DNA of 63,316 bases, filler included, from Licmophora abbreviata (GCA_900291995.1; 10 parts of 10 records of this genome joined end to end with filler, not necessarily neighbours in it), one strand, 5' to 3'. Shown: positions 1 through 63,316, counted from the first letter of the whole stretch. Program-made: numbers and translations. The notes: generated from the sequence alone by a model not told the origin.

Positions 1-686
1 GCGGGTCTTTGGTCTTCTTGTTGCAGTAGTGGACGTTGTGCCATACTTGTAGTCGCTGCTGTTGTACGGAAGGATGATGATGACATACCGGCGGAAGTAC
101 CAACAGGACGAGTGCTACTACTACTAGTAGTAGTGCGACTCGTAGCAGTGTTGTTGCTGTTGTTGTCATGATGAGGCTCACCCGCCGCGGGGTGTCGTTG
201 ACGATGAAGCTTTCCCAAGAGATGATTGATTGACGCATAGGGCGCCTCCTCTTGACTGCTGATAGCTGGATGGTGTCGTTCTTGATCCGATGTGTCTTGT
301 CCCGGTGATTGTTGTTGTAGGTTGCTGCTGCTGTCAGAATGTGCATTGTACACGACGACTTCTTGATAAAATCCATTGTGCATGCGCAGTCGCTTGAAGG
401 CCTTTGTGGCATCGTCGTCACTATCACTCGTCTCGGAAGAAAACGAAGAGGTGGGATGATGTCGTTTGATCATGCTGCTACTTTGTGGCTTATAATGCGC
501 TAGCCATGACGACGACACTGTCTCGGTGACAGGAGGTTCGTTGTCTTCTTCTTCTTCTTCTTCTTGAACACGCAGTCGTTTGAAGGATTGGAGTGAGGAG
601 GATATCAAGAGCGACGAAGATTCTTCGTCAGGGTTGTAGGGTCGTTTCCGAAAGAAAGAGTGTGGAGCAGCAAGAGGATTCATCAT
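1..686 (-). CDS. Hypothetical low-complexity protein, 3' end runs off the window
   Basis: Stop-free minus-strand frame from ATG 686 (MMNPLAAPHSFFRKRP...) to the window edge. It has repeated FKRLR basic motifs and a YASINHLLGKLHRQR helix. It is not in the ORF track. Confidence 0.6.
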   Translation of the reverse strand, partial: MMNPLAAPHSFFRKRPYNPDEESSSLLISSSLQSFKRLRVQEEEEEEDNEPPVTETVSSSWLAHYKPQSSSMIKRHHPTSSFSSETSDSDDDATKAFKRLRMHNGFYQEVVVYNAHSDSSSNLQQQSPGQDTSDQERHHPAISSQEEAPYASINHLLGKLHRQRHPAAGEPHHDNNSNNTATSRTTTSSSSTRPVGTSAGMSSSSFRTTAATTSMAQRPLLQQEDQRP

Positions 687-1349
687 TCAATGGTGCTGGA
701 GCAGTACTTGTATATAAGAAAGGCTGGTTCGAACTCACGCCGCCGTCGTTCGTGTGATGTGAAAACTGAAAACTCTTTGTATTTTTCAATGATGAGACTG
801 ACTCTCTCTTTCTCTCCGTCCCTGCTGTAGAAACTGAGGCTCAGAATACGTTTCAGCGAGTCGTCTTCTCGTTCGTGTACACTTCAATAGACATCAAACA
901 ACGCCGTGTGTGAGTGTGCTGAAATCGTGTTGTCATCATCGTGAGAAGAATTTTGAGGGATGTTTGGTTTCGATTTGCCGAAGTCCAACGACGACGATCG
1001 ACAGACCTCGCATAGCTCGCAATCCGTTGAGTCCGAGGAGTCAAGTCGTGTCGTCTCCCACAACGATATTTGATTGGCTGTCGTCCGAAGTCAGTCCATT
1101 TCTACGTGAAACTGTCGTAGATTGTAGATTTACGTAGTCCAGTCCGTCAGTCAGTCGGTAATGTGAGCAATCGGTGCCAAATCCATCGAATCTTTTGGCG
1201 CCAATCATGTTTGACACAATCGTTGACAAAAGGATACACGACGACGACGAAGAAGAAGAACACGTACTTGCTGTTCTTGTTCTTGTTTTCTTGTTGTTCC
1301 ATTCGTTATTTTTGAAGCTCTTCTTGCAACGAACTAAAGAGAACCAAGC

Positions 1350-3010
1350 ATGGCCAAGTTTACTTCTGCTGCCCTCTTGTGTGTGCTTGCCAGTGAGTAT
1401 CTGACTACGAGAGATTCCAGCGTGTCTTGTCCTCCAGTTTCCACCAATATGCGACGGCCGTACTCACGATGATTATACTTTAACTCTTTTCCTATCATCT
1501 ACATATACAGCCACGGCAGCCGCCTTTTCTCCCGTCTCTCCTGTCTTTGGAACTCGAACAACTGCTGCTACTTCGTCCTCCAGCCTTTCCATGGCCAAGA
1601 TTTCCAACGTGAAGGCTCGTGAAATCTTGGATTCGCGTGGAAATCCCACTGTGGAGGTACGTACCAGTCCGTCCCTCTTGCACTTCATTCTCGTGATGAT
1701 GCTCATCCTAGTTCTTCTTTTCCTTTGAAATTTACACTCACGTGTAGGTCGAACTGACTACCGAAGACGGTACCTTTGTCGCTTCCGTCCCCTCTGGCGC
1801 CAGTACAGGCGCCTACGAGGCCGTCGAACTCCGCGACGGCGGGGACCGCTACATGGGCAAGGGCGTCCTGCAGGCCGTCGGCAACGTCAATGACGTCCTG
1901 GGACCGGCCGTTCTGGGGATGGATGTGACGCAACAGCAATCGATCGATGATGTCATGTTGAAGGTCGACGGAACTCCCAACAAGGCCAATATGGGCGCGA
2001 ACGCCATTCTCGGGGTGTCGCTCGCGGCAGCCAAGGCTGGAGCGGCGGCCAATGGTATCCCGCTCTATGCGCACTTTGCCAAGCTGGCGGGAAACGACTT
2101 GGAGCAGTATACTATGCCTGTGCCGTGTTTTAATGTAATCAATGGTGGATCGCATGCGGGAAACAAGTTGGCCTTTCAAGAGTACTTTGTTATCCCCACC
2201 GGTGCCAAGGACTTTGCGGAAGCCATGCAAATTGGATGTGAGGTCTACCACAACTTGGGCAAGATCATCAAGGCCAAGTTTGGTGGTGATGCCACCTTGA
2301 TTGGGGATGAGGGTGGATTTGCGCCGCCCTGTGACAACCGAGCGGGGTGTGAACTCATCATGGAAGCGCTCAAGAAGGCGGGATACGAAGACAAGTGCAA
2401 GATTGGGCTCGATGTGGCTGCTTCGGAATTCAAGGTCAAGGGAGAAGACAAGTATGACTTGGATTTCAAGTACGATGGGGATCTCGTGTCGGGAACGGAA
2501 CTGGGCGATTTGTACCAGAGTCTTGCTGCCGACTTTCCCATTGTGACGATTGAGGATCCCTTTGACGAGGATGACTGGGAGAACTGGTCCAAGTTTACTA
2601 CCAAGAACAAGGATCAATTCCAGATTGTCGGTGATGACTTGACCGTGACCAACATTGAAAAGATTGAACGTGCTATCGATGAAGGCGCCTGCACGTGTCT
2701 TTTGCTCAAGGTGAACCAGATTGGGTCTGTCAGTGAGTCGATTGCTGCTGTAACCAAGGCCAAGCAGGCAGGATGGGGTGTCATGACGAGCCACCGCAGT
2801 GGCGAGACGGAAGATACCTACATTGCCGATTTGGCGGTCGGACTTTGCACTGGACAGATAAAGACGGGAGCTCCCTGCCGATCGGAGCGTCTCGCCAAGT
2901 ACAATCAGCTACTTCGTATTGAAGAGGAGCTGGGTGCGGAGAACACTGTGTACGCTGGAGAAGGATTCCGTACGACCGCTTGGATGGGCGAAGTCCTGAC
3001 GAAGGCCTAA
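1350..3010 (+). CDS. ENO: Enolase, plastid-targeted (3 exons: 1350-1392, 1511-1656, 1748-3010)
   Basis: Splicing two GT-AG introns gives a [22 protein letters not shown] bipartite leader, then [42 protein letters not shown] and [24 protein letters not shown]. Confidence 0.97.
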
Positions 3011-3577
3011 TGAGAAGGACGCAGTGAAGTACGTAGCAGTATGAGATATACGTACTCCTTATTTGTCACGTTTCTTGATAGGCAAGCATGTGGGACTGTG
3101 CATATTAGATCAGTCTCCAATGTCTCAATGCCATGCAATGGAAGCATTCCACAAATATTCGGCTGTTCCAATACCGGTACGTGCGGCATTGGACAACGAT
3201 TGCTCTGTCACGATCGTAACCTAGCCTCCGGTTGATGTGGATGAATTTCAAATTGGAGAAAGTGACCTCTCATTGCAATGATTGTTTAACAATCCCTGCC
3301 TCACCCCATCCTTTGGGAAGATGAGACGCCCGGTACCGATCACTTATGGCACGTCATCAACGACGAGGAAGCCGTTGTCATTGGTATCATACCACAAAGA
3401 GGGCCCTTCAGCTCCGCTCTGCATACTATACGTCCCCTCTTTTTGCCCTTTGACCCTCTCGCTGCTACTTCCTCGACTGTAGATTGGTAGAAAGAGAGGA
3501 GAGAAGACCGAGAGCCGCCGAAAATCCCATCGAAAACGTCTTTTGGCCACAGAAATTCCACTCCTCCGCTGAAGATC

Positions 3578-4946
3578 ATGCCGCGAGAAACGAGGCTGTG
3601 CGAGTTCGCGCCGGATCATGCTCTTATCGGGTCATTCATCCGCGATCGTAACTGGGGGAAGGCCAATGAAGTTCTTCAAGCCTCTAAGGAACAAGTCAGT
3701 GTTGACTTTCTCTTAGATCGAGTTAATCGGGTGTCATGCGATGCATCTTGCCCTCCTCATTTTGCGCGACTCATCCTATCCAAGCTCCAAGACACCCCAT
3801 GGTGGGACTGCTACTATACGCTCCAAGGGCAGCCTGCTTGGGAATTCTCACGTGTATTGCTTTGCAACTCCTTGTACAAAGGNNNNNNNNNNNNNNNNNN
3901 NNNNNNNNNNNNNNNNNNNNNNNNNNTTAATTAATTAANNNNNNNNNNNNNNNNNNNNNNNNNNNNNNNNNNNNNNNNNNNNTTCCTCTGTGACTTGCAA
4001 GGAGTTTGCCAAGGTTTTCCTCGGGCCTGAAGAACGTCATCTAGAATGGGTACAGGTCGAGATTGTTCGCTTGTGGCGCAAATTTCTTACCAGTGAGGGT
4101 TCACCGGCGGAACTGAATCCGAAAAGAAGGACAGAACTCCTTCAAGTCTCATCTTTGCAGGATCTCGAGCAATATCCGGAGCTATACGACATCTGGGCAA
4201 AGACCGAGTTGCTTCTGAAAGGAGTCCTGCGCAAGGAGCTCGATGACCCTTCGGAAGGACCGTGGCTCGTAACCCACACCCTCGCCGAAGTCGACTGCCC
4301 TTCCATTCTTATTTGGCTCGCCCTAAAGATATACCCTGAACAGACATGGACGCACGATCATCTTGGTAGACTTCCTCTCCACTACGCCGCTCAGCATATT
4401 CCGACCAAGCCGTTGAAACTCACCTACACTGGAGAACTTTCTTCGGCAAACGAGTTTCCGTTTACACTGCTGCTCCGTGCCTTTCCAGAGGGTGCCAGCT
4501 TTGCTGATAGTAGCGGAAAGCGCCCTCTGAATCATGCCTTGGATCTGTTTGGTATCACAGATCTGGATCACGGCTCCAAGGAGCGTATTATCCAATGGCT
4601 GGTGAACGCGCTCATCGCTGCCGTGCCGGAAACCCTTGTGAAGCGTGAGTGCGTCACCCGCTTGTATCCCTACCAACAAGCTGCAGTGAAAGATGCTCCG
4701 CTGGATGTCGTCTATAGGCTTTTGGTAGGAAATCCTGCTGTTGTGCAGTATCGTGCCCGATCCTGGCTGGAGAAAGCAAACGAGTCGCTCTTGGCGGACA
4801 AGGACAGATTGAAGGAGCGGGTTGCTAGACTGCAGGAGGAGCTCCTCCGGTACAAGTCGGAATCTCCAACTACTCTCAAGCGCAAAACGGACGAATCGCC
4901 CGAACGCGACACCCCTCTGTCCAAGAGACTGTGCAGTAGCCCTTGA
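3578..4946 (+). CDS. Ankyrin-like 'GRLPLHYAA' family protein, tandem copy 1 (interrupted by an assembly gap)
   Basis: The 5' part (3578-3882) aligns with the N-termini of copies 2 and 3 (CPP motif, W..A..L). The 3' part has GRLPLHYAA, GKRPLNHAL, TRLYPYQQAA, a coiled coil and a basic tail. Confidence 0.8.
3883..3982. other. Artificial scaffold spacer (44N-TTAATTAATTAA-44N)
   Basis: Identical 100-nt spacers also occur at 11714-11813, 15489-15588, 23589-23688, 36819-36918, 44444-44543, 48301-48400, 57057-57156 and 59699-59798. The core gives stops in all six frames. Confidence 0.99.
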
Positions 4947-5365
4947 ATCGTCGTGGCGAGCGGCGTCTTTGTGATTGTGCATGCAGCCTCTACTTTGCAA
5001 GCTTTGTTTGCTGGGACTAGGGAAACCTGCAACGTAGGTAGAAGCAAGGTGGGCGTTTCGTAGTGAACTATCATGATGACAGTATGATACCAGTCATGTA
5101 GAAGTAGGAGATTAATGTAGTGCAAGTCTGTCAATTTGAAATGGACCGAGACAGCGCGTCCACGCGCGCTGCAACCTAGGAGTGACTTTTGCGACAGAAC
5201 ACCGTGGACATGGCGACATGGCACATCTTCTCGTAACAGTTGCTCTGTTGCTTCTTCTCTGTCCGGCGTTCCTCTGTTGCTCTCCTTGACCGTTGCTTGG
5301 CTTGACAGGTCAATCGGAAGAAAGCCCCTGAAAGAAGGTCGAAACTGCTTTCGTCGTCGTCCAAG

Positions 5366-6706
5366 ATGGCCCCGGGCTATTGGCACTTGACTACTGCGGG
5401 AGTGGACGATGCGCCGAGAGATGCCGTCACAGACTTTCTCAATGCCCATGAATGGGAGAGGGCCTCGGATCTTCTCGACTCGTTCGATGACGAGTTTGGG
5501 ACTGGATTTCTCTTGTCCTCTCTTCTTTTCCTGGCCAAGAAAGCCGCTTGCCCGCCTCGTCCTGTCCGAATCATGCTCACCATGCTGCAGAAAAACGTTT
5601 GGTGGATAGGCTATCGTGGGTACGAGACGGAGAACTGTTGTGCTCTCGCGCACGAAATTTTCGGGTATTCTTATATGAACAACTCCACGGAAACCTTCAA
5701 GGAGTTCGCCAAGTTCCTTGGGATCAGTTGCTACAACAAGAAGGATATGCGATGGGCTCTAGGCGGGATCATCAAGTTGTCTACAACGCTTCTTCTGAGC
5801 AGCCCGGACAAGAAGCTGCTTGCCAACATAGAGAGCGAGATCCTCCAAGTGCACTCGGTGCAGGACCTCGAGCACTCTATCAAACTACGCCAGGTCTGGA
5901 CAAAGACGGAGCTGCTGCTGCAATCAACCTTTCACAAGGACCTCGATGACCCTTCCGCGGACCACCCGTGGCTAGTCACTCACGCCCTTGTCGAATTCGA
6001 CAGTCCTTGCTTGCTTGTTTGGCTGGCTTTGAGAATGTATCCTGAACAGGCACGGACGCGAGATCATCTCGGTAGACTTCCTCTCCACTACGCCGCACAG
6101 CGCGCTCCAACCAATTTCATGGCTCTAGACTACGACACTGGAGAGCTTTCCGCGACCAAAGAGTACCCGTTTACTCTGTTGCTCCGCGCCTTTCCAGAGG
6201 CTGCCACGCTTGCTGACAGTAGCGGCAAACGCCCTCTCAACTATGCCTTGGATCTCTTGGTTGACACCAATCTTACGACCACGTCGAAGGACTGTATTGT
6301 CGAGCATTTGGTGGACCCGCTCATTGCTGCCGTGCCGGAAACCCTTGCAAAGCGTGAGCGCAGCACCCGCTTGTATCCCTACCAACAAGCTGCAGTGAAA
6401 GATGCTCCGCTAGACGTCGTCTTCAAGCTTTTGGTAGGGAATCCTTCCGCTATTCACTGTCGCGATCGCTCTTGGGTCGAGAAAGAAAACGAGTCACTAT
6501 TGGCGGAGAATGATGCGTTGAAGGGCAAGATCAGTGAGCAATCGACAGACGTTGTCCGGTTGGCGGAAGAAGTTGCTAGACTAGAAAAGGAGCTCGCCAT
6601 GGAGCCCAACAGCTGCAAGCGAGAAGCTCCCATCACTCTGAAGCGAGAAAAGGACGAGGAACCCGACGACGACACTCCTCTTTCCAAGAGATCGTATGGG
6701 GCTTGA
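5366..6706 (+). CDS. Ankyrin-like 'GRLPLHYAA' family protein, tandem copy 2
   Basis: Intronless 446-aa ORF, paralogous to both neighbours. C-terminal coiled coil and a KR...KR bipartite-NLS-like tail. Confidence 0.85.
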   Translation: MAPGYWHLTTAGVDDAPRDAVTDFLNAHEWERASDLLDSFDDEFGTGFLLSSLLFLAKKAACPPRPVRIMLTMLQKNVWWIGYRGYETENCCALAHEIFGYSYMNNSTETFKEFAKFLGISCYNKKDMRWALGGIIKLSTTLLLSSPDKKLLANIESEILQVHSVQDLEHSIKLRQVWTKTELLLQSTFHKDLDDPSADHPWLVTHALVEFDSPCLLVWLALRMYPEQARTRDHLGRLPLHYAAQRAPTNFMALDYDTGELSATKEYPFTLLLRAFPEAATLADSSGKRPLNYALDLLVDTNLTTTSKDCIVEHLVDPLIAAVPETLAKRERSTRLYPYQQAAVKDAPLDVVFKLLVGNPSAIHCRDRSWVEKENESLLAENDALKGKISEQSTDVVRLAEEVARLEKELAMEPNSCKREAPITLKREKDEEPDDDTPLSKRSYGA

Positions 6707-7124
6707 ATGCAAGAGGCAGTGGGTCTCTCGAAGATCTACGTCATCTTGGTGATTGCGTAAGATACTTCTAGTTCATGATTACATAAATGCTGCTTGTCCG
6801 TCTTCACTTTTGTCTGCCACTGTGGAAGCTCGTCATGGGGCTACAACAAGTGATGGGTGATGAAACGAGGCGTAATTGAAATAATGAGACGCCCGGTACT
6901 GGTTATATAGACAAGACGACGCGCAGACATGCTTGAGACACGATCCAGCGCGAAGAGCGCATGAAAGTCTATCATTGTCTCACGGCACAGTGTGTCCTTG
7001 CAGCTCCGCGTTGCTTCTCTGTTCGGCTGCTATCATACTACTCGAGTACTGGACTGTTGATTGGAGGGTCGAGAGGAAGGAATCCCTAGCGCCGCCTTAT
7101 CTACGATCGAATCCGTTTTGAATC

Positions 7125-8483
7125 ATGTCCCAAGAGTTCTCGTACGCGGATAGCGAAAGCCTCGAAGCGTTCATCAACGGCCGTGATTGGGAGAAGGCAT
7201 GTGATCTGCTTGCATCTTCCGATGAGTTTGCCACTGACTTTCTCCTGAACGGTCTTCGGACTGTGTCAAGGACTGTGTCATGCGAAGTATCGTGCCCTCC
7301 TCGTTTTGTCCGGATGATGCTAGCCAAGCTCCAGAACCATCCTTGGTGGCACGGCTATAGATCCTTGCTTGATTCACAACTGGATCTGGGCTGTAAGCAG
7401 CAAGGTCGCCAGTTTCTTACTAATTCTTTTGCGTATGGATCCGCTGATGCGTTCAAGGAGTTCGCCAAGGTCCTTGTGAAGGGCGTCGACAAGAGCGATA
7501 TAAACTGGGCGCGACGCGAGGTCGCTCGCTTGTGGCTCAAAGTTGCTACGAACCAGGACAGTCCGACCAAGCTGCACCCGCAAGTAGAGAAAGAAGTCCT
7601 TCAACTGCATTCGGTGCAGGATCTCGAGCAGTTCCCCTGGCTACGCCAGAGCTGGACAAAGACCGAGCTGCTGCTGCAAGCAATGTTGCTCAAGGACCTC
7701 GATGACCCATCCACGATTGCACCGTGGCTCAAAGACTTCGGTTGCCCATCCGCGGATGCACCGTGGCTAGTCACCCACGCCCTCGCCGAACTCGACTTCC
7801 CTTCGCTTCTTCTCTGGCTCGCCCTGAGAATGCAGCCTGAACAGGCATGGACGCGAGATCATCTAGGTAGACTTCCTCTCCACTACGCCGCACAGCACGA
7901 TCCAACAAATTGTATCCCTCTCGACTGCACCGGAGAACTGTCTCCTGCCAACGAGTACCCGTTTACTCTGCTGCTCCGCGCCTTTCCAGAGGCTGCCACG
8001 CTTGCTGACAGTAGCGGCAAACGCCCTCTCAACTATGCATTGGATCTCTTTGGTGACAAAGGTCTAAATCGCTGGTCAAAGGACTGTATTGTCGAGCATT
8101 TGGTGGACCCGCTCATCGCTGCCGCGCCGGAAACTCTTGCAAAGCGTGAGCGAGGCACCCGCTTGTATCCCTACCAACAAGCTGCAGTGAAAGATGCTCC
8201 GCTGGACGTCGTGTACAAGCTTCTGGTAGGGAATCCTTCCATTATTCACAGTCGTGATCGGTCTTGGGTCGAGAAAGAAAACGCGTCGCTATTGGCGGAG
8301 AATGATGCGTTGAAGGGCAAGATCAGTGAGCAATCGACAGACGTTGTCCGGTTGGCGGAAGATGTTGCTAGACTAGAAAAGGAGCTCGCCAAGCAGTACA
8401 GCGTGAAAGCTCCTACCCCTACAAAACGCAAGAAGGAAGAGGATCCAGACGATGTCCCCGGTTCTAAAAGGAGTGGTGAGTGA
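7125..8483 (+). CDS. Ankyrin-like 'GRLPLHYAA' family protein, tandem copy 3
   Basis: 452-aa ORF. The 3' half is nearly identical in DNA to copy 2. Internal 39-bp duplication at 7692-7769. Confidence 0.85.
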   Translation: MSQEFSYADSESLEAFINGRDWEKACDLLASSDEFATDFLLNGLRTVSRTVSCEVSCPPRFVRMMLAKLQNHPWWHGYRSLLDSQLDLGCKQQGRQFLTNSFAYGSADAFKEFAKVLVKGVDKSDINWARREVARLWLKVATNQDSPTKLHPQVEKEVLQLHSVQDLEQFPWLRQSWTKTELLLQAMLLKDLDDPSTIAPWLKDFGCPSADAPWLVTHALAELDFPSLLLWLALRMQPEQAWTRDHLGRLPLHYAAQHDPTNCIPLDCTGELSPANEYPFTLLLRAFPEAATLADSSGKRPLNYALDLFGDKGLNRWSKDCIVEHLVDPLIAAAPETLAKRERGTRLYPYQQAAVKDAPLDVVYKLLVGNPSIIHSRDRSWVEKENASLLAENDALKGKISEQSTDVVRLAEDVARLEKELAKQYSVKAPTPTKRKKEEDPDDVPGSKRSGE

Positions 8484-8791
8484 CCCTTGAAACATACGAA
8501 GTAAAATGATTGGACTTTCGGCGTGAGGAACCACGTGAACACTCCGGTGGTCGTGTATGAAAGTTTGCAATCATCTTGTGGGCTCTCCCAGTATCCGTGC
8601 GATTCGATTCTCTATGCTATATGATTCCATGCACACGGACGGAAAGCATATTATGTGTAGGATGCCGGTGCTTTACTTTATAAATCAACACGCGAGTCAA
8701 TCTCTACTGGCCCTCAATTTTCATCCGCGGCAATCAAATGTCAAGATTGTAGAAATCCCGTTCTACTAGTAGTAGGATAGGACTAGCATGC

Positions 8792-9823
8792 TTACTTTCG
8801 AACCGCAAAGATGGAGTAGACGTGAAAGGTCTGCAGAGAGAGAGAATCCTCCTGTTCCACAACAGTTTTGAATCCTTTCGACTTGAGCAGCTTGTCAAGC
8901 TTTTCCACTCGTCCATCCATATCGTGAACTTCCATGACGACCTGTTGAACCTTGTTCCAGTCCGCATCCGAGACTCCTCCAATGACTAAATGTTCCGCCC
9001 CTTCCACGTCTACCTTGAGTAGGTCAATGCGGTCAATCTTCTGTTCCTTGACTACTGCCGATACAGTGTCCAACTTGCAGTCCACCCAGCGTCCATGAAT
9101 AAGGTCGACCAGCATGTGAAAGGTAATGGGAAGGACGGCGAGAGAGGCCGCCGCGATGAACCCTAGGACGGGGATCCGGAAGAAGGCTTGGATTCGATCG
9201 GCGGTGGGTTGACTGATAAGCTCCGCCCTCTTGATATCATGCACCAAGCAGCATAGGGCATGAACAGGGTCCTTGATCATGGAATTGGTCATGATTTTTC
9301 CAAATTCTCCCTCGTCATTCTCACTGCGACCCATGACGGTAAAGACAGGATTTTGCTTGAACTTGAGACGACCCGGTGCATCGGAGAGTCCCATTTCATT
9401 CGTCTGGACAGTCGACTTGCTCTTGGGATGATTGTTCAACCACGTCTGTACATTCCTAGACAAGTTCTGGTAGGTAAAAGGGACTGGTTCAAAGCAGTGG
9501 ACGTGAATGTTGGAAAAACGTTCGAGGAGCGATACAACGAAGAAGCCATTGTTGGCACCGACATCCAAGACCGTGTCTCCCTCCTTGACTGAGACACCGT
9601 GGGATAGATAAATAATGCCCGTGTCGGCAAAGAATTCGCGTTTGAGGGCCAAGAATTCACCGTAGCCACTCCCGCACCAGAGCGAGAGGCCTTCCTCGTT
9701 GACCTTGTAGAGGTGAGGTTGGCCCATGGAGATGATGCGCCACACGAGGGCCACCGCGAAGAGAGCTAGGGCCGAAGTGGCGGCCGACCAGGCAGAGAAC
9801 TCGCGGAGAATGGCTTCGATCAT
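8792..9823 (-). CDS. FkbM-family SAM-dependent methyltransferase with N-terminal membrane anchor
   Basis: VLDVGANNG (motif I), HCFEP, IDLLKVDVEGAE..V..G and QVVMEVH are FkbM hallmarks. Hydrophobic N-terminus after ATG 9823. Confidence 0.9.
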   Translation of the reverse strand: MIEAILREFSAWSAATSALALFAVALVWRIISMGQPHLYKVNEEGLSLWCGSGYGEFLALKREFFADTGIIYLSHGVSVKEGDTVLDVGANNGFFVVSLLERFSNIHVHCFEPVPFTYQNLSRNVQTWLNNHPKSKSTVQTNEMGLSDAPGRLKFKQNPVFTVMGRSENDEGEFGKIMTNSMIKDPVHALCCLVHDIKRAELISQPTADRIQAFFRIPVLGFIAAASLAVLPITFHMLVDLIHGRWVDCKLDTVSAVVKEQKIDRIDLLKVDVEGAEHLVIGGVSDADWNKVQQVVMEVHDMDGRVEKLDKLLKSKGFKTVVEQEDSLSLQTFHVYSIFAVRK

Positions 9824-10266
9824 GGTTCGTGGAACAGAATTGAAGCAATCACACAATGACAATGAAGGGTACCGATACACACCAAACAAAATTGAAACGA
9901 AAACTGAAAACTGTGGCGACCACGAAAAAAGCTGTGAAGCGTTGGTTGTCCGTGGACAATAAATATACTATATTCAAGTCTTAGTAAGCATAAAAGACTA
10001 GTCAAGCGTGCCGGCGCGATCATCAATTTTGGGCACAAAAAAGCTCGATGAAAAAATGATGAGATGGCCAAAAACTAAAATCCAAAATCACAAATTCGAA
10101 AATGGCGGCGCACATCAGCTGTGCATGCACCATCGCCATCACCACCATTCACGTTGCTCTTGAGAGATTGCTCCTGATTGTGTAGACAGCGTCAGTGGGT
10201 TCTCCTGCTGTATCCTGCGTTTCAAGAAAAGTAAGTAGATCCTGTCTTGGTGGTGCAACGAGCAAA

Positions 10267-11953
10267 ATGCCGCACTTCCTTTCTCGCACCCTGGCGGCTG
10301 CGGTGCTCGTTGGCTTTGCCGCCGTTGCCTTCCAGCGACATACAAACAACAACGAGGCGTCCCATGAGTTCATTCCCAAAAAGTACTTTGACCAAGAGTC
10401 ATCAGCTCCCATGAACATTGGACTCGTCATTTCCGCCGAAACCGGTCACTGCAATCCTGGAACGACGATTGGCAAGGCCCTGGAGGAGCGGGGGCATCAT
10501 GTCACCATCATTTCGACCTTCAATGCAGCATCGTGTGTCCAACGAGCTGGACTTGACTTTATCCCAATTTCTATATCCAAAGAAGAAGAAGAAATCGTCC
10601 TTTCGGGTCTGGAAGATATGGCACGGTCGCATGGGGCTCAGGCCTTCCAGTATGCGATCCAAGCGGTCTTGGACGTCGATCGGATGATGCTGAGAGAAGT
10701 TCCCGGCATTGTGCAAGAGAAGAACTTTGACTTTATGATTATTGATGAAGTCAAACTCTCATGTGCATCCATTGCGGAACGGCACAATATACAATTCGGA
10801 GTCATCAGCAATGGTGTGCCCTTCCTGGTAGACCCTCTGTCGCCACCCTACTTTACCCCTTGGCAGCCTGCGCAATCTTGGATGGGGGCAGTGCGTATAA
10901 TGCTCACTTGGTTGAGGTACGGGATCCGAATTCGATCCATCATCCTGCAGGCCAACTCCTTCCGAAAGGAACTAGGACTTGGCGGGATTGGTTCCGACTA
11001 CAAAAAGGAGGTGCCGTCCTTCTGGTTGGCGCAAGTCCCACGCGGTCTCAATTTTCCATACAAACGATTGCCTGGAAATTTTGTTCATACGACTCCTTGG
11101 TACAAGCCCGATAGAGACCAAGAGTTTGCTACGTCCTTTCCTTGGGAAAAGTTGGACGGGCGTCCTATTCTCTACGTGTCCTTGGGTACCATGCAGAATC
11201 GAATCGATACGCTCTTTGTCAGGCTGGCGGAGGCGTGTATGGACTTGGACGTACAATTGGTAATGACACTGGGTCGTCGGGGCGCCACACTGGAAGGCAG
11301 TGATACTACTACATTTCCAAAGGGAGCCATCGTGGTGGACTACGCCCCGCAGGTCCAGCTGCTGGAACGGGCGACGGCGCTCGTGACGCACGCCGGCATG
11401 AACACGGCACTGGAGGCCCTTTCCTACGGACTGCCCATGCTGGCGCTGCCCGTCAATACGGATCAGCCGGGCGTGGCGGCCCGTCTCGCATTCGCAGGAG
11501 CGGCGGAGGTCGTGCGACCGGACGAAACAGCGAGCTCTGCGGTGCTGCGGGAGGCCCTGGAACGGATTCTGATCGATCCGAGCTACCGGCAAGCGGCGGA
11601 GAAGCTGCGGGATGAGATTCGTCGGGGGCCTACGCTGGAGCAAGTGGCAGAGCTGGTGGAGATTGGGTTCTCGAAGGGATTGTCAGACGACGAGGCCTTC
11701 AATGTGAGACCGGNNNNNNNNNNNNNNNNNNNNNNNNNNNNNNNNNNNNNNNNNNNNTTAATTAATTAANNNNNNNNNNNNNNNNNNNNNNNNNNNNNNN
11801 NNNNNNNNNNNNNAAGTCGTTCGCATCGTTGGAGAGCCGCCTCCCGAAGCTACCATGACGTATGACTCGCTTGTTGTCATTGTGGCGGTCGCCATGGTTG
11901 CTGCTATTCGGATACTGCTAGGCCGTAGGAGAGGCGTTCGGAAAAAGGGGTAA
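10267..11953 (+). CDS. GT1 glycosyltransferase, bacterial MGT/CrtX-like, copy 1 (spans gap; C-terminal TM tail at 11816-11953)
   Basis: TGHCNP, RGHHVT, YVSLGT, YAPQVQLL...VTHAGMNTALEALSYGLPM...DQP signature. After the gap the frame reads VVRIVGEPPP...hydrophobic...RRRGVRKKG-stop; joining it to this gene is inferred. Confidence 0.88.
11814..11844 (+). repeat. Left arm of an inverted repeat (pairs with 15458-15488)
   Basis: AAGTCGTTCGCATCGTTGGAGAGCC(G/C)CCTCC matches the reverse complement of the other end of this contig at 30/31 positions. Confidence 0.95.
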
Positions 11954-12456
11954 CGAGGATATGCTCTTGCTACGTCGATATTTGATAGTCGCGGTAACAC
12001 GCGCACCGATGGATAACAAGGGCACGACTTGTTCCAGTGTTTGCTTCCGACTTTGTTGTTTCATAGAGTATGAATCTAGGAGGATACGAGCGCCTTACTC
12101 CGCCACTACGAGTCCTGCTTGGATATGTCTGCGGCATCATCGGCCATACGAGGGAGTGGTCGCGCGATCGAACTTCCTTTCGCGTATGTATGTTCGCTTC
12201 TGTCGCAGACGGGTGTCGCTTGCGCACAATCTTAGCGCCCCTCTCTCTATGCGACACAAAAGCTTGTAGCTATATATTGGATCACGAACGCTAACGCGAG
12301 TACAGAATGTCGCACCCAAGATGTACAAAACATGCACAAAAATGAAAGGTCATCCTCGTTTGGACCGCGCCGCCACTCACTTTCTACTAGATCTATCCAG
12401 AAAAGGGATTGTTGGAGGATATACTCATTCGAGACTCTCATCATTCATACACAAGC

Positions 12457-15243
12457 ATGACAACGATGAGGCCCGTCCATGTCGACGTGTCCAGCATAGA
12501 TCTAGAGATACCGGAGGAAATAATTCGCAGCAGCGATGAGAATGCCGTCAAGGAATGGATCTGGCAGCACCGCAAGAAGGAGCTGCTGCGAAATTTACAA
12601 ATTGAAATTCGAAACAAGCCATTCCAAGAGCAGCAACCACAGCCGACATCGAACAAACTAGAAGAAACTGAAAAGAGACTGAGTTTACTGGATAGAATCG
12701 CGCAAGTGCAGCGCCAGTTTCTGCAGAGCGAAGGTCCGAAAGTTGTATTTTCGTGCTTGTTAGAAGGACTTTTGCAGCTCATGGACAGCGAGTATGGTTT
12801 CATAGGCGAAGTCAAGTACGAAGACGATGGGACCACCATGTACTTGCAGACGCATGCCATCACCAATATCGCATGGGATGCTGCTACAAGAGCCTTTTAC
12901 GATGAAAATGTCGACAGTGGCTTGAAATTTACCAATATGAAGAGTCTCTTTGGGACTGTCATGGTCAACAAGGAACCTGTCATTTCGAATACTCCCAAGA
13001 AGGATTCACGAGCCTGCGGAGTGCCCAAGGGTCATCCGCCTCTCAATCACTTTCTCGGAATTCCATTCTTCAAGAAGGGTGGTGAAATGAATGGCATGGT
13101 CGGTGTCGCCAACAAGCCGGGGGGATACAGCGAACAAGACATTGAGTTCCTGGAGCCCTTCACTGTCACATGCAGCAATCTTATTCAAGCCTACTCACAG
13201 ATTCAACAGAACTTGCACTTGATCAATACGCTCGAGGAAAAAGTCACAGAGCGGACACAAGAACTCGAACAAGCCAACCGGCACCTCGAGGACGCCAACA
13301 AGAAGGTGCTCCGCGCTTCCGCCGCGCAGCTCCAACACTTTGCCTGTATGAGTCACGAAATCCGAACGCCGCTCAATTGCATCATCGGCCTGTCCAGTCT
13401 GTTGCAAGAGACCAAGTTGCAGCCCCAGCAAGAAGAAACTTTGAACATGATAGTGTCATCGGGAGACTTGCTGCTTACCGTCGTGAATGATGTGCTGGAT
13501 TATAGCAAGCTGGAATCGGGCAATGTCGATATTGAAGTGCGGAAGAGCAACTTGCAGGAAACGCTCGACAGTATCGTACACAGTATCGAGATGAAGGCGA
13601 AGGAGAAGCATTTGATTGTGCGAACATTCTATGATACGTCGCTTCCCGAACATGTCCATACGGACAGTCGGCGATTGCAACAAATCTTGTATAATTTGCT
13701 GGGAAATGCCATCAAATTCAGCAAAGAAGGGGGAGTGGTCGAGTTGGGAGTCTGTATATGCGACCGCAACGCTGCTACGAGAACCCATGCTAGTGCTGAG
13801 AGCGTCCCACAGTCAGAGACAAACGGTGACTCCGACAAGCGATTGGAAGATGGTAACGACCATGATGACAACCATGTGGACAGAGGCAGTTCAAATGTGA
13901 CAACTGGAAGCCCTCGTGGAGGGTCTCTCCTCGCAGACGAACACGACTCTGAGTCTCGATGTCCGTTCTTACGCACCTCTGAAAATCAGGCATCCGGAGC
14001 GAGCTCTGATACGACTATCAGCGAGGTAGCGCCGCCCAGTCTCCATCAGGGGGTCGCCTGTCCGTTTGCATTTCCTGGGCGCGATTCGACTTGCAAAGAA
14101 GAAATAGATAGTGCAAACGTATTGCGCTTTGTCGTGAAGGATTATGGCAGAGGCATCAATAAGAAGGATTTCACAAGAATCTTTAAACCTTTTGACCAGG
14201 CGACGGTCGATACAGAGAGACTGTACGGTGGTACTGGTTTAGGGCTGGCCATCACATCCAAACTCATTCACGGTCTTGGTGGAAGCATTTCAGTGGATAG
14301 CGTGGAAGACGAGTGGTCTCGATTCACCGTGGAGCTTCCTTTGGTGGATGCACCTGTCGATGTGGAAGGACTGTCAAAACGATGGAGGGATAGAACCATT
14401 ATCCTTGTTCACACTGATCTCGGAAAAGCTTCACGGTTCAACTCGATCTGCTCGGCATACGATATAGAGACGGTCCATTTCCAAAGCCTGGACGAAATGA
14501 GCGATTGGACGCAAAAGGCTGGATCGATTCAGCCTGAGCGCAGTTACATATGTCTCGTGTATGAGGAACTATTTCGTCCTGGTCCGTATGAAGATCTGGC
14601 GTCCATGGCAAACTCCGTGCTTTTAACATGCGGACCAAAGTATAGCGTGGCCGTATCTCGCGAGCACTATCGCTCGCTGCTCCGGGTCATTCCATCTGTG
14701 CTGATGAAGTCGATGGGAATCTGGTTAGACTCATCTGCTCCGGTCTCGAAAACAACTGCTAGTATTGCTTCGTCTTCAAGATTACGTTCGCTTCCTGTCC
14801 CATACGGTGATTTGCGGGTCCTCGTTGCGGAGGACAATCTAATCAACCAGAAAGTACTACATCGGATGCTGAAAAGATTGGGCATGAGCAAGGTCGATCT
14901 TGTGGACAATGGTCAGAAAGCGGTGGATCAGGAAGCTGTCGAGGAGTACGATGTCGTGTTTATGGATATGCAGATGCCCGTCATGGGCGGAGTGGATGCT
15001 TGTCGCGAGATCGTTAAGAGACGGGGCAGCCGCTCGATACCGACAGTTGTGTTTGTTACTGCCCACGTGGAGAGCTCCTTCGAGCTAGAGGCAGCAAATG
15101 CAGGTGGCAGTGGCTTCCTACCAAAGCCATTCAACCTTCAGGAAATTGAAAAATGCTTCCAGAAACTGCAGTTGTCTGGGTCGCCTCCAGAGGATTCCAG
15201 CAGTTTGAAAGTAGCTGCCTCCTCAGAGGCATATCTGGGGTAA
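12457..15243 (+). CDS. Hybrid sensor histidine kinase (GAF-HisKA-HATPase-REC)
   Basis: GAF region with GHPPLNHFLGIP, H-box MSHEIRTPLN, N-box QILYNLLGNAIKF, G-boxes DYGRGI and GGTGLGL, receiver with VAEDN, FMDMQMP and PKPF. Intronless. Confidence 0.95.
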   Translation: MTTMRPVHVDVSSIDLEIPEEIIRSSDENAVKEWIWQHRKKELLRNLQIEIRNKPFQEQQPQPTSNKLEETEKRLSLLDRIAQVQRQFLQSEGPKVVFSCLLEGLLQLMDSEYGFIGEVKYEDDGTTMYLQTHAITNIAWDAATRAFYDENVDSGLKFTNMKSLFGTVMVNKEPVISNTPKKDSRACGVPKGHPPLNHFLGIPFFKKGGEMNGMVGVANKPGGYSEQDIEFLEPFTVTCSNLIQAYSQIQQNLHLINTLEEKVTERTQELEQANRHLEDANKKVLRASAAQLQHFACMSHEIRTPLNCIIGLSSLLQETKLQPQQEETLNMIVSSGDLLLTVVNDVLDYSKLESGNVDIEVRKSNLQETLDSIVHSIEMKAKEKHLIVRTFYDTSLPEHVHTDSRRLQQILYNLLGNAIKFSKEGGVVELGVCICDRNAATRTHASAESVPQSETNGDSDKRLEDGNDHDDNHVDRGSSNVTTGSPRGGSLLADEHDSESRCPFLRTSENQASGASSDTTISEVAPPSLHQGVACPFAFPGRDSTCKEEIDSANVLRFVVKDYGRGINKKDFTRIFKPFDQATVDTERLYGGTGLGLAITSKLIHGLGGSISVDSVEDEWSRFTVELPLVDAPVDVEGLSKRWRDRTIILVHTDLGKASRFNSICSAYDIETVHFQSLDEMSDWTQKAGSIQPERSYICLVYEELFRPGPYEDLASMANSVLLTCGPKYSVAVSREHYRSLLRVIPSVLMKSMGIWLDSSAPVSKTTASIASSSRLRSLPVPYGDLRVLVAEDNLINQKVLHRMLKRLGMSKVDLVDNGQKAVDQEAVEEYDVVFMDMQMPVMGGVDACREIVKRRGSRSIPTVVFVTAHVESSFELEAANAGGSGFLPKPFNLQEIEKCFQKLQLSGSPPEDSSSLKVAASSEAYLG

Positions 15244-15321
15244 CAGTCGAATGCCAAGTAATGGAGACGATACCTAGCATGTGTCTTCAGTAGTCTTATG
15301 TGCTTTACCTCCTCCTCCTCC

Positions 15322-16762
15322 TCAGTGTTGCACTGCTTTTCCTCGGCTTGGTCTGCTTCCTCTATGTCGTGCACGATACATTACCCAAGCGACGGCAACT
15401 GCAATGAAAACAAATAGGAGCGCCTGTCTCGTTGACCTCGAGGAAAAGGATGCCTGTGGAGGGGGCTCTCCAACGATGCGAACGACTTNNNNNNNNNNNN
15501 NNNNNNNNNNNNNNNNNNNNNNNNNNNNNNNNTTAATTAATTAANNNNNNNNNNNNNNNNNNNNNNNNNNNNNNNNNNNNNNNNNNNNCGTAGGAAAGGG
15601 CCTCCAGTGCCGTGTTCATGCCGGCGTGCGTCACGAGCGCCGTCGCCCGTTCCAGCAGCTGGACCTGCGGGGCGTAGTCCACCACGATGGCTCCCTTTGG
15701 AAATGTAGTAGTATCACTGCCTTCCAGTGTGGCGCCCCGACGACCCAGTGTCATTACCAATTGAACGTCCAAGTCCATGCACGCCTCCGCCAGCATGAGG
15801 TACCGCTCTTCGACTTGGTTCTGAACAGTACCCAAGGACACGTAGAGAATAGGACGCCCGTCCAACTTTTCCCACGGGAATGAATCGCTCGTCGCCGTTC
15901 GTCGAGTGCTATTGTGCCATGGAACGGTGTGAACAAAGTTCCCAGGCAACCGTCTGTAAGGGAAATCAAGGCAGCTGGGTAGTTGGGACAGCCAAAAAGA
16001 CGGAGCCTCCCCCTTCAACCTGGGGCTCATCGTGCCCAGTCCCTGTTTCCTTCGATATTCGTTGATTTGGAAGAGGTTGGATCTACCGAGCACCCCGAGT
16101 TTTAACCAAGCAAAGAGGTTGCGGACAGCACCAGTGAACGCAAAGGTGGGCTGCCAGGACGTAAAGGTGGGCGGGGCGATCGCGTCTGGAATTTGCGGAA
16201 TACCTGTACTGATGAGTCCGCTCTGTATATTGTGCGCTTGCGCTACGGATACACAAGAGAGGAGCATTTCGTCAATGATCAAAAAGTCAAAGCTTTTATT
16301 CGTACTAGCAGAAGGATGCTGGAGGACACCGGGGACGTCTCGCAGCAGCATTCGATCGAGTTCCCATGCAAACTTGACGGCATGCTGGAAGGCACCCCGC
16401 GATGAGGAGCGCGCAATTTCTTCAAAGCCAGAGGCAATAATCTCCTGCTCTTGTTTGGAAGTACCAATGGGGATGAAATCGAGTCCGGTTCGTTCCGCAT
16501 AAACTTGCGCGTTGGGGGTTGAAATGATCGTCACATGATGGCCTCGCTCCTGCAAGGCCTGCCCCAAGGACGTTCCCGGATTGCAGTGTCCCGTAGCACC
16601 CGTCAGGATCATACCAATGTTCATCATGGAAGACGACTCTCTATCGAAGACTTTCGGGCTATCGACGAACTCATTGCTGTTGTTTTGGTGCCGTTGGAAG
16701 GCTACAGCCGCAAACACGACGAGCAGCGCGGCCAATGTTAGGCGGGAAACGGAGAGCGGCAT
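15322..16762 (-). CDS. GT1 glycosyltransferase, bacterial MGT/CrtX-like, copy 2 (spans gap; C-terminal TM tail at 15486-15322)
   Basis: Paralog of copy 1 with the same motifs. The tail reads VVRIVGEPPPQ...ALLFVFIAVAVAWVMY...AVQH-stop on the minus strand; joining it is inferred. Confidence 0.88.
15458..15488 (-). repeat. Right arm of an inverted repeat (pairs with 11814-11844)
   Basis: Reverse complement of the contig start. Encodes VVRIVGEPPP in both glycosyltransferase copies. Confidence 0.95.
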
Positions 16763-17212
16763 TGTATTTTGGGGGCCCGAACGAACAGCAGCTACAATAA
16801 CGATAAATTCAACTCAAGGCTTCTGTAGCAACAAAGCCTGATACAGCAAGAGCAAGAAGGGACGCCAGGAGCCATAGTAGCAACGCAACGAAGTGCGGAT
16901 GGCTGACGTCCGCTGTGGTGTTGCTGTGGATCCTGAGAATGGCGGTGCTTTGATGTGCTTTCTCATCGTCACTGGATTTTTGGAATTTTGAATTGGACTT
17001 TTGACTTTTGGGTTTTGGGGGGTGGGTTTGGAAATAAATCCAAAAGGACATTGGAAATCCAAAAAACATCGTAGCACGTCTCACATCTCTCGTGTGTGTG
17101 TGATCACCATGATGAACCCTTTCCTTGCCGCCGGGAGATAGATAGCTGACCCTCGATCGTCTCGCAGACTAGTAGGGTGGAATTGACTCTTAGGATAGAA
17201 GTCATTACAACA

Positions 17213-18120
17213 ATGAATTTGATGCGACAGCATCTCATAAAGCTCATTTCGAGCGCTTCCTTTGAAACAACTCCAAAGCAAGCAGCTGCTGATTTGGCTC
17301 ATTTTAGGACTATTGCACCAACTGCAACACGCGTTTCGGTCACCTTTCTTCCGGGAACTGCTTTCGTGATACTATCGAAGCATCCAAGCGGCTCCTGCAT
17401 CCGCACGGGCTCTCGCCAATCCCGACCTTCTGTGCACGGGCCTTTCGAAATAAGCAAGACGTGGAAGAGAGTCTTCAGATGCTACGCGACCAACTTCCAG
17501 AGGTCGATGAAGTCTATGTCTTCGCGGGGAGTGTTTCGGAGCCGTTGGGAGATTTTCGTACTTCCATGGACTTGTTAGAGACGGGGCTATTTGACAAGTA
17601 CGGCATTGGAAGAATCGGCTTGGCAAGCCATCCGGAGGGATTGCAGGACGTCAGTGACGACGAACTGGCGTCCGCTCTTGCTTACAAAAACTCATTCGCT
17701 GCAGATCGCACTGATGCCGAGTGCTTTCTTGTCACACAGTTCTGTTTTGAGTCGGCGCCTATTCTAAAATGGGAGAAGAGGATCCGTGTTGAGGGGCATA
17801 ATAGACTGCCAATTCACGTTGGGGTGCCAGGCATTGCGTCGGTGACGACGCTACTGAAGCATGCTCGAAACTGTGGTGTTGGTCCGTCAATGCGCGTGTT
17901 GCAACAAAAAGGGGCTGATCTCACAAAGTTGGTGACGTGGAAACCCGATGGATTGCTTTTAGATCTGGCCGAGGCGCGAGCGAACGATCCAGAATGCCTC
18001 ATCGAATCGGTCCATTGGTACCCTTTTGGTGGAATCTACAAGACAGCCAAGCTTTCGAATTCAATTGCAATGGGAACGTTTGCGATAGATGAGGACAGTA
18101 AGAGCCTTCAAGTATTTTGA
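17213..18120 (+). pseudogene. metF: Bacterial-type methylenetetrahydrofolate reductase (MetF-like) with a 1-nt frameshift near 17360
   Basis: SFETTPK...VTFLPGT is in one frame. FRDTIEASKRL...HPEG...VTQFCF...IHVGVPG...CGVGPS...HWYPFGG is in another. Restoring one base gives a continuous ~302-aa catalytic-domain-only protein. Confidence 0.8.
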
Positions 18121-18521
18121 ACTGCATACTACGCTCATCGAGCATAGGCAAAGGCTTTGGGTGATGTATGATAGCGGACTAAGAATGATAGCTCGCGGAG
18201 TGAGTTTTGGCCGATTTCTGGCTCCCCGACGCTGGCCGGCCTCTCACTCTTTTGGCGAACCCTACTGGCTGGCTTGCGCGCAGCGCGTCCCCCAACGGCT
18301 GAACGTGATGATGACGATGAACAATCATTGCAATCAGATCGTCGACATCATTCGGCATGTAGACTGCCGCCGGCATTGCCTTTTCTCAATCTTCCTTTCG
18401 TCTATCGTGTAGTCTACTCTAGACTACTCCTGGTTTTCGTCTGTGCGGTTCAGATTGCGTTTTGACGGAAAAAATCAGAGCAGCATTGACCGTCCCTCTG
18501 CAACTCGCTGTAATTGTGACA

Positions 18522-19319
18522 ATGAACAACCCCGTTCGTGCCTACATTCGTGGTCGAGTGCTGGATGTCATCCTTCACGCTCGAGACCTCACTGTTCGGG
18601 ATATCCTACTCCCGTACGTCCAAGGAAACGTACTGGACGTTGGCTGTGGGACTGGCGAAATATCAGAACTCCTGCTTCAGCACGACAAAGGCCAGATCGA
18701 ATCGATTGTCGGATTAGACCCGCATTTGCCTCCCGAACCGAAAATCCCTGTCAAGGCCTTTGATGGTTATACGATTCCATTTGGAGACAAGCAGTTTGAT
18801 ACTGTCATAAGCAGTTTTATCTTGCATCATGCGGAGGACCCTGGCGTGCTCCTGGATGAAATGAGACGGGTTGGGGCGGATCATGTGGTCGTTTTGGAAG
18901 ATGCCGTGGACACGCCTCCGGCGCGAGCGGCTGCCCTCGCGCTGCATGATAAGATGAAGCAGTTGTCTGGGATGGAGTATGAACCCGATGGGTTTCATAC
19001 ACCAGAGGATTGGAACCGCATCTTCTCGGGGCACGGCTTTCGTGTGGATCTGCAAGCACGACTGCCAAGCAGTATGCCTTTCTTTCCGAGTCTTGGTCAC
19101 CATCTGTTTGTACTTTCGGACCAAGATACTGTGGCTAATTTGCATTCATACGAGGCTTTGAACGTTCATCACGTTTATTATCGCATCTATCTTGTCTACA
19201 TGGTGTCGCTTCTGCTTCTATTTTCAGTTTCTGCTTTCGCTATCCGAGTTATCTTGTCGGTTTTGAGAAAGGGATCTGGTCGCCCGTCACCGTCAGCTGG
19301 TTCGAAAAAGGTAAATTGA
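18522..19319 (+). CDS. Class I SAM-dependent methyltransferase, C-terminal TM and KKVN tail (start uncertain)
   Basis: VLDVGCGTG, IPFGDKQFD, FILHHAED, VVVLED. Hydrophobic segment followed by ...SKKVN-stop. Confidence 0.88.
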   Translation: MNNPVRAYIRGRVLDVILHARDLTVRDILLPYVQGNVLDVGCGTGEISELLLQHDKGQIESIVGLDPHLPPEPKIPVKAFDGYTIPFGDKQFDTVISSFILHHAEDPGVLLDEMRRVGADHVVVLEDAVDTPPARAAALALHDKMKQLSGMEYEPDGFHTPEDWNRIFSGHGFRVDLQARLPSSMPFFPSLGHHLFVLSDQDTVANLHSYEALNVHHVYYRIYLVYMVSLLLLFSVSAFAIRVILSVLRKGSGRPSPSAGSKKVN

Positions 19320-19947
19320 ACGCGGTTGGTGTCTCAGCAGCTTGATTTTGAGCTAATAGAACGTCCCTGCATAGAGGGGTGTGATTCTTATTAGAGTGCC
19401 TTGGTAATCTATCTGTCTCGTATGTAGGAGTGTAAAGGTCCACTTCTCGTACCGCGGCACGGTGCAAAAAAGACGCAACATACTGTTCCATTGTATCTGA
19501 CTGTCTTACTGCCCGCTTAAAGCCAGCTTGAGCTCTGCAGTATGACCGTTGGGCATGCTATTGGGATCGGGCAGATGGGTGAGGCGGTGAGACCCGTCAT
19601 CACTCATTGTTTCTGTGTGTGATAAGGGGAGCAAGCACACTCAGATTGCAAAAGCTGCACCGACGATAACAGACTGTAGACAGCTGTCGCGTGAAAATCG
19701 AACGTCTCTTCAACGCCGGCACAATCTTGTCTCTGTTTTTGTGTCGCTGTTTGCATCATTGAACAAGCTGCTTTCCTGCATTTGCCTGTCTCTTTGTTTC
19801 CCTTGAGTCGACAGGGAAAAGATTTGTCGGATAGACTGGATCGAAAAGGTGACGATTATTTTCCGAAGTGACTACATATCATAGCGCTTCTATCTACACA
19901 GTATACGAGTACCAGCACCGTCAGTACTATCTTATCTCGCAGCGACA

Positions 19948-20694
19948 ATGATCGTACGTTGGATCCTTTTCATGGTCCGCCACCTGACAGTTCGGGACAT
20001 TCTGCTCCCCTACGTTCACGGGAAAGTCCTAGATGTCGGTTGCGGACGCGGTGAAGTAGGAAAACTGCTCAGTCATCAAACGAGCCGGATCGAATCGCTG
20101 GTAGGAATCGACCCGTACTTGCCGGAAAAACCGAAAATTCCCGTTGAGACCTTTGATGGACGCCATATTCCTTTCGAGGATAAGCACTTTGATTCTGTCA
20201 TTAGCAGTTTTATCCTGCACCATGCCGATGATCAGGGCGCTCTTCTGAGAGAAATGAAGAGGGTCGGGGAACGTGTCGTGGTCTTGGAGGATGCGGTGGA
20301 CACGCCGAAAGCGCGATCCTCTGTCCTCGGTTTGCACGATGCAATGAAGCGGAACGGTATGGACTATGACCCCGATGGCTTTCATACGCCAGAGGAGTGG
20401 AGCCGCATATTCGCGGAGCATGGCTTTCGTGTGGATCTTCAGGAGCGGCTGCCAAGCACCATGCCCTTCTTCAATAATCTCAATCACCATCTCTTTGTCC
20501 TCTCGGATCTAGACGCTCCCGCGAATTCGTACGAGGCGTTGGATATCGGCAGTGTATACTATCGAATTCAGCTTGTCCACATGGTGTTTGCCGTCCTCCT
20601 GCTTGCATTCTTGGTTTTCGTTGCCCGCATGTTGCGAAAGAAAGTAAGCGGTACTGCATCTGGGACGAAGAAGAAGAAGAAGAAGGTCAATTGA
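19948..20694 (+). CDS. Class I SAM-dependent methyltransferase, tandem paralog, C-terminal TM and KKVN tail
   Basis: VLDVGCGRG, IPFEDKHFD, FILHHADD. Clearly paralogous to the upstream gene. Ends KKKKKKVN. Confidence 0.88.
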   Translation: MIVRWILFMVRHLTVRDILLPYVHGKVLDVGCGRGEVGKLLSHQTSRIESLVGIDPYLPEKPKIPVETFDGRHIPFEDKHFDSVISSFILHHADDQGALLREMKRVGERVVVLEDAVDTPKARSSVLGLHDAMKRNGMDYDPDGFHTPEEWSRIFAEHGFRVDLQERLPSTMPFFNNLNHHLFVLSDLDAPANSYEALDIGSVYYRIQLVHMVFAVLLLAFLVFVARMLRKKVSGTASGTKKKKKKVN

Positions 20695-20886
20695 CGTGGT
20701 ATTACAGCACGATGTGCTCTGCCTTTGGAACTCAATAATTCACTTTGGTCGAATGATAGAACGATAGAATTATAATCGTTGTGATCAAGTCGCAGTGGGC
20801 GCAACGTCCTTGTACCGCTGCGGATAAGCCAAAGAGTGCCCGCCCTCTGTTTTTCGACTCGTAGACAATAGACTGATGAATGCATC

Positions 20887-22372
20887 TTACAATTCTATGA
20901 ACGACGTACATCCTTTGTGATAGGGTCCTTTGTAGTCTCTTTGATGTATCCCTGAGAGGCAACGTTCTGATTAGTGGCTGGTCGGAAACGAGTGAGACAC
21001 ACCGAATCCATAGCTTAGAGTACTCACATGCATTTGCTCCGTACTTGACTCCCTTGGTCACCGGCAGAGCTTGATGTTCGGTTCTTGCGTCTATCTCATT
21101 TGGATGCTCATCCAGCACACTAGGCCATATCAGAGCTCGCCCTCTCCTTGGAAGCACGGTAATGTTCAGTCGAGGAAAGTTCGTTCCTCCGCCTTCCTCC
21201 ACGTCGCTGAGATAGATGAACACAGTTAAAATACGCACACCTTGAGCTCTCTCCTTTTGGATCGCCCCGTAGTCGTGATGAATCTGAAGAAGTCAACGGG
21301 AGGAATAGTGAGCACCGTCTTGCAACACAACACAACGACACCGCCGCTGGCGGCCACAACTCACATGGTAGAATTGGCCAACATTGTATTTGAGCAGCTG
21401 CCAGTATTCACTGTTTGTTTCGGGAATCTTGGTGATGCCAGTGACTCGCTCGAGAACTCGTTGCGTCACAGTGTCTCTAAAACAACTATTTTCACACCAT
21501 GCATTCGAACTTGTACGACCAGAATGGTAGTAGCTGCCAAACGTCCCATCTTCCTTCAGAGCTCCCGCGTCGGCACTCGGGCGATATCCCTCTGCGGCTC
21601 CTAGCTCTATCATTCGCTCGGCTTCTTCAGCATTCAGGATATTGTCCAGCACTACGATCCATGGCCCCAGCTGATAGCTGGCGGTCTCGTTCGTGTCGCC
21701 CGGCAGGTACTCGGGTCGCGACAAGATTTGAGGGTCGTACCGCCGGTTGTCGGGGAGAGTCGTCAGATTTGTAAAAAATCGATTCACATCACCTGGCTCC
21801 CAGACGCTTGGCATCGTATCGGGGTCGTAAGGGCACAGCGTTTCGACCGAGAGATACTCGCAGGAGTGACATAGCGGCGCGCACTTGCGGCGAGTCCAGT
21901 TGGGATTGCTGTCGCATACGCCCGAGAGCGCATAGTATGCACAGAGTTCGGAGTAGTTTCGGCATTTTGGTAAGAGAAGCTCCAACTTTGGATCGCCTTT
22001 AATCTCGGAAGTCAGATACTCTCGAGCCTCTTGTAGTTTGGACTCGGCTTGACTTTGCAGCTTGGCGCTTATGAGTTGAGGTACGCCGAGGGTGCTCTCC
22101 GTGTCGAGCAAGGTACAGAAATCACAGCTCTTTCGACAGTGGTCAGCCATGTACGCAGCATTCTTGTTGCAGGCACCGTTCAGAGCCCATCGATGGCAGC
22201 GCGAGTCTTGGTCCAGGCAGGGCGGGGCTCCGGCGTTGGCGGTGCATGATGTGCCGTCTGTTAAAGAACACGTCTGAATATCTCTGGCGAGCGCTGTCTT
22301 GCTACCATGCCGGTAAACGCCAGTGAACACACATAAGAGTAACACGGATTTACGCAAGGGAGACGTGCCCAT
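20887..22372 (-). CDS. ShK-domain prolyl 4-hydroxylase alpha-like 2OG-Fe(II) dioxygenase (exons 22372-21365, 21283-21028, 20951-20887)
   Basis: Signal peptide and two ShK-like Cys domains, then RTSSNAWC. Splicing restores FYHIHHDY...RILTVFIYLSDVEEGGGT...HQALPV.KGVKYGANAWIH. Confidence 0.92.
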
Positions 22373-22664
22373 GGTATAGCTCGCTGAATGGGGCACCTAT
22401 GCTGATGAAGTTGGCTGGATGACTGAAGGTCTACCGCCGCGGTCATCGTCTGTGCCATGTTGAATGTCGAGCATCATGTCTCGGCGGGACGGAAAACTTC
22501 TACTTCATATACTCGTATTCACACATGAATATATGTTTGATGAATCGTTCCACGATCCGCGCACAATCCTCTCCTCTCACAAACTTGCACTCCGAATGTT
22601 CCGGCGGGACCCATTCTGACATCAAACGAGATGTGCTCATGGAGAAGGATAACACCCGAACACC

Positions 22665-23588
22665 ATGAGCTTCTTATCGCTTGAAGAGCTCATACAGCAG
22701 GAGCGATGGGAGGAGGCTGAGAGCAAGTTGAACAAGCTGCCATGGACGCGACGCTCGAACGAAATCTATGCTGGATTCAAACATGCGTGTCGTATTCATT
22801 CCAGAGTTCCGTGTTTGTTCTTTCGAGAACTGGTGATGATGCTCAGCGATCTTTCTTGCTTACAGGCTAGTGGATTGACCAGTGTCCCAGTGGTAGCGCT
22901 CAAAGATACGCTGAAGTGCGTGTACAACGACGGACCGTCCACCACATCCGGCCTTCGTCCCCTATTTAGTTTCTGTGTTCAAGAAATGTGGAACGCCTAC
23001 TTCTCAAGTCGTGGTGCAAAAGATATGTTCGCTGAGCTTATGAACGTGTCATCACTAGAAGATCTCGACGCATTTCCTGATTTAAAAAGCACCTGGCAAA
23101 AGACAGAAGTGTATCTTGCCGTCATGGTGGGCCGTGACTTGGACAACGATCCATCTGCCGAACGCGGGTGGCTGGTTGTGCATGCTATTGCTCAGAGCCG
23201 TAAGATTCCGGGTTTCCTCATATGTCTTGCTCTCACGATGTATCCTGAGCAGATTCGAACAAGGAATGGCCGGGGGCGACTTCCACTTCATTACGCGGCG
23301 GAGGAGGGCCATGCACCTTGGATGCATCATGGTGTGCCATTTACAGGGGTTCTGCAAGAAGCCAATGAGCACATGACACCATACATCATACGTCGCTTCC
23401 CTGAAGGCTCTCGATTTGCTGATAATGACGGGAGGCTTCCTCTGAGCCTGGCTCTGGAGGGCAACTGCGATTCCTCTGAGTCTTCCGTCATTATTGATCT
23501 GCTTGTGAATGCAGCACCCGACGCACTTGTTGCACGAGATCCCAAGACCCATTTTTGGCCTTTCCAGCTCGCGGTGTCGTCAGGACAA
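22665..23588 (+). CDS. Ankyrin-like 'GRLPLHYAA' family protein, divergent fourth member (3' end in gap)
   Basis: WQKTE, WLVVHA, YPEQIRTRNGRGRLPLHYAA, GRLPLSLAL and THFWPFQLA match the 3.6-8.5 kb array. Confidence 0.82.
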
Positions 23589-23688
23589 NNNNNNNNNNNN
23601 NNNNNNNNNNNNNNNNNNNNNNNNNNNNNNNNTTAATTAATTAANNNNNNNNNNNNNNNNNNNNNNNNNNNNNNNNNNNNNNNNNNNN

Positions 23689-24050
23689 ACCGTGCCTTCT
23701 GTCATGCCTAGCACTTCGCCAAGTGAGACTCCCACCGTGACCAAGTCGGCTACCCCAAGCACCGTTCCTTCTGTCATGCCCAGCTTGCTGCCAAGTGAGA
23801 CCCCCACCGTCACCAGGTCTTCTGTTCCGAGCGTTATGCCTTCCGTCGTGCCCAGCTTGCTGCCAAGTGAGACCCCCACCGTCACCAAGTCCACTGTTCC
23901 GAGCTCCATGCCTTCCTTGACGCCCAGCTCGTCGCCAAGTGCGAGTCCCACGGTCACAGAGTCGTCTGCTCCAAGCGTCTTACCTTCCGTGGTGCCCAGC
24001 GCATTGCCAAGTGAGACTCCGACCATCACCGAGTCGATGGCGCCAAGTGT
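23689..24050 (+). repeat. Coding tandem repeat, 72-bp (24-aa) unit, about 5 copies visible
   Basis: Units start at 23689, 23761, 23833 and onward, encoding variants of PSVMPSLLPSETPTVTKS. The array continues into the gap. Confidence 0.9.
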
Positions 24051-25197
24051 TGCCCCGTCGATCACCCCATCAAATCATCCTTCACCTGCGCCGACTCCTG
24101 AACCAACGCCAGCTCCAACTCCAGAGCTGATTACAGCTGACGAGGTGGAAGTGGACGTAGGGTCCGAATACTTCGACGTATCACACATAATCGACGACAG
24201 TGGACTTAGCCAAAGCAGGCCCAGTCTCAACACCTACGTGACAGTAACACACGCCCTAGTTACTTCTTCGAACTCTTGGGTAACCGTTACAGCAGGCCAA
24301 GGGTATTCTGAGGATGGTCCTAATGACTATTTTCGGTCATATCCAGATCCTCAACTCACCTTTACGTTGGGAGAGACATTCGATTTGACCGATTTAGTCA
24401 CATGGACATATACCTTTTCGGGTGGGCTGGGACGAGGGAACTCTGCTCGTCGAATCGCCGTCTCGTTCTCAACGAATGGCCCAGCCGGTCCTTTTGAGAA
24501 TGAGGTAACTGTCGAGCTGCCCAAATCCTATAGCATGGCGCACACAATTTCATTGGGGGGCGTCTTTTCAGCAAACTCTGTCAGATTTGTTTGCGAGTCG
24601 AATTGGATTTCCGCAGGGTCGGGGGGCGACCGCGTCGGTATTAGCGAAGTGAAGTTTATTGGGTCGAGGTCTGTTCCAATCAGTATCGATACGGCTTCTC
24701 CAAAGGCAATATCTGGGCCCACACCGGGCCCTTCACCAGCTCCTACTCCAGGCCAAACGCCAAACCCAACACCAAACCCCACACCGAAACCTACACCGAA
24801 CCCAGTTCCACTTCCCTCCAATTATATCGCTGGTTTCATACTGGTCAACGCTGATACATCCCAAGACATCAGACAGCTCGAGGATGGAGATGTGCTTATC
24901 CTTGACGAGCTTCCAAGAATAAACATTCGAGCCGAAACTGTCGGTTCCGCCGTCGAAAGTGTTGAGTTCCTTATCGACAATCAGGAAGTGATCATAGAGA
25001 ATAGAGCTCCGTGGGCGTTGGGGTCCAACGAAGACAACTGGGTCGACTATAGAGAATGGCAACCGCCCAAGTACGGTCCTCAGACACTGAAGGCGTATGC
25101 ATTTGCTCGAAATTATGCCGAGGGAACCCTTTTGCACAGTCTCGAGTTGCCCTTTTCAGTTTGGCGGTCAGCTGATGACGTGCCAACAAGGCCCTAG
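23689..25197 (+). CDS. Pro/Ser/Thr-rich mucin-like extracellular protein with two globular beta-rich domains (5' end in gap)
   Basis: PS/PT repeats, a discoidin-like beta-sandwich ending RVGISEVKF, a PTPN linker, and a C-terminal GFILVNADT..DI...INIRA...SVEF domain. Confidence 0.75.
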   Translation, partial: TVPSVMPSTSPSETPTVTKSATPSTVPSVMPSLLPSETPTVTRSSVPSVMPSVVPSLLPSETPTVTKSTVPSSMPSLTPSSSPSASPTVTESSAPSVLPSVVPSALPSETPTITESMAPSVAPSITPSNHPSPAPTPEPTPAPTPELITADEVEVDVGSEYFDVSHIIDDSGLSQSRPSLNTYVTVTHALVTSSNSWVTVTAGQGYSEDGPNDYFRSYPDPQLTFTLGETFDLTDLVTWTYTFSGGLGRGNSARRIAVSFSTNGPAGPFENEVTVELPKSYSMAHTISLGGVFSANSVRFVCESNWISAGSGGDRVGISEVKFIGSRSVPISIDTASPKAISGPTPGPSPAPTPGQTPNPTPNPTPKPTPNPVPLPSNYIAGFILVNADTSQDIRQLEDGDVLILDELPRINIRAETVGSAVESVEFLIDNQEVIIENRAPWALGSNEDNWVDYREWQPPKYGPQTLKAYAFARNYAEGTLLHSLELPFSVWRSADDVPTRP

Positions 25198-26183
25198 CCA
25201 ACCCTTCAGTCGAACGCAATACTGGCCCTCTCAACCATCGATAGCGATTACCTTATCGCTACAGTATTGAGGGATTCCCATTGTACAAGGTTCTCGTTGT
25301 GGGACCAACTAAGTCGCAATGTGTTTCAAATTTTATTCCGGTGATCGGATTGTCATAAATATCATAGTCTATTCCCAATCAGCTTCCTCAATCGTATTTT
25401 CGCTCCTATTTCTACCAATGTACTGAAAATTATGGATCCGCACCCGGAGATCACACTAACTGTCTTTCAAGGAAGAAAACGTATGCAATACAGCCAGTTC
25501 GCTCTAGAATTAGATGTTCGGAGAAATTGGTTCGGTACCAATAGGAAGTCGTTAAATTTCGAATTGTCAATCGAGCCAACCTTATGGTGTGTGAACTCTC
25601 GCAGTCGACTCGCACCGCCTTTTAGGAGCTACAAGACGAAAATCATGGCTAGTCTTGAAGATCTCTAGAGAGGGAATGCGCTTGAAAGCGCGAGAGAGAC
25701 GAGCGACAATCGCCGCATAGCCGCAACTGCACCATGGTCGGCATCAAGAAAGCTGCGAGACTAATGCTAGGTTATTGGTACGAAGCTATGCTCGCTCGTC
25801 TTCTCTAGCTAGAGCAGGAGCACATGAATGTGCTCCTGAGCTAGAGAGTAGAGCTCCACGAGCTCGTGGGGCATACGAAATCTTGACATCATCAAACAGC
25901 GTCTGACAACTTGTGTGTCACGTAGCCTTCTACGTATTCGGCAGTACTTCTCATTCGTGTGTGTGCATTTTCGTGGCTGTGGCTGCTTGGTGTTCGCTTA
26001 GCCTTGCAGAGCTGACACTTGTCTAAAGGTTTACTTATCATCGTGACGCATTTGATATTCTCCGAAGCTCACAAATTGAAGGGATGGGATTGGAATCTTG
26101 CACACAATCGCTTTCTCTTTGCGATCCTTCTAGTAGCAACCTAAGATCACTTCTCTCCTTGATTCTTGCTCTCCTATCCACAA

Positions 26184-27064
26184 ATGACTGTCAAAGTAAC
26201 AAAACCAGATAGCAAGAGTGCTGGTGAGTGAGCCCGGCTTCATTGAGAAATTGTCGGACGTTCTGTGCTCTTCATGATCGACCTCGTGTCGAACTGATAT
26301 GATACCATAGATTCACAATGTGCGTGTCGCCCGCTGCGCTCCGCTGACATGTTCAATGTGCTGTCTGTCTCTATGTCCTCTTGGTTCCCTCTTCTCCAGA
26401 CAAGATCCCGGCTTCGTCCAAAGCGACCACGGCCAAACCCGTCACGCCCAGGTCAGCGGAAGAGGAACTGATTGCTCTTCGGGCTCACAACAAGATTCTC
26501 GTCGACGCCCTCAAGGCCGTCAATGATGTAGCTACGGACCACGTCCAGAAGAACTTTGATCTTGTCTGGTTTGCTAGAAATAGGAGTACGTTGCTGTGGG
26601 GCTGCTGGAAACATCGTGTTGTGATAAGTGGCAAGAAGGATGACTGCCTTGCCACTGCTTGTCATGATCAGTCGTGTTCGCAGTTCGACAAGAGTTCTCA
26701 CAAACCCGCTCTCCTTTTTTTCTCATTCTCCTCTTACAACAATTTAGATCGCTACCCCAACCACGAAGCCTGTAAGCGCATTGAATCTTCGGAAGAGCAC
26801 AAGGAAGAGTTGTCGAAACTCCGAAGTGTTGACGCTGACTACCATCACGGATTCCATTCAGGCGTCCTCGCCGCCTCCCGCATGTTTCGCGAACACTCCG
26901 GCATTGTTCACATTAACGAGCACGACGAACTGGACGAAGAGTTTTGGACCAAGGTGGAAGGTCATTATAAGAAAATGGAGAAGAGTCAGGAGAAATTTCC
27001 CCATCTGGACGTGAGCAAGTTTCCGGCTCCCGAGTTGGTCGATACTACTTGTAAGGAAAAGTGA
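26184..27064 (+). CDS. Hypothetical protein, 3 exons
   Basis: ATG 26184, GT-AG introns at about 26224-26399 and 26586-26747. The spliced product contains NFDLVWFARNR and DYHHGFHSGVLAASRMF. Confidence 0.65.
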
Positions 27065-27510
27065 GTGATCATGATGAAGAGGTACAAGATGCCGATATAG
27101 GATACAATACCGACGGCTTGAGAGAAAAAACTAGGAGCGTGAATATCCATGTTGCATGGTTTGAGCTAGAAAAAGGTCTACCTCGGAGATACGGTACTAG
27201 CTTTCAGAAGAGTGGTAGCTAGTACGACTGGTCTAGCCAATGATTCATTCGTTGACTGACTCGCATCGAGTCCTCTCGCTTCGTGATAGTGCGGGCTACG
27301 GTCAACTTGAGGAGTTTTGGAATGAAACCCACAGCCATCTGAGCGGCTGGCTGTCCAACAGAATGTATGTATCATAGTGCATAGTTGTCCTTGAGCATCG
27401 GGGCCCGACTGACTCCAAGCGAACAGCTTTCGGCTGGTGTGTGTCCGTCGCCGGTCAAGAAGTAGACTACTTCGACTAACTGACTGACCAAAAGTTCGTG
27501 GTTTGGAACG

Positions 27511-30435
27511 ATGCCACTGCGGCTCATCATTAGTCGTCGTTGCTGTCGTTTGCTTTGCTCCCCGTCTCACCAAAGATTACCACGGTATCCTCTGCTTCTC
27601 TCTGATCCAAGCATGCCCGTATTGGTTGGAAAGGACCGCCGGGTCACATTGGCAGAGCTCCAGGCCGTCGCTCGAGGCGACGGCATCTTGGAGCTCCACG
27701 CTCCTTCCGAAGAGGAACTGCCGCCGAAATTGACCTTGGAAGACCTGTCTGCTTCGCTTTTGGCGTCGTTGTCTATGACAGACGGAGATAACATGTCTCC
27801 ACCGGATACGCTAGCCTCTTTGACTCTCCTGGCGCTGGCGGTGCCTCGTCTGGTGTCCAAGCACAGCGATCAGGTGGTCTTGACTTCTGCCCTGGTGGAC
27901 TTGGTGAACTTTCTGAAGTCATCCAAGACTCCTCTGGCTTTGCCAAAGACTTCCGTCCTCTCTTCCTTGAAGGAAATTCTTCCCGACAGCGCCTCCTTGG
28001 TGCTGGAATCATCATCACTCGTCTCTTCTTCTTCTTCTTCTTCGCTGCTCTGGTTGGCGTCTGGCTGTTTGGCTGCCGTCCGCGGCTACACATTGGCACG
28101 TGCCGCCACCCCCATTGCCGCCCTGTCCGCCGAGTCCAGCCATGCCAATCTCTCTGCCTACGCCGAGCAGAACTTTGACATTCGACGACCTCATCGTGGA
28201 CTCATCACGACCGCGGCGGCCTTGCGAGCCATCCTCACGAGCTCCAAGCATGTCACGCCGCAAGACGACAACAACAACACCACGGCTGCGGAGCGGATTC
28301 CGCAACTGCACGGGCCTGCTATAGAGCACCTGCAGTCGTCGATGAAAACGCTTGAACTGGAGTTCAACTGTGCCTTTGACTTGACCGACGATCATCCACA
28401 GACGAATGCAGTGGCGTCCTTGGCCTTGCGACAAGCGCTCGAGGCGGTCACGACCTTGTATCGAGCCTCTCGGGCGCGACAAGGTGTGCCTGATGACACA
28501 ACAGCGATCCACAGTGCCTCCTCGTCGGATTTGGTGACGGAACTTCAGTTGGCCGTGTCAATTTTGGAAGAATCGCTCGTGGCAGAAGCAACGTCAGGCT
28601 GTACCTTTGTGAAGGACGAAACGGCCAATGCCGTGAGGGAGGCGAAACTGAAGGAACAGGCCAAGGACGCTGCGCGTGCCGCAGGGCCCGGTAACAGTGC
28701 TCCTGCAGGCAAGAAGGATGAATTCGAAGGCATGACGGAAGCTCAAAAGGCCAAGATCTTGAAAAAGCGTGCCGAAAAGGAGGCCAAAGCGGCGGCCAAG
28801 CGAGCTGCCAAAAAAGACAAGGTGGTCTCGTTGTTTGGCGCTGGGACACTGCCCATTGTTGATGTTTTGGAAAAGAGTCAGGTGGAGCTATCAGAGGCGA
28901 CCGTGCAAGAGCTGGAGACTATCGTGAACAAGCTGCTGTCGGGAGGTGTCCAGCGCAAACCCAAGATTGCCAAGGGCACGAGAGATTACTTGCCAGAGCA
29001 GATGATGATTCGCCAACAAGCATTTTCTATCATTCGACGCGTGTTTGAGTCGCACGGAGCAGTCGAGATTGATACACCGGTGTTTGAACTCAAAGATACG
29101 CTCACGGGCAAGTATGGAGAAGATTCTAAGCTCATTTATGATTTGGCCGATCAGGGTGGGGAGTTGTTGGCCCTGCGATACGATTTGACTGTGCCGTTTG
29201 CTCGGTTTCTCGCCTTGAATTCGGTCGGTAACATTAAGCGGTTTCACATTGGCAAAGTGTACAGACGAGATCAGCCGGCCTTGTCGAAAGGACGCTATCG
29301 GGAATTCTACCAATGCGATTTTGACATTGCCGGCAACTACGGTCGAATGGTGCCCGATTCAGAGAGTCTCTGTGTGGTCTGTGAGATTCTGGACGCCTTG
29401 CCGATTGGGGACTTTGCCATCAAGGTGAATCACCGCCGCTTGCTGGACGCAATTCTGGAAATATGTGGGGTCCCGTCGGACAAATTTCGGACCATCTGTT
29501 CTGCCGTGGATAAGCTTGACAAGGAACCGTGGCCTGAGGTCAAGCGGGAAATGATTGAAGAAAAGGGGCTGGATCCTGCCGTGGCCGACAAGATTGGGAC
29601 GTTTGTGCTTGACAAGGGTGAACCATGGACGATGTACAAGCAGCTCATGGACAGCAACAAGTTTGGCGTGCACGAGGGAGCTACGGAGGCCTTGGAGGAC
29701 ATGAGAATTCTCTTTGAATACCTCGAAGCTATGGACAAATTGAAATTCCTGTCGTTCGACATGAGTCTGGCTCGTGGTTTGGATTATTATACTGGTGTAA
29801 TCTACGAAGCTGTTTGCATGAGTGGCAATTCTCAAGTTGGAAGCATCGGTGGCGGAGGGCGATACGACAACCTGGTGTCGATGTTCCAGGAAGCGGGTAA
29901 GATTACACCTTGCGTCGGTGTCAGTGTTGGCATCGAGCGGGTGTTCACCCTGATGGAGTCACGGTACGTGAAAGTTTTGTTTGGATGCGTCTTGTCTTCC
30001 TGCTCGGCTCGTGTGGCTTGCTCACGCTTCACTGCTCTTATGGTTGGTCAATATAGCCTTCGCGAGGAACAAGGTGGGTCGATCAAACAACCAAATGTCG
30101 ATGTACTCGTCGCCTCGGTTGGTGAGGGCATGATGGTGGAACGCATGAAGTTGGCCAAGGTCCTATGGGACTCGAAGATCAGTGCCGAGTTCAGCCAACA
30201 GGAAAACCCAAAGCTCAAGTACGAACTCTCGAACGCGTTAGACAGAGGCATTCCCTTTATGGCGATTGTCGGCGAGGAGGAAGTCAGAGATAATACATGC
30301 AACGTAAAGGATCTGAAGGCCCGAACGGAGGAGAAAGTACCTGTAGACCAACTTGTGGCGACACTTCGTTCCAAGGGAGTGATTCCGGTCGGATGCGAGT
30401 TTGCAGCCGAGCTCTTGAACGAAGATTCGGTTTAA
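27511..30435 (+). CDS. HARS: Histidyl-tRNA synthetase with N-terminal degenerate HAL/PAL-like domain (intron 29964-30056; second ATG at 27613)
   Basis: KGTRDY, LRYDLTVPFAR, GRYREFYQCDFDIAG, LARGLDYYTG, GGGGRYD, GVSVGIER, plus an anticodon-binding domain. Confidence 0.96.
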   Translation: MPLRLIISRRCCRLLCSPSHQRLPRYPLLLSDPSMPVLVGKDRRVTLAELQAVARGDGILELHAPSEEELPPKLTLEDLSASLLASLSMTDGDNMSPPDTLASLTLLALAVPRLVSKHSDQVVLTSALVDLVNFLKSSKTPLALPKTSVLSSLKEILPDSASLVLESSSLVSSSSSSSLLWLASGCLAAVRGYTLARAATPIAALSAESSHANLSAYAEQNFDIRRPHRGLITTAAALRAILTSSKHVTPQDDNNNTTAAERIPQLHGPAIEHLQSSMKTLELEFNCAFDLTDDHPQTNAVASLALRQALEAVTTLYRASRARQGVPDDTTAIHSASSSDLVTELQLAVSILEESLVAEATSGCTFVKDETANAVREAKLKEQAKDAARAAGPGNSAPAGKKDEFEGMTEAQKAKILKKRAEKEAKAAAKRAAKKDKVVSLFGAGTLPIVDVLEKSQVELSEATVQELETIVNKLLSGGVQRKPKIAKGTRDYLPEQMMIRQQAFSIIRRVFESHGAVEIDTPVFELKDTLTGKYGEDSKLIYDLADQGGELLALRYDLTVPFARFLALNSVGNIKRFHIGKVYRRDQPALSKGRYREFYQCDFDIAGNYGRMVPDSESLCVVCEILDALPIGDFAIKVNHRRLLDAILEICGVPSDKFRTICSAVDKLDKEPWPEVKREMIEEKGLDPAVADKIGTFVLDKGEPWTMYKQLMDSNKFGVHEGATEALEDMRILFEYLEAMDKLKFLSFDMSLARGLDYYTGVIYEAVCMSGNSQVGSIGGGGRYDNLVSMFQEAGKITPCVGVSVGIERVFTLMESRYVKVLFGCVLSSCSARVACSRFTALMVGQYSLREEQGGSIKQPNVDVLVASVGEGMMVERMKLAKVLWDSKISAEFSQQENPKLKYELSNALDRGIPFMAIVGEEEVRDNTCNVKDLKARTEEKVPVDQLVATLRSKGVIPVGCEFAAELLNEDSV

Positions 30436-30694
30436 CCATATAATCTAGTGCAGAACGTACGTTTATTTGCTTGTCACTGTACTTTGTGGCTTTGATTGGA
30501 AACAGCGATCGAAGCCCAGTGCTGCGTTCAAACAGAGCCGATCTTTCGGCAGCAGTCCGCGGTTAATATTGGCATAGGTAGGCCGACACAGTGACATCTC
30601 TGCACGGCTCATTTGCGAGGCACGCAAGGAATCCACGAGCATACTGTGTTGAGAGGGACAAAGTAGAAAGACAATGTGTTCCTCTATGAATTGC

Positions 30695-31570
30695 TTACTC
30701 TTTTTTCTTATTTTGCGCGCGGCGTTTCTTCAAATGTTGGTACATGTCTTTGAAGAAGGTAAAGTAACCGTTTGGGGGCCTAATGAAGAGAATCAAGACT
30801 AGGATTGCCAATCGCTCGATGGCCAAGATGGATTTCAAGCTAATGCGGCCGTCATTGACGACACAAGGTCCCATACCAAACATGAAGCGTTGCCCGAGCC
30901 ATGTCTTGGACCACCAATTGGAGCGAATCAGAGGTTGCAGCATGTTTTGATACTTTGCAAAGACGACGTTCTGGAACCAATGGGAATAGCGATCCGGTAC
31001 ATTTTGCAGCCAGATCAAGTCGGTCCCAAACTGTGGGTCCTGTGAAATGGCGTCCGAGTTGCTGTGAGCATAAATTTGCTGACAGACCGAATTGAGCGTA
31101 ACGTCTTGAGGCCACAGCTGATTTTCCTTCTCAAACAAGTCCGAGCGATCGATGAATTTCTTCATGCCTTGTCTTGAAAGGATGTATGCATGTGCGTATA
31201 CACACTTGACACGCCAGATGGTAGGAAAGGTCTTTTCGTCGACATACATGATGTGCGAGCCGAGGTAGAGAGCTTCAAATTCGGTATCTGATTCCAGAAA
31301 CGTCTTGGCGTCTTTGAAAACTTCTTCATATCCTTCATTGAACAGGACGTCGTCTTCAAAGACGAGAATGGTGTTCAATCCATCGTCGTACGCTTTCTGG
31401 ATCACGGAGCGATGCGAGTCGTAGCAACCGTAGCGACCACCTTTGGGATGACGATCTACCCGATGAAAGTCAACATCCAATCCAGCGGAGGCGAACTGAT
31501 CTTTGGCATGCTTCCAGCGGTCGTCCCGCTCCTTCAGGTTGATACAGACGCGCCGATCAGCAATATTCAT
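30695..31570 (-). CDS. Glycosyltransferase family 25-like protein with C-terminal TM and KKKE tail
   Basis: CINLKERDDRW, GCYDSH, ILVFEDD, LYLG and AHAYILS are GT25 motifs. Confidence 0.85.
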   Translation of the reverse strand: MNIADRRVCINLKERDDRWKHAKDQFASAGLDVDFHRVDRHPKGGRYGCYDSHRSVIQKAYDDGLNTILVFEDDVLFNEGYEEVFKDAKTFLESDTEFEALYLGSHIMYVDEKTFPTIWRVKCVYAHAYILSRQGMKKFIDRSDLFEKENQLWPQDVTLNSVCQQIYAHSNSDAISQDPQFGTDLIWLQNVPDRYSHWFQNVVFAKYQNMLQPLIRSNWWSKTWLGQRFMFGMGPCVVNDGRISLKSILAIERLAILVLILFIRPPNGYFTFFKDMYQHLKKRRAQNKKKE

Positions 31571-32210
31571 GGTCAGTCAATGGCTCTAAGTCAAGTCTTT
31601 CCTTGTTTACACAATCAATGGTGACGCGGTGCCCCCAATGCCATGCTCTCGATGAGTGTGTGGCATGTGATATTTTTTATTTTTGACTTTTGACTTTTTC
31701 GATTGTTTCCCGCCCAAATTTCGATTACCGATCATGCTCATAAAAGGCAATGAGTATTATCAATGCTGACCCGACTCTAAAAATCCGTTGAGATAATTAT
31801 TTATATCTTCATAAATATATACTATTTACTCTCTTCAACACGAATGACTGACTAGACCTGTCACACTTTAATCACTTCAGGACGAACTTTGGTTTGTCCA
31901 TGCTTTCCTCACACGCCCGATCAGTGTGGAGATGGTAGTCTAACCCTTGAAAGTCGCCGAAACTCAGGGACATGGTACTCTAGAGGATAAGCGGCAGTGG
32001 TAGTCGCGTTTGCCTCGATCTCGCATTTCACTTTCCCATACTCAATGCTAACTTGAAATCTCCAAAAATTACAAAGCTTCTAATTCAAATTTCTAAGCGC
32101 CGCTCAAACGCACAGAACCCCATTTGGGGTCCCGCAACTCAGGGTCGTGTTTTGGATTCCACGCACACGAGAGTGTCCTAAAGAACTCGCCTCCCACTAG
32201 GTGACTCAGT

Positions 32211-34034
32211 TTACGGCAACGGCACGTCAAAGATACGCGCCGGGGACGGAACTCCGTTCGAGTCAATCACGTTGATATACCACAAGCCCACAATAGCAAC
32301 GTTCGGTCCAGGGAGCCATACTTTGATTGCCGTTCCACCGTCGACAACCTTAAAGTCAAGATTGAGCCATCGCCCATCGCAGTTTCGAGCATGCGTCATG
32401 GATCCGGGCTTGGTAGCTGTCACCTTGACAATATCAGCAGGGTTGTTGGCAACGGTGATGCGATAGGCCCTTCCAGCCAGCATAGTTTTGGGCCAACTTT
32501 CAATCGTGGGACGTGCCGCCCAACCATTGGGCGAATCCGGATCAAACAAGTACGAAGGATAGTATATTTGTCCGTTTGCATTCTGGATCGGGCCTGGTGC
32601 TCCTCCGCCGGCGGAAAAGAGCGACCCGTCAGTCAGAGTTAGACCCGACGAATGGTAGAGCCGCCCCAGGGCTTGCTCTGGACCATCAAAGACCGTGTTA
32701 CTAATGGGATCCCAGATCTGAATACCCTTCACAGCCAGGCTCAAGGAAAGGTCCGATGACCCGGTGAGGAGGCCGTCGACTTCATCCGAGCCACCGTTGA
32801 TGGCGACACGTCCGTCTGGCAGAAACGTCATGACGGAGTTGACGCGCCTCTTGCCGAGATCCACCTTCTTTGTAAAGATGGGGTTGGAGGCATCCGAAAT
32901 GTCGATCGTCCAGAGCCAGCCGTCGCCGTCCAACACAAGAACCTGGTCCACATCGTACATGAGCGACGGTCCCAGTTTGTGGGAGGGGAATGGCCTTTTG
33001 GCGACTTTTTCAATTCTCCCAAAGCCTTGGACGCTGACCTTGTAAGCGTCCGAGTTGAAGGCATCCGCAATCATGAGAAAGATCTCAGCCTTGGAGTTGA
33101 CGTACAAGTAAGGATACCACCATGCAGCTTGGCCTTCCCGGACAACAGCTAGACGATCCTTCATGGCAGGAATGTTGGCACCCCACAGGGACTTCCAACC
33201 AGTGACGGGGTCAAAGAGTTCCGGGACTGAACTGGCGAGGCCGAGAATATTGGACATGCCACCACAGATAAAGATACGTCCATCCGGCAGGTTGATACTG
33301 GACCCGTACCATCTCGAGAACTGCATCGGACCCAGCGGATGAGTTTCTATCTTTTGAGTTTGAATATTGAACTCCAAGACGTCATTGACACCTCGGCAGT
33401 CGTTCGTGACATTGTCTGTCCCGCCCATGAGCATAATATTGCCCGTCGACACGTCGGTGGACATGGTGGTACAAAAGATGTTGACTCCAGTGTCTTGCGT
33501 CATGTACTCGTGATTCTCTCCGAGCATATGGTCGCCGGTTTCCGTGTCCCAGACTTCGTATCCTCGGATGGGAACAGTCAGTTCTTCACTTGCACCGAAG
33601 CTGAGGACATTGCCATCAGGCAGTATATTGGCATGAATCGGAATCACTTCCATATCGAATACATCGCCCCATCTTCCTAAGGAGTCGTCGAGGCACAGGT
33701 GGCATGCCACCGGGCAGAAGTGGCGAACCCAGGGCTTGGTCTGGCAGGTTTCCGCCAGGACGGAGCGGTCCAGCTTGGAGAACTCTTCACAGGTCACTCG
33801 TTCTGGATAGCCCTTGGGCTTGAAAGTCTCTTTTTCGTCGTCCACGCAGTTCTTCTTTTGCAGCGAACGACGACGAGATCCTGGGGTGTCGTTCCGTCTG
33901 TCGTCCAGAGTCAGGCGAAGCTTCGTACTGAAAGAGGTGCCGGCAGAAAGCATGCCGTCGTGTACAGCGAGAACCACGAGCGCAACGACGACGACTCCGA
34001 GGAGCGCCAGAGACAAGGCGCGAGGAAAGCTCAT
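32211..34034 (-). CDS. Galactose oxidase-like copper radical oxidase (AA5; kelch plus C-terminal Ig-like domain)
   Basis: Signal anchor and ShK-like Cys motif, then PIHA..LPDG, IFC (Cys), RWY, WWYP (Tyr), RLYHS (Tyr-His) and SMTHA (His). All expected Cu/cofactor ligands are present. Confidence 0.9.
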   Translation of the reverse strand: MSFPRALSLALLGVVVVALVVLAVHDGMLSAGTSFSTKLRLTLDDRRNDTPGSRRRSLQKKNCVDDEKETFKPKGYPERVTCEEFSKLDRSVLAETCQTKPWVRHFCPVACHLCLDDSLGRWGDVFDMEVIPIHANILPDGNVLSFGASEELTVPIRGYEVWDTETGDHMLGENHEYMTQDTGVNIFCTTMSTDVSTGNIMLMGGTDNVTNDCRGVNDVLEFNIQTQKIETHPLGPMQFSRWYGSSINLPDGRIFICGGMSNILGLASSVPELFDPVTGWKSLWGANIPAMKDRLAVVREGQAAWWYPYLYVNSKAEIFLMIADAFNSDAYKVSVQGFGRIEKVAKRPFPSHKLGPSLMYDVDQVLVLDGDGWLWTIDISDASNPIFTKKVDLGKRRVNSVMTFLPDGRVAINGGSDEVDGLLTGSSDLSLSLAVKGIQIWDPISNTVFDGPEQALGRLYHSSGLTLTDGSLFSAGGGAPGPIQNANGQIYYPSYLFDPDSPNGWAARPTIESWPKTMLAGRAYRITVANNPADIVKVTATKPGSMTHARNCDGRWLNLDFKVVDGGTAIKVWLPGPNVAIVGLWYINVIDSNGVPSPARIFDVPLP

Positions 34035-34636
34035 GGGGGTGGCAATGCTTGAGACTAAAAATGAGTCTCAATGCGAACTATCGAACCGTGGATGAATTTG
34101 GAGTTTGTACGAGTACGAGTAGTACCGGTATCATATCGTACCTGGTAGAGTGGATAGTGATGTGGTCGTCGATTGCCCACGCAGCGCGATTGAGATTCTT
34201 CACAGAAAGCTGTGTGACGGTGCGCGGTCGTGCAAAATTTGCGACACTGCCTATCCGTTGGACAGCAGATCTGTCAATATAGATTTACGGTCATGAGGGT
34301 TGATATACCCTCTGCAACATCTGCATAACATTGCAACATACACATTTATTCGAACTTACCAAAGACCACTCAAAGAATGGTTGGGAGACATGAATTAGTG
34401 TTTAGTCTCCCTGCACTTTAGAGAGATGGCAGCATTCTCCTGTTGCCTACTTTTAGAAGCGACGAACGACGTAGACTGCCCCTGAACGAATCGAGGGATG
34501 ACTTGATCAATCCATCCAACAGAGCATACTCGTAGTCGAGTTATTTAGGTTATTCTTTGTAGTGTGTACTTCTGTCTCATCCAAGACCGGAGCTCACTAC
34601 ACTTAGGTTGTTCCAGGATATGTTGACATTCACTCA

Positions 34637-36634
34637 TCACTGACTTTTCGGGTTCAGCCGCTTCATGAGGATAAACATCGAAACGAGGCGGTAGCCTACA
34701 ATGAGCACGCAGAGATAGCCAATGTTCTTCCATTTGTTCTCGGTCTTGAAGGAGAATGAGTCAAGCACCACTTCTCCGAGCTCTCCTTCGTTTTCGTAGA
34801 TCGTAATCATGACGGACTCGAATCCGTACCGAAAATAAGAAAGGTACGAGATCCAAGCAAACCACGGATCAATGTCGTCCAAATTGACAAAGAAGCCACC
34901 GAAAATCATCAGCGGCATGACTAAGAGAGGAGCCAGCGCCAGAGCAGAACTGATAGAGTTTGCAAGGGATCCGACCATGTAGCCATGACTCGCAGACGCC
35001 ATTGCTGTCAACACGATAGTCAGGGCGAACTCAAAGAAAATCCTTGTGCCTCTCCCTCCCAGGCCAATGAGGAAGTAAAATATTGTAGCGAAAACCACCG
35101 GCACGAGCACTTGGAAGATGCCTTCCGTGCAGTACTTCGACGCTACATACGCCGTCACGGAGTACGAGCTGGCGGCAGTCTCTCTCAATATAATCGGCCT
35201 TTCGAATGGCACCATGGCGGCAATGCCAAATCCCAGAAACCCCTGCTGCATTACCGAAAAGAAGAGTGCACCATTGACAGTCAGGATTCTGTCGGTTTCG
35301 ATTGGATATTCCCCAACCATGAGGTACATTATGCCCACAACACAGGCCGTGACGACCGTATTTGTTAGCTGTAGTCTTCCCACGGCGGCGTCTCTCCAGT
35401 ATCCAAGCGCCACCCGACTCATGAGCTCGCTAAGCTGTGTACACCAGGACGCAGCAAATTCCTTTCTCTCAAAACGGAAGGCCTTCTCCTGCTTGAAATC
35501 TTCGAGACGCAGATTCTGCGCCGCTGTCGTTCCCTCCCAATCAGCCAAGACTCCGTCCTTTCCTTCGTCGCTGAGGAGGCGAATGTAGAAATCCGATGGG
35601 TTGACGAATGCGGGCAGGCTTCGGCCCGTCGAGGCAAAGTAGTCTAGGGCGTCCTCAGCCCTTCCAGAATACGCTGTTCTCCCCTTGGAGAGAAGGTGCA
35701 CATGTGAGAAGGCTGAGAATACATAGGAAGAGGGCTGATGGATGGACGCCACGACCGTGTGCCCCGCTTGCGCAAGGTCCCTGAGTTTCATGACGACCGA
35801 TTCTGCCATGACGCTGTCAAGCCCAGTGGTGGCCTCGTCTGCGAAAATGATGCTGGGCTTCCCGATAAGCTCCGTCGCTAGACTGAGCCTCTTTTTCTCA
35901 CCGCCTGAGATCCGTCCCTTCACCTTGGAAAAGCCGCCACCAATGGGAGTATCCGCGCACGAGTCCAGTTCCAGCTCGGAAATGACCTCACTGACTCTTT
36001 CGTACACGTCTTCCTGTGAGGAGTCATCCATTCGGAGCGTGGCAGCAAAGAGGAGGTGCTCGCGTGGCGTAATGTGAGGGAAGAACATATCTTCCTGCTC
36101 GACAAAGCACATGAAAGCCCGACTGGCCGCTGAAGGGGGCTTGCCGTTGAAGAGAACTGTTCCTTCGAACGTCGACCTGCGACCGGAGAGGACCCTCAGC
36201 AAGCTCGTCTTTCCACTCCCTGAAGGTCCGATGAGCGCCACGAGGTCGCCAGGATCAGCTTTCCCCGCTGCATCTTGTAGTAGGTGCTTCTCCTTCTTGG
36301 TTTTGAAGTCTTCGACCGACAAGGAGAGGTCGTAGCGAAGACTGACTGGCATGGGGGCTCCGACTCGCGCAGCCATCAGTCCCGCTTCCTCGGATTTGAG
36401 AGGCATCGTCGGACTGTCGAGCTGCTTGACGGCCTTCGTGTCCTCCAGAGTCATCTCCACGTCAGGAACTGCAATGGGAGAAAAGTCATATCTACGGGTA
36501 CTTCGGGTCGAAGAAGGAGGAGGCGGCAGGTCGTCCACGCTCTGGTCGGTCTGGTCGCCAAACGGATACAGATTCCAGGACAGCAGGAAGTCATTGATGC
36601 CCTGTTCGCCCTGATGCACGGATCTCCTCTTCAT
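34637..36634 (-). CDS. ABCG (White-like) half transporter
   Basis: Walker A GPSGSGKT, signature ISGGEKKR, Walker B FADEATTGLD, SIHQP, followed by a six-helix TMD (NBD-TMD order). Confidence 0.95.
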   Translation of the reverse strand: MKRRSVHQGEQGINDFLLSWNLYPFGDQTDQSVDDLPPPPSSTRSTRRYDFSPIAVPDVEMTLEDTKAVKQLDSPTMPLKSEEAGLMAARVGAPMPVSLRYDLSLSVEDFKTKKEKHLLQDAAGKADPGDLVALIGPSGSGKTSLLRVLSGRRSTFEGTVLFNGKPPSAASRAFMCFVEQEDMFFPHITPREHLLFAATLRMDDSSQEDVYERVSEVISELELDSCADTPIGGGFSKVKGRISGGEKKRLSLATELIGKPSIIFADEATTGLDSVMAESVVMKLRDLAQAGHTVVASIHQPSSYVFSAFSHVHLLSKGRTAYSGRAEDALDYFASTGRSLPAFVNPSDFYIRLLSDEGKDGVLADWEGTTAAQNLRLEDFKQEKAFRFERKEFAASWCTQLSELMSRVALGYWRDAAVGRLQLTNTVVTACVVGIMYLMVGEYPIETDRILTVNGALFFSVMQQGFLGFGIAAMVPFERPIILRETAASSYSVTAYVASKYCTEGIFQVLVPVVFATIFYFLIGLGGRGTRIFFEFALTIVLTAMASASHGYMVGSLANSISSALALAPLLVMPLMIFGGFFVNLDDIDPWFAWISYLSYFRYGFESVMITIYENEGELGEVVLDSFSFKTENKWKNIGYLCVLIVGYRLVSMFILMKRLNPKSQ

Positions 36635-36929
36635 CCCAAGTCGTTTGTCCAGCGTCAATGTGAACCTGAAGCTCGTAGACTACAGTGCTGGAGGGTGATG
36701 AGTGCGCCAATGATGATGAAGAGGCACACCCACAAACGGAAATTCTGTCTTGGTGTCGGTCGTGTGTGTCGTCGTCTGTGGGAACGGATGTTGTGCGTTG
36801 ATGAACGTCGGCCGTTGCNNNNNNNNNNNNNNNNNNNNNNNNNNNNNNNNNNNNNNNNNNNNTTAATTAATTAANNNNNNNNNNNNNNNNNNNNNNNNNN
36901 NNNNNNNNNNNNNNNNNNCACTTTGAAAT

Positions 36930-38276
36930 TTGGCGCGCTCAAACTTCCAACTAGGGGACTTGAAACTGCGACCATACGACGCCGTCGAGGACGACGATGA
37001 TGATGTGCCCAGAGCGCCTTCAAAGCACAGAACGTACCGGATCTTGATCTTGGTAGAGAGTATCCGAGCCCTCATGAGACAGCAACGTGTTTCTCCCTGT
37101 TGCATTTCCCGATGTGACCTCAAATATCTGCTGACTGGGACGATTTTGTACGGGCTCACCGCGATCCTGGTACAGTTTTGTAAAGGGGGCCCACTCTCAG
37201 ACGCCGTGTTTTCCTTTTTCTTCTTTCCTTCGCCACCCACCGGACTCTCCCCTGAACTCCTGAATACTACTAGTGGGACACACCGCTGTCAGTTACTGTA
37301 TAAGGACCTATCTCGAGCAGAGTATCGCTCATCGGCGCACATGCCGCATGTTCTGGCCTGGGTAGCGGGATGTTGGGCCTGGCTCGATGCGCACAACAAA
37401 ACTCCTACTACTACTACTACTACTACTACCGGTAGCGAGCTTGACAGGGATGGAATAATGGAACTCGATGCCACCCTCTTTCGACGCTTTATCGAACGAC
37501 CCAACTATCAATGGAATCAAGCCTTCTTTGAGGCATTGCGTCTTCCGATTGCCGTTGCAACGACTGCCGCCGGTAGTAGTGGTGATATCTCGCTCTCTTG
37601 GCCATCACAAGAACACCCTCAGTACTACAAACGACCCTTTGGTAATCTCTCGTGGTTTGGACGCGTCGGACCCTGTCATACAATGCGACTGCAGCTGTGG
37701 AAGTCTCTTGGACTCTCGCCACAACCACAACAACCCGGAAGAAAACTTCCAAGGTTTCATATTGGCATTCTCGATCGGGCGTCGAGCAGGCGCATCGTAG
37801 GAGCCAAGGGGCTCTCCGAAGAGTTGCAGGACTCCCAAGACACGAACGTTTCCTTTCAAGTCTTTACGGACCAGCACTCTCTGGCAGTACAAGCGGAGTG
37901 GTTCATGACGCAAGACTTGATCATACTGGCGCACGGTGCGGCGCTTTCCAATGTCCTCTTTATGCGGCCCAATACGTACGTTCTGGAACTCTTTCCGCGT
38001 TACTTTTGTTTCAACATGTTTCGGTCTCTCTCGGAGCAGTGCGAGGTGCATCATCGTTTGTATTATGATGGAGCGAGTGGTCAAGCGCAAGTAGAATTCA
38101 AGGAGCACTTTCACGAACGAGGAAAGAGGCGCAACAAGGACATTACAATATCGTTGGAAGAACTGAAGGGACGAATAGAGAATATACGTGATGAGATGTA
38201 CTCGAATCCACCTAGTAGTGAGCATTGGGGAACGGATGGGCCGCTCGTCTATGATCCATTCGATTGCTCATCGTAG
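36930..38276 (+). CDS. Glycosyltransferase family 61-like protein (start uncertain, near gap)
   Basis: N-terminal TM, HMPH, ILDRASSRRI, Q..WF...DLIILAHGAALSNVLFM...VLELFP. Confidence 0.8.
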   Translation: MARSNFQLGDLKLRPYDAVEDDDDDVPRAPSKHRTYRILILVESIRALMRQQRVSPCCISRCDLKYLLTGTILYGLTAILVQFCKGGPLSDAVFSFFFFPSPPTGLSPELLNTTSGTHRCQLLYKDLSRAEYRSSAHMPHVLAWVAGCWAWLDAHNKTPTTTTTTTTGSELDRDGIMELDATLFRRFIERPNYQWNQAFFEALRLPIAVATTAAGSSGDISLSWPSQEHPQYYKRPFGNLSWFGRVGPCHTMRLQLWKSLGLSPQPQQPGRKLPRFHIGILDRASSRRIVGAKGLSEELQDSQDTNVSFQVFTDQHSLAVQAEWFMTQDLIILAHGAALSNVLFMRPNTYVLELFPRYFCFNMFRSLSEQCEVHHRLYYDGASGQAQVEFKEHFHERGKRRNKDITISLEELKGRIENIRDEMYSNPPSSEHWGTDGPLVYDPFDCSS

Positions 38277-38600
38277 CGATATGCTGTCATATAACTACAT
38301 ATTGTTGTACTGTATAAGAAAGACATTTGTGCTGTCAGCTAAAGGGGGTCCTGATCGCATTGCTTGAATGTTCCAGACAGGCGCACTGAAGATTGATCCT
38401 GTACCGGAACAGGTACCTGTAACAGGAAATTGGGGACGACAGGGCCCCTGGTGACTGTGTTAGAAACGTATTCCCCATCCAAGCCCGAACATGCCTACTT
38501 TGTTGCTGTACCATGCCTGGTAGATAGACCTACCCCACACGGATCCATTGGAAGCCAGGGGAGTTACACTGTCTAGTTTAGAAGTATCACCACCGTTCCT

Positions 38601-41600
38601 TTACACCCAGACGTCTTCCACATCCTTAGTATCAAACCGTTGACCACAGGCCGGACATTTGCGGTTGCGATTCTTGATGTTTTCATCGATACATTCCTTG
38701 CAAAACATATGCCGACATCGCATAATCATGACATTCTTTTCTCTCTCATTGCACACACCGCACGTGACTCGACCCTTCAACATGGTCAAGAACTGTATCA
38801 GCTCCTCTTGTGTGAACCCGGAATACGCACCGGCCCCGCCCTTGGCTCCCTGCGATTTCCGCAGTTGGCCAATCTTGCTCGATGCCTCGGACGCTTCACG
38901 CTGTGACACTGCCAACGTTTCCATCAACTTTTGTTTTTCTTCTTCCTGCTTGGTCGATTCAGCGGCGAGTTCCTCGCAACGACCCGTTGCCTGACTAGCG
39001 CTTTGTTTCAAATTCGCCATTTCGGCCTTGGTCTGTGACAATGCCCCCTCGGCTGTCTCTCTCGCATGTTGTAAGCCATCACACTGCTGTTCCAGCCCCT
39101 TGATCTTTTCTGTCAGCGCCTATGAAACAAAATCGAATGCGGCCGTACACGTGAGACGTGAGGCGGCGGAAAACACAGTTTCCAGCAACAACAAAAAACC
39201 GCAAACACGTACATCTTGTTCTTTCAACAACTCTTCAGAAACACGATCCTTTGCATTGGTCGCAAGTCTCGATGCAAGAGCCAGTTGTTCAGCACTTTTC
39301 GATTGCTGCTCCAGTAGGCCCTTTTCTGTGGTAAGCTGCTCTGTCATGTGTTTCAGGTGCAGTATGGTGGAGAGTGATTTCGCGTTCATGTCGTCCTTTT
39401 CTGCACTTTGCTTTATCAGTCGCGAGTTCGTCTTCATGAGGGAATCCCGTTCTTTCTCAGCTCGCTACGCGCAGACGACGTTCCAGATAAAGGTGCAAGG
39501 TCAGTTGATTCACAGAAACTCACCAGCTGCTCCATACCAACAGCCGCGTTTTGGAAACTCACCAATTGCTTCTCCTTCGCATTCTCTTTACTAAGCAGCG
39601 CAGCCGCGAGTTCCTTCTTCATGCGTCTATGTTCCTTTTGAAGCTTTTCACTCCTTTCCGCGGATAACGGGGTGTGCGTCGGCGTCTTTGATGATGGGGT
39701 ATTCAATGAAGCAAGGTCGGACGAGGATCGTGCTGCGCTCTTGTTGGCCACAAGCGCAGCATTCTTGACTTTGAACTCTTCCAACTTTCCCTGCAGAAAA
39801 TCATTCATCCGATGGGCTTCCTCCAGAGATGTTCGGACAGTATCAGCCTGTCGTACATTTTCGAGAGCCTGCTTCAATTTGTGTTCCAGCTCCACGATAC
39901 GCTTCGCCTGAACCTCAGGATTCGCAATGTCGTTGGTGTCTGCTTCTCCATTCCCATTTTCGCCCCTATTGTCGCCCGTTAGTTCCATCCATCGTTTCTG
40001 AAACTTGCTCAAGTGATCCTCCAGCGTCTTGGTGGCCAGATCCGCATCGCCCTTGACGGTAGCATATTTTTCGAGCGTCTCCTGAAGCTTCGATCTCACC
40101 TCATTCAACTGCCTACTGGCAGTCGCCAGTTGTGTCGCAGTCTCCGTGTACAACGACGAACGCCGAATGTCCTCATCTGAGAACGATGATATCGCATCAG
40201 ATGAACCAACTTTGGCAACCGACAGGCCATTGATTCGCTTTAGTAAACTCTCCCGCTCTTGCAGCAACTAACGAGGATAAAAAAATCAAAAACACATAAT
40301 CATGAGCCACAGCGAGGAAAAGACCCAAACACACGGCGTTTTCCTCCCTCTTTATCACGTACTTGTGCAATTTGATTTTCCCGGCTCGATGCAATTTCTT
40401 CCACATCCTGCAGTTGTTTCTTGACTTGAGCCACTTGCGCCACATCCACTGCTTCTCTTTGGTCGCTTCCCTCTTCTTCTTTCACGGCTTTACTACTTGT
40501 AGCTCTTTCACCTTGTTGTTCCATTTCTTCTGCTTCCGCCATGGCAGCCATGGTATTGTCATCCTCGAGTTCGACTGCCTTGAGCACTTCTGGCAGTTGC
40601 ATACGTCCCGCCGCAAGTCGATAAAGCCCTCGTCGTACTCGACGATCCGATTCCACCGCTTCGTCTTTGGTAACAGCCAATTCGGCAATCCGCGTTTCGG
40701 CATCCTGTAGTTGAGAGCGCAATGACACGGCCTGGCCATGCAATGCTGCAATTCGTTGTTGATGCGAGTCATCGTCGGCAGTAGAAGATGTTGATGTCGT
40801 AGCAGCAGAAGTCGCATGATGAGTCAAGGCCTTTTGAATCCATTCTTGCAAGGTTGCGACCCGCTTGGACAGGACCGCAGCGCCGTGCGAGAGATCCTGT
40901 GTTGCTGTCGCCGTATTCTCATTGGATGACCCGTTGTTGTTGTTGTTGCCGTTGACTGTGGCCAGGGCCGTCAAGGAATTTTTCAAGACAGTGACAAGTT
41001 CGACACTGTCTCCTACTCCGGTGCTCCTCGACATGGAATCTGTTCCGGGAACCTCTGCAGCTGCTACTGATGATGACTGTGTGCAAGAAGACAATACGAG
41101 TGACAAAATAAGGATGAGAATACGCTTTGTCAAACCAAGAGTTTGTCATGGACGAAATTGTACAAAACCTAGTGCACCTATATGCATGCACACCTCGTTC
41201 GTACCTCCTCATTGCTCCTCCCGCTACTCTCCATGAGTGTCACTTCCATTTCCGTCCAGGACTGATTCAAAGCATACAAGGCATCAATCGCTTGTCGACA
41301 TTGAGATCGACGCGTATCCCGTTCCTTTTCCAAGAGTCGCATCTGATACTGTAAACTCTTGAGTTCACTGGAGAGTGCGCGATTCTGATGCTTGAGGTAA
41401 AAGGAAGAAGACTCGTCGTCGTCTGTTGTAGTCATGGCTTGACTACTGCGTTGTCGTTTCATTGTGGGTTTAGGGGATGATGAGGGCCTTCGGGCAGTAG
41501 AAGGGGGAGGAATCTGGATACGACCGGGACCTCCTCCAGCAGCTGCTGGTGTTGCGCTCGATTGGGTCTGCGGTACTACTGGCGCTGGAGTGGTCGTTGT

Positions 41601-41777
41601 GGTAGCAGTACTCTCCTCACCATCACGTCGAGCCGCCACTGTAGGTTCTGTAAGACGAGGGATCTTGAGAGGAGGCGACGAGGCTCGCGATCCTGCTGTG
41701 TCGTCGTCGGGTGCGGATGTCGAGACAACACCAGGACCGCCCTGTTGTTTGGCACGTTCAGCGAGTGCTCTCTTCAT
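38601..41777 (-). CDS. BRE1: E3 ubiquitin ligase BRE1/HUB1-like, multi-exon
   Basis: FYLKHQNRAL N-terminal motif, long coiled coils over several exons, C-terminal RING CGVC...CRHMFCKEC...RNRKCPACG. Confidence 0.88.
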
Positions 41778-42373
41778 CTTCTTCCCAAAAAAGGCTTCAC
41801 TGCTTCTGAAATTCAATTCTTTTCAAATTCTCGCACTCTTGATATAGATTTGATCTTCCTATGAGACGCACATGTGAAGAAGAGACCGAAACAGAGAGAA
41901 AAATCAGAACAAGGTTCGACGACGGTTGTACCGGTAGCTTCCGTTTCGTCTTTGGAGGTGTACTATAACTCCAAACTGCTGTGTGTGTGAACCAGACTCA
42001 ATCCTTCGTAGAAATCAGTACACTTTCAACGGAAGGAGTTCATTTCAAAGATCATCTTGGAGGGAATTGGGAGTGGGCTATGAGCTTGTTTGATGCCACG
42101 TGGAGACAATTGTGGAGCTTTGGTGTCTGGCCGTCGCGAGCACTTTTCTTGGGTTTCTCAAACTTCAAACTTTGCTTCGTTGATGATTGATCCATGCCAT
42201 GCTGATTGATCTACCACGGTTGTGTACTATATTGGAGCATAGGCAAAGTAGAAACACAAGGAGCTTATGCAATTTGTCATCTTATAAGTAGTATCATTAC
42301 ACAATGTACATGCAAACCGCCTTTCTTGCAAAACACACGCACGAAATCCTCCATTCTTGCGTTGTTCTCCTCT

Positions 42374-43500
42374 TCACGGCTCGTCTTCAATCTCTTCAAT
42401 AATGTTAAAGGCCACATCGGCTGCAAGTTTCAACACACCTCCTATTACCGCCAGGCCTCCTGCATAGACGTACCAGGGACTCCCCGTTCCCATCGTAAGT
42501 GCCTTACCAACTGTTCCAGTGTAAACATAGGCAATCGTCCCAGGCGTAAAGCCGAGCAATGTCCCCAACGCATACTCTGCAAATCCAACCGAGCTTGCTC
42601 CATACAAGTAGTTGCTCAGAGCAAATGGAAATATGGGAGCAATCCGTACCAGCAGCATGAGTTTCAGTCCCTCCTTGGCAATCGCACGGTCGACTTTTTG
42701 AAACTTTGGTGAGTCGGCAATGAAGTCTTCGACCTTGGATCGTAACAGTGTCTTGCCGATGAAAAAGCTAATACTGGCAGCGATACTGGCACTGAGCAAG
42801 ACGACCCCCGTGCCTTGAACGACGCCAAACAGGTATCCTGCAGAGGCAGTGAGAGGCAGGGCGGGAATGGCGAGTACTTCGGCAAGTGTGTACATGAGTC
42901 CAAAGTACAACATCCCAATGGGGCCCATGTCTTGCACATGGTTTACAACAGCCTCCAAAGTCCCAGCAGGATTCTGAATGAGGCCCTGAGCTCCTTCGAT
43001 GAGCTCGCTAGTAGACGGTAGGCTAAACAAAAGACAGAAACAAGGGTCCTGTCAGTAAGATTCGTTTCTTGCACTCAACGAATCTCCAGTCAAACATACC
43101 TGACTTCGATCCCTCCCATGTTCACAATGGCCGCAGCGGATGCGACCAACGCTGCTCCCAGTCCTAATATTCCCAACAAGTAGTTCCCATTGAGCTCTGT
43201 GCGGTCGGTTCCATCCTTGCCTACGATATCTCGCAATCGATTTTCCTCACGTTGTGACAAGGACGACGAGGATTGTTGTTGGTGGGAAGCCGCCCAGTCA
43301 AAGGTCGGACGATCCCGGACTTCTTCTTCATTGGAAAAGAAACTAAACTGCAGTGGTTGTCGGGATTGAGGGGCAGAGCTAGTCTTTGACATGGAAACGC
43401 GAGAAAGTGCAGCGGGGCGACGAGGCGAGAAGGCTTCCAAAGGTTTAAGGGGAACTGTGGTAGCCAAGAGCAAGGCAGAAGCGCAGTATTGTTTCACCAT
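42374..43500 (-). CDS. TVP38/TMEM64 (VTT/DedA, SNARE-associated) membrane protein, probably plastid-targeted, 2 exons
   Basis: Leader ...LEAF-SP, intron at about 43099-43023, AIPALPLTASAGYLFG, LLVRIAPIFPFALSNYLYG, GFTPGT. Confidence 0.88.
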
Positions 43501-44112
43501 GGTCTCTGATTGTTCAATAATAAGATCTATTGAGTAGCTGGGCGATGGCTCTGATGATGAGTGGCTCGTTTCTTTGATACTATGAGGCAGAGTGGCTTTT
43601 TATGAAGACAGATGGCGGCGATGACACCACAATGTGAGTGGCAAGGTGGAGCTGGCGAATGACGCGAAACATCTCTATCACAGAGTTTGTTCTTTTGATT
43701 CTGGATGAATCTACGGTGATTTTTCTACAGCAATTTTGTGACCAAAGGTACACTTCAATGGGCTATGGGTCCAGGCTGTATGGAATCTGACGTAGAATTG
43801 GATGTTGACGTAGAAGGATACGAGGATGCTACGACGTCATCGCCTCTAAACCTACGAATGCATCATCGAGCGGAGCGCGACCTCGATAGCTGGTGACCTC
43901 ATGCTTCATGTGCAAAAGACAAAAGACAGCTCCGGTTCTAACCAGGTACGACGTAATTGATGAGAGATGCCAAAGTCTATCCGACGATTCCATGAGTGAG
44001 AGTTTTCTCTCTAGAGGAAAGCCTGCTCATCCTGTAGGTCCGCTCGCTATTTGCTTTCCATGATGCTGCTCGCAAGTCTCTATTTGCCATCGCTAGACCT
44101 ACTCTGAAAAAA

Positions 44113-44443
44113 ATGTTCGGCAGTAGTGTTTTCTTTCAAGCTGTTGTTTACGGTCGTCTCGAGCAAGTGGACCGATATCTGAATGAGAGGACAATAGATC
44201 CGAGTGCCAGTGACAATTGGGCGATACGACACGCGTCCTTGACAGGCCACCTTGAGGTCGTGAACCGATTGCTGGAGGATGCGCGAGTAGATCCGAGTGC
44301 CGAAGACAATCAGGCGATCAAAGATGCGTCCAAGAAAGGCCGCCTTGAGGTCGTGAACCGATTGCTGGAGGATGCGCGAGTAGATCCGAGTGCCAGTGAC
44401 AATTGGGCGATCCGACACGCGTCCAGGGATGGTCACCTTGAGG
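44113..44443 (+). CDS. Ankyrin-repeat protein, 93-bp (31-aa) repeats, truncated by gap
   Basis: DPSA.DN.AI..AS..G.LEVVNRLLEDARV units start at 44197, 44290 and 44383. Confidence 0.85.
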
Positions 44444-44543
44444 NNNNNNNNNNNNNNNNNNNNNNNNNNNNNNNNNNNNNNNNNNNNTTAATTAATTAAN
44501 NNNNNNNNNNNNNNNNNNNNNNNNNNNNNNNNNNNNNNNNNNN

Positions 44544-47359
44544 GGGCCTGGAGGACCTCCAGGTCAGCCTCCAGCCTAGGAACCCCCTTAACCATACGCG
44601 GAGGCCCCTCCACCGCTTCCCCCGGGTTGGCGTCGGCACATGGCCCGACCGTTCCGACACGGTCGGCGCCCTCTTCCTCGCGCCGTGCCCAGAGGCCTGC
44701 CTCCACCTCAACCTCCGTCTCCTTAGCCACGAGCTTCCAGCCGTCTGCGTCCCGGCCCCCCGCCAGCTGTCGATGGTGGCGTGAATTCCCCGCAGGTACG
44801 GCACCATGGCCGGGTAGGTCTGTGAAACGTAGATCAGGAAGCCTCGCCGCGACTCCATCCTCTTGTGGTCGACCCAACCGGCCCCGACCTTCATGTCGCT
44901 TTTGATCTCGGAGAGGACCGCCTTGGTCTTCTCCCACTTGTCCTGAGACGTCATGACGGTGACAGCCCCGTTGTCAGTGTGGGCCACCGTGCCGGCCCAC
45001 GCTCCAGGAGTGACCGATCCCTTCCGACGCTTGCGAGGGGCATCCTGGAGACCCAGGTAGCCGAGCGTAGACGACACTCGCTGCGAAGCTTGCCAACTTT
45101 CGTCTCCAGTCGGGGCGGTGACCCGCTGGTCATCGACGAAGGTGTGGTAATCCGCGGCCAAAACGCCATCGCCCCGTACCTTCGACACCCAGGGAACCCT
45201 TGGATCGTAGTCCTCCGACCCGCGATGCAGGCAGGTTAAACCTCACCCGGTCCCACCTGAAGACGTTGTCCGAGCATCGTCGATCTCCCAAAACGACGCC
45301 CTCTGCCCAGAGCATGCCTTGGGTAGCCTGGTATGGAGCTGGCCGGAGCCCCATGGCACACCGACACCATCGTTCCCACAGCACCTCCCGGACCCCCGCC
45401 TCGAGTTCATCCGGGAAGAACTTGGTGAGATCTATCCCACAGAGCTCCCTCACCCTCTGGTCCAACATGAAGTTCAGGAACATTTCACCGACATCGTTGT
45501 CCGACTGAAAGGTACCCGGCTCCAGGGACCGCATCAGAGACCGAACGGTCGGAAGAGGGAACCAAGGTGCCCACAGAATCGCGTTCAACCCGCTCTTTGT
45601 CCCATCATAAACCATCCGGATATCGCGATCCCCCTTTGGAACGTCAAAAAAGGAGATTAGCGAATCCACCTTCCCGGGTTCGACGTAGGCTCGCTCGCGG
45701 ACCTTCCGAAGCTTCGACACGACCAGGTCGAGGACCGCTGGGTCCTTCGGCACCCGCTGATTCCCATGCCATGGTGTCAAGGTCCCTTGGAACCACAGCG
45801 GCAGCCCGTCGCGTATCGTCTTCATGTATTCCGGCGGCCACCTCCAGAAAAACGGGCGGGACCCCCGATCCCACGCCCACCAGGACGCATCGGCTGCCCG
45901 CCGAATCGCGTCCAGGGCGGCGTCGTCGTTCGTCCGCCTCTCACTCTCTTCGCTCACACCAGGACTGCCCACAATCCCCCGCCACTTGAGGTACGAGGCG
46001 GTGACGTTACGCCGCCAGCGTCTCAGTACCAGGGACTGAAGCACCCGAGCCGCTGCCTCAATGTCTCGGCCCCTGATGGCGGGGGGCAGACCTTCCCGAA
46101 GCGCTTCCATCCACAACTCGACCGGTACCCTCGCGTCATCAGTTTTGGTGGCTTTGGCGTCCCGGTCCTCGTCCCCTCCCAGGTAGCTCACTCCTCCACC
46201 GGGGCTGGGTGGAACCAGGGTCCCGAGGTGGCTTGGACCACAATCCTCCCCAGGCCCTCGAACTTTCGCCCTGACGAGCCCCCCTCGCCCCCGGGGCTCC
46301 GCCTCGCTCTTCACCCGTTTGCTGGGCCCGACATCCGGCCTCTCATCGTCCTTGGTCTGCGATCTCTCTCGCTTGAGCCCCTGACCACTCCGAACCCAGC
46401 CTTCGACCGCCTCGAAGATCGCGTGCCTCACCTTCTGCGGCACCCGAATAGCATCCTGGATTGCAATCAGTTCTTCCTTCTCCAAATCCAAGAGGAGGCT
46501 CTCCGGAACGTCCAAGATCATAAGCCTCTCCCCCGGAGTCAGGTCTCGTTCCACCCACCCACGTCCGAAATGCCCAAGCCTCACCAGGGCTCGCACCCCT
46601 CTTCCGACAGGGTACAAGCCCCAGCTCCAGACTGTTTTGGGAGCACGCGCCCAGGCAACACCGGCAGCCGACTCCAGGGGCTCGCGATCTGGAGCCTTGC
46701 ACCACGCGCCCTCCACGCCGAACTTAAGCACCGATCGCAAGTCCTGCCGAGGCCGCCTTCCGACGCTCAGCCTTCCGACCGAGGCGCCTGACCCAGACAC
46801 CTCCCGCCCTCTTCGCCAGCACCTAGCGCTCCATGAGCCCGCGGTGACCCCCCCCGACAGAGGAGTGGTCAACAGGGATCTCAACTGCCTCCCAACCTGG
46901 GATCCAACCCCGGGTTCTCCGACTCGGTCCGAAGGAAAAGACGCCCACCAACCTCGGGATAGACTCTAACATCGCGCCGCACTCCCCGAAGCCTCCGTCC
47001 TCGAACACAACGATGGAGACAGGCCTCGCCCGCAGCGGGCCTGCCCAGGCCGCTCGTTTTCCATCCACCACCACCTCCACACCCGAACCCACGGCTCGCC
47101 TTACAACGCCCACGAGCCTGGCCTCCTCGAGGACGACCCAGGACAACTTGACGCCCAGCTTCCGGCACAGGAGGCCCGACCATGGGAAGCTCCGGGCCAC
47201 GACTCCCATCGATCCCCAACTTTTGGCTTCCTCAATCATGCCTGACTCAACTCCCAACTGGGCGTACTCCGGTGGGCCCTCTTCCAACATCTCTCCTTCC
47301 ACACCTCCCGGTTCTCGCGGCCCCGAGTAACCCCTGTCCGGCTCCAAATCTGCCGACAA
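44544..47359 (-). pseudogene. pol-like ORF with reverse transcriptase, three frameshifts
   Basis: Frame changes at a C8 run (46848-46855), an apparent 7-nt insertion (45223-45229) and a C6 run (44756-44761) join four ORF-track fragments into one reading. Confidence 0.7.
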
Positions 47360-47383
47360 GGGAACCCTGAACCGCCCGCCCTG

Positions 47384-48300
47384 TCATTTCTTTTTGGAGG
47401 CGGACAGCGCCTGGTCCGCGACCCCCCGAGTCGTCGCAAGGTCGCGTTTGAGCTGGGTGACCTGACCCTGGAGCTCCGTGACCTTGGTGAAGGACGCCTT
47501 TTTCTGCATGACATGCAACAGGATAGCGGGGGCTAGGTCCGGATGACCCCTAAAGTGGGCCTTCTCCAGCTCCTGCCATTACTGGTGGGCTGATAGGGCC
47601 CCCCAGAGGACCATCGCGCACCTTCCTGAAGCAGAGACGCCCGGATCCTTCGCTCCCGCCCCAGCCGACCTCAGGGTTCCGATCTTTCGAAAGATCTCCT
47701 TGATGATGTGGGCAACAAGATCCCAAGCATCCTTCGTCGTAACCGAGTCCACGTCGATTAGCTCACGGTAGAACTCCTCCACAAACTTGGCCATGGAGTC
47801 GAAGAAGGACACGGACTTCCTGATCATCTCTTCCGCCAGAACCCGGGCGGACGCACCTCCCGATCCCGCGAAGATGGACCTCATCGAATGCATGTTGCCA
47901 GAGACGAACTGCGGCGTGTGGTTGCGCACCCTGTGGAGCAGTCCTTCCCGACGGCCCGGACTGTCCCATGCTTCCTTGTTGGGGAGAAGGGGGAGGTGGC
48001 TCTCTCCGGCCTTTCCTGTGATGCCGAAAACACCCGGGTAGGCGACGCTGAAACTGGCTGTAAGCTTGTCCAGCGAGGCCCGCTTTGACTTGTACTCTTC
48101 ATCGATCACACCCGAGGTGTTCGCCCCCATCATCGCTCCCACTTCAATGAGGTAGGAAGCGATGTCGAAGAAGTATTTCCGTTCGAATCCAGGCACGTTA
48201 GCGGTGACCCACGCCTCCGTCTCCGAAAGAGACCCGAACGCCAGCCCCTCGTCCCCGAACGACACTCCTCCGGACGTCAACCTGTCCCGCAAGAGAGCGT
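47384..48300 (-). pseudogene. ORF1 (gag-position) of the retroelement, internal TAA at 47579-47581
   Basis: The frame continues past the stop as WQELEKAHFRGHPDLAP...coiled coil...SKKK-TGA. Confidence 0.6.
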
Positions 48301-48407
48301 NNNNNNNNNNNNNNNNNNNNNNNNNNNNNNNNNNNNNNNNNNNNTTAATTAATTAANNNNNNNNNNNNNNNNNNNNNNNNNNNNNNNNNNNNNNNNNNNN
48401 ACCGGTT

Positions 48408-48698
48408 GCATCATAGTCCCACTCCATCGATGTTGCCGGATGTAAGCGCAATCGAAGCGTTGTTTCGGCAGGAACTGAAAAAGGAAAAATGAGGGAGGAA
48501 AACAGTAGTGTAAGCAACAGGTAGACTGGGCTCTTTTTATCGAGAGCTAGAATGGACAGCAAACGGTGGTTCGGTTCGGAATATCAGACGGATCCAACGC
48601 ATCATGGTCCGACTCCATCAATGGTGCCGAATGTAAGCGCAATCGAAGCCTTGTTTCGGGCGGAAATTAAGAAAGAGAAATGAGGCACAAAACAATAG
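48408..48698 (+). repeat. Imperfect direct repeat, ~100-bp units 191 bp apart
   Basis: Both copies contain ATGTAAGCGCAATCGAAGC and encode HHxPTPSMxPxVSAIEALFRxExKKEK-stop. Confidence 0.85.
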
Positions 48699-48747
48699 GC
48701 ACCAGGCTACCTCGTAGGCTGATATCCACTTTATTCTACTTAGATAT

Positions 48748-49842
48748 CTACAGATACTTTCGCAGCTCGTTCACAAGTTCTGCTACTTCGGGGTCGTTTT
48801 GATATTTCGCCACGGCTGCCGGGTTGGTCATGCACTCCTGCACGGCTTTCATGAGTTTCGGGTTGGACTGGGCCTTCGAAACAATCTCCATCACTTTTGG
48901 GTTCTTCATCATCTCCTGAGCTTTTCCCATCATGTCGCCCATGCCACCAAAAGGGTTGGCACCACCACCAAAGGGGCTCCCTCCACCTCCAGCTCCCGCA
49001 GGACCTCCTCCCACACCCATGTTCTTTAGCATGTCAGCGATTCCACCCATTCCACCCATCATATCGCCCATACCACCTGCACCACCAAATGGGTTCGCAC
49101 CTCCGCCAAATGGACTTGACCCGCCGCTCGGCTGTTTCGGTTGCTGCTGGGATTGCTTCGGTCGTGGGCCAGCGGACTCATCCGTCAACACCTCGACATT
49201 GTCGTAAACGGCATACCCGTCGCCGTCACTACTACTGCTGCTGGATCCAGCTGCTGTCTTCCGTACTCCATCGACTCGTGCTTCTGCAAGGGCTTTGGCG
49301 AATTCAAACTTTTCCAAGAAAGATCTGGTCGAGACCCCAAGAAGCTCGAGTTCTTTTTTGAGTTCAGAGGCTTTCATCGCCTTGCACGTTTCCAATTCTT
49401 CCTGCAGTCGCTCTTCACGCGGTCTTGAATCTGTAGACGAGGCTTTCGATGAAGAAGATGATGTGGACGCCGAAGCGCCACTAGACGTAGAAGCAGAGCT
49501 CGAAGTACTCGCAGTACTGCTGCTTGTTGATGATTGCGTTTCCTTTGGAGTCAGGCCTTCGGCACGCGCATTTTGCAAGGCCTCCACAAGCTCCTTCTTT
49601 TCCAGCATGCTTCGTGTCGAGATCCCATAACTTTCCAGCTCCTTTTTGATTTCCCCTGCTCGCATCGACTGAATCTCGTCCGTGTCTGCACTGCTGCTCG
49701 CGGATGATGCGAACAGTCGTGCCGTGCGGAAAGATGACGGTGGTGACACTCTTGATGGCGGTCGAGCGACAAAGGCCATCATCGTCGTCGTTCGGAGGAG
49801 CAGGCATGACGCCGTCGCAACTACTTGGCGGGAAACAAACAT
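48748..49842 (-). CDS. STI1-domain co-chaperone-like protein with two helical HeH/SAP-like repeats, likely organelle-targeted
   Basis: Two ExKKELE..G.STRS.LEK.E...AL..AR repeats, a GGM-rich linker, and C-terminal MMKNPK...SNPKLM...NP...YQNDPEV. Confidence 0.78.
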   Translation of the reverse strand: MFVSRQVVATASCLLLRTTTMMAFVARPPSRVSPPSSFRTARLFASSASSSADTDEIQSMRAGEIKKELESYGISTRSMLEKKELVEALQNARAEGLTPKETQSSTSSSTASTSSSASTSSGASASTSSSSSKASSTDSRPREERLQEELETCKAMKASELKKELELLGVSTRSFLEKFEFAKALAEARVDGVRKTAAGSSSSSSDGDGYAVYDNVEVLTDESAGPRPKQSQQQPKQPSGGSSPFGGGANPFGGAGGMGDMMGGMGGIADMLKNMGVGGGPAGAGGGGSPFGGGANPFGGMGDMMGKAQEMMKNPKVMEIVSKAQSNPKLMKAVQECMTNPAAVAKYQNDPEVAELVNELRKYL

Positions 49843-50306
49843 TGACACTTTCGAGAGGGAAACACACCAATGAATGAGAACGATGGCTTCGCAGCGTGTT
49901 GACGGCACAGGCTAAAATATCGAACTGTGTGTTGTGACGGTGTGTTCCACTTTCAACTTGTATTGGGGACTGACGCATCATCGCGGTGTGACGGAAAAAA
50001 GCGCGCCAAACTATGAGCGCTCCGAAAGACCCTTTTCTGATCTGCGAGCTCGTCGTTTTGGAAAGCCTTGCTGAAATCTCAACTCGTGTGACTCTCGACT
50101 GACTCTCACTCCGTTGTTGATGCTGTTGTTGCGTTGGACCTCAAGCTAGTATTGGATCTCTTGTTGCATCGAAGGCAGAATTGATTGAATAGAGTACGTA
50201 GTGGCCCTGTAAATTTGTTATGTCCGCTTCCAAGGTTTTCGTTGACCCCAAGATACAGTCACTCACCACACCCTTGGATCTTGTTGCTTGCCGCAGCAGC
50301 AGCATC

Positions 50307-50570
50307 ATGGAAAGCAAGGCTATGGATCCCACTGTCTCGTCAGATCAGGCCGTTTCCTCCACCATGAAACATGGACTCGAAAGTGTGTTTGTTCGAACAG
50401 GAGCGGGATTGCTGATTGGGGGTTTGGCGGGCGTCGTTCTGGCACGAGGGGGCGGGGGATCTAGTGCACGGAAAGTAATGGCAGGATTCGGAGGTGGCGT
50501 CGGACTAGGCTCTGCTTGGACGCGTTGTTCCATGAACTTGGAGGAATTGCTTTCAGACAACAGCAAGTAG
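50307..50570 (+). CDS. MIC10: MICOS subunit Mic10-like protein
   Basis: Small protein with two Gly-rich TM segments (GAGLLIGGLAG and GFGGGVGLGSAW..C) separated by a basic loop. Confidence 0.7.
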   Translation: MESKAMDPTVSSDQAVSSTMKHGLESVFVRTGAGLLIGGLAGVVLARGGGGSSARKVMAGFGGGVGLGSAWTRCSMNLEELLSDNSK

Positions 50571-51528
50571 TTGATGGAACAGATGACGATGTTCTTTCAT
50601 TTGTCATCAGAATCGAGCTACGCACTCTTGTGGGGTGAGCTCTAGGTTCGAGCCTACAATTCTTGACGACAAACCTTGGATAAAATACTAAACATCATAA
50701 GAACGCTACTCGACTTTCGAATAGAACCCGTACGAAGTGGTTATACAACTGCTCACAAAGCCGCAACGACAGCAATCCTCAATCTACAGCTCTCTAGAGC
50801 TATCGTGGAACTTTCAGTCGACACCGCAACCTATCGTTCACAATGCACAAACAACTTCAGGGGCTTTGCTTTCTATAGACGTTGAATAGGACTTGCTAGA
50901 CCCTCTAGACCTACGACGTACCTGGTAGTCGTATTTCCTGAAATGGGCCATGGGCGGGATCTGATGGATTGCGGATGAGCCGGACGCGCGCTTGCCATGG
51001 ACGCGCAACGGTCATCCATCTTCAAGTCTGTAGCAATATTTCTGACCAGCTTCTACATACACACAGAGGTATATTTTACATACGAATACTTCAGTATAAA
51101 ATACACACAAATTCAAGCAGGTTTGCGCGCCAGCCGTGCACAGTCTCTGTGCCAGTGAAGGGCATCGCTTGGCACAACGCCAAGAAGCCACAAGCAAGAC
51201 ACTGGATACGGTCGTCCATGGCAGGCCCATTCGCAATCCGTAACGTCTTTTCCACTCCGTTGTGTCCTGTATTGTCTCAACCGACGATAAGTATAGGCAT
51301 TGAGGGCTTTCGTTGGTGAAATCTTTGGATACGCTCCTTTTCAGACGGGTCTTTGTTCCGTCTATCGCGTGGAAGAGAAACTGCGTACGCCCTACGCAGT
51401 TTTCTACCACAGTCTATCCTTCAGACGGCGGGCTGTCATTGTACATCGAGAGTGCGCGGGTCTTCGTTCTTTGACTCGACGGACGACTCTGTTTCACTCT
51501 AGGCATCCTGGAGAGCTCTCCCTCCTCT

Positions 51529-53715
51529 ATGTCAAAGAGAACGACAATTGAATTAAAGTTCATGGGTAGCAGCGCCAACGAAAACAACAACAACACGAAC
51601 AATATGGGAACCGACGACTTTCAGAGCAGCAGCTCTGCTGGATCGGGACTGATGAGCTTCGTCAATGGCGGCGGGAAGGACCAGCAATCACGAACAGAAC
51701 GTGAGGGATGGTCTCTCGGTGGCCAACAGTTTGCCTCTCCTCGCGAAGTCTATACGCGATCCCTGTACAGAATATGTCTCAAGTTTACCACCTCGGAAGA
51801 TGAAGACGAGGGAAAATTGGAACCTGCTACGGCATACTGGACGCTTTACGGAAGAACCACGACCATCGGAAACGGAGGACCCAACTCGAAGGAAGCCGAC
51901 GACATTTGCCGTCGCATGGACGATTCCATGAGCGGTCCTGCTGCCGGTCTTTTGGCAAGACTGACCGACGGGGACGGCGAAGCCGCTGCACAGATGGCGC
52001 TCCGGGCCGGCATGACGACGGGATGGCACATTCGAGGCGAGCGCGGCGATGCCGCAGTACGCGTCGGAGCGGCCAAGATCTTTAAAATACAAGGGGCCGA
52101 TGGTAATACCCGCAATGACGCGCAACTTCTCTCTTTGGATGCCGATCGATGGACCCTGATCAAGGGAGCGTCGTTTGCGGCTGGAAACTCGGTATTTCAC
52201 GTGGAAGAGTTCAATGAGGGAAAGCAGAAATTGACTATTCACTGCCCCAAGGGACCGATGAGGGGAAAAGTGATGGAAATCTCATCGTCGCGTTGTCCAT
52301 TCGTCTTCGGCCGAGCACATGAAGCAGATTTGTGCATTATGGACCGTGAACTGAGTCGAAAGCACGGTGCCGTCATATACTTGCCGAATCAAAACGGAAA
52401 AGCGAAGGAGAGGACGAGTGCGGGTTCGTTTGTACTGGTCGATTTGGAAAGCACAGTAAGTATCTTTGACGCTCGTCCGTTGAGAGTTGCACAACACCAC
52501 GGCTCACCAAATGTGTTTGTCTCTATCCGTAGAATGGAACGTACATGCGCCTTGTTGGACCATTCGGCCAGAAGGGAATGGGCGTACTCTCAGTCGGCGA
52601 CGAGTTTATTGTTGGGCGAACCGGATTCTCTGTTAATCGCTTCGACTACGGAATTTCAGAGGCAATCGGTGCAAGGCCGACGATGGAGGACAGAACAATG
52701 GTTATTCAAAGTCTCGCGTACGACCCCCTACACGGACACCATAGGAACGAGTCCAAAGACACCTTGGACGAGCTCGCCATGACAACGTTCGCAGCTGTAT
52801 TTGATGGACACGGTGGCGACGAGTGCTCAAATTACCTAGTGGAAGCTCTCCCGTCAGCCGTCAGAAATCAGATGATTGCCGACGGTGACGGACTTCGAAA
52901 TGCCATCGAAGAGAGCCGCAATCGAGCGAGGACAGAGTCGCCCGAAGACCCTGCCTCCTCGTTCATGCGAAAGATTCTCAAGACCGCGTATCTGCGCGTA
53001 GACAAGGAATTCATCACTCCCAAGACAGCTCCCCAGAGTGGTTCCACAGCCGCCACGGTAATCCTCATGGGACGAAGGCTTCTCGCAGCAAACGTTGGCG
53101 ACAGTCGCGTCGTGTTGTGTCGCGGTGGTGGGCAATGCGTAGAACTGACGAGCGACCACAAGCCCAGCCGTCCCGACGAAGCTGCGCGAGTCCGAGCCGC
53201 CGGAGGCTTCATTCTGCACAAGCGCGTCATGGGCGAGCTCGCGATTACCCGTGCGTTTGGCGACAAGTCATTCAAAATGGGCATCAAGGCGATGATGGAA
53301 GATGAGGCCGACGATTTGGGAGGGGATGGAGCCGACAAAGGACATCCAAAGGACTTGACTGCACCTTTGGTTAGTGCGGAACCAGAAATCGCATCCATGG
53401 TATGTCTATCGGCTTCGTTGTCCTGTTGTCGTACGCATGCCGTGAAAAGATGACTGACGACTCTCACTCACTTTTGTTTCTCCTCCGCAGGTTTTGAGCC
53501 ACAATGACGAGTTTCTTTTATTAGCATGCGATGGTCTCTTTGATGTGTTCCGCTCCCAAGATGCCATTGCGCTGGCGCGCCAAGAGCTCATTGCCCACAA
53601 AGGTGAGCCTGCCGAAGTGGCACGTATTTTGAGCGATCAAGCTATTCGGGTACGACGGAGTCGAGACAACGTTAGCATCCTTATCATGGTGCTGCGGCCA
53701 TTTTGGGAACTTTGA
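51529..53715 (+). CDS. FHA-domain protein phosphatase 2C (introns 52456-52532, 53400-53490)
   Basis: FHA motifs FGR...SRKH...DLESTNGT. PP2C motifs RPTMED, VFDGHGG, ANVGDSR, DHKP, LAITRAFGD, ACDGLFD, DNVS. Confidence 0.92.
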
Positions 53716-53812
53716 TTCTCTAGGATTCAACGAGTATAATAACAGCAGGAGTATGTGCTTCACGTCCTCCCTTTAGATTGTTAGTGTACTATGGTGTCGG
53801 CTCTTGTTGGTG

Positions 53813-54979
53813 CTACTGATAGTATGGCGACTCGGGTGACGCCGCCAGCGAAAGCAAAGGAAGGATCCAGAGGACGAGAAGCCCCATGCCACTCAACAAT
53901 CGCATCCGCTCGCTTAGCGGCTCCTTTTCACGATGAGACGGCGCATGGTGCCGCGTCCATCCAACGCCATAAAAGATTAGCCCCAACAGGCTACTCCCAA
54001 TGCTCCCTAGAATTGAATTGGTGGGCTCAACCAGTGAAACAACAACAAGCGCGGTGGAAATAACCAAGAGCAGAAATCGTTGTCGTGCATCCCGCTGCTC
54101 CACCCCCGCCGCGAACAAGACCCCACACGTTCCCCACGATAAGGCCCCCGAAAGACTCTGAACATCCCACACTACTGTCCATAGTTGGCCAGTGAATGCC
54201 GCCAATACGTAGCACAGTCCCGTCCACATATCGCTTCGAGAAATGGCTTTTGGCGAGCTCCCCTTTTGAAGGACACGCCATGCTCCCAATATCAGTAGAT
54301 ACTCAATCATTGACGTACTCATTAATAGCGACGTTAAAAGTCGCCAAGGCTGTCCATGTAGCACTCGATACGGCATCAGCGCCCCAAATCGCCGCAGTGT
54401 ACTATCCGACGGGGACAACCAAGGAAGTCGCCACGCCAGCACCTTGTTAGAATCATAGCCTCGTCGATACGAAATGTATCTTAGATAGACATCGTGTAGC
54501 CCCATCATTGCCATATGCAAGCCCGAAAGCACACACACTGCTGATCCCCAAGACATTATTTGCCTGCGGCTGTTGGCTCCCCTGCTGCTTCTGGATTTCG
54601 ATGAGGCATCTTGCTCTCCCGAGCTGAGTACGTGTCGATCGACAGTCCGACTTCCCAACAACGCCGTGCGCTCATTCGCAGTGAATGACAAATTCATCGA
54701 TTCAGATAAGACTCTTCGATACGGCGCAGTGGCAGCATAGTCTTCTTCATCGTCATCGAGGGACACACCAGTTTGCGAAACTTTGTCGGAACTGACGAGA
54801 AATGACGATTCGTGATGAGGGATCGCAATAGTTTCGCCAGGTATTTTGTGGACTTCCTTTTTCCTTAAGGATGGAAAAGTATGTCGAAGCGGAGCAAAGG
54901 GTGACATAAACTCGCTCCCATCCGAACCAGAAGAGTCGTCATCGTTCATGACCCTGTCAACAACTCCACAGCGCAGCAT
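53813..54979 (-). CDS. Rhomboid-like membrane protein, probably catalytically inactive
   Basis: P...L.RFGA, QPWRLLTS and multiple TMs. No canonical GxSG or TM6 His visible. Confidence 0.6.
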   Translation of the reverse strand: MLRCGVVDRVMNDDDSSGSDGSEFMSPFAPLRHTFPSLRKKEVHKIPGETIAIPHHESSFLVSSDKVSQTGVSLDDDEEDYAATAPYRRVLSESMNLSFTANERTALLGSRTVDRHVLSSGEQDASSKSRSSRGANSRRQIMSWGSAVCVLSGLHMAMMGLHDVYLRYISYRRGYDSNKVLAWRLPWLSPSDSTLRRFGALMPYRVLHGQPWRLLTSLLMSTSMIEYLLILGAWRVLQKGSSPKAISRSDMWTGLCYVLAAFTGQLWTVVWDVQSLSGALSWGTCGVLFAAGVEQRDARQRFLLLVISTALVVVSLVEPTNSILGSIGSSLLGLIFYGVGWTRHHAPSHREKEPLSERMRLLSGMGLLVLWILPLLSLAASPESPYYQ

Positions 54980-55497
54980 GGTCGACGTTCGTTTCGGCTT
55001 GATTCTTTATCTGCTCCTCGCATCTGGTAAAAAGGATAAAGTTTAGTCTGTACGTCACTCCAAATCATTTTTACGACTGACTCAGTACGAAACTACGCAC
55101 GTACATGCTACATGAGTTTTGATACTACAGCGTCGGCGGCTCAGAAATGGACGGACGTCATGAAATTCAAAATGTGAGGCGTGACGCATCCTCTTCGGAT
55201 CGATGATGGGCGTGAACATCATGCTAAAAAGAAAAAGAAGTGGATGGGTTGCAGTCAGGGTTAGGAAGGCGACTTCAAGCGAGGACGACGCGATCTGATT
55301 TGCTAGGTTGGAGAGAGATCCGAAGATATTGAAAGAGTTCCCGCCTATACTACTACTACCCGAGGTTGAGAGAGTTCCAGTTCTTCTCGTGACACGCGTT
55401 TAGAGGTAGTGGTCTAGGTGGCTTTAATCTGACTCTAAACGTTTTATATCACAAAGTATCTATTCTCTCTTTCTCTCTAGTGTCTGTGTCTCCAAAT

Positions 55498-55963
55498 TCA
55501 AATGAGTTCCAGCATTCTTGACACCGGGATGAAGCGCTTGTCATCCTGCTGACCAATATCGGCAAGAATGGCCGTGAGTTCGTCTTCTGATAGGGTTTCT
55601 TCAGGACGCCCAATGTTGATGAGGATCTTGTTGAGAATTTCGACCTCTATCTCACCAGCCTTCTTAGCATAGCTGGCTCCTTCGGCGGCACTCAATAGTT
55701 CCTTGCGGAAGCGATTGGGTGTCTCGCGGGAGTAACTGTGTAGTGATAAAGCGAAGCAGGAAGAGCAATTGATAAGAAGCTGATCAAAGCAACAACATCA
55801 CAGGTCACCTTATTCTACATCCATTGACTTACTGCTGTTGACGGTATTCCTCAAAGATGCATTTGAGCTTCTGCGCAGGGGCGCATTCCGAGGAAAATAA
55901 TGAGCGACGAGATGTTGTGGTCATCGCCGAACGAAGGATGGTAGATCGAAGAGCAGGAATCAT
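55498..55963 (-). CDS. Small hypothetical protein with mitochondrial-type presequence, 2 exons
   Basis: MIPALRSTILRSAMTTTSRRSLFSS leader. The intron at 55832-55736 joins FEEYRQQH to YSRETPNRFRKEL. Confidence 0.7.
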
Positions 55964-57298
55964 GTTGATGGAAAAATTGCTATTGTCAGGGGATTGTGGG
56001 ACTGTATGGCTTGAGTACGGAGATTCAAGACGAACAAACGTTGTCAATGATTGATGACTGAGTCGATCGGAAGATTGTGACACAAAGCCATCAACGCGGA
56101 AAATGGTGTGTGCACTTCGCTCGCTTACACCTTCGGGTGTCTTCATCTGCTTGCCGTTGATTGGACAGAAGGATGTCTCATCAGAATTCGATAATTGTTT
56201 GTGACGTTTACTAGACATTTCTAGGGTTGAAAATGACGCACGTTGAGTTCTGTTCGCTTTTTGCCGGAGTTCCGAGTTCGATCTTCCGGATGTTCAATGT
56301 GTGAAAAAATCTCAATCCAATGCCGAGCTTTTGTTCTTTTGGCAGACCATGACGGTCATCGTACCATAAAAGACAGTTCAAAATACGTTGGTTACCTGCC
56401 AACTTAAAGAGCTTGATACGACAGAGCACAAGCGTCGTTCTGTTGCGCTGCAGTGTTCTTAGTCTTGCTACTAGATGTAGAGTAGGACACAGCTACTGTA
56501 TGATGGAGCTTTGGTGCCAACAACGTGCGTCAAGCGGATGATCGCCACACCATGATATTCTAGTGCACCCTTACATACTCATACGTCATGCATGCAATAT
56601 AGCGTGCGGTAAGTGTATCGTCAACGGTGCGATGGACTTTTCTTCGCAACATTGTTGCCCAAGAAGAAGCAGCAAGCAGGGCCAACTCGACCGGACCAGA
56701 GGGTTCTAGCAACTGTCTATGTAGCGTCTTTGTCGCCCTGACAAGCTACTAGCCATGGACGATGACGACAGATGATAGGTAGGCGATCCCCATTAAGAGT
56801 AGTACTCTAGAGTTAAACCTACATGAACGGTATAGCTACTACTCCGGATTGCTGCTGTTATAACTGGGTATTGGGAGATCAATCTGCCTCATCTTACACT
56901 TCTGTCTTGCCACCACTTATTGATTGCACGCAACGAAATCTAGGAGCAGCAAGTAACCCATGGAGAGAAACGGGGTATTGAAAGCCACATTGGATGCCCA
57001 GCAATCAGCACAATGCTGCGTCCCGCATGAGTCGTGGCGCGCCTGAGAGGATTCGANNNNNNNNNNNNNNNNNNNNNNNNNNNNNNNNNNNNNNNNNNNN
57101 TTAATTAATTAANNNNNNNNNNNNNNNNNNNNNNNNNNNNNNNNNNNNNNNNNNNNTTCCGAACTCCAAGATCGCCCCCACAAAAAAAAGAAAAAGAGAT
57201 CCGGCAGTTCCAAGTTCGCATCGGCGCGTCGATGATTGCAATGATGATGACTTCAGAAACCAAGTGAAGTAGAAGAAGATCTACAGTTTTCAACCACC

Positions 57299-59023
57299 AT
57301 GCTGTTCAAAGCATTCCTTGCCCGCACCTCGGCTTATTGTCATCATGGACGAGCTCTTCTTACGACGGCGAAAAAGGTAGTCAAACCTCCGCCACCGGTC
57401 TTTGAATACTCGCCACTGTTTCAGTCTAACATTTTCACGAATGGTCCAGCTGAATACAAGCAAATATTGGACAGCAGTGCTGTAAAGACGGTCGATATCA
57501 ATGGTACTCAATACTTGTCCGTTTCGGGGGATGCAATGCGGGTACTGTCCAAGACCGCCTTTGCGGATATCGCACATTTGCTTCGTCCGGCTCATCTCCA
57601 GCAGCTTCGCAATATATTGGATGACACGGAGGCCTCGTCAAATGACAAGTTTGTCGCCATGGAATTACTAAAGAACGCTAACATTGCGTCTGGTCGAGTA
57701 CTTCCCGGCTGCCAGGATACAGGAACCGCAATTGTGCTAGGGAAAAAGGGTCATCAGGTCTTGACAGACGGACGCGATGACGAATACTTGAGCGGCGGTG
57801 CGTACGATGCGTACACTGAGTTGAACCTACGGTACAGTCAAGTAGCACCTATGGATATGTTTACCGAACGAAACACTGGATCCAACCTTCCCGCCCAAGT
57901 TGACTTGCTTGCATCCAGCGGCGACGAATACAAATTCATGTTTATCGCCAAGGGCGGTGGCAGTGCCAACAAGACGTTTCTGTACCAACAAACCAAGGCC
58001 TTACTCAACACAGGCTCGCTCGAAAAGTTCTTACAGGATAACATCAAAACAATCGGTACTTCAGCCTGTCCCCCATACCATTTGGCCATTGTGATTGGTG
58101 GCCTCTCGGCGGAACTCACTCTGAAAACGGTCAAACTTGCGTCCACCAAATTCTACGACGACCTCCCTACGACAGGCGACGCCTCCGGCAGAGCCTTTCG
58201 TGACACGCAATGGGAAGAGCATATCTTAAAGATGACACGTGGATTGGGAATTGGCGCTCAGTTTGGTGGCAAGTACTTTTGTCACGATGTACGAGTGATT
58301 CGTCTTCCCCGACATGGTGCATCGTGTCCGGTCGGCATTGGCGTCAGCTGCAGCGCGGATCGACAAGTCTTGGGCAAAATTACCAAGGATGGAGTATTTT
58401 TAGAAAAGCTAGAAGAAGATGTGAGTCAGTATCTACCAGAAATCGAAGCCGACGACTTGACGGATCGCGTAGTGTCGATTGACATGAACAGCATGACCAT
58501 GCAGGAACTGCGCAACAAGCTGTCGGAGTACCCTGTTCGCACCCGGTTGAGCTTGAGCGGCACGATTGTCGTGGCGCGAGATATTGCTCACGCCAAAATG
58601 CTGAAAAAGATTGAAGACGGCGAGGGTCTCCCCCAATATGCCAAGGACCACATTATCTACTATGCCGGACCTGCGAAAACGCCGGAAGGCTACGCGTCGG
58701 GATCCTTCGGACCGACGACCGCAGGACGCATGGACGCCTATGTCGACAAGTTCATGGAACACGGTGGGTCCTTTATCTCACTTGCCAAGGGCAACCGCAG
58801 TAAGGCTGTGACGAATGCGTGTAAAAAGTACGGTGGGTTTTACTTGGGAAGCATCGGCGGTCCTGCTGCGATTTTGGCCCAGAATTGCATCAAGAAGGTG
58901 GAAGTTTTGGACAACGAAGAAGATGGCATGGAGGCCGTTTGGAAGATTGACGTGGAAAACTTTCCTGCATTCATCGTCGTGGACGACAAGGGTGATGACT
59001 TTTTCAAAGAATGGCTTGGATAA
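57299..59023 (+). CDS. fumA: Class I (Fe-S) fumarate hydratase, mitochondrial
   Basis: [50 protein letters not shown]. Basic N-terminal presequence. Confidence 0.96.
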
Positions 59024-59115
59024 TCAACATGGTCGTGTGACTCTTAGACATTACAGAAGGAGCCACTAAACCCTATTGAACTACCGTATTGGTTGGCATG
59101 TCGTGTTGTGCCATG

Positions 59116-59698
59116 CTATTGCGATCGACTTGCTCCGGGCAGGAGCCCACGCAGACCCGCAATCAGTCCTGTTCTTTCCTTCGGACTACTCTCCTCCACG
59201 GACACAGATGCCTCTTTCTTGTCTTTCCGCTTCTCCTGTTTCAGTTCTTGTTCAACTCGCTCCTTTGTTTCCACACCCTGCTGAGTCCCATACAATTCCT
59301 TATTGACCGGATAGTGACGTTTCATCTCTCCCTTGCCTCCCTGCAAGACTTCGTCCATGCGCTTGTCCATCTCGGGCGAACGATGTTTCATGTTTTGAAA
59401 GAAGACGGCCATGTCTTGACGTTTGGACTGCATAAAAAATGAGTACGAAGAAGGACCATTCCGAAAGATACAGAGTAGAAAGACAGCTGTGAGCTATTGA
59501 TCTTGTTTTGGTTTTTGGAACCATGAGCATCGGTAACACTTTGAAGGAGAAAGTATACTACCCACCTGCGAGTCCTGGATTCGATGTTGGTAATTCTGTC
59601 GCAGTGTCTGTTCAAACTCTTCATCCGAAGGATGATTCTCACGATAGTAGTAGGCTGACGATACGAAAAAAGAAGGAATCATGAGAAAGAAGAAAAGG
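59116..59698 (-). CDS. Hypothetical protein, 5' end in gap, at least 2 exons
   Basis: Hydrophobic segment, then EEFEQTLRQNY...DSQ, an intron (about 59565-59428), and SKRQDMAVFFQ...DEVLQGGKG. Confidence 0.55.
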
Positions 59699-59988
59699 NN
59701 NNNNNNNNNNNNNNNNNNNNNNNNNNNNNNNNNNNNNNNNNNTTAATTAATTAANNNNNNNNNNNNNNNNNNNNNNNNNNNNNNNNNNNNNNNNNNNNAA
59801 TTCACCCTAAATGTAAAACAATCGTTTCAATCACACACCCACAAAAGCTGAACAGCAAAAGATGACCATGGCAGACCATCATCAGAGTTTCTGGTCCACC
59901 CCCCAAACTGTTTGTTTGCTGCGCTGCTTTCGGAACTCTTTCGCATTTTCAATTGCCCATTTGTAGTAGTGGGTTGTCCCATCACGTA

Positions 59989-61011
59989 ATGGAAGCAAGA
60001 TGTGCGGGCCTGACCCTGCTCTTCGTCACAGTCAGTCTCTGGGGCGTTGTCTATCGTTACGAAAAGATACTGAAGAGCTTCGACCTAGATGTTTCTGAAA
60101 ATCGGACTACTACCATTCCTCCCTTGCCAGCACAAATTGTGACGCCAATATTGTACGATACCCAGCAAAGTTGGAAGAAAGGCGACCAAGAGACTGGATC
60201 ATTCTTGCTTGACGACGCGATCTCTGATATCCCCGCCCAAGTCATGTCGATGGACAATCTGTACGACGCTAACGACCCTTGGAACAGCTCGTTCATCCCA
60301 GAACGCATTTTTGCGAACCTCGTCAAACGAAACGTCGAATTTGTACCCCTTCTAAATGGGAACAAGGCGCAAGAGTGCCCGGCGTACTTGACGCACATTC
60401 TGAGACATTACCACAATCTGCCTGATGTCAGTATCTTTCTACACTCCAACCCTTTTAACCATGGCAATCCGCACATCCTGAAAGATATTCGTTACGTCCT
60501 GGACCACTGGAAACCGCACGAGATTGGATTTCTGCATTTGAATGACTTTCCCATTTGCCGTCCCGGGCAATGGAGTCGCGGAGAAGATCGAAACTGGGCA
60601 ACGGCCTGGGAACTGTTGGGGTTCGAGAAGGCCCAAATACCGACATATCTCAAAAGCATGTGCTGCGCCCAGTTCCTCGTCACAAGAGAACGTATCCTAC
60701 TCCGTCCGCGTTGGTTTTACGAGCAAATGTTGAAAGTCACGTACCAAATGCAGAAATGCGCCTTCCAAGAACATTATTGGCATATCTTCTTTGGGGAACA
60801 TTCGGTTCTTCCAGAGGAGCGAAGAATTGTAAATTATCGCAAGAGAGATGAAAGTGGCAATGTAGTTGGGGAATGGAATTCGCCGCAGAATGCGACGGTA
60901 CAACGTCCGTATCCGAATGTACCCTTTACGGAAAGCATGGCGAAGTGGTATCATGAATCGATATCAGATCCAACTTACTACGACAGCCTCACTGTGTCCA
61001 GATGCAAATAG
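59989..61011 (+). CDS. DUF3431-like type II membrane protein
   Basis: N-terminal TM, E..AYLTHI..HY.NLPD..IFLH, CCAQF.V.RERI..RP..FY, E..WH..FGE. Confidence 0.8.
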   Translation: MEARCAGLTLLFVTVSLWGVVYRYEKILKSFDLDVSENRTTTIPPLPAQIVTPILYDTQQSWKKGDQETGSFLLDDAISDIPAQVMSMDNLYDANDPWNSSFIPERIFANLVKRNVEFVPLLNGNKAQECPAYLTHILRHYHNLPDVSIFLHSNPFNHGNPHILKDIRYVLDHWKPHEIGFLHLNDFPICRPGQWSRGEDRNWATAWELLGFEKAQIPTYLKSMCCAQFLVTRERILLRPRWFYEQMLKVTYQMQKCAFQEHYWHIFFGEHSVLPEERRIVNYRKRDESGNVVGEWNSPQNATVQRPYPNVPFTESMAKWYHESISDPTYYDSLTVSRCK

Positions 61012-61462
61012 CTAGCTACTTAAAAAGTCGCTAGCTACTAGCCTGCCTTCCTCCCACAGTTGCTTTGCAGTGTTGCCGTTCGGGATGCGAATATAATACT
61101 GTTCTGCCAATCCATACCGCCTGCCGTCTGAAAGGAAGTCAACGACATCAGTAGCAAGAAGTGTTTCAAGCTATATCTGGGGCCTCTCGTATCCATGAGA
61201 GACTTTCAAGCCATGAGATTAGAAAAGCATTATATAACGGTATCATGATGCGTGACTGGCTTATGAGGCACGGGAGTCAAAACGTGACTCACTCAAATAT
61301 TGAGTCACGACTGACGTGTTTTCTGTTCTCGCTGCGTCCGCCGCCCCATCACATGAATCAGAGGCACAACCATGGCGTCGTGTCATCGTCCCTGCAGTTC
61401 TTAGATTCGTTGCCACCAGCACAGTAACCGTGATGGTGGAATTGTTGTCGTGCGCCAGAATC

Positions 61463-63238
61463 ATGATCGAAAGGCGCAGTACAAGAGTACTTGCTGCCAT
61501 TCTGCTGTCGCTCAGCATCACATCTTCCGCATTTCAGTCCAAGTTCACCCACAGCGTCCCTTTGAACTCGCGTGTCCACCATGATTCGTGCTTGCGTGCC
61601 GCCGCCAAAGCGGTTGAAGTTCCCAAAGAGGTCGATGTCGTGGTGATTGGAAGTGGCTTGGCTGGACTATCGTGTGCCGCACTCTTGTCGCACTGTGACA
61701 AGTCGACACTGGTTTTGGAATCCCATGACGCTCCGGGGGGAGCCGCGCACTCGTGGACACGACGCGGCTTTCATTTCGAGTCGGGTCCGTCACTCTACTC
61801 TGGCTTTTCCATGGACGAGTCGCCGAATCCTTTGAAGAACGTCTTTCAGATCATTGAAGAAGAGCCCGAATGGATCACGTACGATCGGTGGGGCACGGTG
61901 CTGCCGAATGGAGAACGATTTGCTGCCAAGATTGGACCGGAAGAATTTGGAGACGTACTTGAACAGCATGGAGGGCAGGGGGCACAAGAGGAATTTGCGT
62001 CTTTGATGGAACGCATGTCACCTCTCTCCAATGCCGCTCAGTCTCTGACATCAATGGCGCTGCGAGAAGATCCGGGAGCTATCGTTACGCTACTCCGCTA
62101 TCCACGCGAGCTGTTTGCGACGCTCCAACAAGGCCAAGCGCTGAACGAACCCTTCAGCAACATAATGGAAGAAATGAAAATCTCCAACAAGTTTGTCAAG
62201 AATTGGTTAGATATGCTGTGCTTCCTGTTGCAGGGACTTCCAGCCGCCGGCACCATGAATGCCGTCATGGCATACATGCTGGCGGATTGGTATCGTCCAG
62301 GAGTGACACTCGACTTTCCCAAAGGTGGAAGTGGAGCCATTGTCGATGCATTAGTAAGGGGTGTCAAAAAGTACGGAGGCCAAGTCGCTGTGAATGCGCA
62401 TGTTGACGAGATTCTGGTCGAGGGTGGTCGCGCAACTGGTGTCAAGCTGTCGGATGGTCGAGTTGTTCATGCCAAGAACGTTGTTTCGAATGCGGATGTC
62501 TTTGTTACGTCCAAGCTTCTGTCGAAAGCACGAGAGTCCGGCCTGACGAGTGACGAGATGAATGACTATATGGACTCGCTTACCAACACGGATGATTCAG
62601 AGGGTGGCATACCAAATCTCAAGAGTTTCATTCATATCCATGCCGGAATCGACGCGTCGGGGCTTCCTGAGGAAGCAAGTGCTGATTTCCCAGCACAGTG
62701 GGCAGTTGTTAGAGATTGGGATGCACCAGAGGGTGTGGAGGCACCTCGAAACATTGTCTTGTGCAGTATGCCATCTTTGATTGACGATTCTTTGGCACCT
62801 GAAGGAAAGCATGTACTGCATGCATATGTACCTGCAACCGAGCCTTACGAATGGTGGGAAGGTCTCGATCGCACGTCGGAAGAGTACATTCAAAAGAAAG
62901 AGGAAGCTGCAGATTTTTTGTGGAGTGCAATAGAAGAGTACGTGCCGAATGCTCGCGAGCGAGCAGTGGAAGGAACCGTTCAGATCGGGACCCCATTGAC
63001 ACACGAGCGCTTCTTACGGCGAACAAGGGGGACGTATGGACCAAGAGTCGAAGCTGGGAAACAGACACTACCCGGCCACAAGACACCTCTGGATGGTCTT
63101 CTACTTTGCGGAGATTTCACATTCCCTGGAATCGGTGTGCCGGCAACGAGCGCGGCTGGTGCCATTACTGCGAACACCTTGGTATCGGTACCCGACCATT
63201 GGAAGATGCTGGACAAGATTCGACTACCAAAGAACTAG
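61463..63238 (+). CDS. Carotenoid isomerase (CRTISO)-like FAD oxidoreductase, plastid-targeted
   Basis: Leader ...ITSSAF-Q, VVVIGSGLAGL, PGGAAH, FESGPSL, GTPLTHERF, GTYGP, CGD.TFPGIGVPA. Confidence 0.9.
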   Translation: MIERRSTRVLAAILLSLSITSSAFQSKFTHSVPLNSRVHHDSCLRAAAKAVEVPKEVDVVVIGSGLAGLSCAALLSHCDKSTLVLESHDAPGGAAHSWTRRGFHFESGPSLYSGFSMDESPNPLKNVFQIIEEEPEWITYDRWGTVLPNGERFAAKIGPEEFGDVLEQHGGQGAQEEFASLMERMSPLSNAAQSLTSMALREDPGAIVTLLRYPRELFATLQQGQALNEPFSNIMEEMKISNKFVKNWLDMLCFLLQGLPAAGTMNAVMAYMLADWYRPGVTLDFPKGGSGAIVDALVRGVKKYGGQVAVNAHVDEILVEGGRATGVKLSDGRVVHAKNVVSNADVFVTSKLLSKARESGLTSDEMNDYMDSLTNTDDSEGGIPNLKSFIHIHAGIDASGLPEEASADFPAQWAVVRDWDAPEGVEAPRNIVLCSMPSLIDDSLAPEGKHVLHAYVPATEPYEWWEGLDRTSEEYIQKKEEAADFLWSAIEEYVPNARERAVEGTVQIGTPLTHERFLRRTRGTYGPRVEAGKQTLPGHKTPLDGLLLCGDFTFPGIGVPATSAAGAITANTLVSVPDHWKMLDKIRLPKN

Positions 63239-63316
63239 CTACGTAGTCTTCGAACAGCGGCAACAAGATGTGTAGCGTACCAATTAGACGGTGGTCTGTT
63301 ATAGTAAGCTTTCAGA

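Follow-up and report, generated by a model that had tools for sequence, protein, structure and literature searches.

A block of about 12 kb in a diatom genome carries genes with the Pfam domains of an FkbM-family methyltransferase, two GT1 glycosyltransferases (GT1a and GT1b), a GAF hybrid kinase, a methylenetetrahydrofolate reductase (MTHFR)-like protein and two SAM methyltransferases (MT1 and MT2), as listed in Table 1. These are the seven genes of the initial annotation, and their domains and places are borne out by the Pfam searches; the two head-to-head pairs, for which spacers of ~450 bp had been given, measure 443 and 450 bp. In plan, two GT1 copies in inverted orientation enclose the kinase gene, and a tandem methyltransferase pair follows. 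Since two of the seven genes are duplicates, five independent families are represented. Taking at least three adjacent non-homologous enzyme genes as the mark of a metabolic gene cluster, we find FkbM, GT1, the type-4 MTHFR homologue and a class I methyltransferase within 12 kb.

Table 1. Features of the locus and its flanks, with positions in the window (the whole stretch of 63,316 nucleotides that was analysed)
Feature	Position	Strand	Remarks
Ankyrin-like genes, left flank	3614-8483		three or four in tandem
FkbM-family methyltransferase	8792..9823	-	343 aa; PF05050, TIGR01444
Divergent spacer FkbM/GT1a	9824..10266	.	443 bp
GT1a main body	10267..11713	+	MGT/OleD-type, N-terminal membrane anchor; cut by end of piece B
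Inverted repeat, left arm	11254..11713, plus 25 nt at 11814-11838	.	remainder of right arm in gap
Artificial linker B/C	11714..11813	.	100 nt; interrupts GT1a; zero missing bases fits the data
GT1a C-terminal tail	11814..11953	+	2 bases completing codon, 45 codons, stop
Hybrid histidine kinase	ORF opens 12409, first ATG 12457, ends 15243	+	GAF-HisKA-HATPase_c-REC; Pfam
GT1b C-terminal tail	15322..15488	-	54 codons with membrane segment, stop
Artificial linker C/D	15489..15588	.	100 nt; interrupts GT1b; real gap, ~95 codons (~287 nt) of GT1b absent
GT1b main body	15589..16762	-	391 codons plus one base; N-terminal membrane anchor
Divergent spacer GT1b/MTHFR-like gene	16763..17212	.	450 bp
Type-4 (S6MTHFR-like) methylenetetrahydrofolate reductase homologue	17213..18120	+	frame broken at ~17360
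MT1, class I SAM methyltransferase	18522..19319	+	265 aa; Methyltransf_23, _11, _25, _31 above cut-offs
MT2, class I SAM methyltransferase	19948..20694	+	248 aa; tandem paralogue of MT1
ShK domain and 2OG-Fe(II) oxygenase (prolyl 4-hydroxylase-like)	20732..22396	-	two ORFs separated by 54 nt, probably a single gene; Pfam
Paralogue of left-flank ankyrin-like genes	22665..23588	+	38-40% identity

Contiguity and host of the locus

The window consists of ten pieces with artificial N44-TTAATTAATTAA-N44 linkers between them, and two of these linkers lie inside 8792..20694. Piece B terminates at GT1a codon 482 plus one base, and piece C opens with the two bases that complete the codon. This middle piece carries the membrane tails of both GT1 genes, one per end and in opposite orientation, and each tail continues the reading frame of the adjoining piece. 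The GT1a tail, which has a membrane segment by hydropathy and a basic end, matches the closest relative (P0004) over residues 436-453, the very point at which the alignment of the GT1a body ends. The GT1b tail matches residues 436-475 of the same protein (E = 2e-5) in an orientation that agrees with GT1b, and the two tails are 47% identical to each other. The split codon and the homologous tails, which span both gaps, support pieces B, C and D as neighbours in this relative order. A concatenation artefact as the source of the cluster was rejected, given that the missing GT1 tails sit in frame at both ends of the middle piece. The 175 nt at 11254-11428 are the reverse complement of 15589-15763 at 100% identity (last mismatch at 11253), the inverted arms are 94% identical over 286 nt at a wider scale, and one 25-mer is found at 11814 (+) and 15464 (-), with a chance expectation of 0.

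That mis-scaffolded or contaminating bacterial contigs created a false cluster is very unlikely indeed, even though the window is a composite of linked pieces and the enzymes look bacterial by family. Genes are split over the A/B, B/C and C/D joins in the right frame and orientation (at A/B a single ankyrin-like gene), and the physical linkage proposed at the outset is thereby upheld. Intergenic spacers are 400-600 bp long, and the bacterial homologues do not have the membrane tails. A family of ankyrin-like genes and a ShK domain occur in the flanks, and the codon usage of the enzyme genes matches that of the host (correlation of 0.84 between six enzyme genes and seven flanking genes, against 0.74 in a control in which the native genes were halved). 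In addition, 26 short contigs from four runs in three studies match the locus, 17 with an identity of at least 99% and the remainder at 95-99%, and the point at which GT1a-specific sequence passes into shared sequence is among the parts covered. The diatom host named at the start is confirmed by the enolase gene in the first piece, for which all 11 organism-named rows among the best 120 matches are diatoms, at 85-90% identity. The best explanation is that the locus is genuine, contiguous, nuclear and of a diatom.

Domains, membrane segments and relatives of the enzymes

The FkbM protein exceeds the cut-offs of PF05050 (55.7 bits vs 22.7) and TIGR01444 (84.8 vs 37.7), and hydropathy places an N-terminal membrane segment at residues 13-31 and an internal hydrophobic segment at 213-231. 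GT1a scores 74 bits on UDPGT (cut-off 19.5) and 66.5 on EryCIII-like_C (cut-off 31.7), and GT1b 34.7 on UDPGT and 31.2 on Glyco_transf_28. The two are 63% identical overall, in an alignment that ends at residue 411 of the 506-residue GT1a ORF. On the NCBIfam MGT model TIGR01426 the GT1 score is 142.3 bits, below the cut-off of 260, which marks a relative of the curated macrolide-glycosyltransferase subfamily that lies outside it. Relatives of GT1a in the PDB include OleD/OleI, YjiC and CalG, all small-molecule GT1 enzymes. In a 12-row alignment (A1), G60, H61, N63, P64, D160, H375, G377, N379, T380 and E383 are invariant, so that the N-terminal G-H-x-N-P motif and the C-terminal donor-binding motif of GT1 enzymes are both present; we take the former to mark the catalytic histidine region and the latter to bind the donor. 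In an 82-row tree the two diatom GT1 proteins form a sister pair (support 98), which P0004 joins as the next relative (support 100).

MT1 and MT2 are 63% identical and score 48.5 and 50.4 bits on Methyltransf_11, 47.4 and 47.5 on Methyltransf_23, and 37.8 and 40.8 on Methyltransf_25, all above the cut-offs, while the NCBIfam scan reached no equivalog for either. Both have a C-terminal hydrophobic stretch and a K-K-V-N end, presumably a KKXX-type ER-retrieval pattern. By hydropathy, five of the seven products (FkbM, GT1a, GT1b, MT1 and MT2) are membrane-anchored; neither the kinase nor the MTHFR-like protein shows a membrane segment.

Horizontal acquisition of these genes had been proposed from the start, and for GT1, FkbM and the MTHFR-like gene the nearest identified relatives are indeed bacterial. 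Among the 120 matches listed for GT1, all organism-named rows are bacterial (33-38% identity); among the 120 for FkbM they are bacterial at ~30-32%, except for one green alga at 34%, and none of the matches listed for either comes from the database's diatom transcriptome sources. The second-closest relatives of the MTHFR-like protein (42-46% identity) include some on bacterial-size contigs of 2.7-4.8 Mb, and one cluster is named for a bacterial family. For MT1 and MT2 the proposal leaves a weak, feature-based lead: most of the ten Atlas clusters nearest to them are bacterial, and the Atlas itself states that such neighbour rows do not indicate gene transfer. Trees of these proteins are unrooted; the GT1 pair is placed nearest Planctomycetota (support 92, not starred). 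The GT1, FkbM and MTHFR-like genes are best explained as bacterial in type yet fully host-adapted, to judge from host-like codon usage, the anchors gained at the N-terminus and the membrane tails at the C-terminus.

The diatom GT1 proteins share Pfam families and both GT1 motifs with bacterial MGT/OleD/YjiC-type enzymes, at 33-39% identity to bacterial GT1, but these homologues do not have the N-terminal anchors and C-terminal membrane tails of the diatom proteins; indeed, the three named bacterial GT1 sequences in alignment A1 are without either extension. In animal UDP-glucuronosyltransferases of the ER, the GT1 catalytic domain is preceded by a hydrophobic signal or anchor at the N-terminus and followed by a membrane segment with a short basic tail at the C-terminus. 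The diatom proteins have this same architecture, although the likeness is one of architecture only: by sequence they are nearer to the bacterial MGT family (UGT2B7 in the PDB is a weak match to GT1a, 2e-11), and the ends of the GT1 tails are not canonical KKXX.

The MTHFR-like gene and the hybrid kinase

The gene initially annotated as MetF scores below the cut-offs of the canonical models (16.7 bits vs 24 on PF02219 and 22.7 vs 310 on TIGR00677), and a canonical MetF/MTHFR of types 1-2 was rejected on these grounds. Its reading frame has a 1-nt deficit at ~17360; one extra C in a marine-metagenome contig (run X1) restores a continuous frame, and the break is an indel and not an intron. The C-terminal part of the protein matches residues 54-276 of PDB 7xg9, the S6MTHFR of Sphingobium lignivorans SYK-6 (also 7xlf), with E = 1.2e-39, the N-terminal part matches residues 9-50 (E = 0.042), and a profile of 30 family members gives E = 9.6e-86. 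This full-length similarity assigns the protein, as far as homology goes, to the type-4 S6MTHFR family.

According to the available text of the study that recently described type 4, S6MTHFR oxidises CH3-THF and yields no detectable CH3-THF from NADH and CH2-THF; its NADH-dependent FAD reduction is 0.03 vs 125.4 umol/min/mg for the E. coli enzyme, and its Leu-Pro and Y-P-F-G-G motifs block NADH binding (PMC11868366). The type-specific motifs given there are Leu48-Pro49 with Arg78, helix alpha8 (Phe215, Cys219) and the Pro268 loop (PMC11868366). Read against these residues, the diatom protein keeps the equivalents of Glu21, Thr23, Thr46, Leu48, Pro49, Phe176 and Cys219, as well as Tyr267, Pro268, Phe269, Gly270 and Gly271 (Y-P-F-G-G). 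It differs from S6MTHFR in having Ala for Arg78 (the neighbouring Arg77 is kept), His for Phe215 and a frame broken in the assembly; a family-wide His is Thr, as it also is in the closest relative (P0260). The bacterial gene lies in a ligM-metF-ligH operon (PMC11868366), whereas no GcvT-like THF-dependent demethylase domain was found in the 40 Pfam-scanned ORFs of the 56 listed (at least 150 aa) in the diatom window. Furthermore, the type-4 group as presented in the text available comprises bacteria only (PMC11868366), while the diatom homologue is eukaryotic and nuclear. The diatom enzyme is predicted to oxidise CH3-THF to CH2-THF and would be unfit as a methyl supplier to SAM.

The kinase combines HisKA, HATPase_c, a receiver and a sensor domain in one protein, as a hybrid histidine kinase does, with GAF_2 at 69, HisKA at 63.2, HATPase_c at 75.8 and Response_reg at 83.8 bits, all above the cut-offs; its HATPase_c domain contains a low-complexity insert. 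The gene occupies precisely the interval between GT1a and GT1b, and which way it points relative to the repeats cannot be fixed.

The seven genes had been read as a single co-regulated pathway, with the embedded kinase as a dedicated sensor and MetF feeding methyl groups through the SAM cycle. The position of the kinase would suit such a model, as would that of the MTHFR-like gene, with GT1b across a divergent spacer on one side and the two methyltransferase genes downstream. In its full form we nevertheless consider this model improbable, for the kinase is linked to the rest by position alone, the MTHFR-like protein misses the canonical models, and its type-4 match and the NADH-blocking motifs it keeps argue against a role in linking folate to the SAM cycle. 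What survives of the initial reading is a real, linked cluster with GT1, FkbM and MTHFR-like genes of bacterial type; MetF as the methyl link to the SAM cycle does not.

Shared module or chance neighbourhood

Unrelated neighbours are common in diatoms because their genomes are compact. The seven genes could be such neighbours, unrelated genes of bacterial type brought together by chance without a shared pathway, with the duplications inflating the impression of a cluster. We regard this as a substantial possibility, though somewhat short of even. Only five independent families are present, and the two divergent spacers have no significant similarity to each other that would indicate related promoters (score 26, where the highest among 200 shuffles was 28). 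Furthermore, the available text of a survey of nine diatom genomes estimates that 3-5% of genes are bacterial transfers and finds SAM methyltransferase domains enriched among them, and single transferred genes are therefore expected to be common (bioRxiv 10.1101/2020.01.24.918219). On the other hand, that same text reports that transferred genes do not clearly cluster at particular sites in the genome (bioRxiv 10.1101/2020.01.24.918219), and the membrane anchoring common to five of the seven products and the identical C-terminal end of MT1 and MT2 speak against chance.

Bacterial neighbourhoods bear on the question from both sides. No homologue of MT1/MT2 or of the type-4 MTHFR lies within 10 kb of GT1 at any of 157 bacterial GT1 loci, which favours chance. 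The adjacency of GT1 and FkbM, however, recurs in bacteria: an FkbM homologue lies within 10 kb of GT1 at 7 of the 157 bacterial or metagenome loci, directly downstream on the same strand in five of them, mostly in cyanobacteria. As in the diatom, FkbM adjoins GT1 in these pairs (loci L089, L141, L147, L022 and L050), but they are co-directional with spacers of ~30-180 nt, in contrast to the head-to-head diatom pair with its 443-bp spacer. Because the operon-linked cyanobacterial FkbM and GT1 genes and the diatom genes lie apart in both trees, the bacterial pairing is an analogy and not a sign of operon inheritance.

Metabolic gene clusters of eukaryotes include the domoic acid (dab) genes of Pseudo-nitzschia. 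The locus described here resembles them in that several non-homologous enzyme genes adjoin one another in the nuclear genome of a diatom, but the enzyme families are different and our locus is known from its genes alone.

The reading we tentatively prefer, to which we give close to an even chance, is that the locus is a membrane-bound endomembrane decoration module built by local duplication. The data show which genes are present, that they are adjacent, their duplications, their families and their membrane segments; a common pathway, the class of substrate, the ER location and any regulation are what we infer, and membership in the module is unproven for the neighbouring kinase and MTHFR-like genes. 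Local duplication produced the inverted GT1 pair around the hybrid kinase and the tandem methyltransferases downstream, and the identical 3' halves of the GT1 genes are probably maintained by gene conversion. Since the GT1 pair shares its sugar-donor domain and the acceptor domains have diverged, both enzymes may draw on one activated sugar, each transferring it to a lipophilic acceptor of its own. The membrane-bound enzymes would together form a decoration module of the endomembrane system, probably the ER, in which FkbM, MT1 and MT2 may O-methylate the sugar or the aglycone.

Gene content and order of the pieces

The block of seven genes (8792-20694) lies across three pieces of the window, B (3983-11713), C (11814-15488) and D (15589-23588). 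The window as a whole (63,316 bases) consists of ten pieces, with the same 100-nt linker, N44 + TTAATTAATTAA + N44, at each of the nine joins. The FkbM methyltransferase, the two GT1 glycosyltransferases, the hybrid kinase and the two SAM methyltransferases proposed in the initial annotation were all borne out by Pfam, and the head-to-head spacers, estimated there at ~450 bp, measured 443 and 450 bp. Rfam and tRNA scans found no RNA genes in the region.

Features of the seven-gene block, its flanks and other parts of the window
Feature	Position	Strand	Evidence or remark
FkbM methyltransferase	8792-9823	-	PF05050 55.7 bits; TIGR01444 84.8 bits
GT1a, glycosyltransferase	from 10267	+	UDPGT 74 bits
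GAF-HisKA-HATPase-REC hybrid kinase	12409-15243, first ATG 12457	+	four domains, each above cut-off
GT1b, glycosyltransferase	16762-15589	-	UDPGT 34.7 bits
MTHFR-like gene	17213-~17360 and ~17362-18120		two frames
MT1, SAM methyltransferase	18522-19319		Methyltransf_23/11/25
MT2, SAM methyltransferase	19948-20694		63% identity with MT1
Small indels, public-run contigs versus window	19600-19900 (MT1-MT2 spacer, first codons of MT2's neighbourhood)		35-nt skip 19600-19636; 7-nt loss 19671; 6-nt gain 19894
Ankyrin-like copies, left flank	3614-8483		three to four in tandem, mutual identity 57-62%, one split at the gap between pieces A and B
Ankyrin-like copy, right flank	22665-23588		single, 38-40% identity to left-hand copies
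ShK-domain ORF and 2OG-Fe(II) oxygenase (prolyl 4-hydroxylase-like) ORF	20732-22396	-	54 nt apart, same strand
Mucin-like ORF, start of piece E	23689-24040		Ser/Pro/Thr-rich, 72-nt units repeated in tandem, copies 77-78% identical
974-aa ORF	27511-30435	+	partial aromatic amino acid lyase (histidine/phenylalanine ammonia-lyase type) match, residues 180-290, and complete histidyl-tRNA synthetase
GT25, galactose/glyoxal-oxidase-like protein, ABCG transporter, GT61, DUF3431	30695-38276 and 59953-61011
Segment of piece G	44544-48300		GC 58-63%, strong negative GC skew, composition unlike the remaining window

A paralogous family with weak ankyrin-like matches lies on both sides of the block. The ShK and oxygenase ORFs probably belong to a single gene, interrupted by a short intron or by a frame error, and the indels around the spacer between MT1 and MT2 are probably population variants. 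Further along the window, the 974-aa ORF represents either a fusion or a read-through of two genes, and the long minus-strand ORFs of the piece G segment had no Pfam match. If the later pieces are also in scaffold order, this part of the genome is rich in glycan genes.

Linkers between contigs call for caution: they may look like proof of an artefact while genes split across them prove adjacency. Piece B breaks off 482 codons and one base into GT1a. The first two bases of piece C complete the cut codon, and the next 45 residues include a hydrophobic segment and have a basic end, with the stop at 11951-11953. The alignment of GT1a with P0004, its closest database relative (58% identity), ends at about residue 434, and the piece-C peptide matches residues 436-453. 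The other end of piece C, read as the reverse complement, encodes a paralogous tail of 54 residues (P0004 residues 436-475, E 2e-5) that is 47% identical to the 45-residue tail and has the orientation of GT1b on piece D. GT1b itself is cut at the position equivalent to residue 411 of the GT1a ORF, so ~95 codons (~287 nt) are missing in the gap between pieces C and D. As one ankyrin-like gene is likewise split across the join of pieces A and B, genes run across all three joins, which shows that the pieces follow the true scaffold order; either orientation of piece C fits, because its two ends are equivalent. Contigs recovered from public reads for piece D, in one organism-labelled run and in marine metagenomes, had low depth and lengths of 81-436 nt, and none bridges a gap. 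The GT1 tails at both ends of piece C and the gene split between A and B lead us to reject a concatenation of unrelated contigs, and a false cluster made by joining is highly improbable.

An inverted GT1 duplication around the kinase gene

GT1a and GT1b share 63% amino-acid identity. At the DNA level the two match perfectly over 175 nt, from 11254 as far as the end of piece D, and do so again in the 25-nt stretches at the two ends of piece C. These ends form a perfect 25-nt terminal inverted repeat (0 expected by chance), which is coding sequence common to both GT1 tails. The assembly breaks at the GT1 genes because their DNA is identical there, and if the missing part is likewise identical, the 3.6-kb kinase segment lies between the arms of an inverted repeat of ~0.5 kb. 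The C-terminal domain of GT-B enzymes binds the sugar donor, and the N-terminal one the acceptor. Given these roles and the shared C-terminal half, the pattern fits two enzymes that would use the same donor on two acceptors.

In the GT1 tree (82 rows; 6 of 77 genome loci were left out for stops or short matches), GT1a and GT1b were sisters (support 98) and formed a group with P0004 (support 100). This group belonged to a clade of eight sequences with tails (support 100), which adjoined Planctomycetota GT1 (support 92, not starred).

A type-4 MTHFR-like gene

The MTHFR-like gene, called MetF in the initial annotation, becomes one continuous frame with an extra C behind 17360, which is present in a contig from a marine metagenome that shares 95-99% identity with the window. 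The N-terminal piece of the protein aligns with the N-terminus of P0260, its closest relative (60% identity), and what breaks the frame is an indel rather than an intron. Scores on canonical MTHFR models fell short (PF02219 16.7 bits versus 24; TIGR00677 22.7 versus 310). The protein matched PDB 7xg9 with E 1.2e-39, and a profile of 30 family members did so with 9.6e-86. In the available part of its description, this structure is S6MTHFR of Sphingobium lignivorans SYK-6, the founding 'type 4' MTHFR, which oxidises CH3-THF to CH2-THF, gives no detectable CH3-THF from NADH and CH2-THF, reduces FAD with NADH at 0.03 umol/min/mg versus 125.4 for the E. coli enzyme, and has THF-dependent demethylases as partners (PMC11868366). 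Most of the residues named in that part of the paper are kept in the diatom protein, but Arg78 is replaced by Ala and Phe215 by His.

The family is large (1,736 matches at E <= 0.001), and relatives of the diatom protein at 42-46% identity include one cluster named for a bacterial family. A bacterial relative of 839 aa (P0395) carries the type-4 domain fused to formate-tetrahydrofolate ligase, supporting a one-carbon folate role of the family. The literature on S6MTHFR yielded no eukaryotic type-4 MTHFR; the homologue lists supplementing PMC11868366, outside this search, could include some. Given the type-4 assignment and the biochemistry of S6MTHFR, a private methyl supply to SAM by this gene is not supported, and we consider the full model of the initial annotation, of which this supply was a part, unlikely.

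Origin of the genes and the question of a shared pathway

The enolase on piece A had best matches at 85-90% identity, all 11 organism-named rows being diatoms. No diatom transcriptome of the same database was found among the best 120 GT1 or the best 120 FkbM matches; weaker diatom homologues may exist beyond these. Organism-named matches among these were all bacterial for GT1 (33-38% identity) and bacterial for FkbM (about 30-32%) except one green alga (34%). In codon usage, the six enzyme genes correlated with the flanking genes at r = 0.84 (0.74 in the control, native genes split in half). These results fit old bacterial acquisitions with a patchy distribution; because the trees are unrooted, bacterial transfer of these genes is graded as plausible. 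Bacterial-type enzyme families at the locus number at least three, probably four. A giant-virus or phage origin was rejected, as the viral collections held no close relatives: none of GT1 or the MTHFR-like protein, nine weak MT loci, and only weak FkbM matches, of which the best over the full length had 30% identity.

In 7 of 157 bacterial or metagenome loci, GT1 has an FkbM homologue no more than 10 kb away (directly downstream in five), which counts for a pathway, whereas the distance of these paired genes from the diatom genes counts against it: in the GT1 and FkbM trees (the latter of 82 rows, without L050, a 58-aa match, and P0166, 584 aa) the closest relatives are others. The two trees thus give no support to a joint transfer of GT1 and FkbM as a cyanobacterial operon, and this reading was rejected. 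Among the loci listed in a metagenome scan for synteny in close relatives, there were only bacterial-looking ones at 31-39% identity. Membrane segments in five of the seven proteins and the K-K-V-N end of both MTs also speak for a shared pathway, and a membrane decoration module of GT1, FkbM and MT enzymes, with the ER as the predicted site, has in our estimate just short of an even chance. That the genes are mere neighbours is a serious possibility at somewhat lower probability; it is favoured by the absence of any MT or type-4 MTHFR homologue near GT1 in all 157 loci and of shared promoter elements above shuffles in the two divergent spacers, and opposed by the membrane segments, the K-K-V-N ends and the bacterial proximity of FkbM and GT1. 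Of the initial annotation, the observation of the gene block stands and its interpretation does so in part, without the methyl supply by MetF.

Diatoms rarely have metabolic gene clusters. Our literature searches (FkbM with diatom; diatom biosynthetic gene cluster with glycosyltransferase) returned no such cluster, and the available part of a survey of nine diatom genomes reports bacterial-derived genes without clear clustering (bioRxiv 10.1101/2020.01.24.918219). The locus is a new candidate eukaryotic metabolic gene cluster with two notable features, the inverted GT1 duplication around the kinase gene and the eukaryotic type-4 MTHFR. We give little probability to the most far-reaching reading, a working co-regulated endomembrane pathway built from bacterial-type genes for a methylated glycolipid or glycoside, including the first eukaryotic type-4 (methyl-THF-oxidising) MTHFR and a hybrid kinase between perfect ~0.5-kb inverted repeats in two convergent GT1 genes. 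If it were true, recombination across the repeats could invert the kinase segment and exchange the membrane tails between the enzymes.

Previous descriptions of type-4 MTHFR come exclusively from bacteria able to demethylate aromatic or chlorinated compounds; its presence in a marine eukaryote has a bearing on one-carbon cycling in phytoplankton. Furthermore, the locus offers a concrete, testable candidate for the invention by microalgae of lipid or glycan decorations, using bacterial-type enzymes refitted with membrane anchors.
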